Below, piece after piece: positions 1 through 64,000 of a stretch of 64,000 bases of DNA; the stretch's first letter is position 1; each line of letters begins with the position of its first letter. The translations under genes were made by a program, and so were the position numbers. The stretch is from Macrostomum lignano (taxonomy: Eukaryota), in the NCBI GenBank assembly GCA_002269645.1, contig NIVC01001547.1, forward strand, positions 207,025 through 271,024. The letters run 5' to 3'. The notes beneath the pieces were generated by a model. That model had not been told where the DNA came from, did not search any database, and saw nothing but the letters and a program-made list of their open reading frames with translations.

Positions 1-344
1 TCATCCTCGCTGCTACAGCCGTCTCTAATTACACCGTTTATTAATTGGCTGAGAGCCTGTCGTGCAGCGGTTTGCTCTCCGGCTATTTGATGCGCTTTCT
101 GCATAACTATGCGTCTTAAATTTTTCATTCCATTGTCTCCAGTAGGCAGCTGCTGATGCCCGCGGTGAGCTGTGAATTTTCCCGCTTTTCCTTCACGCTT
201 CATTACAACGCCACACTGCCAGCAAACGTTGAAAGTGCTCTTGTTGCACTCTTTGTGATGGCCAGGCTTTAAAAATCCAACAACGCACTTGTTGCAAGTT
301 AGGCAGACTTCAAAGGTAGCACATGAGTCGCTAATCTTCTTCAT
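1..344 (-). CDS. Partial Cys/His-rich ORF running off the left edge (unknown protein, possible zinc binding)
   Basis: ATG at 344 on the minus strand, 114 stop-free codons to position 1: MKKISDSCATFEVCLTCNKC...HHKEC...CWQC...HRGH... Preceded by a possible acceptor (CTGCAG) near 375. Absent from the ORF track because its stop lies outside the window. Confidence 0.45.
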   Translation of the reverse strand, partial: MKKISDSCATFEVCLTCNKCVVGFLKPGHHKECNKSTFNVCWQCGVVMKREGKAGKFTAHRGHQQLPTGDNGMKNLRRIVMQKAHQIAGEQTAARQALSQLINGVIRDGCSSED

Positions 345-455
345 TGTTGCGGCGGAAGAGAGAATTCGGAAGACTGCAGTTATTTTTCACTTCATTTATA
401 TATATACAATTTGCGGAACACTGACCACTGAATACAGTACCCTCCAATCCCCATT

Positions 456-1306
456 AAATGTACATCATTATTTGTTCCCCACCAACCCCAATCCAGTTGT
501 TCCTCAAACCGACCAATCCTCTCCAATCAGCATAAAATGTACATCATTATTTGTTCCCCACCAACCCCAATCCAGTTGTTCCTCAAACCGACCAATCCTC
601 TCCAATCAGCATAAAATGTACATCATTATTTGTTCCCCACCAACCCCAATCCAGTTGTTCCTCAAACCGACCAATCCTCTCCAATCAGCATAAAATGTAC
701 ATCATTATTTGTTCCCACCAACCCCAATCCAGTTGTTCCTCAAACCGACCAATCCTCTCCAATCAGCATAAAATGTACATCATTATTTGTTCCCCACCAA
801 CCCCAATCCAGTTGTTCCTCAAACCGACCAATCCTCTCCAATCAGCATAAAATGTACATCATTATTTGTTCCCCACCAACCCCAATCCAGTTGTTCCTCA
901 AACCGACCAATCCTCTCCAATCAGCATAAAATTTACATCATTATTTGTTCCCACCAACCCCAATCCAGTTGTTCCTCAAACCGACCAATCCTCTCCAATC
1001 AGCATAAAATGTACATCATTATTTGTTCCCCACCAACCCCAATCCAGTTGTTCCTCAAACCGACCAATCCTCTCCAATCAGCATAAAATGTACATCATTA
1101 TTTGTTCCCCACCAACCCCAATCCAGTTGTTCCTCAAACCGACCAATCCTCTCCAATCAGCATAAAATGTACATCATTATTTGTTCCCCACCAACCCCAA
1201 TCCAGTTGTTCCTCAAACCGACCAATCCTCTCCAATCAGCATAAAATGTACATCATTATTTGTTCCCCACCAACCCCAATCCAGTTGTTCCTCAAACCGA
1301 CCAATC
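456..1306. repeat. 79-bp tandem repeat, ~10.8 near-identical copies
   Basis: Unit AAATGTACATCATTATTTGTTCCCCACCAACCCCAATCCAGTTGTTCCTCAAACCGACCAATCCTCTCCAATCAGCATA; a few units are 78 bp (one C lost). Confidence 0.97.
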
Positions 1307-1907
1307 GAACCCCCATCCCTAATTTTCTTTCCAAGAACGGTGTACACAGCGCAGTTGTTGTGGTAGACTAGAAGAAGAAAAATAATTACTCGTACACGCC
1401 GATATTATTCTGGCGCAATAACAAACTTTGTGCTTAGTAGACCCCAGACCTTTATCTAATAAAATTTCCCACAATATTTACTTTATATTCATTGGGCTTC
1501 GTTCTGTACCATAAACCGCCTATACAGTTGTAAAACTGAGATCAACGGAAGAGCCTAGCAGTGAGAGCGTCGTGAGCCCCAACTAGCTTTTATGATCCGA
1601 ACACTGTATCATCCAGCCCTTCGGATTTTCATACCTATATTTTTCCCTTTACACCGCCGGCAAGACTTGAACTAACCACAGCTCTGCCCAGCCCCTTATA
1701 TCTCTCAGTGTACAATGGGGAGGGGGAGGGACATAGGTGCGTAGGCCTGCGCCATTGCCTAACCAACCTCAGACCCATACAACGCCTAACCCCCTCCTCT
1801 CGGATTTCCCCCATCCCACTTTCAAACCCAATGCAATAGGGCTCTATACTACCATGGCCCTCCTATCTCGGCAGAGTCTGGGTTTTTTGTGCGAATGGGT
1901 GCGAATA

Positions 1908-2124
1908 GCATCCTGGTCTTAAAAATCGCACCCTGAAATTTGACTCAGGGTGTGAAAAGCGCACCAGAATTTTTTGCAAGGATGTGATGCGGATTTAACA
2001 ATTTAGTGTTATGGACGTCTTTAGTGTTATTAGTGTTAGACCAGTTTTTGTCTGCAGCAGTGCAGCGCATCCTGGTCTTGAAGATCGCACCCTGAAATCT
2101 AGCACAGGGTGCGAAATCGCACCC
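1908..2124. repeat. Two diverged ~58-bp direct repeats, each containing a hairpin
   Basis: GCATCCTGGTCTT...CACCCTGA-aatttgac-TCAGGGTG at 1908-1967 and GCATCCTGGTCTT...CGCACCCTG-aaatctagca-CAGGGTGCG at 2067-2124. Confidence 0.8.
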
Positions 2125-2177
2125 AAGTTATGGACGAAAAAAAACCCAGGGCAGAATTGCATATGCGTTTCACCACT

Positions 2178-4120
2178 AGAGTGGAACAACTGTTTTAGAG
2201 CTCACCTCTCTGACCCTGCACAGTGAAAGTGCGACAGAGTTGAACAACTGTTTTAGAGCTCACCTCTCTGACCCTGCACAGTGAAAGTGCGGCAGAGTGG
2301 AACAACTGTTTTAGAGCTCACCTCTCTGACCCTGCACAGTGAAAGTGCGGCAGAGTTGAATAACTGTTTTAGAGCCCACCTCTCTGACCCTGCACAGTGA
2401 AAGTGCGGCAGAGTTGAACAACTGTTTTAGAGCTCACCTCTCTGTCCCTGCACAGTGAAAGTGCGGCAGAGTTGAACAACTGTTTTAGAGCTCACCTCTC
2501 TGTCCCTGCACAGTGAAAGTGCGGCAGAGTTGAACAACTGTTTTAGAGCTCACCTCTCTGTCCCTGCACAGTGAAAGTGCGGCAGAGTTGAACAACTGTT
2601 TTAGAGCCCACCTCTCTGTCCCTGCACAGTGAAAGTGCGGCAGAGTTGAACAACTGTTTTAGAGCCCACCTCTCTGTCCCTGCACAGTGAAAGTGCGGCA
2701 GAGTTGAACAACTGTTTTAGAGCTCACCTCTCTGTCCCTGCACAGTGAAAGTGCGGCAGAGTTGAACAACTGTTTTAGAGCCCACCTCTCTGTCCCTGCA
2801 CAGTGAAAGTGCGGCAGAGTTGAACAACTGTTTTAGAGCCCACCTCTCTGTCCCTGCACAGTGAAAGTGCGGCAGAGTTGAATAACTGTTTTAGAGCTCA
2901 CCTCTCTTTCCCTGCACAGTGAAAGTGCGGCAGAGTTGAACAACTGTTTTAGAGCCCACCTCTCTGTCCCTGCACAGTGAAAGTGCGGCAGAGTTGAATA
3001 ACTGTTTTAGAGCTCACCTCTCTGTCCCTGCACAGTGAAAGTGCGGCAGAGTTGAACAACTGTTTTAGAGCCCACCTCTCTGTCCCTGCACAGTGAAAGT
3101 GCGGCAGAGTTGAATAACTGTTTTAGAGCTCACCTCTCTTTCCCTGCACAGTGAAAGTGCGGCAGAGTTGAACAACTGTTTTAGTGCCCACCTCTCTGTC
3201 CCTGCACAGTGAAAGTGCGGCAGAGTTGAACAACTGTTTTAGAGCTCACCTCTCTGTCCCTGCACAGTGAAAGTGCGGCAGAGTTGAATAACTGTTTTAG
3301 AGCTCACCTCTCTTTCCCTGCACAGTGAAAGTGCGGCAGAGTTGAACAACTGTTTTAGAGCCCACCTCTCTGTCCCTGCACAGTGAAAGTGCGGCAGAGT
3401 TGAACAACTGTTTTAGAGCTCACCTCTCTGTCCCTGCACAGTGAAAGTGCGGCAGAGTTGAACAACTGTTTTAGAGCTCACCTCTCTGTCCCTGCACAGT
3501 GAAAGTGCGGCAGAGTTGAACAACTGTTTTAGAGCTCACCTCTCTGTCCCTGCACAGTGAAAGTGCGGCAGAGTTGAATAACTGTTTTAGAGCTCACCTC
3601 TCTGTCCCTGCACAGTGAAAGTGCGGCAGAGTTGAATAACTGTTTTAGAGCTCACCTCTCTGTCCCTGCACAGTGAAAGTGCGGCAGAGTTGAACAACTG
3701 TTTTAGAGCTCACCTCTCTGTCCCTGCACAGTGAAAGTGCGGCAGAGTTGAACAACTGTTTTAGAGCTCACCTCTCTGTCCCTGCACAGTGAAAGTGCGG
3801 CAGAGTTGAACAACTGTTTTAGAGCTCACCTCTCTGTCCCTGCACAGTGAAAGTGCGGCAGAGTTGAACAACTGTTTTAGAGCTCACCTCTCTGTCCCTG
3901 CACAGTGAAAGTGCGGCAGAGTTGAACAACTGTTTTAGAGCTCACCTCTCTGTCCCTGCACAGTGAAAGTGCGGCAGAGTTGAACAACTGTTTTAGAGCT
4001 CACCTCTCTGTCCCTGCACAGTGAAAGTGCGGCAGAGTTGAACAACTGTTTTAGAGCCCACCTCTCTGTCCCTGCACAGTGAAAGTGCGGCAGAGTTGAA
4101 CAACTGTTTTAGAGCTCACC
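2178..4120. repeat. 58-bp tandem repeat, ~33.5 copies
   Basis: Unit AGAGTTGAACAACTGTTTTAGAGCTCACCTCTCTGTCCCTGCACAGTGAAAGTGCGGC; the period is read from the 2-nt drift per 60-nt line; only a few variant positions. Confidence 0.97.
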
Positions 4121-4554
4121 AATCTCACCTCCACTTCAAACCCTACCCTTTCCACTCAAGCCCCGCACCCGTTACAAAGTTTATTGCCCATTTATTAGAA
4201 TCGCCAGAGCCAGACACTCAAGAAGACCAGAGCCTCTCTCTTATCTATTTCACTCCGCACTGACAAATAGTGCATAGGCATGCTATAGGATAAACACAGT
4301 GGGGACACCGAGGAGTTGCAATGGCCAGGCACAAATTGAGGTGGACGTTTCCACGCTATGCCTACCTTGTTTTTAATTTGTTTACTCTGCTATTCCAAAA
4401 CCTTCCGATTCTTTGCTTTGCTGCCTGCCACCCCCAGTGCGGCAGAGTTGCATAAGCGTTTCACCACCCAGCCAATCACACCCACCCCACGCCCTTATTT
4501 CCATTGGCTATCTCAGCTGGCTCTTTTACGCCCTGCTATCCTTTTACATTACCG

Positions 4555-7144
4555 CCAATGTTTGGGATTCACCAATGTTTGGGATCCACCAATGTTTAGA
4601 ATCCACCAATGTTTGGGTTCCACCAATGTTTGGGATCCCCCAATGTTTGGGTTCCACCAATGTTTGGGATTCACCAATGTTTGGGATCCACCAATGTTTA
4701 GGATCCACCAATGTTTAGGATGCCCCAATGTTTGGGATCCACCAATGTTTGGGTTCCACCAATGTTTAGGATCCAGCAATGTTTGGGTTCCACCATTGTT
4801 TGGGATTAACCAATGTTTGGGATTCACCAATGTTTGGGATCCAGTAATGTTTGGGATTCACCAATGTTTGGGATCCAGCAATGTTTGGGATCCAATAATG
4901 TTTGGGTTGCACCAATGTTTAGGATCCACCAATGTTTGGGATTCACCAATGTTTGGGATCCAGCAATGTTTTTGATAACCTAATGTTGGGGAAACCAATG
5001 TTTATGATCGACCAATAATAAGGATCAACCAGTGTTTTGCATTCACCAATGTTTTGGTTTCACCAATGTTTGGGTTCCACCAATGTTTGGGATTCACCAA
5101 TGTTTGGGATCCACCAATGTTTAGGATCCACCAATGTTTAGGATCCCCCAATGTTTGGGATCCACCAATGTTTAGGATCCACCAATATTTGGGATTCACC
5201 AATGTTTGCGATCCAGCAATGTTTGGGTTCCACCAATGTTTAGGATCCAGCAATGTTTTGCATTCACCAATGTTTGGGTTCCACCAATGTTTAGGATCCA
5301 CCAATGTTTGGATCCACCAATGTTTGGGATCCCCCAATGTTTGGGATCCACGGATGTTTGGGTTCCACCAATGTTTAGGATTCACCAATGTTTGCGATCC
5401 AGCAATGTTTGGGTTCCACCAATGTTTGGGATTAACCAATGTTTGGGATTCACCAATGTTTGGGATCCAGTAATGTTTGGGATTCACCAATGTTTGGGAT
5501 CCAGCAATGTTTGGGATCCAATAATGTTTGGGTTCCACCAATGTTTAGGATCCACCAATGTTTGGGATTCACCAATGTTTTGGTTTCACCAATGTTTGGG
5601 TTCCACCAATGTTTGGGATTCACCAATGTTTGGGATCCAGTAATGTTTAGGATCCCCCAAGGTTTGGGTTCCACCAATGTTTGGGATCCACCAATGTTTG
5701 GGTTCCACCAATGTTTAGGATCCACCAATGTTTGGGATTCACCAATGTTTGCGATCCAGCAATGTTTGGGTTCCACCAATGTTTGGGATTAACCAATGTT
5801 TGGGATTCACCAATGTTTGGGATCCAGTAATGTTTGGGATTCACCAATGTTTGGGATCCAGCAATGTTTGGGATCCAATAATGTTTGGGTTGCACCAATG
5901 TTTAGGATCCACCAATGTTTGGGATTCACCAATGTTTGGGATCCAGCAATGTTTGGGTTCCACCAATGTTGGAGATTAACCAACGTTTGGGATTAACCAA
6001 TGTTTTTGATAACCTAATGTTGGGGAAACCAATGTTTATGATCGACCAATAATTAGGATCAACCAGTGTTTTGCATTCACCAATGTTTTGGTTTCACCAA
6101 TGTTTGGGTTCCACCAATGTTTGGGATCCACCAATGTTTGGGTTCCACCAATGTTTAGGATCCCCCAATGTTTGGGATCCACCAATGTTTAGGATCCACC
6201 AATGTTTGGGATTCACCAATGTTTGCGATCCAGCAATGTTTGGGTTCCACCAATTTTTAGGATCCAGCAATGTTTTGCATTCACCAATGTTTGAGTTCCA
6301 CCAATGTTTAGGATCCACCAATGTTTAGGATCCACCAATGTTTAGGATCCCCCAATGTTTGGGATCCACGGATGTTTGGGTTCCACCAATGTTTGGGATC
6401 CACCAATGTTTGGGATTCACCAATGTTTTGGTTTCACCAATGTTTGGGTTCCACCAATGTTTGGGATTCACCAATGTTTGGGTTCCACCAATGTTTGGGA
6501 TTCACCAATGTTTGGGATCCCCCAATGTTTGGGATCCACGGATGTTTGGGTTCCACCAATGTTTAGGATCCACCAATGTTTGGGATTCACCAATGTTTGG
6601 GTTCCACCAATGTTTGGGATTCACCAATGTTTGGGATCCAGCAATGTTTGGGATTCACCAATGTTTGGGATTCACCAATGTTTGGGATTCACCAATGTTT
6701 GGGATTCACCAATGTTTTGGTTTCACCAATGTTTGGGTTCCACCAATGTTTGGGATTCACCAATGTTTGGGTTCCACCAATGTTTGGGATTCACCAATGT
6801 TTGGGATTCACCAATGTTTGGGATTCACCAATGTTTGGGATCCAGTAATGTTTGGGATTCACCAATGTTTGGGATCCAGCAATGTTTGGGATCCAATAAT
6901 GTTTGGGATCCAGTAATGTTTGGGATTCACCAATGTTTGGGATCCAGCAATGTTTGGGATCCAATAATGTTTGGGATTCACCAATGTTTGGGATCCAGCA
7001 ATGTTTGGGATTCACCAATGTTTGGGATCCAGCAATGTTTGGGATCCACCAATGTTTGGGATTCACCAATTTTTTGGATTCACCAATGTTTGGGATTCAC
7101 CAATGTTTGGGATCCACCAATGTTTGGGATTAACCAATGTTTTT
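4555..7144. repeat. 17-bp satellite, block 1
   Basis: Unit CCAATGTTTGGGATTCA with variants GGATCCA and GGTTCCA. Confidence 0.97.
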
Positions 7145-7346
7145 TGTAACACGCGGTATTTGGCAGCACCAAAAACACGCGAAGGCCCCGTGAGGCAGTG
7201 ATCGCTTTATTTATGCAAGTTGAAGCTAAGCCTGCGATGTACATAGAGAGCGAACGTACATTAAATCAATACGATGATTCAGCTAATTATTTGTCACGAT
7301 TGCTAACAGTTCAGACTGCCTCTAAGGCAAGGAATAAACTATTACA
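7145..7346 (-). repeat. 3' LTR (202 bp)
   Basis: TGTAACACGCGG...TATTACA; matches 11600-11799 apart from 3 substitutions and one 2-bp indel by eye. Confidence 0.95.
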
Positions 7347-7356
7347 TTTCTCCCCC
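7347..7356 (-). promoter_or_regulatory. Polypurine tract
   Basis: GGGGGAGAAA on the minus strand directly abutting the 3' LTR. Confidence 0.8.
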
Positions 7357-7487
7357 ACAAAAGGAGCATAGCGACAGGGAATAAAAAAAATGAGAGTGAG
7401 ACACAGCTAGCGAAATGTAGAGTAAAAAGAGGAACGCACACAGTAAAATACATTTCAATCACAGTCTCTGACAGTCCATGGCCTCAG

Positions 7488-10400
7488 TCACTCAGCGCTC
7501 ACACCGAGGTAGTCCGGAGGACGCCGCACCCTGGCCGGGTACCGCCGCTCTGCCTGGCTCGACTCCGGGGCGACCTCGTGGGTCACCGGCTGCTCGCGGA
7601 GCTGCTCCGCATCGGCCTGGGCTGCGAGCCGCCTGCGCAGCCGGTTCACGTGCACCCAGCGGACCGGCCGAATGCCGAAGGCGTGGCGGATGCGCACCGA
7701 GTGGCCGCGCTGCTCGAGCACCGTCCAGCCCGGCTCCCAGTACGGCGCCAGCTTCGATCGCCGCATCTCGATGCTGAGCAACACCTCGGTGCCTTGCAGA
7801 AACTGCGGCAGGTCCGACGCCTTCTTGTCCTGCGCCGCCTTCTGTTGCTGTCCGGCGGCCACCAGGTTTTCCTCAACGAACTCGCGGATGCGGGCCAACC
7901 GACGCTCCAGCAGCGCCGAGTAGGTGCCGATGTCATACTGCTGCTCGCTAGCCTGCACCTGTGGTGGAAGCTGCGGGTCGCGGCCGGTCATCACAGTCAG
8001 CGGCGTCACCTTGGTTGAGCTGTGGACCCTGGAGTTGTAGGACAGGACCACCAGCGGCAGCTGCTCCTCCCAGCTGGACTCACTCTCGGTGAACAGCCGC
8101 AGCAGTTGCAACAGCGATGGTTGGTAGGGCATGGTAGGGCGATGTGCGCGTCTTCCTGATGCCCAGCGCTCGCAGCGTCTCCTGGAACAGCTCGCTCTCG
8201 AAGTTCGCGCCCTGATCCGAGTGGATGACCGATGGGACTCCGAACAGCGAGAAAACCTTGACTGCAGCGTCCGCGATGGTCTTGGCAGTCTGGTCTGGCA
8301 TCGGCGTGGCGGTCAGGAACTTGGAGAACTGGTCCTGCATCACCAGCAGGTAGCTGTTGCCGCGGTCTGACAGCGGCACCTTCAGCACGTCGATGGCCAC
8401 AGTCTGCCAGGGCTTGCCGATCGGCATCTCTCCAAGTGGAGCCGCGGGCGCTGCTGCGCCTTCTTTAGCTGGCAGGTCTGGCACTCCTGGCAGAAACTCA
8501 CCACGTCGCTCTGCAGTCCCGGCCAGTACGCGGCCTGCTTCAGCGTATCGACCATCTTCTCTGGCCCGAAGTGGCCGCCGATGCCTTCGTGGAAGTCGGT
8601 CAGGAACTGGCGCCGCAGTGACTCCGGAATCACAGGAACGTCTCTCGGTCCTGCGGCGTCGTTGAATGCCCGGCAGAGAAAGCCATCTTGGATCCTCAGC
8701 TTCCGCCAGATGCGGCTGAGGTGTCTCAGGCTGGTGTCCGACCATCTTGGTGGCGTCGTGCTGTCCTTCTCCAGCGCCGCGAGGACCAGCTTGAGCTTCG
8801 GATCGGCAAGTTGCGCCTGCCGCATCTCCTGATTGGACACCTTCGGCTGTAGCTCCGTTGCCGACGCTCCGATCACCTCGCCGTGGCTTTCGTGCATCCT
8901 GGACAGGCCGTCCGCCTCGACGTTGTCGACGCCCTTGGTATACTTGATGGTGAAGGCGAACTCCTGCAGCAGCAACCGCCAGCGCCCAAGCCGGCCATGG
9001 CTGTCGACCCGCTGAGAATTCAGAAACGTGAGCGGGCAGTGGTCGGTGAAGACCGTGAAGTGCCGGCCAAGCAGGTAGTGCCTGTAGGTCTTCAGGGCGT
9101 GCAGGATAGCCAGGCACTCCTTCTCGACAGTTGAGTAGCCCTTCTCCGGTGCCGTAAGCGCTTTGCTGCAGTACTCAATCACCTGGTCTCCTTGCTTGAG
9201 CACGATGCCGACTCCGGTGTTGCTGGCATCCGTGTAAAGCTGGAACTCCTTGGAGAAATCCGGGTGGCCGATGATCGGCGGCTGCTGCAGGGCCTCCTTG
9301 AGACGTCGGAATGCCGTGCCGCACTCGCTGTTCCACTCGAACTTCTCTGTTTTGCTCGTCAGTCTGTGCAGCGGCCCGGCGATGTCGGAGAAGCTCGGCA
9401 CGTACTTCCTGTACTGGTTGCAGAGGCCCAGGAACTGCCGCACCTGCGTTGGCGAATGCGGTATCGGCCACTCCTGGATAGCGCGCACCTTCTCAGGGCT
9501 CACGGTGGCACCCTTGGCCGAGAACACGATGCCGAGAAAAGTGACCTCCGGCAGGCCTAGCTGGCACTTGCTGCCTCGGACGGTGAGCCCAGCGCCTCTG
9601 ATCTTCTCGAAGACTTCTCGCAGGTGCCGGAGATGCTCAGCCTTCGATCTGGAGAAGCACAGCGTGTCGTCCTTGTAGGTGAAGGTCTGCGCGGCGCCTT
9701 TGAACACGCGGTTCATTAGGATGGTGAACGAGCTCGGGCCGCCACAGACGCCCTGCGGCATCCGCTTGAACTGGTACAGCGGCATTCCGGGTCCTGGGCT
9801 GAAGGCCGTCTTCTGCTTTTCTTCCGGCTTCATCGGAATTTGGAAGTAGCCGCCGTTCAGGTCGATCACCGAGAAAATCTGGTTGCCAGCCAACTTGTCC
9901 TTGACGAAGTCCATCTGCGGAATGCCCTGCGCTGACCGCACCGTCTTCTTGTTCAGCTCGCGGTAATCGATCGTCAACCGCAGGTCACCGTTCTTCTTCC
10001 GCACGTACACTGGGGTCGCCACGTACGGGCTGTCCGACTCCTCGATGACGTCATTGTCCAGCAGCTCCTGAATCAGCTTCCTCACCTCGGGCTCCCAGTG
10101 CACCGGCAGCTTCCTCGGCGGGATCCGCACCGGAACATCGTCAGTCAGCGGGATGCTGTGCTCGTGTCGATCCGTCAGCCCTGGCCGCCTGGTGAAAATG
10201 TCGCTGAACTCGCGCACCAAAGCTCGGATGTCCGGGTCCTCCGCGACTGGCAGGTCGATCTCCTCCTTGGTGAAATCCGGCACCAGCTTCTCTTCAATTT
10301 CCTCGAGCTGACTGTCAGCATCGAGGTGACTCACGCCGTTGATCACACAAGAGTCCTTTGATGGGGTCTCTGCTGCACTGTCGCTGAAGTCCAGGCACAT

Positions 10401-10835
10401 GTTGCAGGCCTTGATGAAGTCCAGCCCGATGATGACGGCAGCAACCAGACCTTCAGACACGTAAAACGGGTGCCGCCGCTCGATGCCGCCGAGCGACACT
10501 GCCAGGCTGGCCACCTGCCGCACCGGCACCGCTTGCTGGATGACTGCCCGCAGCTCCAGGTGCACGCTCTCCAGCTGAGCTGGCCGCATGCTCTGCAGGA
10601 CCCGCTTGTCCACGATTGACACCTGGCTGCCTGAGTCGATAAGCGCCGTGACGTCCGCGCCTCCGATCCTGCACTGCAGCTTGGATGTCGCCGAGTTCGG
10701 CCTGATGACGACTGCCGCTGCGCTGCTGCTGGCTGCACCGCTCCCCTCTGCGCCCAGGAACAACCCACTCACGCTGGGGCCCGCGCTCAGAACTGGCCAG
10801 GGGTGCGGGCTCTGCCCCGGCCTGTGCCGTTTCCC
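7488..10835 (-). pseudogene. pol: Gypsy pol (aspartic protease, RT, RNase H, integrase), broken in the integrase
   Basis: ALIDSGS (PR); DLNGGYFQI, MPQG and YKDD (RT); LYTDAS, FTDH and ADGLSR (RNase H); HHCC finger (HEGIGGH...CQECQTC); VAIDV and HSDQG (IN). Frameshift near 8443 and a deletion near 8120-8140. Confidence 0.93.
10778..10835 (-). promoter_or_regulatory. Putative -1 ribosomal frameshift signal (G GGA AAC plus a pseudoknot) joining gag and pol
   Basis: The heptamer at 10835-10829 is in the gag frame; the -1 frame is open into pol (...AGC GTG AGT GGG...). A GC-rich stem follows after a 6-nt spacer. Confidence 0.8.
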
Positions 10836-11580
10836 GACGGCTGATTACAGTTCCTGGCGATGTGGCCGCGGCGGTGGCAGTTCCAGCAGGTCACCTCGCG
10901 CTGTCTCCACGCACCGCGAATCGCGCAGGAGTCCGAAACCTCTGAGCTCAGCTTCGCCGCCAGGTCTTGGACCGTCGCCTGCAGCGAGCTGACCGCAGCC
11001 CTCAGTTCTGCCGTCTCCGCGCTGCCTGCAGCTCCGGCTGCCGCTGCAAGAGGCTGCTTGAATCCGTCCGTGGTGGCAGAAGGCAGCTCCAGTAGCAGTT
11101 GTGCCCGTGCGAGAGCGTCACTCACGGTCTTGGCTGACGCGTCCGCTCTGATCTGCTTGCTGATGTCCACCGGCAGTCCGCGGATGAACTGGTGAGTCAG
11201 CATGGTGGCCGTTGCGCCTGCCTCGCTGATGCCAGCGTCCTTTAGCAGCTGCTTCAGGTGATAGAGAAAAAGAGCCGAGGAGATTCGCCCGGCAGCAGCT
11301 TCCGGCTCTCGAATGCATCCAGCGCTGAGAATTGCTGGCTGTCCGGGTGAAATGCCTGGCTCAGAGCTTTGGTCACTTTGCTGTAGTCGCTCTTGCTATT
11401 CTCGTCGAGCTCAAGAAAAACAGCCAGAGCCTCACCATCCAAAAACGTTGGCAGGTGCAAATGCTTGTCATTTACCCACTTGTTGGCTGCCGCGCACAGC
11501 TCAAACCGCTGGAGCCACTCCTTAAAGTTGCCTGAGCTGAACGCCCTAGGAATCGCACGGTGACTGCCGCCCTCTGCCAT
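10787..11580 (-). pseudogene. gag: Gypsy gag with CCHC zinc knuckle, one frameshift
   Basis: MAEGGSHRAIPRAFSSGNFKEWLQRFE... The frame breaks at a T5 run (11267-11271; T3 or T6 would restore it), then continues ...HQFIRGLP...CWNCHRRGHIARNC. Confidence 0.9.
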
Positions 11581-11586
11581 AGTACA

Positions 11587-11597
11587 CTCTGCTACCA
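11587..11597 (-). promoter_or_regulatory. Primer-binding site for initiator tRNA-Met
   Basis: TGGTAGCAGAG lies 2 nt inside the 5' LTR and is complementary to the animal tRNA-iMet 3' end CUCUGCUACCA. Confidence 0.85.
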
Positions 11598-11599
11598 CT

Positions 11600-11799
11600 T
11601 GTAACACGCGGTATTTGGCAGCACCAAAAACACGAAGGCCCCGTGAGGCAGTGATCGCTTTATTTATGCAAGTTGAAGTTAAGCCTGCGATGTACATAGA
11701 GAGCGAACGTACATTAAATCAATACGATGATTCAGCTAATTATTTGTCACGATTGCTAACAGTTTAGACTGCCTCTAAGGCAAGGAATAAAATATTACA
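11600..11799 (-). repeat. 5' LTR (200 bp)
   Basis: TG...CA ends; near-identical to 7145-7346. Confidence 0.95.
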
Positions 11800-13567
11800 T
11801 TTGATAACCTAATGTTGAGGAAACCAATGTTTATGATCGACCAATAATTAGGATCAACCAGTGTTTGGCATTCACCAATGTTTTGGTTTCACCACTGTTT
11901 GGGATTCACCAATGTTTGGGATCCAGTAATGTTTGGGTTGCACCAATGTTTGGAATTAACCAATGTTTGGGATCCACCAATGTTTGGGATTCACTAATGT
12001 TTAGGATCCACCAATGTTTGGGATTCACTAATGTTTAGGATCCACCAATGTTTAGGATCCCCCAATGTTTGAGATCCACCAATGTTTGGGATTCACCTAT
12101 GCTTGGGATTCACTAATTTTTTGGATTCACCAATGTTTGGGATTCACCAATGTTTGGGATCCAGTAATGTTTGGGTTGCACCAATGTTTGGAATTAACCA
12201 ATTTTTAGGATCCACCAATGTTTAGGATCCCCCAATTTTTGGGATCCACCAATGTTTGGGATTCACCAATTTTTTAGATTCACCAATGTTTGGGATTGAC
12301 CAATGTTTGGGATCCAGTAATGTTTGGGTTGCACCAATGTGTGGAATTAACCAATGTTTGGGATCCACGTATGTTTGGGTTCCACCAATGTTTAGGATCC
12401 ACCAATGTTAGGGATTCACCAATGTTTGCGATCCAGCAATGTTTGGGTTCCACCAATGTTTAGGATCCAGCAATGTTTGGGATTCACCAATGTTTTGGAT
12501 CTACCAATGTTTGGGATTTTCCAATGTTTGGGTTCCACCAATGTTGGAGATTAACCAATGTTTAGGATTAACCAATGTTTTTGATAACCTAATTTTGGGG
12601 AAACCAATGTTTATGATCGACCAATAATTAAGATCAACCAGTGTTTGGCATTCACCAATGTTTTGGTTTCACTAATGTTTTGGTTTCACCAATGTTTGGG
12701 TTCCACCAATGTTTTGGAGTCACCAATGTTTGAGTTCCACCAATGTTTAGGATCCACCAATGTTTAGGATGCCCCAATGTTTGGGTTCCACCAATGTTTA
12801 GGATTCACCAATTTTTTGGATTCACCAATGTTTGGGATAAACCAATGTTTGGGATCCAGTAATGTTTGGGTTGCACCAATGTTTGGAATTAACCAATGTT
12901 TGGGATTCACCAATGTTTGGGATCCAGTAATGTTTGGGTTGCACCAATGTTTTGGATTCACCAATGTTTGGGATTCACCAATGTTTGGGATCCACCAATG
13001 TTTGGGATTCACCAATTTTTTGGATTCACCAATGTTTGGGATTCACCAATGTTTGGGTTGCACCAATGTTTGGAAAATCACCAATGTTTGGGTTCCACCA
13101 ATGTTTAGGATGCCCCAATGTTTGGGATCCACCAATGTTTGGGTTCCACCAATGTTTAGGATCCACCAATGTTTGGGATTCACCAATGTTTGCGATCCAG
13201 CAATTTTTGGGTTCCACCAATGTTTGGGATTCACCAATGTTTGGGATCCACCAATTTTTAGGATCCACCAATGTTTAGGATCCCCCAATGTTTGGGATCC
13301 ACCAATGTTTGGGATTCACCATTTTTTTGGATTCACCAATGTTTGGGATTCACCAATGTTTGGTATCCAGTAATGTTTGGGTTGCACCAATGTTTGGAAT
13401 TAACCAATGTTTGGGATCCACAGATGTTTGGGTTCCACCAATGTTTAGGATCCACCAATGTTAGGGATTCACCAATGTTTGCGATCCAGCAATGTTTGGG
13501 TTCCACCAATTTTTTGGATTCACCAATGTTTGGGATTCACCAATGTTTTGGATCTACCAATGTTTGG
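11800..13567. repeat. 17-bp satellite, block 2
   Basis: The same unit resumes directly after the LTR. Confidence 0.96.
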
Positions 13568-13609
13568 GAAAGCTTAATATCAACATTTGAATATGATTAC
13601 AATTTTTAA

Positions 13610-13654
13610 CAACTTCAACGCGTTTCGCACGCCATGGTGCATCGTCAGGATTTT
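13610..13654 (-). ncRNA. Minimal type I hammerhead ribozyme-like motif (left PLE arm)
   Basis: Reverse complement of the motif at 16018-16062. Confidence 0.65.
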
Positions 13655-13945
13655 ATTAGAACGATTTGAGAAATTGAGATTGAAAGCGATTGATTAAATA
13701 TTGGTTTTTGCAACGTACACAGGTAAGGAGGGTAAGATTGAAAACAATTGATTACAACTTGGCTTTAACAACATACATAGGTATAGTAGGTAGGAGAGAG
13801 AATTATAGATTGAGAATGAAAGTTAAACCAAATGTACACAATTCTTGTCCAGTGGTCAAAAGGCAGAATCAGGGGCGGTAGCTAGCTTAGGTAATTGAAC
13901 GTCAAGCTAAGTGTACACAGCGTGCACGACTGTGTCACTCACTGT

Positions 13946-15225
13946 TCAGAAAAAGCGGAGAACGTGACCTGCACCACTATGTTGTAATTGGGTGTTGAGA
14001 TTCGGGGTCTGAGCTTTAATGTGCAGGGCCTCGAGAATTCTGAGTTTGGCGTCAGTATGGCTTTGGTCAATGATTTTAAAGTGTTCTTCTGGTTTGCAGT
14101 CATTGCAGTTAGTGCATTCAAGGAGGTGAGTTTGTATAGCAGATGGTTTGAGCCAGTGTTCCCTGATCCTCGTGTGTAGGTGTCTTTTGGTTTTCCCCAC
14201 GTAGGAGACGCTCTGGTCCACAGAGCAGTTAAATTGGTAGACAACACCTGCACGCAGAGTACAAGGAACACGCGACTTTAATCTGCTAACAAAGTTCCCA
14301 ATCTTGTTCGTGTGGAAGACGACCCGGATGTTACGATTGAAAGAGGCAAAGAATAACCTACGCATTCTGTTTTTAAAGGCTAGAGATGGAGGTCCGAGGA
14401 AGAGGAGACGCAGAATGGGTTCAAATTCTTCAGTGGTAACAGATTGCTCAGGTTTTTGTTTGGTGATTTTGTCCGAGATGAACTTGTTGATGATTTTTTG
14501 GACCAGACAAACGGGGTAGTCATTTTGATGGAACAGTCTGGTGAGGAACTGCACCTCCCGGTCAAAGTTGATCCAGGTGTAACAGGTAGTGAAAGCTCTA
14601 TGGAGCAAACACCTCACGAGCCCAGTTTTCCATTGTCTGGGGCAAGTGGCTTGGAAGTTGAGAATGAGATTGGTAAAGCTTTTCTTACGGAAGACTTTTG
14701 TGGAGAGGGTTTCCTTACTGTAGTCAATGTCAATGTCCAGGAAGGGGAGTCTTTGGTCAACAGCATGTTCAACCGTGAATTTTATGTTCTTATGAGTGGA
14801 GTTGAGAGCGTGGAGGAACTGATCAATTTTTTGCTCTTGATCAAAGATGGCAAACGTATCGTCGACGTAGCGCCTGTAGAATTTGGGGGCACAGTTGAGA
14901 GACATCCAGTTTTCGGTTTCCCAATGGGCCAAGCAGACGTTCGCCAGAGTGGGGGCCAAGGGGCTTCCCATGGCACAGCCATCAACTTGCCTATAGTATT
15001 TATTGTCAAACATAAAGATTCCAGAGGTAGCAAAGCCCAGGAGTTTTCTAAAGGACGACTTGGCCATGGTGGGAGGGTTCGTGTTGTACACCAACTCAGT
15101 GGCATAGTCAATGGCCAGATCAAGGGGGATGTTGGTGAAGAGAGAAACAACATCAAAACTACATAGAGAGTCGGATCTGTTGAGCGTAGGGTTGAACTTT
15201 TGAAGGTCATTGAGGAAGACTTCCT
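13946..15225 (-). CDS. PLE reverse transcriptase (C-terminal part) plus GIY-YIG endonuclease, 5'-truncated
   Basis: The frame is open from ~15225: SFDVVSLFTNIP, QVDGCAMGSPLAP, YRRYVDDTF, LPFLD; then VVY...YVGKT...RIREH...ILEALHI. Confidence 0.92.
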
Positions 15226-15229
15226 CAAT

Positions 15230-15726
15230 CTGTTACCACTGAAGAATTTGAACCCATTCTGCGTCTCCCCTTCCTCGGACCTCCATCTCTAGCCTTTAAA
15301 AACAGAATGCGTAGGTTATTCTTTGCCTCTTTCAATCGTAACATCCGGGTCGTCTTCCACACGAACAAGATTGGGAACTTTGTTAGCAGATTAAAGTCGC
15401 GTGTTCCTTGTACTCTGCGTGCAGGTGTTGTCTACCAATTTAACTGCTCTGTGGACCAGAGCGTCTCCTACGTGGGGAAAACCAAAAGACACCTACACAC
15501 GAGGATCAGGGAACACTGGCTCAAACCATCTGCTATACAAACTCACCTCCTTGAATGCACTAACTGCAATGACTGCAAACCAGAAGAACACTTTAAAATC
15601 ATTGACAAAAGCCATACTGACGCCAAACTCAGAATTCTCGAGGCCCTGCACATTAAAGCTCAGACCCCGAATCTCAACACCCAATTACAACATAGTGGTG
15701 CCGGTCACGTTCTCCGCGTTTTCTGA
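15230..15726 (+). pseudogene. Inverted duplicate of the PLE GIY-YIG region
   Basis: The translation is near-identical to the C-terminus of the 13946-15225 ORF. Confidence 0.9.
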
Positions 15727-16017
15727 ACAGTGAGTGACACAGTCGTGCACGCTGTGTACACTTAGCTTGACGTTCAATTACCTAAGCTAGCTACCGCCCC
15801 TGATTCTGCCTTTTGACCACTGGACAAGAATTGTGTACATTTGGTTTAACTTTCATTCTCAATCTATAATTCTCTCTCCTACCTACTATACCTATGTATG
15901 TTGTTAAAGCCAAGTTGTAATCAATTGTTTTCAATCTTACCCTCCTTACCTGTGTACGTTGCAAAAACCAATATTTAATCAATCGCTTTCAATCGCAATT
16001 TCTCAAATCGTTCTAAT

Positions 16018-16062
16018 AAAATCCTGACGATGCACCATGGCGTGCGAAACGCGTTGAAGTTG
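16018..16062 (+). ncRNA. Minimal type I hammerhead ribozyme-like motif (right PLE arm)
   Basis: CTGACGA-T-GCAC(CATGGC)GTGC-GAAA-CGCG-TT-G: conserved core boxes, a 4-bp stem II and a palindromic CGCG in stem III. Stem I pairing is imperfect. Confidence 0.65.
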
Positions 16063-16138
16063 TTAGAAATTGTAATCATATTCAAATGTTGATATTAAGC
16101 TTTCTATTTATTCTTCTCGCCAAGCGAGCGACTCTACC

Positions 16139-18240
16139 AGCACCAATGTTTGGGATTTTCCAATGTTTGGGTTCCACCAATGTTGGAGATTAACCAATGT
16201 TTAGGATTAACCAATGTTTTTGATAACCTAATTTTGTGGAAACCAATGTTTATGATCGACCAATAATTAGGATCAACCAGTGTTTGGCATTCACCAATGT
16301 TTTGGTTTCACTAATGTTTTGGTTTCACCAATGTTTGGGTTCCACCAATGTTTGGGATCCACCAATGTTTAGGATCCACCAATGTTTAGGATGCCCCTAT
16401 GTTTGGGATCCACCAATGTTTGGGTTCCACCAATGTTTAGGATCCACCAATGTTTGGGATTCACCAATGTTTGCGATCCAGCAATGTTTGGGTTCCACCA
16501 ATGTTTGGGATTACCCAATGTTTGGGATTCACCATTTTTTTGGATTCACCAATGTTTGGGATCCAGTAATGTTTGGGTTGCACCAATGTTTAGGATTAAC
16601 CAATGTTTGGGATCCACGGATGTTTGGGTTCCACCAATGTTTAGGATCCACCAATGTTTGGGATTCACCTATGTTTGGGTTCCAGCAATGTTTGGGATTC
16701 ACCAATGTTTTGGTTTCACTAATTTTTTGGTTTCACCAATGTTTGGGTTCCACCAATGTTTGGGATTCACCAATGTTTTGGTTTCACTAATTTTTTGGTT
16801 TCACCAATGTTTGGGTTCCACCTATGTTTGGGATTCACCAATGTTTGGGATCCACCAATTTTTAGGATTCACCAATGTTTGGGATCCACCAATGTTTGGG
16901 ATCCACCAATGTTTGTTATTCACCAATGTTCGGGATCTACCAATGTTTTGGAAATACCGATGTTGGGGACTTTCCTACGTTTAGGATCTAATAATGTTTG
17001 GGTTGCACCAATGTTTGGGATTCACCAATGTTTGGGATTCACCAATGTTTGGGAATCACCAATGTTTGGGATTCACCAATGTTTGGGATTTACCAATCTT
17101 TGGGTTCAACCAATGTTTAATATTCAGCAATGTTTGGGTTCCACCAATGTTTAGGATCCACCAATGTTTTGGTTCAATCAACGTTTAAGATCAACCAATT
17201 TTTTGGATCCACCAATGTTTGGGATTCAACAATGTTGGGGATCAACCAATGTTTGGGATTTACCAATGTTTGGGATACACCAATGTTGGGGATCAACCAA
17301 TATTTTGGATATACCGATGTTTTGGACTTTCCTACGTTTAGGATCCAGTAATGTTTGGGTTGCACCAACGTTTGGGATTCACCAATGTTTGGGATTCACC
17401 AATGTTTGGGATTCACCAATGTTTGGGATTCAACAATGTTAGGGATCAATCAATGTTTTGGATATACCGATGTTTGGGATTTTCCAATGTTTGGGGTCAA
17501 CCAATGTTTAGGATCCACCAATGTTTGGGATTCACCAATTATGGGATCCACCAATGTTTTGGATAACCTAATGTTGGGAAAACCAATGTTTTATGATCCA
17601 CAAGTATAATGGATCAACCAGTGTTTAGCATCCAATAATGTTTTGGTTTCACCAATGTTTAGGTTCCACCAATGTTTGAGATTTACCAATGTTTGGTTTA
17701 CCAATAATTAAAATCCACCAATGTTTAGGATTCACCAATGTTTGGAATTCACCAATGTTTGGGTTCCAACAATGTTTGGGATTCACCAATGTTTGGGTTC
17801 CAACAATGTTTGGGATTCACCAATGTTTGGGTTCCAACAATGTTTGGGATTCACCAATGTTTGGGTTCCAACAATGTTTGGGATTCACCAATGTTTGGGT
17901 TCCAACAATGTTTGGGATTCACCAATGTTTGGGTTCCAACAATGTTTGGGATTCACCAATGTTTGGGTTCCAACAATGTTTGGGATTCACCAATATTTAG
18001 GAGCAACCACTGTTTCGGTTTTTACAATGTTACGGATTTACCAATGTTTAGAATCCACCAACGTCTTTGATCAACCAATTTTTGGGTTCTAGGATATTTT
18101 CGATTCAAGAATTCTCGGGATCCACCAATGTTTGGGATTCAACAATGTTGGGGATCAACCAATGTTTGGGAGCAACCAATGTTTGGGATTTACCAATATT
18201 TAGGAGCAACCAATGTTTGGAATTTACCAATGTTTAGAAG
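16139..18240. repeat. 17-bp satellite, block 3 (more diverged; contains a homogenised 34-bp dimer run at ~17750-17992)
   Basis: Same unit with increasing variation. Confidence 0.95.
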
Positions 18241-19500
18241 TGAGGAGCTGATTCGGGAGGTGATCAGTCACCCGAAAACTCCCACTTCCAGACACTTAAG
18301 CCTGGGAACAAAATCAAGTGATCACTTACTGTGGCGGGCTCCTCTTCTTTGTCGGGCAGGTTCTCCGATCTTGTTCCTTGTATCTTCTTTGTTGTGCACG
18401 TTTGTTGATTCGCTTCTTCAAATCTTCTTCTTCTCCGGAGGAATCTTCTTGAAGTCTAGAATCGGCCGAATGAGAGCGTGACAATCAGATCAGGCGACGT
18501 CGCAGTATTTCTCGAATGCAAAATCAATTTAGGCCTTAAGCTCAGTAATCAATATCAACGATGCGCCCTTATAACAAATCAACTTTCTGTAATAATCACG
18601 AGGTCCTCCAAGAAGGGCGTCTTCTTCTAGCAATAACGGAATCGGATTCGTGTGCTCCTATCGGTTAATCTAGGATAACCAAAATTAATCAACTCGATAA
18701 TCCTCTAAGGGTATCGGAATCGGTCCGCAGATCCTATCCAATCCCTTAGGAAAATGGGAGGCCTCAAATTCAATGAACTCAGTTAAATCAACTGATACAT
18801 GTAAATAACGGCCGGCAGTAAAATCGCTCTCAAATCAATTCAATAACAAAGGCTCGAACAAGAGCTCACCAATTGGTTTACTTCTTACTCAGAGATGTAG
18901 CCTCGAGTAGCTTCTGCAGTAAGCCCAAGATGTTTTGAGGCTGCTCCGAGTCTGAGATTTTTAGCTCGGATTTTGGCTTGAATTTATAGGGAAACTTGTT
19001 ACCCTTGCCACTGTGTTGGTGGTAAGGGCGTTTAAACTGCGGGGGGAGGGGCTCGCTTGGCTGGGGCGGGTGCGTGCGGGGTGGCGTGTGCTGCGGGGGG
19101 CGGGGGGTCGCGGGTTGCTAGCTTGATTTCATATTTCGTCCGGTCCTCCGCTTGTTCGCCGTGCGTTCGTGTTTGCTCAGAACAGCGGAGGTTCCGTTTC
19201 GCGCCATCCCTTGTCTTGCCTCGAACGTTCCTTTCCCCGCGGTTTAATCTTGAAAACAGATTATTTTTGGTAGGTGACAGTTTAGCGTTTTGGAAATTTG
19301 ACCCCTATAGAATACATTAGGTTTGAACCTCATTACCATATTCAGTGTTCTAAATTTAAATGTTGCAAAAGATGGTCAGTTGTTGCTTTCGTGGTCTTAA
19401 AAATCAAGTGTGACAATTTGCAGTTTTTAGCTTTTGAGTTTTCACGTTTTTACGTTACTACTTATAGTAGTTTACTTTGGACCGTATTTGGAGATCTCTA
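18241..19500. other. Unassigned ~1.26-kb non-repetitive insert within the satellite
   Basis: Satellite on both sides. Contains a GC-rich tract (19040-19115), a minus-strand TATAAA (18983-18988) and stop-interrupted minus-strand reading frames. Confidence 0.6.
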
Positions 19501-20420
19501 CAGAAGCAACTAATGTTTGGAATTTATCAATGTTTCGGATTCACCAAAGTAAAGGATCCACCGATGTTGGGAATCCAGCGATGTTGAAATTCCTACAATT
19601 TTGAGGATCTAACAAGGTTTGAGATCCTACGATGTTTGGAATCCACCAATGTTTCGGATCCACCAATGTTTAGGATCCACCAATGTTGGGGATTAACCAA
19701 TGTTTGGGATCAACCAATGTTTGGGATTTACCAATGTTTTCGGTCAACCAGTGTTTAGAATCATCCAATGTTTGGGATCCATCAATTTTTGGGATCCACC
19801 GATGTTTGGGTTCCACTTCCACCAATGTTACGGATCAACCAATGTTTGAGATCTAGGATATTTTCAATCCAAGAATTCTCGGGATTCACCAATGTTTGGG
19901 ATCCACCAAAGTCTTTGATCAACCAATGTTTGAGATCTAGGATATTTTCAATCCAAGAATTCTCGGGATCAACCAATGTTTGGGATTCAACAATGTTTAG
20001 GATCCACCAATGTTGGGGATTTACCAATGTTTGGGATCAACCAATGTTTGCGATTTACCAATGTTTTCGGTCAACCAGTGTTTACAATCCACCAATGTTT
20101 GGGATCCACCAATTTTTGGGATCCACCATATTTTTTAATTACCTAATTTTGGGGAAACCAATGTTTATGATCCACGAATATTTAGGATCCACCAGTGTTT
20201 GGGATCCACCAATGTTTTGGTTCAACCAATGTTTGGGTTCAACCAATGTTTGGGTTCAACCAATGTTTGGGTTCCACCAATGTTTGGGTTCCACCAATGT
20301 TTGGGATTCACTAATGTTTAGGAGCAACCAATGTTTGGGATTTACTAATGATTGGAAGCAACTAATGTTTGGGATTTACCAATGTTTGGGATCCACTGAT
20401 GTTGGGGATCCAGCGATGTT
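19500..20420. repeat. 17-bp satellite, block 4 (degenerate edge)
   Basis: CCAATGTTTGGGAT units with high divergence and a local duplication near 19840-19990. Confidence 0.9.
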
Positions 20421-20421
20421 A

Positions 20422-21060
20422 AAATTCCTAAGTAGAATGCATGAGGGGGCTTTTGGGACAAATTTTTTAACGTCCTGCATAATCATATTAAATCTATTCA
20501 TATTATCCCCGACAGAATCAGAGCATAACAGGTGTCCTACTTGCTCCGAAAACTTCGAACATAATCCTATTAAATCCATCTATATTATCCCTGAATCAGA
20601 AAAAATGGGTCACACTTGCTCCGAAAACTTCGAACATAATCCTCCTAAATCCATCCATATTATCCCAGAATCAGAGCATAACAGCAGTTGTCCTAAATAA
20701 TCCACTGACATCCACCCATGGCATCTTCGAAACAATCAGAAAATAATTTGCGAAACCAGATCCCTAAGACTTTAAATTATCAGCGCAGGGTCCTTACCCT
20801 TTGAAAAAAATTAAATTTTCTCTAAAAATGTTTCCAGTTGTCTCTCCAGGTTCTTATAAATTGAGCCTAATTATAAGAGCAAGTACCAGTGCAAGAAGGA
20901 ATGCAGCGAGTACATGAGAAAATATTGGCCCAGCGTTGATATCAATGTCCCTAAAGTTAATCTAGCTCTCCAAAGACACTGGTTTCATAAGTATGGAGTA
21001 ACCTTCGTAAAAGACTACGACAGCTACTACAGCTTCGCAGAAATCATGAAGCATTTGTAG
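20422..21060 (+). repeat. Dispersed ~640-bp element, copy 1, with a frameshifted small ORF at 20828-21060
   Basis: Inverted homolog at ~25300-25925; translation YKSKYQCKKECSEYMRKYWPSVDINVP...FAEIMKHL. Confidence 0.8.
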
Positions 21061-21457
21061 AATTTCGTTACAATACGCATTAAAACTTTTAGACTGCAAT
21101 AAAATCGATATTTTTACGCATGGTATTTTGCTGTGTGGCGGGTGGGTGTTGAGCGGAATGGGAGCTGTTTCTTGTCATAGCGCGAGCGGCGTTGGTAGCC
21201 ACTCCCAGTTGGCTCTACCCCCCCCCCCCCCCAAAACGCTATTAAAACGAACGTGTTGAATAGCTGCATGAGAACTCCACCATAAGTCAAACCGGAACTT
21301 TCTTCAATGAACGGAATACGGTTTATCATGGCCTTGTCAAAGGAGACAAGAATTGCAACGATTGCCGAACTGGCGCTCTCGCTGTCATCTTAAATTTCTC
21401 GCTGTGTTTTATTAAAACACCTTGAAAACACAAAACTGCTAAACGTAAAAGTAGCGC

Positions 21458-24280
21458 AATGTCAAACATAGAAGAGCCACCATGTCAAACATATACGTGA
21501 CTTCATCTCAAACATTAAATAGCCACTATGTCAAACATAAAAGAGCCACCATTTCGAACATTAAAGAGCTACCATGTCAAACATAAAGGAGCCACCATGT
21601 CAAATATAAGAGAGCCACCATGTCAAACATAAAAGAGCCACCATTTCGAACATTAAAGAGCCACCATATCAAACATCTACGTGACTCCATGTCGAACATT
21701 AAAGAGTCACCATGTCAAACATAAAAGAGCCACCATGTCAAACATATACGTGACTCCATGTCAAATATTAAAGAGGCACCATGTCAAACATTAAAGAGAC
21801 ACCATGTCAAACATTAAAGAGCCACCATGTTGAACATTTAAGAATCACAATGTCAAACATTAAAGAGCCACCATGTCAAACATAAGAGAGCCACCATGTC
21901 AAACATTAAAGAGTCACAATGTCAAACATTAAAGAGCCACCATGTTGAACATTAGAGAACCACAATGTCAAACATAAGAGAGCCACCATGTCGAACATTA
22001 AAGAGTCACCATGTACAACATAAAAGAGCCACCATGTCAAACATAAAAGAGCCACCATGTCAAACATAAGAGAGCCACCATGTCAAACATAAGAGAGCCA
22101 CCATGTCAAACATAGAAGAGCCACCATTTCGAACATTAAAGTGTCACCCTGTCAAACATCGACGTGACTCCATGTCAAACATTAAAGAGCCTTCATGTCA
22201 AACATAAAAGAGCCACCATGTCAAACATAAAAAAGCCACCATTTCGAACATTAAAGAGCCACCATGTCAAACATCTACGTGACTCCATGTCAAACATAAG
22301 ACAGCCACCGTGTCAAACATTAAAGATCCACCATGTCAATATAAAAGAGCCATCAGGTCAAACATATACGTGTCTCCATGACAAACATTAAAGAGTCATT
22401 ATGTCAAGCATTAAAGGGCTACCATGTCAAACATTAAAGAGCCTTCATGTCAAACATAAAAGAGCCACCATGTCAAACATAAGAGAGCCACCATGTCGAA
22501 CATTAAAGAGTCACCATGTCAAACATAAAAGAGCCACCATGTCAAACATAAGAGAGCCACCATGTCAAACATAAAAGAGCCACCATGTCAAACATAAAAG
22601 AGCCACAATGTCAAACGTAAAAGAACCACCATGTCGAACATTAAGGATCTACCATGTCAAACATTTAAGAGCTACCATGTCAAACATAAAAAAGCCGACA
22701 TGTAGAACATAAAAAGCCACCACGTCAAACATGAACGAAACACCATGTCAAACATCAAAGAGCCACCATGTCAAACATATACGTGACTTCATGTCAAACA
22801 TTAAAGAGCCACCATGTCAAACATTAAAGAGCCACCATGTTGAACATTAGAGAACCACAATGTCAAACACAAGAGAGCCACCATGTCTAACATTAAAGAG
22901 TCACCATGTAAAACATAAAAGAGCCACCATGTCAAACATAAAAGAGCCACCATGTCAAACATAAGAGAGCCACCATGTCAAACATAAAAGAGCCACCATG
23001 TCAAACATAAGAGAGCCACCATGTCAAACATAAAAGAGCCACCATGTCAAACATAAGAGAGCCACCATGTCAAACATAGAAGAGCCACCATTTCGAACAT
23101 TAAAGTGTCACCCTGTCAAACAGCGACGTGACTCCATGTCGAACATTAAAGAGTCACCATGTCAAACATAAAACAGCCACCATGTCAAACATAAAAGAGC
23201 CACCATTTCGAACATTAAAGAGCCACCATGTCAAACATCTACGTGACTCCATGTCAAACATAAGACAGCCACCGTGTCAAACATTAAAGATCCACCATGT
23301 CAATATTAAAGAGCCATCAGGTCAAACATATACGTGTCTCCATGACAAACATTAAAAAGTCATTATGTCAAGCATTAAAGGGCTACCATGTCAAACATTA
23401 AAGAGCCTTCATGTCAAACATAAAAGAGCCACCATGTCAAACATAAGAGAGCCACCATGTCAAACATTAGAGAGCCACCATGTCAAACATTAAAGAGTCA
23501 ACATGTCAAACATAAAAGAGCCACCATGTCAAACATAAAAGAGCCACCATGTCGAACTTTAAAGAGCCACCATGTCAAACGTAAAAGAACCACCATGTCG
23601 AACATAAAAGAGCCGACATGTAGAACATAAAAAAGCCACCACGTCAAACATGAACGAAACACCATGTCAAACATCAAAGAGCCACCATGTCAAACATTAA
23701 AGAGCCACCATGTCAAACATAAAAGAGCAACCATTTCGAACATTAAAGAGCCACCATGTCAAACATTGAAGAGCCACCATGTCAAACATTAAAGAGCCAC
23801 TTTGTCGAGCTTTAAAGAGCTACCATGTCAAACATAAAGGAGCCGACATGTAGAACATTAAAAAGCCAACACGTCAAACATTAACGAGCCACCATGTCAA
23901 ACATAAAAGAGCCACCATGTCGAACATTAAAGAGCCAAAAGTGTAAAATATAAAGGAGCCACCATGTCGAACACTAAAGAGCCACCACGTCGAACATCAA
24001 AGAGCCACCATGTCGAATATTAAAGAGCCACCATGTCAAACAATAAAGAGCCATCATGAAGAACATTATAGAGTCAGTATGTCGAACATTAAGGAGCCAC
24101 CATGTGGAACATTAAAGAGCTACCATGTCAAACATTAAAGAGCCAGCATGCCAAACATTAAAGAACCACTTTGTCGAACATTAAAGAGCCACCATGTGGA
24201 ACATTAAAGAGCTACTATGTCAAACATTAAAGAGCCACCATGTCGAAACATTATTGAGCCACCATGCCAAACATAAAAAG
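21458..24280. repeat. 23-bp satellite (~120 copies) with an internal ~964-bp duplication
   Basis: Unit CACCATGTCAAACATTAAAGAGC; the same variant series recurs at 22164 and 23128. Confidence 0.95.
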
Positions 24281-24349
24281 AAGTGTCATACCAAACAAAA
24301 TGGAACCACTATAAAGCTAAGGAAATTGTTGCACTAGCTACTTGTTCTC

Positions 24350-24610
24350 TGGTGGATGCTTGCTATTTAAGGATGGATACTTGCTATTGGGGGGATGCTT
24401 GCTACCGGGTTAACTTGCTATTGGGAGATGCTTGCTCTTGGGGGTGGAGGGAACTTGCTATCTGAGAGGGGGTTGCTAGATATCTATAAGGTCTCTTTGT
24501 ATCCAAGGTTATGCTTGCTATCTGGGGTTGCATGTGGTCTGGGGGATGCTTGCTATCTGGGGGATGCTTGCAGTCTGGGGGATGCTTGCTATTTGGGGAT
24601 CGATGCTTGA
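24350..24610. repeat. Degenerate ~18-20-bp repeat (GATGCTTGCTATCTGGGG-like)
   Basis: Recurrent GATGCTTGC core followed by G runs. Confidence 0.7.
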
Positions 24611-25300
24611 GTGACGTCTTGGAATGTTTTTAGAGGGAATGTCTGTTGTTTTTTATGAAGGCTTTATTTCCCTGTCCATTTGTTATTCGTAAAATGCTTA
24701 GGAGACTAGACAATATGGGGACTTCAAGGGGGTGGAAGGAATCGATCGCTCGAAAGCTACTTAAAGCTGTTATTTTTGGTAAGGCAAAGTTGGGGTTGGG
24801 GATTGACGGTGAGGGTGGGTGTTGGGAAGAGAGGGCTGGTGGATGAGGAGAGAGGGTGGAGGCTCAGGAGCAGGGTTTATTTTGTGCGCTCCTAAAAAGG
24901 AATTGGGAAGACTTTTGAATGCTATGGGGGTAGAGAGAGCGCGCGTGGGGGAAAGAGATTTTCACTTTAACTGAGCCCAGGCGAGGAAGAATTCAGTGTT
25001 GAGCGAAGGCCAGAATGCAAACGATTTCGGCCTCGCGTAAGGCCAGAATGCCAAAATGAAAAGGAATACAGTCAAATACAAATACATGAAAGCGATTTTG
25101 GCCTTTCAGTTTTTTTGGCTGCATACTATTAATTATAAGTCCTGTAACTCAAGTGAGAATACCGCTACTTTTCACCCTTAGATTATGTTGATTTTTTTGC
25201 TGTCCAAGGGAGGGGGGTGGTAGACTGATGCTATCCCCCTTAGATGAGTGGTTGTAAGGATTGCCACTACTGACAACTACTGAGTTTCGGTTTGAGATTT

Positions 25301-25543
25301 TTAACGCAATTGTCTAATGATTTCTGCAAAGTTATAGTAGCTGTCGTAATCTTTTACATAGGTTACTCCATACTTATGAAACCAGTGTCTTTGGAGAGCT
25401 AGATTAATATTAGGGACATTGATATCAACGCCGGGCCAATATTTTCTCATGTATTCGCTGCATTCAAGTTTGCATTGGTACTTGGATTTGTACAATGGAT
25501 GAGGCTGAGTATAATAGGAACCTGGAGAGACAACTGGAAACAT
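25301..25543 (-). CDS. Small 80-aa protein of unknown function (intact copy 2 of the dispersed element)
   Basis: MFPVVSPGSYY...CKLECSEYMRKYWP...LQRHWFHKYGVTYVKDYDSYYNFAEIIRQLR. Differences from copy 1 are largely synonymous or conservative. Confidence 0.55.
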   Translation of the reverse strand: MFPVVSPGSYYTQPHPLYKSKYQCKLECSEYMRKYWPGVDINVPNINLALQRHWFHKYGVTYVKDYDSYYNFAEIIRQLR

Positions 25544-26129
25544 TTTTATTAAGAATTTAATTTTTTCAAAGGGTAAGGACCCTGCGCTGATAATTTAAAG
25601 TCTTAGGGATTTGGTTTCGCGTTGCAAATTGAATGTGTGGAGAAGAATGCAGATTCTTTTCTGATTGTTTCGAATATGCTATGGGTGGATGTCAGTGGAT
25701 TATAATGGGATTATGTTCGCAGTTTTCGGAACAAGTAGGACACCTGTTATGCTCTGATTCTGTCGGGGATAATACGGATGGATTGAATGGGATTATGGAG
25801 GACGTTTTGTGAGCGAGTGCGACTTCCTCTTTTTTTCTGATTCTGTCAGGGATAATATGGATGGATTTAATGGGATTATGGAGGAGGTGAAAAATTTTGT
25901 CCTAAAAGTCCCCTCATGCATTCTATATAATATCTATAACAGCAAACTCGTGAAAAACGTTCACAATAAGTGCCATACTCTACTTACACCAGTAGTGGCG
26001 TTGTAATATTATTCCAGACATGCATGTAGTCAGTAGCAAGCTAGATTACTCATCACACAGTGTCTTTTTTCACACAGGATGAGGTTTTTTAGTAATTTAA
26101 TTAGTGGCAAGGAGTTCATGTGCACTTTA

Positions 26130-26320
26130 AGGCACACACTCACACAGGAGGGTACAGCGGCCTTAACTTTATTTATCGTTAGGCATGTACACTTCACTGT
26201 GCCTTGGGGTTGGCCGATCAATTTCGTTAATTGAACGAACAGAGCCAAGCCGAAATTTTAATTTAGCCCCCAAATTATTTAATGTGACTGCACTTGGAAT
26301 CGAGCCTGGGCCGCCGGCTC
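26130..26320 (-). mobile_element. 5'-truncated SINE (family shared with 35930-36195 and 48819-48960)
   Basis: Shared body GGCATGTACACTT...CAGAGCCAAG...GACTGCACTTGGAATCGAG; a B-box remnant but no A box. Confidence 0.6.
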
Positions 26321-27264
26321 ATTTGTACGGTTGCAGTTAAGGAATTCTGGTCAGCAATTTTTGAGTGAACTTGGCGCCAAACATTATAACGAAACTTGCA
26401 CCATTCGATCAGAAATTGACGGTAGTAACATATACAAAGTTTTTCAAAAAACAAATGCTCTCTTGCAAGGGTCAAGCAAATTTTTCGACTGTAAAACGAA
26501 TTTGTAATTATTGTGTAGAGCCAAAACGGACTGACCGAATTCTGATTCTGATAAGGATTGTATCACAACCGTGACTCCGACTTGAATTGCGTCACAGTGT
26601 GGAAAACAGTGCAGAATAGCAGCATAGCATAGTGCACGACTGATTTAGATTGCTTAACCATATTGTTAACTTTAATAGACTGCTACTGACTGACTGAGAG
26701 GTTGATTATGTCAAAACTGCTTCCTGTGACTTTTGCTTTAGCCGACTTAGTATGAATGTAGATTTATTACGTGCTACAATTCATGTCTTAAAATGCAGCA
26801 ACGTGGTTTCAAATTTTGAAAATTTTGAAAATGCTGAGATGCTGAGATAAGCAAAGCTCATGGATGGTGGGAGAGTTGTTGAGATGTCAATTGCTCTAGG
26901 AAATCGTTGAGATTCTGAGGTAAGAAGGATGGAGTGACGCAAAGGGGCGGTTGCAATAGGGTGATCATGGGTATAGTACAGGCTGCATGCAACCAATATC
27001 CACGAAAAACTCTTTACCTTAAAAAAATCACCGGGCACTTGCTTTCCTTACGTCACTTTAGCGTAAGAGCAGGTAGGGCTGAGGGCAGCCAGCAAGGCAG
27101 GATTTGGTGAGCTCAAATCTATAAATAGCCCTCTGCCGAAGATTGAAAACCACGCTCGTACAAGACATGAGTAAAAATTATTTGTTTGTATTTCGGTCAT
27201 ATAGAATTTACTCAGCCGCTTTGAAACGCAACACAGCGGGCTTGTTGCAATTTCACGCAATCTA

Positions 27265-28762
27265 CAGGTGGTCCAGGAAGGTCTCCCAGATTACAAACAG
27301 AGTTTTCTCTGCACTGGATTGATGAATTGGGCTGAAACTTGACCTGCTTAAACTTTATTCTGAATATGATTTTTTGTCTAAAAATCTTAGCAATTGCTAA
27401 AAAAATCACGAAGTTACAGCAGTTTTTCTAAAAAAACACCGTTTTCACTTACTGATGAGCACATTTCATTCCAGACTTACACGACTTACACGCCAGTTGA
27501 AAGATTTAAAATGGCATCCTGGCTGGATGAATTGAAGAGTCCGCTGTTGGTCCAGCGGCGATGGCGTCGTGAGTTCAATTTGGCTGCCAACCAACGCCCT
27601 CCAGATGCTAAGACCATCAAAGATGCACTTAAGGTGGCCTGTGAGTTTGGTTTGGCTCGACGACCAATTTCTGGGCGTCCACGGACTGCTCGTTCTGCTG
27701 AGAATGTGGAACAAGTTGTTCAACACTTCAAGGAGCGACCACAACAGTCAGTACGTCGTGCGAGTCGGGAGCTGAATGTTAGCCATCAGTCCATCCTTCG
27801 TGTGCTGGATAAGAGTGGCTTTCACCCCTATCGCATGCGCCGTCAACAGGCAATGAATGAGGCCGGCAATGAGGCGCGAGTGCTATTCGCAACTGATCTG
27901 CTGGAGATGTTTGACAGTGATCCTGAAATGTTAACCAACATCATTTTCTCTGATGAGGCTCATTTCTCCCTGCATGGCCGCAATAACACCTGGAACTCGC
28001 GGTATTGGGCCATTGAAAACCCAGATTTCTCTATCCAGATGCCCCTTCACAGACCACGCGTCTCATGCTGGGCTGGAATTTGGTCCCGCGGCATTGTTGG
28101 ACCTTTCTTCTGTGAGGATGCGCAGGGTGCAACTGTTACGTTGGATTCTGAGCGGTACGTGGAAATGCTGGATACAAATTTTCTGCCTGTGGTTCAGAAT
28201 TACGAGGCATTTGTTGCTGGTGACTTGTGGCTGATGCAGGATGGTGCTCCAGCCCACATCGGGCTTAATGTGCGTGAATGGATTCAGCACAACTTTGAGG
28301 AGCGCGAAATCGGACGCTATGAGACAATTCATTGGCTTGTACCTAGTCCTGATCTCAACCCTAAGGACTTCATTGTCTGGGGATGGGTGAAAGACGTCTA
28401 CCGACAGCCAGTGGACAGCCTGGATGAGCTAAGGCACGGATAACGCAGCTAATGCAGGATATTCCAGTGGACTTTGGTGTCAACAGCCTAAATAGCTTTA
28501 AGAAGCGCCTGCAGACTTGTATCGACAACAAAGGTCATCATGTGGAGCATTGACTAACAGTTGCATAGCAGATTGTGCTAAAACCCTACTGATTTAACAA
28601 AAAACTGCTGTAACTTCATGATTTTTTAAGCAATTGCTAAGATTTTTAGACAAAAAATATATTTAGAATAAAGTTGAAGCAGGTCAAATTTCAGCCCAAT
28701 CCATCAATCCAGTGCAGAGAAAACTCTGCTTCTAGTCCGGGAGACCTTTCTGGACCTCCCTG
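27265..28762 (+). mobile_element. Tc1/mariner-superfamily transposon, DD41D (rosa/Visitor-type)
   Basis: ~170-bp TIRs (CAGGTGGTCCAG... / ...CTGGACCTCCCTG) flanked by TA at 27263-27264 and 28763-28764. Confidence 0.93.
27511..28553 (+). pseudogene. DD41D transposase with a C-terminal frameshift
   Basis: FSDEAHF, LMQDGAPAH and SPDLNPKDF, with 41 residues between D2 and D3. The frame breaks near 28434; the alternate frame gives RITQLMQDIP...KGHHVEH*. Confidence 0.9.
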
Positions 28763-29776
28763 TATTTTGCTAAGCTGAAGTGAGATTCTTATCGTGTGAT
28801 GGGTTGGGTTTCCGGTCCAAAAATATCAATGCGTTCATTCTACCCTCACGTTTGACTATTTAGGTGGCTAGCTGGTAGTGCAGCTCATACGAGCCATTTA
28901 TCTGCAACAGCTAGGTAGAGCTAGGGGCAGCAGTGTATACTTTGCACGGATGTATTTGCATGAGGCCATAAACAAACTTACGAGTTTAAATATAAGTTGT
29001 TGGTCAAAGCTTCACAGTGTCGCAGAAACAAAATTAGTCAACAACTTTTGAATTTTAAATAATTCACTCTAACGTGTCAAGTAATTTTTTACTGCCTGCC
29101 TGCTGTGTCTATTTTGTTTTCATTTTAAATAACTAAAACAAGTTTATTTTAAAGAAAAGAGTTTGTTATGTTATCCTTAGCAGCATTGAAACTCGCCCCT
29201 CTAGGCTAAACGCCGTCCACGAGGTTAGAAGGGTCGAAAGTTGCTGAATTATTGTTGGCAACAAGCATGAGGAAGATTGCCGGGAGCTCAAGACTTAGAG
29301 TTTGATTGGGTTGAGTAGTCGATCACCAATGACATGTTTGTGCGATGTACTACTGGGGAGCAATGACCCATTCATAGAAGCACTGTACCCATGGCAGGGG
29401 TACTTCCTTTAAATGTTAAAGGTTGCGCCGACAAAAATACGGGTAGAGTACAGTTTTCAAGATACGGCTTAGCGCGATACACAGAAAAATTTTAGAGAGG
29501 ACCCTCTGAACCTTAAATGAATATGTCCGCCAATAAAAGGCGATGCCATTTGAAATCTAATTTTTATATTCTTGTGTACAAATTTTAATGTTGCATTTTT
29601 ACTTAATTTAATTTCTTTATACTGTAATTTATAACAGTGTGAAAGATTACACTAGGCCTATTATAACAGATTCGAAGCAGAACATTTCGTTTGTTACAAT
29701 ATAATTGTTAGATTTCAATTGTTTTTTTGCGTTAATTTGTCATTCAGTTGGTTGTTCAAATGCAAACTAGCTCGTA

Positions 29777-29782
29777 TCTCTA

Positions 29783-29868
<86 letters not shown>

Positions 29869-29885
29869 TCCCCCTCTCTCCTCTC
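29777..29885. repeat. (CT)n microsatellite
   Basis: Direct reading. Confidence 0.97.
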
Positions 29886-31833
29886 TTTGTCGTTGTCTCT
29901 TTCCCTCTCTCTCTTCTTTTTAGTTCGCTTTTTAAGTTATTTTGCGGTCTGTGCATCGGGAGCTGCGGATAACGGTGGTAGGGGAGATGGGGAGACAAGG
30001 AATATGAGGAGACATGGAGATGGAGGCTCAAAAGTAATTTGTGACAAAAAGAAAAAAGTAAAGAAACAGTTTGGGGTACGCTCGTAATTGGACCAAAAAG
30101 GGAATACTAAATTGCGATCATGCCAAACCTTTTTTGCTTTTGTCTTTTTGTCAAGAATTACCTTTGAGCCTGCTGCAATCGAGTGCTAACGTCTCGCAGT
30201 CTCATTATAAGCATTATTGTACATTCTATTCTCAAGTGAAATGTCTATTGCTGTATCACTAATAAATCTTTTTTATGGATCAGCTCAGTTTATATGCATG
30301 GTCAGGCATCGGTCGCTACTCGTCATGTCACTATAAATTTTGCAGCTCCAGTTGCCCCTGTGTAAGCAGTGCCATCCATCATGTTTTGCATCTACAATAA
30401 CTGGTATAATAAATCATCATAAGCAGTAGTTTTTATTCTTGTAAATTCCCAAATAAGTTTTGAGACTTTGCCGCAACAGTTCGTTCTTTATTCAATGTTA
30501 AAATGAACATTGTATACCAAAAACTCTGTCACAGAAACTCTTGTTTGAGTTTGAGATTTGTCTGAGAGCTCATTCAAACTCTGGTGAGACTGGTATGAAT
30601 TCAGTTCCCCGTTACACTATTTAGGGTTGCTATCAGGGGTGAGATTTTCACTGAATGCTTGAAATGGTCTCTCCTCCTTCCTCCACTTCTGTCCGCCCCT
30701 TCTATCCTCGTGCTCTCCCTCCTTCCCTTTCCTCTCTTCCTTCTCCTTTCTCATTTTAAGGAAGAGACCTGCACCAGTGATTTCGGGGAGGTGAAAAGGC
30801 GTCAACTTTTCATTTTATAAAAGCAAAATCTGAAGCAATTGTTCGCACTTTGCTGCTTCGATCCAACCAAAATACACTACTGTCAAGTTTTACCGCGAAT
30901 AGTAGCATCTTGTCTTGAACAGATTGTTTCGATCCCGTAGCCACACTTTCCCCACTAAGGCTTGAATTAGTGGCTCAATTGACGTGGAAAATGATTTACC
31001 CCCTTTCGGACCCGCGTAATATGCAGCTTAAACTGGGCACCCGATGATATCAGTAGCGAATGAACTCAAGGTCTTACTGGCCGCATCAGCCGCCGCCAAA
31101 GAATCCGCTGCCAAGTGCAGCACTGTACTGCTGTTGCTGCTGCTGCTGGTGGGGTCTTGTAGCCTATGGTTAATTTATCTGGTCAGGCAACGCTTTTGCC
31201 CCCATTCTGGAGTGTCTCTTTATTTGTGTGGCTATTTTAAATACACCCGTTCAAAGCCCTCTCTCTCCCTTGCTAAGTTTGGCGAAGCAACCACGAAATT
31301 ATCGTTTACACTTTCAAATTTCCAGCTAAGCCGCCACCGTTCGGCCTGTCTTAATGAGCGAGGTCACCGACGTGAAAAAAATTATCGTCAAGTAGGTCTT
31401 TTTTGAATGATGAATGTAGTTTAAATTCCCATAGAAGAGTTTTTACCTGTCGAACTTTTAGCTCATTCTTCTAAACTTTACGAAAGGAAGGTTAACACTA
31501 CAGAACTGTTGTCTTTATTATTGCTTTCAGCTCTTCTTGAAAGTAGTTCTGCCGATGATTTCAAATTTGAAGATGAACTATGTAAGTTTTACAATCAAGT
31601 TTTGCTAAAATTTTTCCTTGCAAACGAACTAAAATACGCGATGTACAGATTTTACACTGCTGAGACTGGTAGTTTCAAGTAGAATCCTCTAGCTATTTCT
31701 GCTTTGCTCAGAGCTGTGACCCTTCCTACTAGAGTGATAGAACTGAACTAAGCTACAATAGCAATGAAAACCCGCTGATCCCTTGTTGAATAACCAACTA
31801 TGAAAAACCCTCTGCCAAATAATGATATTTTAG

Positions 31834-34800
31834 GCTCCCGAAGATTGGCTCTGTTCTTCGACGCTGGCGGTGAGTCTGTGACGGCTGAGTACGCCGACTT
31901 TCTGACAGAGTGCAACTTTAACGTAAAGAGGAGCCTGGAACAGCAGTATGAAAGCAAACTGGAGTCGTGTCTACCCGACTCCGTGAATAACTTCGAGGTC
32001 CAGCAGCTAATTGTAGTCGTGATAGCTGGCAATGCTTTCATGAATGACGTCTTAGATTTCATGACAACGGATAAATTTCCCAACTGCCAAAACAGATGTT
32101 TATTATTTTGTCGCGCTGGTGAAGAAAGCCCGGATGACATGAAACTTGCAAACGAATTTTCGAATGCGAATTTTAAATACAAGTGTACAACTATCGCTTA
32201 CATCGTTGCTAAGGAACTTGAAAGCATACAGCGCTTCTATAAAAACTTTCTGGATGACTGCAAGTGCAAGTGGGAAGCTACAAGTATATTTTCTATCCTG
32301 GAGACGCTATCAATCGCTTACGAGTCCCTTTCTATGTATCATAGGGAAGGAAAGCTCGGTGGAGATTTCCTGCGCGACATTTTCAAATTTATCAGGGAAC
32401 CCAAGAGCAACCTTGATGAAGTTGATGCCTTACCAGCAGCATCAGAGCAGACTGCTCAAGACAAACCGACTGATTGGATGCGCGAGAATGCCTCAATAAT
32501 CTATCCTAATCGGCGCAATCCGAAAAAGCCTCGAGCGTTGGTCATCATCAACTATGACCGAGGAGACTCTCTATACTCTGCTCTGCAAGTTGACTGCAGC
32601 AGAGTTATGCGTATGCTAAAAAATCTTGGCTACATTGTAACGGACGTGCAAACCCACTCCAATGACGCCTTGAAAAGAAGGATCGAGCTTCTCTCAGGAG
32701 ATACTGAACACGGTGACTCCTGCATCCTTGTCGTGCTGTCCCAGTCTCAGCAGCAGCTGAGCAGCTTTACTGTCATGAAAAGCTTGGCTATTGGCGAAAA
32801 GCTCGCGGCCAAGCCCCGACTCTTTATTCTGCACGAGTGGGATGTCACAACACTGCAGACAGACTCTGTTACTGATGGTTTCAGCAGCGATACTTATGAG
32901 ATCGTTGAAGATGCTGTGGACGGTTTGCAGGCCTATTTTCGCAAGCATGATTCAACCATCAAGGTTCATCCACACAGCGGCATGGTGTTCGGTCGATCAG
33001 TTAGTAGCGATGTGACAAGAGCAGAGGGAAGCGCTTTTATTCAGACACTGTGCGAAACTTTCAGCCAGTATGGGCGCACAGAGGACGTGGCCTCCATGAT
33101 TACCATAATTAATGAGCACAAGCGACTAGAGAAAACTGTGCCCATGTGGTTTATTCAGACTAGCAAGCTCTTTTATATCACGGGAACAGACGGAATCCAG
33201 GGTAAGAGCCCTTGTTTAGCTCAGTGCATGTATACTTTTCAATTCGAACTTTGCCAAAAGTGACTTCAATTTCGGCAACACGATAAATTATGACTGTCAC
33301 TGTTACTGTCAAAGTGACTTAAAATTCTTTGTGATCAATATCATTGTAGTTCTGTAGCTCAGACTGCTTGTGCCACCGCCAACATTTTTTGGTGTTAGTG
33401 TGCGACACTGGTGGTGTAAATTTTGACCTAACGGTTCCTTCTAGTTGCCTTTAAACAATACAATCTTGAATGACAAATCTGTGATTGACTGCTTTGGCCG
33501 TGTTTACATTTATGTCGAGGTACTTCACTAGTCGTCTTCAGTCTCTCCTTGTTGTTGTCAAAATTGGTCACTTTTGCCAAAGTCGAAATTGAAAAGTTAA
33601 AACTATGCAGAAATCATTATTGCATAATCATTTGCACTATTTTGCTTTTAGCTACCGGTCAGGAGGTTTCGCAACAAAGTCTACAGAAGAAATCTAAAGA
33701 ACCTAAACAAAGTCTAGAGAAGAAATCTAAAGAACCTGAAAGCGCCAGAATTGGTAAGTGGCATATTAAATTATCGAGAAACACCTCTTACGACGTAGAG
33801 ATCAGATTCATGCGTTATAGTCATATAAAGATATGCGCAACATCTTTGCAAGACTACTCACTTCTAATTATATCTGTTCCGTTTTGCTGCGATGTCCAAA
33901 CATTTTTATCCTATCAAGAATTATTTCATCTAAAAACTTTCTGATAAGTACATGTATTTCAGAAAGATACGCTTGAGTTTTAAACATTATTAGATTCATG
34001 TATTAAAGAACACCTGTGCCTGTATAAGCCAATAAAACTCGCTAATCTCAGCAAAGCTCAGTTGTACTTGCACTTTTACGCTCGTATTTTCAGCTCGAAC
34101 AGAATTTGCGATGATTCTCACCGAAGGACAGTATGATGGGGCCAGAAACTATCAGATGTTTCTGGAGTATGCAGCCTTCAAAGTGCTCTTCGATTACACG
34201 GATGGCAATTCGAGCTCAATCAAGACAGCCATCAGGCTTCCAAAAGAAACTGAAGGAAATGTTGTCCTTTATCTAATTGTACGCACGCATCGCAACGACA
34301 ACGTCTTGCAAGAAATAGTCGATGAACTTTCTAAACAGCAATCTTCTCAAAAGTGCAGCAGTAGCATTTTGCTTATTCTTTGCGAAGTGTCCGAGTCTGA
34401 AGAGAATTTCGCGAACACTCAGATGCCAGAGGAGCTACCCGAGAAGTTCAGCGTTGTCAGAGTTTGCAGGAATCGGTGCGGCGTGATTGAATTTCTGGAC
34501 TCCCTGCTGGAATCTCCCAGGAAGAACATCTCTCTCAATGGCAGCCTTGTGGTTGGTAGAGATTTTTCCTGCCACTCCTGCCATCACGGAATAATGCACT
34601 GCAAAGTCAATGACGAAAACCCAGGCTGGAGGAAGAGAATCACTTGGCTTGAAAACTTTTATATAGAAGAGAGTTCATCGCACCCAAATCTGTCTTCAAT
34701 TGACGTTAGTGACGACACGCAGACGAGACCAGCAATAAGAGGATCTCTCCGATTAGAGAGTTTCAGAAGCGAATGGAATGCACCTGGATTAGATACTCAA

Positions 34801-35556
34801 GAGTGCAAGGCTGTAGCCCTCATCGTTCACAACGTTGTCTTCCAGAAAAAGGAACTATCTACTCGGTTCGGAAGTCAGTACGACTGCCAGCGAATGGCTG
34901 ACACTTTGCTCAGGCTTGGCTACTCAGTGAGCATCAGGTCGAATCTCACCAAAGTAGAAATCGAAAGCGAATTAGACATGTTTTGCAGTGACGCACGACA
35001 CGGCAGCTCAGTCGTAGTTGCTTTTATGTCTCACGGATGTCTCGGTGAAGTAGTTGGTTTCGACGGCGAATCAGCGAAGGAAAGTAAAATTCTAAAACGA
35101 ATTTCCAAAGGAAACCGCACAAGTGAAAAGCAGCAATTGGTCATCTTCCAGAACTGTCTAGACCCTGGTCGATTGCCTAAATCAGAGCTGTCGTTTTTTC
35201 CTGGCATGATCGTCGCTCACTCGACTTCGCCGAATGAAAGCAGCTATCGAATGACAGACAGAGGCAGTCGGTTCATCCAGTGTCTGTGCACTGTTCTCGA
35301 CCTGTTCGCCGACACGTGCGACATTGCGTCAATGGTTCCTATCGTTAATTATGTGGTGCAAAACGCTACTTTTTATATGGGCATCAGCCAGCTGCCCTGG
35401 TGGTCTGTGCAGACAAGCAAGAAATTTTGGATTCGAGTCAATGAGCCTCCTCAAAGCAGTCGTGAATCGCGCCATCAAGCCAATTCAGCTAGGAACCAAA
35501 CAACGAATGACTGCAGGGTTCAGGTGACGGAACTTCTTCAAAAAATGCGGTTGTAA
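31834..35556 (+). CDS. Caspase-family gene A: pseudo-caspase module + linker exon + His/Cys-intact caspase module (exons 31834-33201, 33652-33753, 34094-35556; 5' exons unresolved, candidate 31531-31581)
   Basis: All junctions are GT-AG, phase 1 and in frame. Module 1 has VVLSQS and LHEWD at the catalytic positions; module 2 has FMSHG, FQNC and the p10 motif AHSTSP...YR...GSRFIQ. Confidence 0.8.
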
Positions 35557-35929
35557 TAATCTACGCAGAGGCAGTTTATCAATTTGACTATTGTGGTGAC
35601 TGAATAGGTTTAATTGCTTATATTGTAGCTACCAGTGGCAATATTTTAATTCTTACATTTTTTTCTTAGCGGTTCAAAATCTGATGAATTTCTGTGAGAG
35701 CGGTATATATGATTTTAACATTCAAACCATAAAAAATTTACTATTGACAACTGTTGGGACAATTAAAGATAACGCCTGTTTATAGGCGTTTGTAAATTTG
35801 TTTTACTTTGAAGACTTTTTACACAAATATTAAATTAATAAACTGCTAGTTAGCTTCTTGGTTAGAGGCAGGGGGCTGTTTACCCTGGTGCACTTTAAGC
35901 GACATTGTCACACAATCAGCGAGAGGCAT

Positions 35930-36195
35930 TACTGCCCATTCCGCCGGCTCCCTAAGCAGGCACACAAGCAAGCGCGCGGATATGTATACAGTCATTCGTA
36001 AAGGCACACACGCACACAGGGGTGTACAGTGGCTTTAACAATTTTTATCGCTAGGCATGTACACTTTACTGTGTCTTGAGGTTGGCCCTTAAGGCCGTTA
36101 CTTGCATGAGCAGAGCCAAGCTGACTGCACTTGGAATCGAGTATGGACCGCTGGCACATCAGAACGCCGCGTTAGACCACAAGGCTACGGCCCCC
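35930..36195 (-). mobile_element. tRNA-derived SINE, near full length
   Basis: Head GGGGCCGTAGCCTTGTGGTCTAACGCGGCG...ACTCGATTCC (A- and B-box-like), followed by the shared body. Confidence 0.7.
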
Positions 36196-37067
36196 GTAAT
36201 AAATTACTACGTAGTATAATAACATAATTATTACAAAAGGAGCGTGTTTCCGTAAGTGCTTCGATGGAACAAATTTGTTTTTATTGTTTTAATGAAAGAC
36301 GTTAGACTGACCATTCTAAACAGTTTAAGCCAGTCTAAGTTAAAAACAGCAGCAGAAATGCTCTCGCTATAACTAACCGTTGCCGAATTTTTAATTGAGA
36401 AAAATGTTATCCTAGTGTATGTTTTCATTATTAAAACTAATTATAAATGATTACAAAGTTTTCCTGATTTTTAATGTTTTATTGAAAGAAGTATAATTAG
36501 CATTGGAGTACGAGTTGTATTTAATGTAATCGATCTTTTGAATTTGAATGTATCAAAATCGCAAACTGCGACTGGCCCTCGATAGTAGTGCATCACTGCA
36601 TTAGATTTTCCTCCAGCTCTGATTATTTTATTTATAGTAAACATAAAACTAACAGGCTCGTAAACTGCTGATTCCTAATTCAATTGTTTATTTAAATGTG
36701 AACGATTATCCAATCAAGTACAACAACTAAGTTCAAATAAATCAAAGGAAACTAAGAGTTTTCCGCTTGTCACCGAATGTCTGCTTTTTTTATTTTGACC
36801 AACGTTTAGTATAACTTAGCTAGTTAATATATAGGTGTATCTACAAGTGTATAGGAGTACGAGTGCATATAGTAGTATAGAAAGTATATATACATGGTTA
36901 CTAGCTTAGCTAGCTTAGAATTAGTTTTACATTACAAAAAAGCTTTATGGGATATTTTAACTTTCCATCCAACAATCCAAATTTCCCCCTTTCAGATGAA
37001 TTACAAAAAAATTGTTATATAACTAAGCCTTATCTGGTATTCGAAGAAACGATCCAACTCAGTATCG

Positions 37068-40000
37068 ATGGCTGATTTTCCTGAGACATTTGAGACCGAA
37101 AGCCCAGCTACTAGTAAGTGCAAACCTACAATAAAATTATTTAGCAAATAAATTCGAACAAACATAGGCTGATTGATTCCTCTGAGTAATTTTTCCCACA
37201 TTTAAATTTTCAGTATTGCATGAAATTTCAACAGCTTCAGGTCTGTTAGATGTTTAAAACCAAATTTATTACTAATTTAAAATCATTCTCCAATACTTTT
37301 AATAAGCTGCATATGCTTCATAATTGCAGAAACTACAGAAGCAAGTCGTGCTACTCGCAGTGCATTTGGTAAGATGCGCGCATAGGGGGGTTTGGGGGGG
37401 GGGGGGCAGAGCTGTTCTGCGGTGAACGCGTCGGATCAATATTGGCCAAGAAAGATTTGTCATGCGATTTAAACCCCCGATGACCAGTACTCAACACACA
37501 GAGAGTGTGCATGTTGGACGATTAGACAGTCAAGGGCTGCTGTACACCCTATTTTTTAAGTTTCTTTCAAAAACTTACAGGAGCCATTCAAGATGTACAG
37601 GCAGGATCGAAGCTTCCCAGCTGGCAGGGAACATTCGGTGAGCACTTCTCAAGGACACATTAAGTAGGCTATCTTTTAGTTGTCCTTTGCACTTCAACTA
37701 TAACATGCAGTTTTGTAAAATTTTTACAATTGTAGCTTATCAGAGGCTACTGCTAGTATTCGCTGATGAGACTACAGCGAAGATGGACAGCTACATTGAA
37801 TTTATGAGCTCTCGTTGCGGCTTTTACACTGAGAAGCTCGCCCTGAACAGTCACCTTGCCGAATCCGAGACACTATCTCGAGCACCAGTCAGGCAGATTG
37901 TCTGCCTAGTAATTTTCTCCGCTTCGCAGCCACAGCGCTACATGAAGGACTACCTAGATTTTCTGAACCAATTTGACGAATCCGTGGATCAGCTACTGCT
38001 GTACTGCAACTTGTCCGAGACAGAGACCCAAATCGATCAGGATCTGCGAAATCAATTCTGCAGCAGTGCCTTTCCTTATCGAAAGTCTAGCATTGCTTAC
38101 ACTTTCGGAACTTCCTATGGAGTCGGACGATTTTTTGATAAATTTAAGAACGATTGCAACTTGAAATGGAATCGTACTGTTGGCCTTTGTGACGTCCTGG
38201 AATCACTTGATATGGACCAGTCGTCTGAACTTTACATTAAAAAGCCTAGGAGCGAAAAGTGCTTCTTCCCACGCGAAATATTTTACCCTTGCAGCTCACA
38301 AGAACTGATCAAAATAGCCGGCATTGAGTCCTTCACCAACCGAGTTGACCCGGATACTCTGGCGTTATACGGTGATTTTATATATCTGAACAGCCGCATA
38401 CAAAAGCCGCAGGCCTTGATCGTTCTAAACATCAAACTAGAGAGCGGCATGACAAACAAGTCAATGCACGCAGACTGGAGGCGCCTTCTTTGGCTGTTTG
38501 ATAAGCTCCAGTTCGAGGTCAAAGATGTTCAAACAGACGCGTCAAGCTGCAGTCAGCTTGAAGAATGCGTGAAGACTTTTGCTGATTCTGAGTTGCACGG
38601 TGACTCCTGCTGCCTGGTTGTGCTCTCCGAAGGCTGGCTAGAAAGCAGCTGCATTGACAGCATCAGTAAGAGCATGGCCTTCGGAAAGCTTATCAAGGGT
38701 AAGCCGAGGCTGATCATCATTCAGGAGTACCAACCGAAGTCCTCAGAAGCATCGGATGCTGCGCCGAAGTCGCTCCCCCAATTCCTGCCTGACGCAGTGG
38801 AAGCGATGCGATTGCAGTTCAGAAACGACAAGCCTGAGGTCAGAGTCCATCCGCTAAGCGGAACCGTCTGGTGTCAGTCCGAAGCGTCGGACACCGAAAG
38901 CGACAATGCGACACCGCTGATTGGATCCATCTGCGAGACTTTCATCAATCACTCAGCCATCGAGGATTTGGTTTCGATGATTTCAATCATCAACGAGAGA
39001 CTGCAGGACGCCCCACCCACTTGGTGTGTGCAAACTGCCAAACTTTTCTATGTTGGAAATACTGAGTTCACAGGGAGCGGAAGCGCAAGTAAGTTTGTTT
39101 GAGTTTTTGAAAAAATAAGCAGATTGTTTAATAAAGTTTTCTGTCAAAATTTTCAATTCCAGGCAAGGCTCAATCCGAAAATACCCCTGAAAATCCTGCA
39201 CCTGCAACCGATCCGTTAGCGACTTTGCAGACAATGCAAGGCTTAGCAGCAGAGTCGGACAAGCCGCGTCCCATTCTCGATCAAAACAGTAAGAATGAAC
39301 TAAAAATTTGAGACAAAAATCGATTTGGAGGTCCCAAAATTTTTGAAGCTATAAACTTAATGAATTTCAGATCGCCCTGGAGTAGCACTGATTCTCACTG
39401 AAGGCTTGTTCGACAAAGTCCGAGATTATCAAATGTTTCTGGATTTTGCTGGCTTTCAAGTAATCTCGGAACGAATCGATGGTATTAGCGCTTCTTTGAG
39501 AGAAATTGTGACTTCATCGGCCGCTCAAAGCCCGCTAGCAGTTGTGCTGATCGTTAAGAAGCACCAGGCCGGAGCCGGCGTAGATGATGTAATTGCGTGC
39601 ATGTCGGAGACTGCAACCAAGCACGAAAACAGTTCCCTACTCATCTACTTTGAGATACTAGGTACTGATGAGCTGCCCTCTGAGATTCGCTTACCGGATG
39701 AACTGCCAGAGAAGTTCAGCATGGTTTGCTACCAGGGCACTCGAGACCGAATCAATCTCTGCCTTGACTTATTTCTAAAAACGCCGAGGAAGAATCTTAA
39801 AAGCAGTCCAATTGTTGGTTACAATTTTGAGAAGCTACGTACTAGGAAAAAAGAGCCAAAAATGATTTACCAATCCAGCGATAGCAATCCTGGTTGGAAG
39901 CTGACACCCAAATGGCCAGAGAGCCGAAATATCAGGGGTGACGACATCATGAAACAGGACTTATTCCGCACAGCCAGTATGCGAAAGAAATGGTTCCCAA

Positions 40001-40800
40001 AGAAACCTATTCTACAGAATGTCACTATGCAGAGCAGGGCTCTAATCGTTCAGAATATTGTCTTCAAATCCGGCGAGATCAGATTTGGCACCCAGAACGA
40101 CTGTCAGAGGCTGACGGAATGTCTTACAGGCTTGGGGTTTCGAGTGTCAATCAGAACGAACCTCACGGCAGCTGAAATCTTGCAAACTGTGCAGCTCTTT
40201 GCTGGTGCCAACGACCACGGCCGCTCCTGCATCTTGGCAATCATGTCCCATGGATATCTGGGAAAATTTTTGGGATGCGACGAAAGGACTGTGAAAGAAG
40301 CAGATATTATTGATCAGCTGAGCAAAGGCAGTGGGCTTCAGGGTAGATCAAAGTTTGTTGTGTTTCAAGCGTGCAGGCCATTGGAAGAACCACATTCCAG
40401 CAGCTCAGCAGAGCGATTGATTAGACCCTATCCCGACATGGTGATTTCTCACTGCACCTCCCCAGAGGAGTTCGGTTATCGAAATCGCTTCGAAGGTAGC
40501 TGGTTCGTGCAGAGCCTGTGCTCCGTGCTTAATGAATGCGGAGCCGATGCGGACATCCTATCAGTGATAACTGCGGTGAACTACATGGTTTTGGCCTGCT
40601 TCAATCGGTCCGACTGTAAAGATGAGCGAACTCAGCAGCCGTGGTGGCTGCTGCAAACGAGAGGCGCTTTTGTGCTCGGCAGCGGCACACCAATGAAAGA
40701 AATCGGCGACACCAATCTTAGTTCAGCTGCACCTGCCGGGAGCCGAAAGTGTCGGGCAAGCGTTTGGAAAAAGTTGGAGGCCTTTTTCGCGAGGTGGTGA
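37068..40800 (+). CDS. Caspase-family gene B, ~1016 aa (exons 37068-37113, 37330-37368, 37581-37637, 37736-39088, 39163-39288, 39371-40800)
   Basis: Five GT-AG introns, all phase 1; the summed CDS is 3051 nt. Module 1 has VVLSEG and IQEYQ (dead); module 2 has IMSHG and FQACR (dyad intact). Paralogous to gene A throughout. Confidence 0.82.
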
Positions 40801-41329
40801 ATTTGTACTTCTTGTGTTATTATTGAGAAACTTTGCTTACTTGCTTCTCAACTTTACTTCTCAACTCCTGATTAGATAGTGTAATCCAATTTTTTTCTCT
40901 GGCCTTATTATTTTTAGCGTTAAATCTAACTGCTAATGCTTTGTTTGAGTCTTATTAATATGAAGATCGCAGAAGTAATGGAAAAATGTCTGACATTGAG
41001 GGTTGCTACAAGTCCAATTGGTTGTCATAACCAAACTAAAGTGCCACTGTAGTGGATTATATGCTGCACCGCAAATTCTAAAAACATTAGACGTTTCAAC
41101 TCAAATTTAAAAAGTGGTCACTATTTTTGCTTGAGTTCCACAAATAGCTCGTAGAAATGTCGATTTCGCCTCAAGAGCTGATGCACCTGTTAGATTATAT
41201 TATTGTTATGGCTGTTGCAGTTGCCGAGGTATTTCTGTCAGTAAATAGCTGTTAGGTTCAATATGGCCATATTTTGCATTATTTGATACTCGTAACCGAC
41301 TGCTCAGCCGCAGCTATTGCGCGGCGCAT

Positions 41330-41537
41330 CTGAAGGCTGCGTACGGCTGTTCAGTCCAAGAACTGGGGGGTCACCACACACCCTCAATTACCCCAGCGAA
41401 TGCTGGTAGCAGGGTGACCTGAAGCACTGCAGAGTTTAGTGTCTTGCTCAAGAACACAAATTGTTTTGTATAGGTCGAGAATCGAACTTCGGACCTTTCA
41501 GTCGTGAGTCCGACGCTCTAACCACTAGCTAGGTCGC
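41330..41537 (-). mobile_element. tRNA-derived SINE with a CORE-like motif
   Basis: TAGCTAGTGGTTAGAGCG (A box), GTTCGATTC (B box), then TGTGTTCTTGAGCAAGACACTAAACTC resembling the CORE consensus. The 3' boundary is approximate. Confidence 0.65.
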
Positions 41538-42119
41538 AAGCCCTCATTATATTTTGTATTATTTGAGACTTTGAGCCTGGTGGAACAATCTCTAGGCGAA
41601 ACTAACCTTTTATGTGTGCGTCAAATGCAACAAAAAAGTGAAGTCTTTTTATTTTGAGGTGACATACAGTGTTTTGGGATCGTAAGCTGCACTCTTAAAT
41701 CGTGCACATTTCGCCAGACGCCTGTTTTCGCTATCTTTGTTCTCTATCACTTTCAGTCCCTAATTATTTTTCGTTCTGAAAGACAATACAATAGGTGATA
41801 TGTAACAACTTCTTGAAATGATTATTTTAAAGCCTAATAAAACTGAAGCATGACAAAACTAACAAGAAAACTGTTAACTGTAAACACTAACTTCCTGTAT
41901 TTCATTGGCTCGCATTTGAACGAGATGTTGTTGTCATTGTCATGCTGTCACTCATCAAATATGTCAAAATCTACTGTCAAGGAATTCTGAAACGTTAAGA
42001 GTGCTTTATGGGCGGTTATACATGTAGGCCGCGTACGTACAGTGTGTACAAAGTGTGTTAGGGGGGTGACGTCGGCGTTGGGGGTTTTTGTTGGGGGCTA
42101 GTTAACCGCAGCCTCAGCC

Positions 42120-42630
42120 ACTGCTACCGCTCAACGATCGGGTCAGGACCTGCGCGATGAGATCGAAGCGACCGAAGAACGCATCGGGCTACTGAGGCTT
42201 CAAAACGGGGAAGCGAAGTTGAGCTCAGCGCAAGACGCCATGGCACGAAGACTGGTGGTAAGCCTGCTTTTTCTGCTGGTTGGGGCGCAACTCATTCAGC
42301 CTTTAAGAATATTCCCCTACTGGCGCAAGATGCTGAACCCACCATGAGAGGGCCACTTCTGATTTCTGACTTTGTCAAAGACTCGGGAAATGTCATCACT
42401 GGCAATAAAAAAGGTACAAATATCGAACTGAAGCCGCAGGAGCATTTAGCAAGTGGATTAAGTGCGAAGGCAATAATTTTCCCGTCCCTGATTGAATCTG
42501 GCAAGGTGTTGACTGGGAAGCGCGCGCTGCTCCAAGGCTGCATGAATACCTTGCCTACAACCGTCAGTTAGGCAAGCTGGTGAATTGTGGCTTTGACTTC
42601 AGACGCAGGTATTGAGTCAGTGGCATTCGA
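42120..42630 (+). pseudogene. Degenerate DIRS/Ngaro-type gag-like remnant
   Basis: PLLISDFV...LSAKAIIFPSLIESGKV, then in a shifted frame EYLAYNRQLGKL; resembles tyrosine-recombinase retrotransposon gag motifs (visual recognition only). Confidence 0.4.
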
Positions 42631-42911
42631 GTTGGCCTCACTCCAAGCAAACGAATCCGTCACACAGGCTGCCAAGAACGAGCAAGCTCGCAGCCTGCTG
42701 GAGTGCTCAGTCCTGTGCTTCGCCGTTTTTTTAACTCCATGAATCTGAATTTGGCTTCTTTGGCAAGGAGTATCTAATTTCTCAATGACAGGCTGTCGGT
42801 TATTTGTCTAAGTTGGCTAGCTCGTACATACAATGGCTCAAAATTCGCATGAAAAAGTACGACCCCATATTCAAAAATGGCGGCACTTGTACTTTTAATT
42901 CCTTCTTTAAC

Positions 42912-44608
<1,697 letters not shown>

Positions 44609-45079
44609 TAGGGCTATGCCAGCATTTTGTCATTGATAGATAGATTTGTCTGATGCATTAAATAATTGCCCTCCCACTGCACTCTCAGATTTCTAAAAAA
44701 AATAAGTTGAAAAAAGGTTTCACCGTGTTTCACTGAACTGATGAAATCGTAAATTCGGGATAGTCCGTTTATATTAAATGATAGTTATATAAAAACGGGA
44801 TAGCAACGTGTCCCTAGATAAAAGAAATGATAATCGACGGGGTTTCTAATATATAATGACGGCTGACTTGGAGAGGAAAAAGGTTATTGTTTACACACTT
44901 TTTAACAACTAGGCTCGTATTAGTCACAATCTGAGAGCCGATTTTCGTTCAAATAAATAACATGCTTTGAATTTGAACTCAAGAAGATTCTATCGTAATG
45001 TAGAACAGTTTAGAGAAGACGGCAATATAGGATCTTGAGACTGCAAATGTTTGATACTGAAGCATAAATAACTTTAATT

Positions 45080-46749
45080 CTATAAGTGATTCTCCGACAC
45101 CTCTCCGGAGAGAGGAATTCGGCTTGACTTGGGCTGCTGTTGATCCACCCGATCCGCCATCGCTTCTGCCGGCCCTTCAAATAGACTCTGCGTACTAACA
45201 AGGAAAAACTTCTTATGCGTCTGCACTGTCCAGCATGGCAGCTGTAGTGACAGAACTTCTCCATTCAGTTCAGGCTGTTTAAATCCCCGAACCATGGCGA
45301 AGTTGATCCTGGTGAGCATGGAGACCAGATCCTCTTTATGGGCGAACTCGTAAAAGGTTGCGCACAGGGCTAAAATGAAGCGACTGCCGTAACTACTTCG
45401 AAAAGCGAAGTCCCCAGGCGATGTCGAATGGGCCACGATCAGCCCGCTCTGCTCAGGCGGCGGCTCAGATCCGCTGGCAGGATTGCCTTGGTGAATGCCC
45501 ACCTGGATGGCCATCTCCGTCATCATCGCGCAGACTCTCTCCGAGTTCGCCGCCAGTTTTCCGGCGACGGCCTCGCTCAAATCGATCCGACAGGCTTGAA
45601 TGAGAACCAGTCTGGGCTTGGCTCTGACACCGGCGCCTCTGGACATCAGTTGGAGTATTTCAAACTCTTCAACAATGCCCAATTTTTCCCCTCTTCTGTA
45701 GTCTGTGCCGCAGATAATGCCGAGGCTACCGTGCGACATGATAGCCAGGACGCAAGCGTCTCCATGGCTGTCATCGTTGGCAAAGTTTCTCACCGCCTCC
45801 CGCATCTGCTCAGCTGTCAGGTTAACCATTTCTGTCACACTGAACTGCATAAGAGTCAGCACGTGACGCAGGTTTTTAAAATCCATGTAGCTCTCGGGTC
45901 GATTCGAGGTTGGAAGCACGAAACTTACGTTATGAATTATCAGAGCTTTTTTAGTAGCACGATTTCCAATGTAGTAAACCAGATCGTCAATCGGATTGGG
46001 ATCAATCTTCAGTCTCTCGACTGTTTCGGCGTCCAGCTGCTTCAGGTGCGATCCGTCGCCAATAATTCTGGCGAACTCCTCCCTGTCCTTCAGCATTTTC
46101 ACCGGCAGCCGTGGCTGGATGAACTCGCCAGTCAAGCCATTCTGCGTCTTCAACCTGAACTTATCGAAAACTTCGCTCTCGATTTCGTACTGAATCAACT
46201 CGCCGAGACCCCTGCTGTGCCACTTTCTCTTTTTTAGATCAGCGAGCAGCTGCAGGAAGGTCCTCACTTCATCTCGCATCTTCACGGTGATGCTCATGAG
46301 CACCATGTTGCGCAGCTTCCCTCGACACTCGTCTGGCCTCATCAGCTTAACGCAATCGGCTTTCTCTTCGGCGTCCGTGTTGGAGATTCTGCAGAATATA
46401 AGCAGCTTCTGCGTTGAGTCATTTGCAGCCAAAAGCAGTTTGACAATTTCGTCAAGATCGGCGGGTTCGTCAGACTCAAGCAGTACGACCACAACCAGCT
46501 GTTTTGCGTCCTTCGCTACGTCCTCGATTCCATTTTTTATGTCGCTAAAATCGGTCGATGGTACATAGTTGACAATGAATCCGCAGCGGTCCAAGAAGCG
46601 CTCATAGTCGCGAATTTCTAAGCAGCAGTTGACTTCCTGATTGTAAGCCTGGTTGAATATAACAGCCCTGCATTGTCCACTGAATGAAGGCAGCTGGACG
46701 GGTTTCGGCGTTGGCGTTGTTTGCGGACGCGGTAGCAAAATTTGTTCGA
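45080..46749 (-). CDS. Caspase-family gene C (single module-2-type unit), convergent with genes A and B; 5' exons unresolved
   Basis: Phase-1 acceptor at 46750-46751. KALIIHN, IMSHGSLG, LIQACRI and AHSTSPGDFAFRSSYGSRFI. Confidence 0.88.
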
Positions 46750-48631
46750 CTGTAATTTAAACACATTAAGAATATTTTTTTTAAAACTATTGATGAACTT
46801 ACATGAACATATAACTTATAGTGTATGTGCACTGCTCAGTTTTTGGTCTGTGGACCGGCTACTTCAAACTACATGTAGTACCATTATATAGCATATAGTA
46901 TGTACGAGTATATTGCAATAGTTATGTGATCGCAGATACCATTTTATATCTGCTGTACGCTCGTATACTGCTACCTGTACCAGCATTTGAAGTGCTTTGT
47001 CAGTGCCCCAGCAGCCCACACTGCACCAGGCCGATACTGCGCGACCCAACGTCAAAGTAGGCAATCTCTCTACCCGGAGCGTCCTAATTCCCGGAGACCA
47101 CTCGCTATATAATACCAATAGTAACAGTGGGCTGAGGGCCTGGGGCTTTGAAATCTTCACTTACGCTACAAATTCGTACCTTAATGTAAGTAAACCTCGA
47201 CATACTGCTAAAAAACAAGGGGTATTGCAAAATTTTCGCAGAATGTGTCTACTGCAAACGACGGAAAATATCGAAATTCTGAGCTGAGAAATTCTAGCTA
47301 AAACTCCATGCACATCTGCTCTATTTTAAATGATGAACTGTAAAGCAAAGGACTGAGTTTGGTGCCACTGTCACTCAGGTAAGAGTCATTCGAATTTCGC
47401 TTAAAAGTATTTCAAATAGCTAGTCTAAAGATTCATTGACAACCTCAAAGATATTAAAAAATTAATATCTGTGAATATAAATTTAGAACGGCTTCGACAT
47501 AAATAAAAACGAAAGCGTACCTTCGCCTTCGGTTTCGTTTGGAATATTTGTGGGAGCAGTCGATCGTTTAGGGGCATCGCAAGCCTCGGCCATAGTGGGT
47601 AGCCTCGGATGCTATATAGCTTGTTTTGTGGCTTCTGCTTGAAAACACAGCAACAAGAATGCATAGCTACAGTGTATAGCTGCTTTTTATAGAACCTACA
47701 GTTAGAGGCTACGTGTATAGAGCCCATTTATGGTGCCAAACGTAAATTGTGACGTCTGTTTCTATAATTAAACAGTTCTGGAAAAGAGATTTGCTAGATA
47801 GATACGCTTTATATGGCCTAAGGGCCCAGATATTCTGCAGTTTAATACAGACTGCTTTGCATGATATGGAAGATACGAATTCAAGAAATATACGAGCGTA
47901 CGATGCAATTTACGAAACTGTAATACACTACCGCTACAGTTTGACCAGTGCAACTTGCATTCGTTGCGGATGTGTTAGTTAAAGCATTGATAAATAAATC
48001 CGAAGATATAGCTACACAAATTAACTTCAGGGGCACATTGTAGCTGTACCTGTTATTAGCCATTTTAAAAGAAAAGAGTCGAGTTACAGCTTCTGCATGA
48101 TCCCTTTGGTTTAATTTGTTTAATCAAATTCCTTAGCCTAATTAAGAAGCTAACGTTATGGAGCTGATTTTTGGGTGCCTTAATACTTAATTTGTTGAAA
48201 TTTGTTGAAAATTTAACTCAATGAAAGTACAAGTTAAGGAATATTTCACTTAGATAGAAATATAACTGCTAATTTGATAAATAAATTGCTAAGAGTTCTA
48301 GGACATATTGACAGAATCGTTATCTAGTTGATAACAATTTCTAGAAGCGAAGAATGTTTAAGTAGTTATTGTGACTTCAGCACCGATACATAAGCGAGTA
48401 CATACATGTAAGGCTTTTTGTCCAAGCTTGATTCACAATTGACTCAAAGTTATCAAAGTGACGTACTTGAATGCAAACTTTCATAATCGGATTTCTTTAT
48501 TTGATAAAATTGTCTCTTAGCAAAAGTCAAATCATAGCGTTATCAATTTTAGAACATAGTCATATTTCGCGCATTGTCGAGCTGTCTTACATTTTTAATT
48601 CATTCTCTTTGCATTTTTCATTCTCTTCTGT

Positions 48632-48775
48632 TTGAAGATTGGGGTTAGTTTTGCAGATTGAGAGCCGGTGGTTTTGAAGATTGGGGGCCGGCGATTTTAG
48701 AGATTGGGGGCCGGTGGTTTTGGAGATTAGGGGCTGGTGGTTTTGGAGATTGGGGGCTGGTGGTTTTGGAGATTT
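48632..48775. repeat. ~23-bp minisatellite (TTTTGGAGATTGGGGGCTGGTGG), ~6 copies
   Basis: Direct reading. Confidence 0.8.
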
Positions 48776-48818
48776 GTTGTTTCACTACAGGATTTGAATT
48801 CGGCTCCTGCAAATGCCT

Positions 48819-48960
48819 AAGTGTACATGCCGAACGATAAATACAGTTAGGGCCACTGTGCACTCACTGTGTGAGTGTGTGCCTGTGCGTATGACTGCGT
48901 ACGTATCCGCGCGCTTGTGTGCCTGCTCAGGGGAGTCGGCGAAATGGGCAGTAATTCCAT
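48819..48960 (+). mobile_element. SINE 3' fragment (third copy of the family at 26130 and 35930)
   Basis: AAGTGTACATGCCGAACGATAAAATACAGTTAGGGCCACTGTGCACTCACTGTGTGAGTGTG matches the reverse complement of the other copies. Confidence 0.6.
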
Positions 48961-49188
48961 CCGACATTAGCCAGTGAATGTTGTGAACTGTTCAAGGAAA
49001 GAAAAGATATTAGAAAACTACGATATCACTACGCACTTTCTAGACATGGGTTTATAGCGCTGAAGAATATCACAAAGAGAACGAGCCAGTGCCATTTTTT
49101 AAAAAGCAGTTTGTTCAGCGACAACTGATTAATATGGAGTTTACTTCAATCATTGAGACCTCATTGGATTTTTAAAACGCACTCCGAA

Positions 49189-50014
49189 CTACGAACGAAT
49201 GTAGAACTCTCCAGGTGTTTTGTACAGAGCCGGATGAGGAATCAGCGGATACCTCAGCAGGTGGCAGGCAAGTCGCAGCCCATCAAACAGCACAGCCTCG
49301 CACTGACCAGCTTTGCACCTGGAAGTGCACTCGAGGCTGCTCATGGCGTTGTGAGTCCAGTAGAGCGGGCTGGTGTAGTTTGTGGCTGTAGTAATTGCGA
49401 TGTAGTTTCTGGGTGACTCAGCAAAGCTGACGCACTCTCGGCTGCCTGAAAATATTTGTTTTGAAAAGGAACTATATACCAAATAGCTTTGATTTTCGTT
49501 TTGTTCAGAAAAATCGTAACTAACTACCTGAGTACGTCAAGGCGTAAATAGAGTTTCTATCGCGCCCGCCGCACACCTGAGAGCGATCCCCCAGGCAGGA
49601 CATGTTGCACTCTTCTTTGCTGGCTGCAAACCCGTACCTGCCGTACGTATTGGAACAAGAGCAACAGCAGGCGTGCTGTACGCCAAAGTAGCTAAAGCCT
49701 CCAAGAGAGCAGACTGACGCACACAACTTCAGAGTCATATTCCTGTCAAAAACCACAGCCTGCTGGTAAAACATGCTGTGTCCGCCAAAATAGTGCACAC
49801 CGAACAGCGCATTCAGATCTCTGGCCCCGGGCTTGTTTGAGTCCACGAAGCATCCAATATAGCTGCTGGTTGCCGGCCTTGCCTCAGCAGTTTGGCAGGA
49901 TGTCAGCACTAGCAGGATGAGCAGAGAAGCTGAAGGCAACAAGGCAAGAAGACGAAATGAACATCTTCCATCTTGCTGCTGTTGGATTAGCACAACTGTT
50001 TTAGTAGCCATCAT
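49189..50014 (-). CDS. Secreted protein with a WSC domain and a PAN/apple-like domain (exons 50014-49528, 49445-49189)
   Basis: Hydrophobic leader (LLALLPSASLLILLVLTSC); WSC pattern YIGCFVD...MT..LC..VC...YFGVQ..C.C...CNMSCLGD..QVCGG; phase-1 GT-AG intron; exon 2 SSLECTSRC....CEAVLFD...CHLL. Confidence 0.8.
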
Positions 50015-50382
50015 TCTTCTTTCCACTGTTTAAATTTTTCATCCGTCTTAAGCGTTGGATTATATATTGAAATTTCCTGCCAATTTGTAGCAATTCACAA
50101 ATGTCACTCAAACTGAAGCGTCTCGATCTACAGGTTAATTGGCAGGTGTGAACAAGTTTTTGGAGAGGAACAAATTGCAATTAAAAATGTCAATCGACGG
50201 ACCTTGATTCATTATTTACCCAGCAACTGGTATGAGTTGCAATGTAAAATGCAAAGATGTTCTGCATACAAAATGATTTTCGATTTTGTTTCGTCAATCA
50301 ACTCGAGATAATTGATTGCTATCTGTTCTACTGTAAGTAACCCTTTTAGAGCGGTAGCATTTGAAAGGAAAATTTTAGGGAT

Positions 50383-50973
50383 GTCAACTTAAGCACCAGA
50401 ATGGAGCCCGAAGTTCAGCTCCGGCCCAAACCGACTGCAATCGATAAATTGTCGGCCCAGACGACTAGAATCGCCGAGACATCCCATCCGGCTCCCTTCC
50501 TTGGGGTCCCAGGGGATAAAGGGGATAAAATGGGGATCTCATGTCAACTTAAGGCTCTGGAATGGAGCCCGAAGTTCAGCTCCGGCCCAAACCGACTGCA
50601 ATCGATAACTTGTCGGCCCAGACGACTAGAATCGCAGAGACATCCCATCCGGCTCCCTTCCTTGGGGTCCCAGGGGATAAAGGGGATAAAATGGGGATCT
50701 CATGTCAACTTAAGGCTCTGGAATGGAGCCCGAAGTTCAGCTCCGGCCCAAACCGACTGCAATCGATAACTTGTCGGCCTAGACGACTAGAATCGCCGAG
50801 ACATCCCATCCGGCTCCCTTCCTTGGAGTCCCAGGGGACAAAGGGGATAAAATGGGGATCTCATGTCAACTTAAGGCTCTGGAATGGAGCCCGAAGTTCA
50901 GCTCCGGCCCAAACCGACTGCAATCGATAACTTGTCGGCCCAGACGACTAGAATCGCCGAGACATCCCATCCG
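50383..50973. repeat. 161-bp tandem repeat, ~3.6 copies
   Basis: AATGGAGCCCGAAGTTCAG recurs at 50400, 50561, 50722 and 50883. Confidence 0.95.
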
Positions 50974-51659
50974 GTTTCAAGTGACGAAGCTCTATTCAAT
51001 TCGAATATCGCATTAGCGGGTGTATTTTATTTCAGCTATTATATATTGATTGTTAAGTAATAAAAATGATTTGCTCGTATCGAAACAGTGTTAAAAATGC
51101 CGATCTGGAAACTCAATTTGAAAAAATTAACTGGTAAATTCATTTGGTTATTAGTAAGCAGAACTTTTGACGATAAACCGAAACCATGTATATTGGTAAA
51201 ATAAAGAATATCACGCAAGGCTGTACAAGTTATGACGTAATGGATACAAAGCATGTCATGCAAAGCTGTACAAGTTATCAAAGTAATAAAAACAAAGCAT
51301 GTCATGCAAAGCAGCACACGTTTTTAAGCAAATAAAGTAACGCCTCTCACGCATAGCTTAGTAAAATCATAATTGCAAAAGTTTCTCAGTCCTAAGAAAC
51401 GGTTTTTGAGTTTAAGTTCTTTGCTTCAGTAAAAAATACTTCCAATTTTTAGCTAATTGTGAGTCTAAAAGAAATTGAAAGAACTAATGCAAAGCTTTTG
51501 TTATTTGATGTCAGTCTGAATTATCTTCACATGTAACCTATGGTACGTAAAGAATGCGTGAGATGACATTGTTTCTTAGTCTGCATGTCCTTTAAAATCT
51601 GCAATACAAAACGTTCAGTACACTCGCTTAAAACAATTGTATTTTCGCTAAAAATGCTT

Positions 51660-52760
51660 TTACGAGTTTAAAAGTGCAACGAGCACGATGCACTCAAGCT
51701 CACGCACGAACGGGTTATAGTCTGACGTAACTTTCATGTCGTCAATTCTCGTCCACACACAGCTCAGTACGCTTGCTGTGAAATGTCCCGATTTCAGTCG
51801 GTTTCCATGGTGTGATATTGTGGCCACTGGCTTACCAAGTGTAGAAACACCCCCTGACCTTGAAGAAAAGCTTACAGGAGTTTGAAGCTTTAGGTGGCCA
51901 TCCATACTAGCACGATCAAGATAAATCAGGGTAAACTTTCCAGGTGTTACTACGATCTCTTGATTACAATCGCCCAGGCAATTGGCGTCCGAACATTTCA
52001 CTACTTGAGGAGCGACAAAAGCGCAGAAGATTTTGTCTAAACTGACAAGTGAGCGCTCAAATTGACAGAGAGGAATGCAAATCACTCTGTTATCGATTGT
52101 GCCAACAGGAACTTCAGCACTTGTGCGCTGGCAATCTCGACAAGTTTGAATGAGTGAAAATTCTGTGAAAGCATCTGATGACAGAAATTCCAGATGTATT
52201 TGAAGCGTTTGAACAAATTCGTTGACGCAATGGTGCTGATTTGTTTGAAATGAATCTGGATGTTGCAACCGAACTGCCGTTAACAGTGGAGTGACTGTTG
52301 CAGACCGCTGTTGCATCTCCGTCAGAAGACGAAGCAGCTCTCGATTGGACTTGGTCGTTGCTAGTCTCTTTTAAAATGCATCCATTAGAATGCAGGCAGA
52401 GAAACAATTGCACTGCTGCATTTGCGTAGCACTGCAGGCCATTATTTGGCAACCCAAATAACTTCTTCGGCGAATTCAATGAACCAGTAGCATTTGAACT
52501 GTGCCTCTGTTCATCTTGCTGCGATTCAGCACTGTCTCTGCGAGGTGCATTTGGAGCTGGATGACCACCAGATTGATCATTGTAAAGATTGGCAATCAGT
52601 GCTTTTGGCAAAGCACTGTCAATAAATCGGAAGCTGCTGCTGCACATGTTGTAGCTTTCGGGGTGATATGCATAACAGCCTAGCATTCTAACCACAGCCA
52701 TAACATGACTGTCACACCCTGCTGTCCTGCTTCCGGCCTTTTGGGGATGAAAAGTAGCCA
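51660..52760 (-). pseudogene. USP/C19-type cysteine peptidase domain preceded by a SWIM-like finger remnant; frameshifted and 5'-truncated
   Basis: Cys box GLPNNGLQCYANAAVQ; His box ISHHGNRLKSGHFTA...WTRIDD; upstream KAGSRTAGCDSHVMAVVRMLG. Frame change near 52310. Confidence 0.7.
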
Positions 52761-52764
52761 TGCA

Positions 52765-53035
52765 AGTAGTATAGAAAAAGACGCTTCTAGACCCAGAGCA
52801 CTTTTTTAATGACCGTTTTAAGGGTCTAGAGGGGGGACACGGGGGGTAAATAAAAAAACACATCTAAACACCCTTAACACATCTAATCACCCATAATCAC
52901 CCCTAACAATAAAAATCACTTCCCAACACTTCCAAACACTCCCCAACACCCCCCTCGCGTCCCCCCTCTTAAGACCTTACAAACGGTCATTAAAATAAGG
53001 TCTGATCTAGAAGCGTCTTTTTCTATACTACTACT
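52765..53035. repeat. ~270-bp fold-back with AGTAGT termini
   Basis: Arms 52765-52838 and 52959-53035; the first 27 nt are perfectly complementary, ~80% overall. The interior is C/A-rich with 10-bp repeats. Confidence 0.85.
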
Positions 53036-53254
53036 CTATAACCCCTTGCCCGCGCCGCAGGCGCGAAGGGTCGGAAAGAATAGAAGCTATTTATAGTCAG
53101 CTCACCTACCCACCCAACATTCCATTTAGACCAGATTTTAGACCAAATTTTTGAAAACGAAAACCAAAACGATAGTCTAGTTTTGTTTGGTCTAAAATCT
53201 GGTCTAAATGGAATGCAGACAATCTTTTTTCTGTTACTAAAAATAGAACAAAAA

Positions 53255-53665
53255 ATGACACACGTTACGCATTTGCAAAATCTGAATGAAATGCAGGTAG
53301 GAGATCCAATTGAATACCGAGGTGAGGGACTTTTTGATTTGGTTGGAACAGCAGCAAATTTTGTTAAAGACAATATGGGGCTTATAGGGCAAGCTGGCTC
53401 TGCAGCAGGCTCTATAACAAATGCTGTAAAAGGAGGAATTGAAGCAGCTAGAGCGGCAGAAGAACTAAAGAAATTGAGAGAATTTAACGATACCCTCTCA
53501 CAGATAAAAGCAATAAAAGATTTGAAATTAGCACAGGAAGCAACCCAAGCCGCACAACCAACAGAAACCCCCACGAAAAGCGCACCAATAAGTAATAAAG
53601 ATATTCAGGATTTTAATAAAATGTTAAATACTATTAAAGGTGGAAAAGGATTAAAGAAATTTTAA
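53255..53665 (+). CDS. Polinton core/virion-like small protein (136 aa)
   Basis: AAAAATG start; RGEGLF and KGGKGLKKF motifs; Ala/Gly-rich amphipathic segment and a coiled coil. Confidence 0.6.
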   Translation: MTHVTHLQNLNEMQVGDPIEYRGEGLFDLVGTAANFVKDNMGLIGQAGSAAGSITNAVKGGIEAARAAEELKKLREFNDTLSQIKAIKDLKLAQEATQAAQPTETPTKSAPISNKDIQDFNKMLNTIKGGKGLKKF

Positions 53666-53675
53666 CAATATAAAA

Positions 53676-54702
53676 ATGGACACAGATAACGACCGCTTAT
53701 ATTTTATAGGAGAAATTGTAGACACTTTAGATTTGGATGATAATAAACATAGCCACACAATGTTAAAAAGATTGGATCGATTAGGTAAAAAGTTTGACTA
53801 CGACATCGATACATTTAAACTCGCAGCAAAATATGCACAAGAAGGAAGGCCAATATCCTTTAAGAATCGCGGCAGAAATTATAGGTTAACAGACTCCGAT
53901 GTGAAATTTTTAATGGAGACTCACACTAAAAAGGACGGCGGATTACTACCCATTCTACCGCTTCTTTTAGGACTTGGCGCAGCTGGAGCAGTCGGTTTAG
54001 CCGGAAAAAGAATTCATGATAATGTAAAACAGCTAGGAGAGTTAAGAGCGAAACAGGGGGAATCTTGCCCCTTGCAGCTTTGCTCCCAATAATTTTTGCA
54101 GGAATTGGAGCAGCTGGAGGAGTTGCTGGTGGAGCAGCTGGAATTGCAAAAGCAGTAAATGACAAAAAAGCTGCGGACGAAAAAGCTAAAAGAGAGGCCG
54201 AATTTCAAAGACAGCAAATAACGCAGGACGCACAATTTAAACAAAAACTTATCGATACAATTAATAGTAGTTCAGCAACAGCTGAGCAAAAAAGAAATGC
54301 AGAAGCTAGGTTATCAGCTGGAAAAGGTTTACTCTTGCAAGGATCAAATCATGGCAATGGTTTACTTTTACAAGGAACAACCCAAGGAAGTGGAGTTGTC
54401 GCAGATAAACTACATGAATTTGGCCAAACTTGATGAAAAACGGGTGAGAAAGCTAAAGGATTTTTTGACAATATTGGATCCAATTTTAGACCAGCTGTTC
54501 AGAAAATTTTTAATAAATTAGGAAAAGATTTTAACATCATTGAAAAACACGACGGAAGCGGATTATATCTCGAAATGAGACCAAAAGCAGGTTCAGGAAT
54601 TTTCTTAAATTCAAACGTTTTGGGCAATGGATTACTGTTACCAAAAGCAGATCTCGAATAGGCTCCTGGGGGGTGGGTCAGGACACCAAAAACACAAAAT
54701 TA
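53676..54702 (+). pseudogene. Polinton Gly/Ala-rich membrane-active/core protein, interrupted
   Basis: KDGGLLPILPLLLG..., a G-run frameshift near 54058 (restores KQGGILPLAALLPIIFAGIGAAGGVAGGAAGIAKAVND), in-frame TGA TGA at 54431-54436 and TAG near 54658, and repeated GxG(L/I/V) motifs. Confidence 0.7.
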
Positions 54703-54745
54703 AAAAATCAATAATTCAAACATTATATAAATTTTATTCTATAAA

Positions 54746-57700
54746 ATGGAAGCAATTTTAGCTCAAATCGACAACCCTGAACTTAGAGCACAATTAATAG
54801 CTCAAATCGATGCACAACGAATTGCCGATAGGGCTGAAATAGAAGCAAGAATTAGGGCAGAAAATGAGATACGTTTAGAAAGACAATTAAATGATATTAA
54901 TAACCCCCAACCACAAGGACAAAATGGAGCTGAAGTAATATATATAGATATAGATATAAATACAAATTATAAAGAATATTTTAAACAAATGAAAGATAAA
55001 TTAAAGACCATATTAAACAATTATACTATAAGGCCAAATAACAAACGACAGCCAATTAAGTATAAAATAGAAGTTGAAACAGAATTTAAAAAACCAAATA
55101 TTCTTAATGCAAATTCAGAAATTGAAGTAATAAATAACTTTTCACAAGAATCATATAAAACATTATTATCACTGGGAAATTACAACAATAAATTCGATCA
55201 AATAGAAGCTGAGTTTGATGAATGGATAGATAAGATGACAGAAAACGGATCTGGGTTTATATTTGTATCCTGTAATTCAGCAATAGTAAAGATTGTTCCT
55301 ATTGAAATTCTTAAAGGACGATCACATATGAAGCTCAAATTTAAATCACCTATGATTATAAATCCAGACAATAAAGATAATAAATGTTTATTATGGTGTT
55401 TATTAATTCATAAATATCACAATCAAGTAGAATCACACATTAATAAAATATATAATTATAGACAATATGAGGATGAAATAATAATGAAAAACATATCATA
55501 CCCAGTAGCAATAGATGATATATATAAGATTGAAAAAATGAATGGTTTAAATATTAATGTGTTTACAATTGAAGAACCAAAAGATCTAGAAGAAATTTTA
55601 ACCGATCCAGAATGGTATAAGAAAAGGTGTTATCTTGTTAAGCCAGCAACTGATATAACAGCACCAGATCAAATCGATCTTTTGTACATGCAGCGCGAAA
55701 ATGAAACACATTATATATACATAAAAGATATTAGTTCTTTTTTAAGAGAAAATAGAAATAGATATCCACTATGTAGAAATTGTTTTACATTTAAAAAGGA
55801 TGAAACAGCTCTTAAAAACCACCAACGATTTTGTTTAGATCACAAATTTACTAATGCTATAATGCCAGCATCTGAAGATGCAACCCTAAAGTTCCAACAA
55901 CATTATATGGCAGTTAAAAAACCAATAGTAATATATGCTGATTTTGAAGCAACAAATGTTCCCTTAAAAGAATCACAGACGGCATCTGATGATGGGGATC
56001 GTGCAAAGCACGCGACCCTACGGGACGAATGCACAAAAAAATTGGCACAACAGTTTCCGAATAGTTATTGTATATATGTAAACTCTGTAGCTGATCATAT
56101 ATTTAAATCAAGGATGATTACTTACCACGGTAATGATGCAGCTAAGCACATGGCAGAATCATTAGTAAATGTATTTGAATATATTCAAAATCAATATGAT
56201 AAATTATCAAAAAATATTAATATGACAAATAAGGATAGAGACAATTATAAAAATGCAACAAATTGTTTTATGTGCAAAAGACATTTAAGTAAGAATAATA
56301 AGATACGAGAACATTGTCATCTAACAGGAAATTATCGAGGGGCAGCATGTAGATCATGTAATGCAAAAGAAGGAAAAGGATGTAAGGAAATACCAGTATT
56401 TTTTCATAATGGTTCCGGATATGATTTTCATTTCTTAGTTCGAGAATTGCTTCATTTAGGAAAGGATGAATATGAAATAAATATATTACCTAAAACATCA
56501 GAAAATTACATATCAATAACATATGGTAAGAAATACTCCCATCTAGTTTTTCTAGATTCCTTGAGATTCTTATCAACATCTTTAGCAAATGTTGTTTCAT
56601 CATTAGTTCCAAAACCATGGGATTTAGAAATAGTAAAGAAAAACTTTCCAATACTATTGAATCGTTTCAAAAAAGAAAAACTATCCGAGGAAGAACTAAT
56701 GCTATTAACTCGTAAGGGCATCTATCCATATGAATATGTAACATCTGAAGACGTATTTTTTCATACCGAATTACCCCCATAGAAAAGTTTTATTCCATTA
56801 TCACAATCAAATATAAGTGAATCGGATTATGAACACGCTCAAAAAGTATGGAAATACTTTAATTGTAAAACATTTAAAGATTATCATAATCTATATCTTA
56901 AAGCAGATGTTCTCCTATTAGCTGATGCATTTGAAAACTTTAGGAATCATACATATGAGAATTTTAAAATTGATCCCGCATATTGTTTCAGTGCACCGGG
57001 ATTAACATGGGCTTGTGGTTTGAAACATACAGATGTTAAGATTGATTTACTAACTGATCATGATATGTTGTTAATGATTGAGAGAGGAATTCGCGGCGGA
57101 TTCTCGGGTGTACTAGGAGATAGATATACTAAAGTAAATAATAAATATCTACCAAATTATAATAAAAAAGAAAAATCATCATATGTATTATATCTAGATG
57201 CAAACAATTTATACGGTGGTTGTATGAAACAAAAATTACCAATAGCTGATTTCCAATGGGAAGATGACCCCGATTATTACAAAAATATTCCCGAAGGAAG
57301 GGGCTGTATTGTAGAGGTGGATTTGCAATATACTCGGGAAGCAAAAGCAAAAACATATAAATATCCTTTAGCTCCAGAGCATTGTTCAGTTAATGAAGAT
57401 GATTTATCACAAACACAAAAAGATTATCTTAAAGTAGATAATGCAAAACATCTAGCAACAAAAAAATTAATATTAAATTTACATGATAAGAAAAACTATG
57501 TAGTGCATTATAAGCTTCTACAATTTTATGAAAAACAGGGATTAAAAGTTCAAAGTACATCGAACAATATCGTTTATTGAGGAAGATTGGTTAGCTAAAT
57601 ATATTGATTTTAATTCAAATCAGAGACAGATGTCAAAAACAAATTTTGAGAAAGATTATTGGAAATTAATGAATAATGCTTTTTATGGAAAAACGGTTGA

Positions 57701-58724
57701 AAATATTAGAGATAGAACCCAATTCCATTTAGAAAAGGATATTGATAAAGCAAAGAAATATTTCTCAAAACCTAACTTTAAAGACTTTATAAAATTTGAT
57801 GATAACTTTATGGGTATTCATATGAGAAATAAAACAACAAAATTTCTTAAACCAATATTTATTGGAATGGTTGTTTTAGATTTTGCAAAGCTGGTAATGT
57901 ATGAATATTATTATGATGTTATAAATAAAACATGGCCAGATAACTATCCAATATATGCAGACACCGACAGTTTGGTATTTAAGGTTGAAACAGAGGATCG
58001 GGCAAAGCCCGCGAACCAAAGGTTCGATGTCTATAAAGATATGGAAAAAATTAAGGATACATTGGATACCTCCGACTATCCGGATAACCATCCTTTAAAA
58101 TCAGATCAAAATAAAAAAGTTGTACTTAAAATGAAAGATGAATTAAATAGCAAAATCATAACCGAGTTTATAGCAATAAGATCAAAATGCTATGCATTTA
58201 AAGTTTTAGGACAGGAGGGAGAGGTAAAAAAAATAAAAGGGGTATCAAGAGCAGCAGTAAAAAAGATAACATTTGATGATTATAAAAACGTACTTTTAGA
58301 TTACCTTAATACAATTGAAAATTATCATGCTCCACAATATCGATTAAATTCAGATAAGCATCAGATGTTTGTCATCGAGACAGATAAAAAAACATTAAGT
58401 CCATTTGATGATAAAAGATATTTAGATGATAAAATTAAAACATATCCATATGGTTTAAAAGAAGAGATAAAAAATATGATAAAAGATAAAAAACAAAAAG
58501 AAGATATAATAAGTAAATATAATGAATACAAAGCGGCAATAAATAATTATTATTACGATTGTGATTGTGAATCCGAATGTGATTGTGAATATAATACATT
58601 TCTAGAATATGAAAAAGATATAGATAATTATTATTCAACATTTCCAAAAGAACTTAAAAAATTAAATAAGGAAAAAGTCTTGAATAACTGGAAGAGATTA
58701 ACAGAAAAATTACTTATCGGATAA
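54746..58724 (+). pseudogene. polB: Protein-primed family B DNA polymerase with an endonuclease VII-like insert
   Basis: Exo motifs IYADFEA, FHNGSGYD and YLKADV; pol motifs YLDANNLYG, KLMNNAFYGK and YADTDS; CFMC...REHCHLTGNYRGAACRSCN. TAG at 56780 with compensating indels; frameshift near 57550. Confidence 0.93.
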
Positions 58725-59089
58725 AATCCGCGACCCTTCGGGCGGAAAAAAACTAAAGCATGTAATTGTTTAAGCATAATATCCATTTCGATTTCATATA
58801 TTATTGAAGGCCAATTTTCCTCGCAGTCGTCAGGGTAACTTAAACAATCCTTTATTTTTTTCCTAAGTTTTTTTATTTTTCTAACCAACCTATCTATTTC
58901 GATTTCAATTACTGTTTCAGCATAAGCAATTGCAGATTTAATAAAACGTTTTCTTTTATCCATTTCATATCGGATGGGAAACATATCGTCCCCATACTCA
59001 TGATATTTCTGAGATATAATTATATTTATTTTTTTATTAATATCATTAAGTTCACGCTCTTTAGTGATAAGGATTTTTATCGTATCCAT
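58631..59089 (-). CDS. Polinton ORF of unknown function (152 aa)
   Basis: AAAATG start, compositional match to the element; its 3' end overlaps the polB stop region. Confidence 0.5.
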   Translation of the reverse strand: MDTIKILITKERELNDINKKINIIISQKYHEYGDDMFPIRYEMDKRKRFIKSAIAYAETVIEIEIDRLVRKIKKLRKKIKDCLSYPDDCEENWPSIIYEIEMDIMLKQLHALVFFRPKGRGFYPISNFSVNLFQLFKTFSLFNFLSSFGNVE

Positions 59090-59462
59090 TTTCTTATAAA
59101 AAATTTAGTCTTCGTCGTCATCCTCCCAAACAGCCGCCAATTTTACAGTCCTATCACTCTTTTTATTATTTGTTTGTTTTAGTTTAAATTGCAATCCACC
59201 CTCGTTGCAGTATTTCATAACAAACGCTTTAGGTTTATTAATAACTAAAACAGGAAAATTTTTAACATCATCTCCGCTTAGACATAAAATTTTTGCCCAT
59301 CTAATTGTAAAAATATTGATTGAAGCCCAATAAATTTAACCTGTCTCAAACATATAATATTATATTCTTTATTCTCCAACATATTGGGTGTGAGATAATT
59401 AATCACATTAGAATCGGTTTTGAACCAACTTTCCATTTTTAATCTAAAAAAATAACAAAAAA

Positions 59463-59975
59463 ATGAAAGACATTTATGTTTGTAATAAATGTAATGTGAC
59501 TATGCACAGAGGGCAAACAGCAAACGGAGATATATATCATATGTGTTATTCATGTTCTAAAATATATCAATTTGAAAAAACAAAAAAGATTGAAAACTCA
59601 TATTACTATTTTAAAAACACAATTTTAAGAAATCTTACAAGAGACATTTCTGATCCAATTTTAATTCCCGGAAATAATGTTTATTTATATAATAACTTTT
59701 TCCATTTAAATAAAGGAAAGGGATTAAGTTCGAAAGACTCCGAAAGGATTTTAATTTTAGTTGGATATTATTTCAATTTTCTTATGCGAGAGAATACAAA
59801 GTTTATAAGGATTGGTAACATACCTAACGAAATGTTATTGAAAAAGTCATTGGAATTTTTATGTATTGATAAAAAATTTAAACCTAGGATCAGAAGAGAG
59901 TTACCACTTTGGGAAGAATATATAACATATGCATTAGAAAAACTAAACAACATTAAGTTCTACAGCACTTCCTGA
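59463..59975 (+). CDS. Polinton ORF with an N-terminal zinc ribbon (170 aa)
   Basis: CNKC-x17-CYSC; AAAATG start. Confidence 0.6.
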   Translation: MKDIYVCNKCNVTMHRGQTANGDIYHMCYSCSKIYQFEKTKKIENSYYYFKNTILRNLTRDISDPILIPGNNVYLYNNFFHLNKGKGLSSKDSERILILVGYYFNFLMRENTKFIRIGNIPNEMLLKKSLEFLCIDKKFKPRIRRELPLWEEYITYALEKLNNIKFYSTS

Positions 59976-60599
59976 CCGCGGGCTTTGTGCCCCAGTAGCA
60001 ATAGTTTCGGGTTCGTAAATACCTAATGTTTCTATAGGTGGAGCTTTGGGTTTATCGAGTCTCAACTCTTTTAATTCCATATCGGTAAAAGTTTCAACAT
60101 CTAAAATTCTATTTCTATCTTTTAAATATTTTTCATATAACTCAACCGCGGTTGATAATTCATGAATCGTTATCTCTCCGTCATCCAATATTTTTTGCAC
60201 ATATAAATATAACTGATTTTTATATTGCTTGGCAACGTCTCTTAATGATTTATATTTTTCCTTTCTTTTTTTTAGATATAATTTAATTGCTAAAAGTATT
60301 GATAAGTTTCTGATCAATTCAAAACCTGATATTGAGCCAATTGAAATACCTAAAAATAATTGAGATAAATTAAGAGTTGGAATAGATTGTAAAATACCTA
60401 AAACGATTACACATAACATTGATAAGCTTCCAAATCCAATATTGAAAAAGTCCATATTTCTTATATGGTTTGAAACTCTTCTTACTTTTTTAGCATATAA
60501 ATCATAATCATAATTTATTCGATCAACATTACTTAACATCTGACCTTTACGTTGGTTGAACCGGTCGCGTTCCCATTTATCTGCTTCAGATACCGACAT
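59943..60599 (-). CDS. Polinton ORF with two predicted membrane helices and a coiled coil (218 aa)
   Basis: Hydrophobic hairpin FFNIGFGSLSMLCVIVLGIL...LFLGISIG, followed by a K-rich helix and LDDGEITIHEL. Confidence 0.65.
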   Translation of the reverse strand: MSVSEADKWERDRFNQRKGQMLSNVDRINYDYDLYAKKVRRVSNHIRNMDFFNIGFGSLSMLCVIVLGILQSIPTLNLSQLFLGISIGSISGFELIRNLSILLAIKLYLKKRKEKYKSLRDVAKQYKNQLYLYVQKILDDGEITIHELSTAVELYEKYLKDRNRILDVETFTDMELKELRLDKPKAPPIETLGIYEPETIATGAQSPRSGSAVELNVV

Positions 60600-60926
60600 T
60601 CTCGTCTATTTTTAATAGCACCAAAATGAATTCCCCGCGCTCTTTGGGTATTTGCCCGGAGCTCAATAGGTATTGTATTGGAGTGATTCTTTCTTTTTTC
60701 TCCCATTTAAATCCTATTTTCCAAAACTCTTGAAGTATAATATGATTTTTAATAACTTAATTAATTCTTGAAGCTTCTTATTATCCTGAACATTTACAGT
60801 ACTAAATAAAAATTTGGTATGAGATTTGAATGTTTTTATATTTGATTCTTGTTTAGGAATAGGAATAATAACATTATTTTGCCGCATCGATGGAGTTCTA
60901 CTAAAAGCCATTTTATACAAATTTTA

Positions 60927-62234
60927 GAGGGATACTCCAAAAGTTTTGCAATTCGACTATTTAAAGTTAATTCTGCTAAACTTTTCTATTACAATCCTTC
61001 AAAGTAGGCTCCCCGGAACTGCAAACACTTGTGCGCTCTTCCGAGCCACTTGTTCATGAGGCCCTGGAACTCTTCAATTGGGATGCCGTCAGTCGCCTCC
61101 TTCGCCGCCTGCTCCAGCTCCTCGTCGGACTGAAACCTGCACCCCCTAAGCGACTTTTTGATTTCTGGAAAGAGCCAGAAGTCGCAGGGGGCGAGGTCTG
61201 GTGAGTAGGGCGGGTGTGGTAGCGTTGCAATGCCCTCTTGGTCCAGGAACGCTCGAGTTGCAGCAGCCGTGTGGGCGGGGGCGTTGTCATGGTGAAGCTT
61301 CCGCCCTCGCATTCCCGTCCTTGGTGCCCTCTGGGTCACGCTGTCGATCACGACAGGCAAGCACTCTTCAGTGTACCATCGAGCAGTGACTGTAGCTTGA
61401 CCCTCCAGCTTCGCCATCGCCACCACGCCTTGTGAGTCGAAGAAGATGGCAAACATCCGCTTGCCCTGGGACCGGGACCGCCTTGCTTTCAGGGGTCGTT
61501 GCCCACCTTCCGGCACCCACTCTGCACTGCTGCGCTTTGTCTCGACGTCAAAATGATAGAGAAACGTCTCATCACCAGTGATGACTTCAGAGCGGCGCTG
61601 ATGGCTCCCGTGCTCATATCGATCGATGAGAAACTGACAGAACTCCATGCGGGCCTGTTTCTGAGCATCTGTCAGGATGTGGGGTATCCATCGGGCACAA
61701 AGCTTCCTGACTCTGAGGTGATCGTGTAGAATCGTATCGACCGCTGCCGATCCGATGCCAACATTCATAGCTAACGTGTCCGTGGTGATTCGCGGATCCT
61801 GATGGATCAGCTCCTGCACTGCAGCGATGTTTTCCTCCGTCGCTGCTGTCGGAGGTCTCCCGGGCCGGGGGTCGTCAGAAAAGCTGGTCCTGCCGGCCTG
61901 GAACTCGCGGTACCAGCGTGTAACCGTAGCATATGACGGTGCTTGAGCCTCCAATGTTGCTAGTAGCTCGGCATGAGTCTCAAGCGCCGTGAGCTTTCGC
62001 TTGTGGCAGTACCAAATTAGTAGCCGATTCTGCTCACGATTCAATTCCATGGCCGCAGCAGTACAGGTTAAGGAGTCACTGACTTTGACTGGGGGCTGAG
62101 CAGGCATATATGTATGAAATTACTAAAAAATTGAGGTGGGGACTATGTACATGTTTATTGTACAGAGGGTTGATTTTGAAGATTGTGCGACTTGCGCAAG
62201 TGGTTGAATTGCAAAACTTTTGGAGTGTCCCTCG
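60927..62234 (-). mobile_element. mariner transposon (DD34D) nested in the Polinton-like element
   Basis: TIRs (C)GAGGGA[T/C]ACTCCAAAAGTTTTGCAATTC, TA at 60925-60926 and 62235-62236, 1308 bp, much higher GC than the flanks. Confidence 0.95.
60989..62050 (-). CDS. Intact mariner transposase (353 aa from the likely ATG at 62050)
   Basis: CARWIPHIL, ITGDET, HHDNAPAH and YSPDLAPCDF; 34 residues between D2 and D3; no stops. Confidence 0.93.
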   Translation of the reverse strand: MELNREQNRLLIWYCHKRKLTALETHAELLATLEAQAPSYATVTRWYREFQAGRTSFSDDPRPGRPPTAATEENIAAVQELIHQDPRITTDTLAMNVGIGSAAVDTILHDHLRVRKLCARWIPHILTDAQKQARMEFCQFLIDRYEHGSHQRRSEVITGDETFLYHFDVETKRSSAEWVPEGGQRPLKARRSRSQGKRMFAIFFDSQGVVAMAKLEGQATVTARWYTEECLPVVIDSVTQRAPRTGMRGRKLHHDNAPAHTAAATRAFLDQEGIATLPHPPYSPDLAPCDFWLFPEIKKSLRGCRFQSDEELEQAAKEATDGIPIEEFQGLMNKWLGRAHKCLQFRGAYFEGL

Positions 62235-62246
62235 TATATAAATATT

Positions 62247-64000
62247 TTATATTTGAGTAGGAGGTTTTTCCAAATAAGCAGTAGAGGGAAAAACATAACC
62301 AAACGACGTACTACCACATACAACCGCACCACGAATAAAATGTGCAGCATCCGCTCCACCAGTTCGAGCACCAAAACCCATAAGGGTTCCAGATTTATCT
62401 AAAGTTCCCCAAGTTCCACTATCATATGTGAAAACGTTCTGTCCAATGAGGGTAAAAGAATCACCAGCAACATTGTATGACTGTAATCGGTACCAAACCC
62501 TTTGATTTAAAATATTAATTTCAAAAAGATGCCAATCGCCGTTATCAATATTAGCATAGGCTACAGTTTGATCCGCATCACTACTAACATCGTTACGAAC
62601 CGTAGATCCGTCTGATTTTTTATTACTCCAAACAACTCCAAACCTATCATGCCACTCACTTGCAAAAACTATCAATCCGGCGTCGGTTGATAACCCGGAT
62701 CCAAATTCCGATGTTGGACGTTGGTGACAGTATGCATAAAACCAAACCGCATCTGCACCATTTCCTGTAGCATTAGCAACTCGGAAAAGAAAGACGCAAG
62801 ACGCAGATATATTTTGAAAATGTGTGAAATTAAATTGTAAAGCCCCACTTACACCTGCGGTTTCACGAGTAATTCTAGCTCCATTTTGATAATCGATATA
62901 AGAAGCGTCACCAATTAAAGAACCGACTGGATATATATCTCCGGCGGTTGTTGGATTTTGATATCCAGACCAATTACAAATTACTGGTTCGAACAAGGCC
63001 GCATCAATAGCAGGTATTCCATCCAATTTATTTTTATCGCTTCCAGACATTCTACCATTTGATGTTGGAGTAGCTAGCTGATCTACGTACGCTCGCGGAA
63101 CTGCAGAAAGTATTTGAGTTGGCCAATTAAGATCTTGAATTTCAACACGGTGTTCAAATAATTGTATTTGACGAACCTCGATAGGTTGTGTACCGGTACC
63201 ACCAGTTGGGAAGAATACGCTATAATATTTCCAAAAATTAGTCGTTAAATTAGATAGAGCAAATGATGTTGCTTGAACTGGTGATCCCGACGTAGTTAAT
63301 GTTGTCCATGAATCGGTAGCAACATTTTTTGCGCGAACCGACCACCCGAGGGTATCTCAATTGTTTCACTGCCTGTAATTCTTAATTCAAATATTCTTCT
63401 ATTATAACCTAAAAATTCAAATTGAATTTCCATATTGGTTGTGGTTCCGGTATTTGGTGACCATTGTGTCGCAAGGCTTCCATCTCCAACTCGAAAAGCT
63501 GTGTTGCCATTTTCAGATGCTGTAAGAACAACATCAGGATTTGAAGTATTTGATGTAAGCGGCGTGGTAAAAATATCGGCGTCGGTTGCATTAGCTCGCT
63601 CGTTTACTTGGCCTAGAGTTATCGAGTCTGCGTTCTCTGTTCCAAATAATAAATTTGTTAATTTAAAATTATTCATATTAATATTACCACTACGAGTGGC
63701 AACTTGATTATCGACATAGTTCTTATCAACACTGAATCACTAGTTGTGATTGAAACATTTATAATTCGGTTGTTGCTCATATCTAGGTTTCCGGTTGCGG
63801 TGGTTTGAACATAACGTGAATCAGAATCAGTTCGAGAATAAGAATCAGTTACATCTCTTTTTAAATTTAATCCATTATCAACTTCGGTTTTGGTATAAGA
63901 ATCGGCGTTCCGTTTCAAAATTTAATGAATTATCAACTTCGGTTTGTATAAGAATCGGCTTGTATTGCGTTTTAAATTTAATGAATTTATCAACCTCTGT
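62247..64000 (-). pseudogene. Fibre/spike-like protein: shaft repeats, discoidin (F5/8C-like) domain and L-type lectin head; frameshifts near 63735 and 63350
   Basis: YTKTEVD repeats; GNLDMSNNRIIN and KNYVD...GNINMNNFKLTNL; AFRVGDG...TQW...IQFEF...KYY...EVRQIQLF; MSGSDKNKLDGI; GNGADAVWFY...MGFGARTGG...H. Confidence 0.7.

What the first reader, a model, noticed from the sequence alone, without database searches (positions are those of the whole stretch)
31834..40800. Single-chain pseudocaspase-caspase fusion proteins (top candidate for a new system)
Seen: what the ORF track lists as four separate ORFs splices, through in-frame phase-1 GT-AG introns and a short low-complexity linker exon, into two ~1000-aa paralogs. 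In each, the first caspase module lacks both catalytic residues (SQS/HEW in A; SEG/QEY in B) yet is conserved between paralogs; the second keeps His and Cys (SHG with QNC or QACR). Established: caspases are activated by dimerisation, and dead homologs such as cFLIP modulate caspase-8 as heterodimers in trans. Inference: these are covalently tethered FLIP-like/caspase heterodimers, with no CARD or DED recognisable in gene B. I do not know a described protein with this layout.
Basis: partly seen in the sequence, partly recalled or inferred. Interest (0 to 1): 0.85.

Follow-up and report, generated by a model that had tools for sequence, protein, structure and literature searches.

The report
Flatworm tandem pseudocaspase–caspase genes
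Two neighbouring genes of the flatworm Macrostomum lignano each encode one long protein that joins a dead caspase to a live one, a real but not unprecedented layout already described in corals (Caspase-X) and mammals (caspase-16), here evolved independently and with an extra domain in front of each caspase.

Summary
Four ORFs at 31.8-40.8 kb all carry caspase (Peptidase_C14) domains. They join through GT-AG phase-1 introns and short linker exons into two ~1000-aa paralogs, A and B. Module 1 of each has lost the catalytic His and Cys; module 2 keeps them and the Asp-binding Arg/Gln/Arg. The window is Macrostomum lignano. RNA-derived GenBank models from sister copies (PAA75222.1, PAA47018.1) use the same junctions, so the single chain is supported. 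Module 1 is under purifying selection (pN/pS 0.44), like module 2 (0.42).

The novelty claim fails. Coral Caspase-X (2016, cDNA and cell assays) and mammalian caspase-16 (2025) have the same dead-plus-live layout, and both were given the same cFLIP/caspase-8 interpretation.

Three things are new here:
- The flatworm family arose independently. Its dead domains resemble its own live domains, not the coral dead domain.
- Each caspase domain is preceded by a ~200-aa alpha/beta domain. Among the best 150 of 5,249 hits in 1.84 billion representatives, only M. lignano proteins carry it. It looks like a degenerate caspase p20 half (hhalign 61%, weak Foldseek hits).
- A single-module active paralog, gene C, lies 4 kb downstream.

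Pairing of the two domains in cis is plausible but untested (full-length AlphaFold2 pTM 0.49). This is a new variant of a known kind.

The parts
31355..31392 (+). Gene A exon 1 (MSEVTDVKKII...). This copy has an 11-nt deletion relative to sister copy L004, which shifts the frame into exon 2.
   Evidence: tblastn of the P0001 N-terminus; sequence; alignment with L004
31531..31581 (+). Gene A exon 2 (..LLESSSADDFKFEDEL-C), AG acceptor and GTAAGT donor, phase 1
   Evidence: matches P0001/P0007 '...FEDELCSRRLALFF'
31834..33201 (+). Gene A exon 3 = module 1. N-domain about 31839-32450; pseudocaspase domain 32532-33200. His site VLSQSQ at 32733-32750; Cys site ILHEWD at 32826-32843.
33652..33753 (+). 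Gene A linker exon (34 codons, Lys/Ser/Glu-rich, internal SL(Q/E)KKSKEP repeat), phase 1-1
   Evidence: identical junctions in P0001 and PAA47018.1
34094..35556 (+). Gene A exon 5 = module 2. N-domain 34096-34700; active caspase domain 34813-35553. FMSHGC at 35023-35040; IFQNCL at 35143-35160; stop at 35554-35556.
37068..37113 (+). Gene B exon 1 (ATG; MADFPETFETESPAT)
   Evidence: colinear with PAA75222.1
37330..37368 (+). Gene B exon 2
37581..37637 (+). Gene B exon 3 (AIQDVQAGSKLPSWQGTF)
37736..39088 (+). Gene B exon 4 = module 1. N-domain about 37738-38340; pseudocaspase 38413-39087. VLSEGW at 38620-38637; IIQEYQ at 38716-38733.
39163..39288 (+). Gene B linker exon (42 codons, Pro/Ala/Thr/Gln-rich), flanked by introns of 74 and 82 nt
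   Evidence: same exon in PAA75222.1
39371..40800 (+). Gene B exon 6 = module 2. N-domain 39373-39950; active caspase 40036-40797. IMSHGY at 40240-40257; VFQACR at 40360-40377; stop at 40798-40800.
45080..46749 (-). Gene C main exon: a single module of N-domain (46120-46690) plus active caspase (45083-45976). IMSHGS at 45742-45725; LIQACR at 45604-45587. Corresponds to GenBank PAA66621.1.
47521..47593 (-). Gene C exon 1 (MAEACDAPKRSTAPTNIPNETEGE), GT donor, phase 1

Best explanation
The region holds a tandem cluster of a Macrostomum lignano caspase family not seen outside this species in the searches run here. The basic unit is a module of about 470 aa: a ~200-aa alpha/beta N-domain followed by a caspase domain. 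Gene C carries one active module.

In an ancestor of genes A and B the whole module was duplicated inside one gene. The upstream caspase domain then lost His, Cys and the P1-Asp-binding arginines. The downstream one kept the His-Cys dyad and the Arg/Gln/Arg S1 pocket. The gene later duplicated into A and B, now 30-36% identical.

Each gene is transcribed and spliced into one mRNA encoding one ~1000-aa chain: N-domain, pseudocaspase, a disordered low-complexity linker, N-domain, active caspase.

Shown:
- the gene structures and the catalytic status of each domain
- the single ORF, and its agreement with RNA-derived models of sister copies
- purifying selection on the dead module
- origin independent of the coral and mammalian analogues

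Inferred:
- Caspases are active only as dimers paired through strand beta-6.
- The dead domain therefore most likely serves as a built-in partner and regulator of the live domain. This would make activation independent of DED/FADD-type recruitment, which flatworms lack.
- In coral Caspase-X, removing the dead domain increased killing. By that result the dead module is more likely a brake or specificity modifier than a relic.
- The N-domains probably add regulatory or oligomerisation surfaces. They may themselves be degenerate caspase p20-like folds.
For: Caspase domains and catalytic status:
- Peptidase_C14 in all four ORFs; similarity to caspase-3 with the SHG and QxC motifs aligned.
- The five-module alignment shows the dyad lost only in A1 and B1.

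Single chain:
- GT-AG in-frame junctions.
- The same junctions occur in P0001, PAA47018.1 and PAA75222.1.
- The GenBank annotation is built from RNA-seq and cut at experimentally mapped trans-splice and poly(A) sites (PMC5730564).
- Two other loci also give dead-plus-live models: PAA73902.1 and PAA86652.1.

Selection and copy number:
- pN/pS against homeolog L001 is 0.44 for module 1 (p = 2e-4) and 0.42 for module 2, with no stops.
- The cluster is conserved in three assembly copies.

Independent origin:
- blastp matrix: flatworm dead domains score 39-68 bits against flatworm live domains, 22-24 against the coral live domain, and nothing against the coral dead domain.

N-domain:
- It was found only in M. 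lignano proteins, among the best 150 of 5,249 hits in 1.84e9 representatives.
- The AlphaFold2 core is an alpha/beta sandwich.
- Foldseek hits include drICE and procaspase-3.
- hhalign against caspase domains gives 61%, score 36.2, against 11.5 +/- 2.2 for shuffled columns.

Precedent for function:
- Caspase-X and caspase-16.
- Flatworms lack FADD (PMC11463336).
Against: - No direct evidence that the two domains contact each other. The full-length model has pTM 0.49 and pLDDT 59, linkers fall below 50, and no contact map is available.
- A ~250-aa N-domain and interdomain stretch sits between the dead and live caspase domains, unlike the ~25-aa spacer in Caspase-X. Cis pairing is therefore geometrically possible but not favoured by a short tether.
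- No transcript or protein data for this exact copy.
- Gene A in this window has an 11-nt deletion in exon 1 that breaks the canonical start.
- At homeolog L001, gene A is annotated only as a 318-aa C-terminal product, so shorter transcripts may exist.
- M. lignano has many polycistronic precursor transcripts.
- pN/pS of 0.4-0.5 indicates only moderate constraint.
Confidence: 0.6

Rival explanations
1. The protein is a single chain, but the dead module does not pair with its own live domain. The active site would form by conventional homodimerisation of two live domains from two chains. Alternatively, dead:live pairing occurs in trans between chains or between paralogs A, B and C. The dead module and N-domains would then act as scaffold, decoy or recruitment surfaces.
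For: - A long (~250-aa) N-domain and linker separates the two caspase domains.
- The beta-6 motif P-x-W-x-x-Q-T-x-K-x-F is invariant in all five modules, so any pairing is sterically conceivable.
- Single-module active gene C sits next door as a possible trans partner.
- The caspase-16 authors list intermolecular dimerisation as an alternative.
Against: - The tethered arrangement is retained in at least five diverged paralog groups, including one (PAA86652.1) where the live domain follows the dead one directly after about 20 residues.
- In Caspase-X, deleting the dead domain changed activity.
Confidence: 0.25
2. The modules are really separate proteins. The fused models come from polycistronic precursor transcripts, and module 2 is released by spliced-leader trans-splicing or translated from an internal start.
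For: - About 7% of M. lignano assembled transcripts are multi-gene precursors.
- An A+B read-through model exists in UniRef (P0011, 1821 aa).
- A2 has an ATG at 34111, five codons into the module.
- Homeolog L001 has only a 318-aa product called for gene A.
Against: - The linker exons keep one continuous frame in both genes, and in the sister-copy models of L001 and L004.
- Module 1 has no stop before its donor site.
- B2 has no ATG until inside helix 1 of its N-domain.
- The TBONE pipeline cuts at mapped SL sites, yet it left PAA75222.1, PAA73902.1 and PAA86652.1 as dead-plus-live single products.
Confidence: 0.1
3. Module 1 is a decaying remnant of a tandem duplication with no function, kept only because it is spliced into the mRNA.
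For: - Loss of all catalytic and S1 residues.
- Only moderate constraint: pN/pS 0.5 for the dead caspase domain.
- Weaker Pfam scores.
Against: - pN/pS is significantly below 1 and equal to that of module 2.
- Reading frames are intact over the divergence of A and B (30% identity) and in further paralogs that share specific motifs: HGDSC-L-V-LS, KPRL, VHP-SG, ED-SMI-IINE, P-W-QT-KLF.
- An insertion specific to module 1 is conserved between A1 and B1.
Confidence: 0.05

Closest known systems
Coral Caspase-X (Acropora millepora AmCaspase Xa-Xd; GenBank KR351289; Moya et al. 2016, PMC4715348; tandem expansion in Acropora, PMC7783167)
   Same: - One chain with an N-terminal caspase domain lacking His and Cys and a C-terminal active one.
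- No CARD or DED.
- Tandemly duplicated gene family.
- Interpreted as a cFLIP/procaspase-8-like pair.
   Different: - Independent origin. Each lineage's dead domain is closest to its own live domain, with no detectable similarity between the flatworm and coral dead domains.
- In Caspase-X the two domains are adjacent, about 25 aa apart, and the protein is 721 aa.
- Here each caspase domain carries its own ~200-aa N-domain, and the chain is ~1000 aa.
- Caspase-X has cDNA and cell-death assay data. The flatworm proteins have none.
Mammalian caspase-16 (Eckhart et al. 2025, PMC12198278)
   Same: - The prodomain arose by duplication of the caspase-domain exons and lost the catalytic site.
- The C-terminal domain is active.
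- The authors propose an intramolecular FLIP(L)-like pairing.
   Different: - Vertebrate lineage, not orthologous.
- One duplication only.
- No extra N-domains.
- No linker exon.
cFLIP(L):procaspase-8 heterodimer
   Same: A dead caspase paralog partnering a live caspase domain. This is the functional analogy for regulation by a pseudoenzyme.
   Different: - cFLIP and caspase-8 are separate polypeptides brought together by tandem DEDs at the DISC.
- No DED is present here.
- Flatworms lack FADD.
Uncharacterised predicted double-caspase proteins in other animals (e.g. Drosophila gunungcola LOC128254441, Leptopilina boulardi LOC127281088, Thrips palmi LOC117648328)
   Same: Two Peptidase_C14 domains in one predicted chain, with the catalytic Cys replaced in one of them.
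   Different: - Unverified gene models.
- The order of dead and live domains varies.
- None carries the N-domain.

Membership tests
Caspase family (MEROPS C14A / Pfam PF00656) | Significant match to the Peptidase_C14 profile | tested here: met
   All four ORFs and gene C score above the 21.4-bit gathering threshold (25-119 bits for the four ORFs; precomputed PF00656 for gene C).
Caspase family (MEROPS C14A / Pfam PF00656) | Catalytic His-Cys dyad (SHG ... QxC) | tested here: met
   Met in A2 (SHG/QNC), B2 (SHG/QAC) and C (SHG/QAC). Not met in A1 (SQS/HEW) or B1 (SEG/QEY), which are therefore pseudocaspases.
Caspase family (MEROPS C14A / Pfam PF00656) | Asp-specific S1 pocket (equivalents of caspase-3 Arg64, Gln161, Arg207) | tested here: met
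   Read from the alignment with human caspase-3 (sequence recalled from memory). R/Q/R are present in A2, B2 and C. In A1 and B1 Arg64 is replaced by Tyr or Lys, and the Arg207 region is divergent.
Coral Caspase-X | Two caspase domains in one chain, the N-terminal one lacking His and Cys | tested here: met
   definition from PMC4715348.
Coral Caspase-X | Common descent: sequences cluster with the coral Caspase-X clade | tested here: not met
   blastp matrix with AmCaspase-Xa, using OCR text of Additional file 5. No hit between flatworm and coral dead domains. Each dead domain is closest to the live domain of its own lineage.
Coral Caspase-X | Dead and live domains directly adjacent, with no intervening domain | tested here: not met
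   In A and B, a linker exon plus a ~200-aa N-domain and interdomain stretch lie between them. Paralog PAA86652.1 does have adjacent domains.
Coral Caspase-X | Dead domain lowers the killing activity of the live domain | not testable with these tools
   Needs expression assays.
cFLIP-like regulators | Tandem death effector domains N-terminal to a pseudocaspase domain | tested here: not met
   No DED or CARD in Pfam scans of the ORFs or N-domains at E <= 10. The 5' exons add only ~35-50 low-complexity residues.
TIR domain (label given by UniRef to gene-B fragment P0012) | Match to TIR sequence profiles or TIR fold | tested here: inconclusive
   - No Pfam TIR hit at E <= 10.
- No PDB sequence hit.
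- No TIR among the top 50 Foldseek PDB matches of the N-domain model.
- That model is only pLDDT 65, and the PROSITE profile behind the UniRef name could not be run.
Caspase-hemoglobinase fold (for the N-domain) | Profile or structural similarity of the N-domain to the caspase p20 region | tested here: inconclusive
   - hhalign with 5 sequences: probability 8%.
- hhalign with 9 against 175 sequences: probability 61%, E = 8e-5, beta-1 to beta-4 in register. Shuffled controls reached at most 20.9 and the reversed control 20.5, against 36.2.
- Foldseek: drICE and procaspase-3, probability 1.0 but E about 1e-2 and TM 0.4, listed among flavodoxin-like folds.

The most novel reading that the evidence does not exclude
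Each chain contains four caspase-fold domains made by two nested rounds of internal duplication: a degenerate p20-like N-domain, a pseudocaspase, a second degenerate N-domain and a live caspase. On this reading the family is a Macrostomum invention. It supplies its own dimer partner and regulatory surfaces, an adaptor-free caspase activation device in a lineage that has lost FADD/DED signalling, possibly used in fast-evolving stress or immune responses.
Probability: 0.25. Interest if true: 0.6.

Novelty: new variant of a known kind. Interest (0 to 1): 0.45.

Why it matters
Caspases need a dimer partner to be active, and how that partner is supplied decides when a cell dies. A dead-plus-live caspase in one chain has now arisen independently at least three times: in corals, in mammals and in this flatworm. 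That suggests a recurrent evolutionary solution for built-in control of caspase activity.

M. lignano is a transgenic, RNAi-amenable regeneration model. It could therefore test experimentally what the dead domain does, which has not been done in vivo for Caspase-X or caspase-16.

The lineage-restricted N-domain, possibly a further degenerate caspase fold, is an undescribed prodomain type. A 2024 survey of lophotrochozoan caspases did not report it.

Tried and rejected
- The word-indexed homolog search returned only near-identical M. lignano proteins, both for the full-length query and for the profile. It was not useful for distant relatives.
- Exact look-up of P0001 found no contig.
- Pfam on the isolated N-domains found nothing. 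The N-domain profile against PDB sequences found nothing.
- A TIR identity for the N-domain, suggested by a UniRef name, was not supported by fold search.
- I looked for a paralog with the dead and live domains in one exon, which would prove fusion without relying on splicing. In PAA86652.1 an intron also sits at the junction.
- A phase-0 start exon for gene B using the ATG at 37593 was rejected. It is out of frame with the 37736 acceptor. The correct exons came from PAA75222.1.
- The ATG at 31800 as the normal start of gene A was rejected. It lies in an intron and is closed by TAA in both sister copies.
- The full-length AlphaFold2 model did not resolve domain packing.
- A literature search for the locus tags found nothing. 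The supplement of the 2024 caspase survey is not held.
Full report
**1. What is in the sequence**

The interval contains four long + strand ORFs: 31800-33263, 34111-35556, 37687-39102 and 39406-40800. Each matches Pfam Peptidase_C14 above the curated threshold, with E = 2e-10, 1e-29, 2e-5 and 3e-34. The second ORF aligns with human caspase-3 structures through the SHG and QxC motifs.

Joining the exons closes the reading frame in both genes.

Both module-2 reading frames extend upstream of any ATG into conserved sequence (..ARTEFAMILTEG.. and ..NRPGVALILTEG..). B2 has no ATG until inside its first helix. Module 2 therefore looks like a continuing exon, not a separate gene.

**2. Organism and transcript support**

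The spliced gene A protein is 94% identical over 99% of its length to a 1016-aa Macrostomum lignano protein, UniRef A0A1I8J0.. (P0001). Its sequence crosses both junctions exactly as predicted...TDGIQ|ATGQEV...ESARI|DRTGFAMILTEG.

GenBank PAA47018.1 spans the same gene A junctions. GenBank PAA75222.1 (1017 aa) is the full-length homeolog of gene B with the same linker exon.

The GenBank annotation of assembly Mlig_3_7 was built from RNA-seq and de novo transcripts. Transcripts were cut only where spliced-leader or poly(A) sites were mapped experimentally (PMC5730564). These models therefore count as indirect transcript evidence for the fusion, obtained from sister copies that are 89-97% identical to the window.

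Using PAA75222.1 as a guide, gene B in the window has six exons: 37068-37113, 37330-37368, 37581-37637, 37736-39088, 39163-39288 and 39371-40800. All are GT-AG with phase-1 introns, giving 1016 aa.

Gene A has two short 5' exons (31355-31392 and 31531-31581) ahead of 31834-33201, 33652-33753 and 34094-35556. In this copy, exon 1 carries an 11-nt deletion relative to sister copy L004, which puts the canonical start out of frame. The in-frame ATG at 31800 lies in the intron, and it is open only in this copy; the two sister copies have TAA there. How, or whether, this copy of A is translated from its 5' end cannot be decided without RNA data.

**3. Anatomy**

All four modules, plus a fifth in a neighbouring gene, align end to end over about 470 residues.

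Each module has three parts:
- a ~200-aa N-domain
- a poorly conserved connector
- a caspase domain

Catalytic status:
- A1 and B1 have lost His (to Gln or Glu) and Cys (to Trp or Tyr). They have also lost the Arg equivalent to caspase-3 Arg64.
- A2, B2 and C keep His, Cys and the Arg/Gln/Arg set that binds the P1 aspartate.

Identities are 30% for A1-B1, 36% for A2-B2 and about 20% between module types. The internal duplication and the loss of catalysis therefore preceded the A/B gene duplication.

Gene C (47593-47521 and 46749-45080, minus strand) is a single active module and corresponds to PAA66621.1.

No CARD or DED is detectable.

**4. Is module 1 constrained?**

The window was compared codon by codon with homeolog L001. 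No segment has a stop, and pN/pS values are:

| Segment | pN/pS | One-sided Fisher p |
|---|---|---|
| Module 1, all | 0.44 | 2e-4 |
| Module 1, dead caspase domains only | 0.50 | 0.016 |
| Module 2, all | 0.42 | 3.6e-7 |

Further diverged M. lignano paralogs keep a dead module followed by a live one:
- PAA73902.1
- PAA86652.1
- PAA60871.1
- probably PAA69179.1

The refutation condition 'module 1 evolves neutrally' is therefore not met.

**5. The N-domain**

- Pfam and PDB sequence searches find nothing.
- A profile of the five modules was searched against 1.84 billion representative proteins. Of the 150 best hits listed (5,249 in all), only M. lignano proteins matched the N-domain. Scores then drop from about 390 to 185 bits, where ordinary caspases begin.
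- An AlphaFold2 model from five sequences (pLDDT 65, pTM 0.69) gives a beta-alpha-beta sandwich.
- Foldseek matches to the PDB are weak (E >= 4e-3). They mix flavodoxin-like proteins with drICE and procaspase-3. No TIR domain is in the top 50, although UniRef names one gene-B fragment 'TIR domain-containing'.
- Profile-profile comparison of nine N-domains with 175 caspase domains gives probability 61%, E = 8e-5 and score 36.2. Strands beta-1 to beta-4 align in register, with LLIFC opposite LIQAC. Column-shuffled controls give 11.5 +/- 2.2 (maximum 20.9 in 100 runs), and the reversed control gives 20.5.

I read this as suggestive, not proven, evidence that the N-domain is itself a degenerate caspase p20-like fold.

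**6. Mechanism**

Established knowledge: caspase domains are active as dimers paired through strand beta-6, and the dead paralog cFLIP(L) modulates caspase-8 as a heterodimer.

The beta-6 motif P-x-W-x-x-Q-T-x-K-x-F is invariant in all five modules, so the dead modules retain the pairing strand. By inference, the dead domain is most likely a built-in partner or brake for the live domain.

This step is not shown. The full-length AlphaFold2 model has pTM 0.49. The four domain cores are moderately confident, but the linkers fall below pLDDT 50, and the tool reports no contacts.

The long spacer between the two caspase domains leaves room for the rival in which pairing occurs between chains or with gene C.

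**7. Comparison with what is known**

The layout has been described before.
- Acropora Caspase-X has an inactive N-terminal and an active C-terminal caspase domain and is cDNA-verified. It kills HeLa cells more strongly when the dead domain is removed, and it was modelled on the cFLIP/procaspase-8 heterodimer (PMC4715348). It expanded by tandem duplication in Acropora (PMC7783167).
- Mammalian caspase-16 has a prodomain derived from duplicated caspase exons without a catalytic site. Its authors make the same FLIP(L) analogy (PMC12198278).
- Predicted double-caspase proteins with one dead domain also occur in several insects and other animals.

The flatworm genes are not members of the Caspase-X family by descent. 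Their dead domains are most similar to flatworm live domains (39-68 bits) and show no similarity to the coral dead domain. The coral dead domain in turn is closest to the coral live domain (92 bits).

They also differ in having an N-domain before each caspase domain.

A 2024 survey of lophotrochozoan caspases reported only a kinase-prodomain caspase as unusual in M. lignano, and no other unexpected prodomain in flatworms (PMC11463336). No paper mentions these locus tags.

**8. Verdict**

- The single-chain reading is well supported.
- The tethered-heterodimer mechanism is plausible and has published precedent, but it is untested here.
- The claim of an undescribed layout is wrong.

This is a third, independent and structurally more elaborate instance of a known kind, in a genetically tractable animal. 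Interest is moderate.

Noticed in passing
window 31355-31392 and 31800-31834: Gene A exon 1 has an 11-nt deletion relative to sister copy L004, which frameshifts the canonical N-terminus. In the same copy, the intronic ATG at 31800 is in frame and open, whereas both sister copies have TAA just before the acceptor. This could be a crippled copy or an alternative start.
   Followed up: partly
window 45080-47593 (-): A third paralog, gene C, is a single N-domain plus active caspase module on the opposite strand (GenBank PAA66621.1). It resembles the unduplicated form of the unit duplicated in A and B.
   Followed up: yes
window 35400-37637; protein P0011: A UniRef model of 1821 aa joins gene A to gene B. 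It splices from within the last exon of A to the third exon of B. This may be a read-through or precursor transcript, or a prediction artefact.
   Followed up: partly
window versus L001 (NIVC01000896.1) and L004 (NIVC01004605.1): The A-B(-C) cluster is present in at least three copies of the Mlig_3_7 assembly at 89-97% identity. This fits the hidden polyploidy of the DV1 line.
   Followed up: partly
window 21441-24278: A 2.8-kb satellite of a 23-bp unit (AAACATAAAAGAGCCACAATGTC, about 123 copies, 80% matches). It explains the strong AT and GC skew there and is also present at the start of L004.
   Followed up: partly
window 42912-44608: A 1.7-kb (ATAG)n microsatellite (about 428 copies) between gene B and gene C. 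It explains the GC-skew peak at 42-44 kb.
   Followed up: partly
window 8080-10772 (-): A GC-rich (0.58-0.61) ORF of 796 aa with aspartyl protease, reverse transcriptase, RNase H and integrase zinc-finger domains. This is an LTR-retrotransposon pol.
   Followed up: partly
window 13946-15094 (-): An ORF with weak, below-threshold matches to reverse transcriptase and GIY-YIG nuclease domains. This looks like a Penelope-like element fragment.
   Followed up: no
window 27394-28443 (+) and 60989-62107 (-): Transposase-like ORFs. The ORF at 60989-62107 has Mos1-type HTH and DDE transposase domains. The ORF at 27394-28443 has only a below-threshold Tc3-type transposase HTH hit.
   Followed up: no
window 54000-60000: A markedly AT-rich block (GC 0.28-0.32) with several long + strand ORFs. 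One, of 678 aa (54746-56782), has a recombination endonuclease VII domain. It could be a distinct mobile or virus-like insertion.
   Followed up: no
window 1-2000: Strong negative GC skew (-0.35) at the start of the window. The cause was not examined.
   Followed up: no
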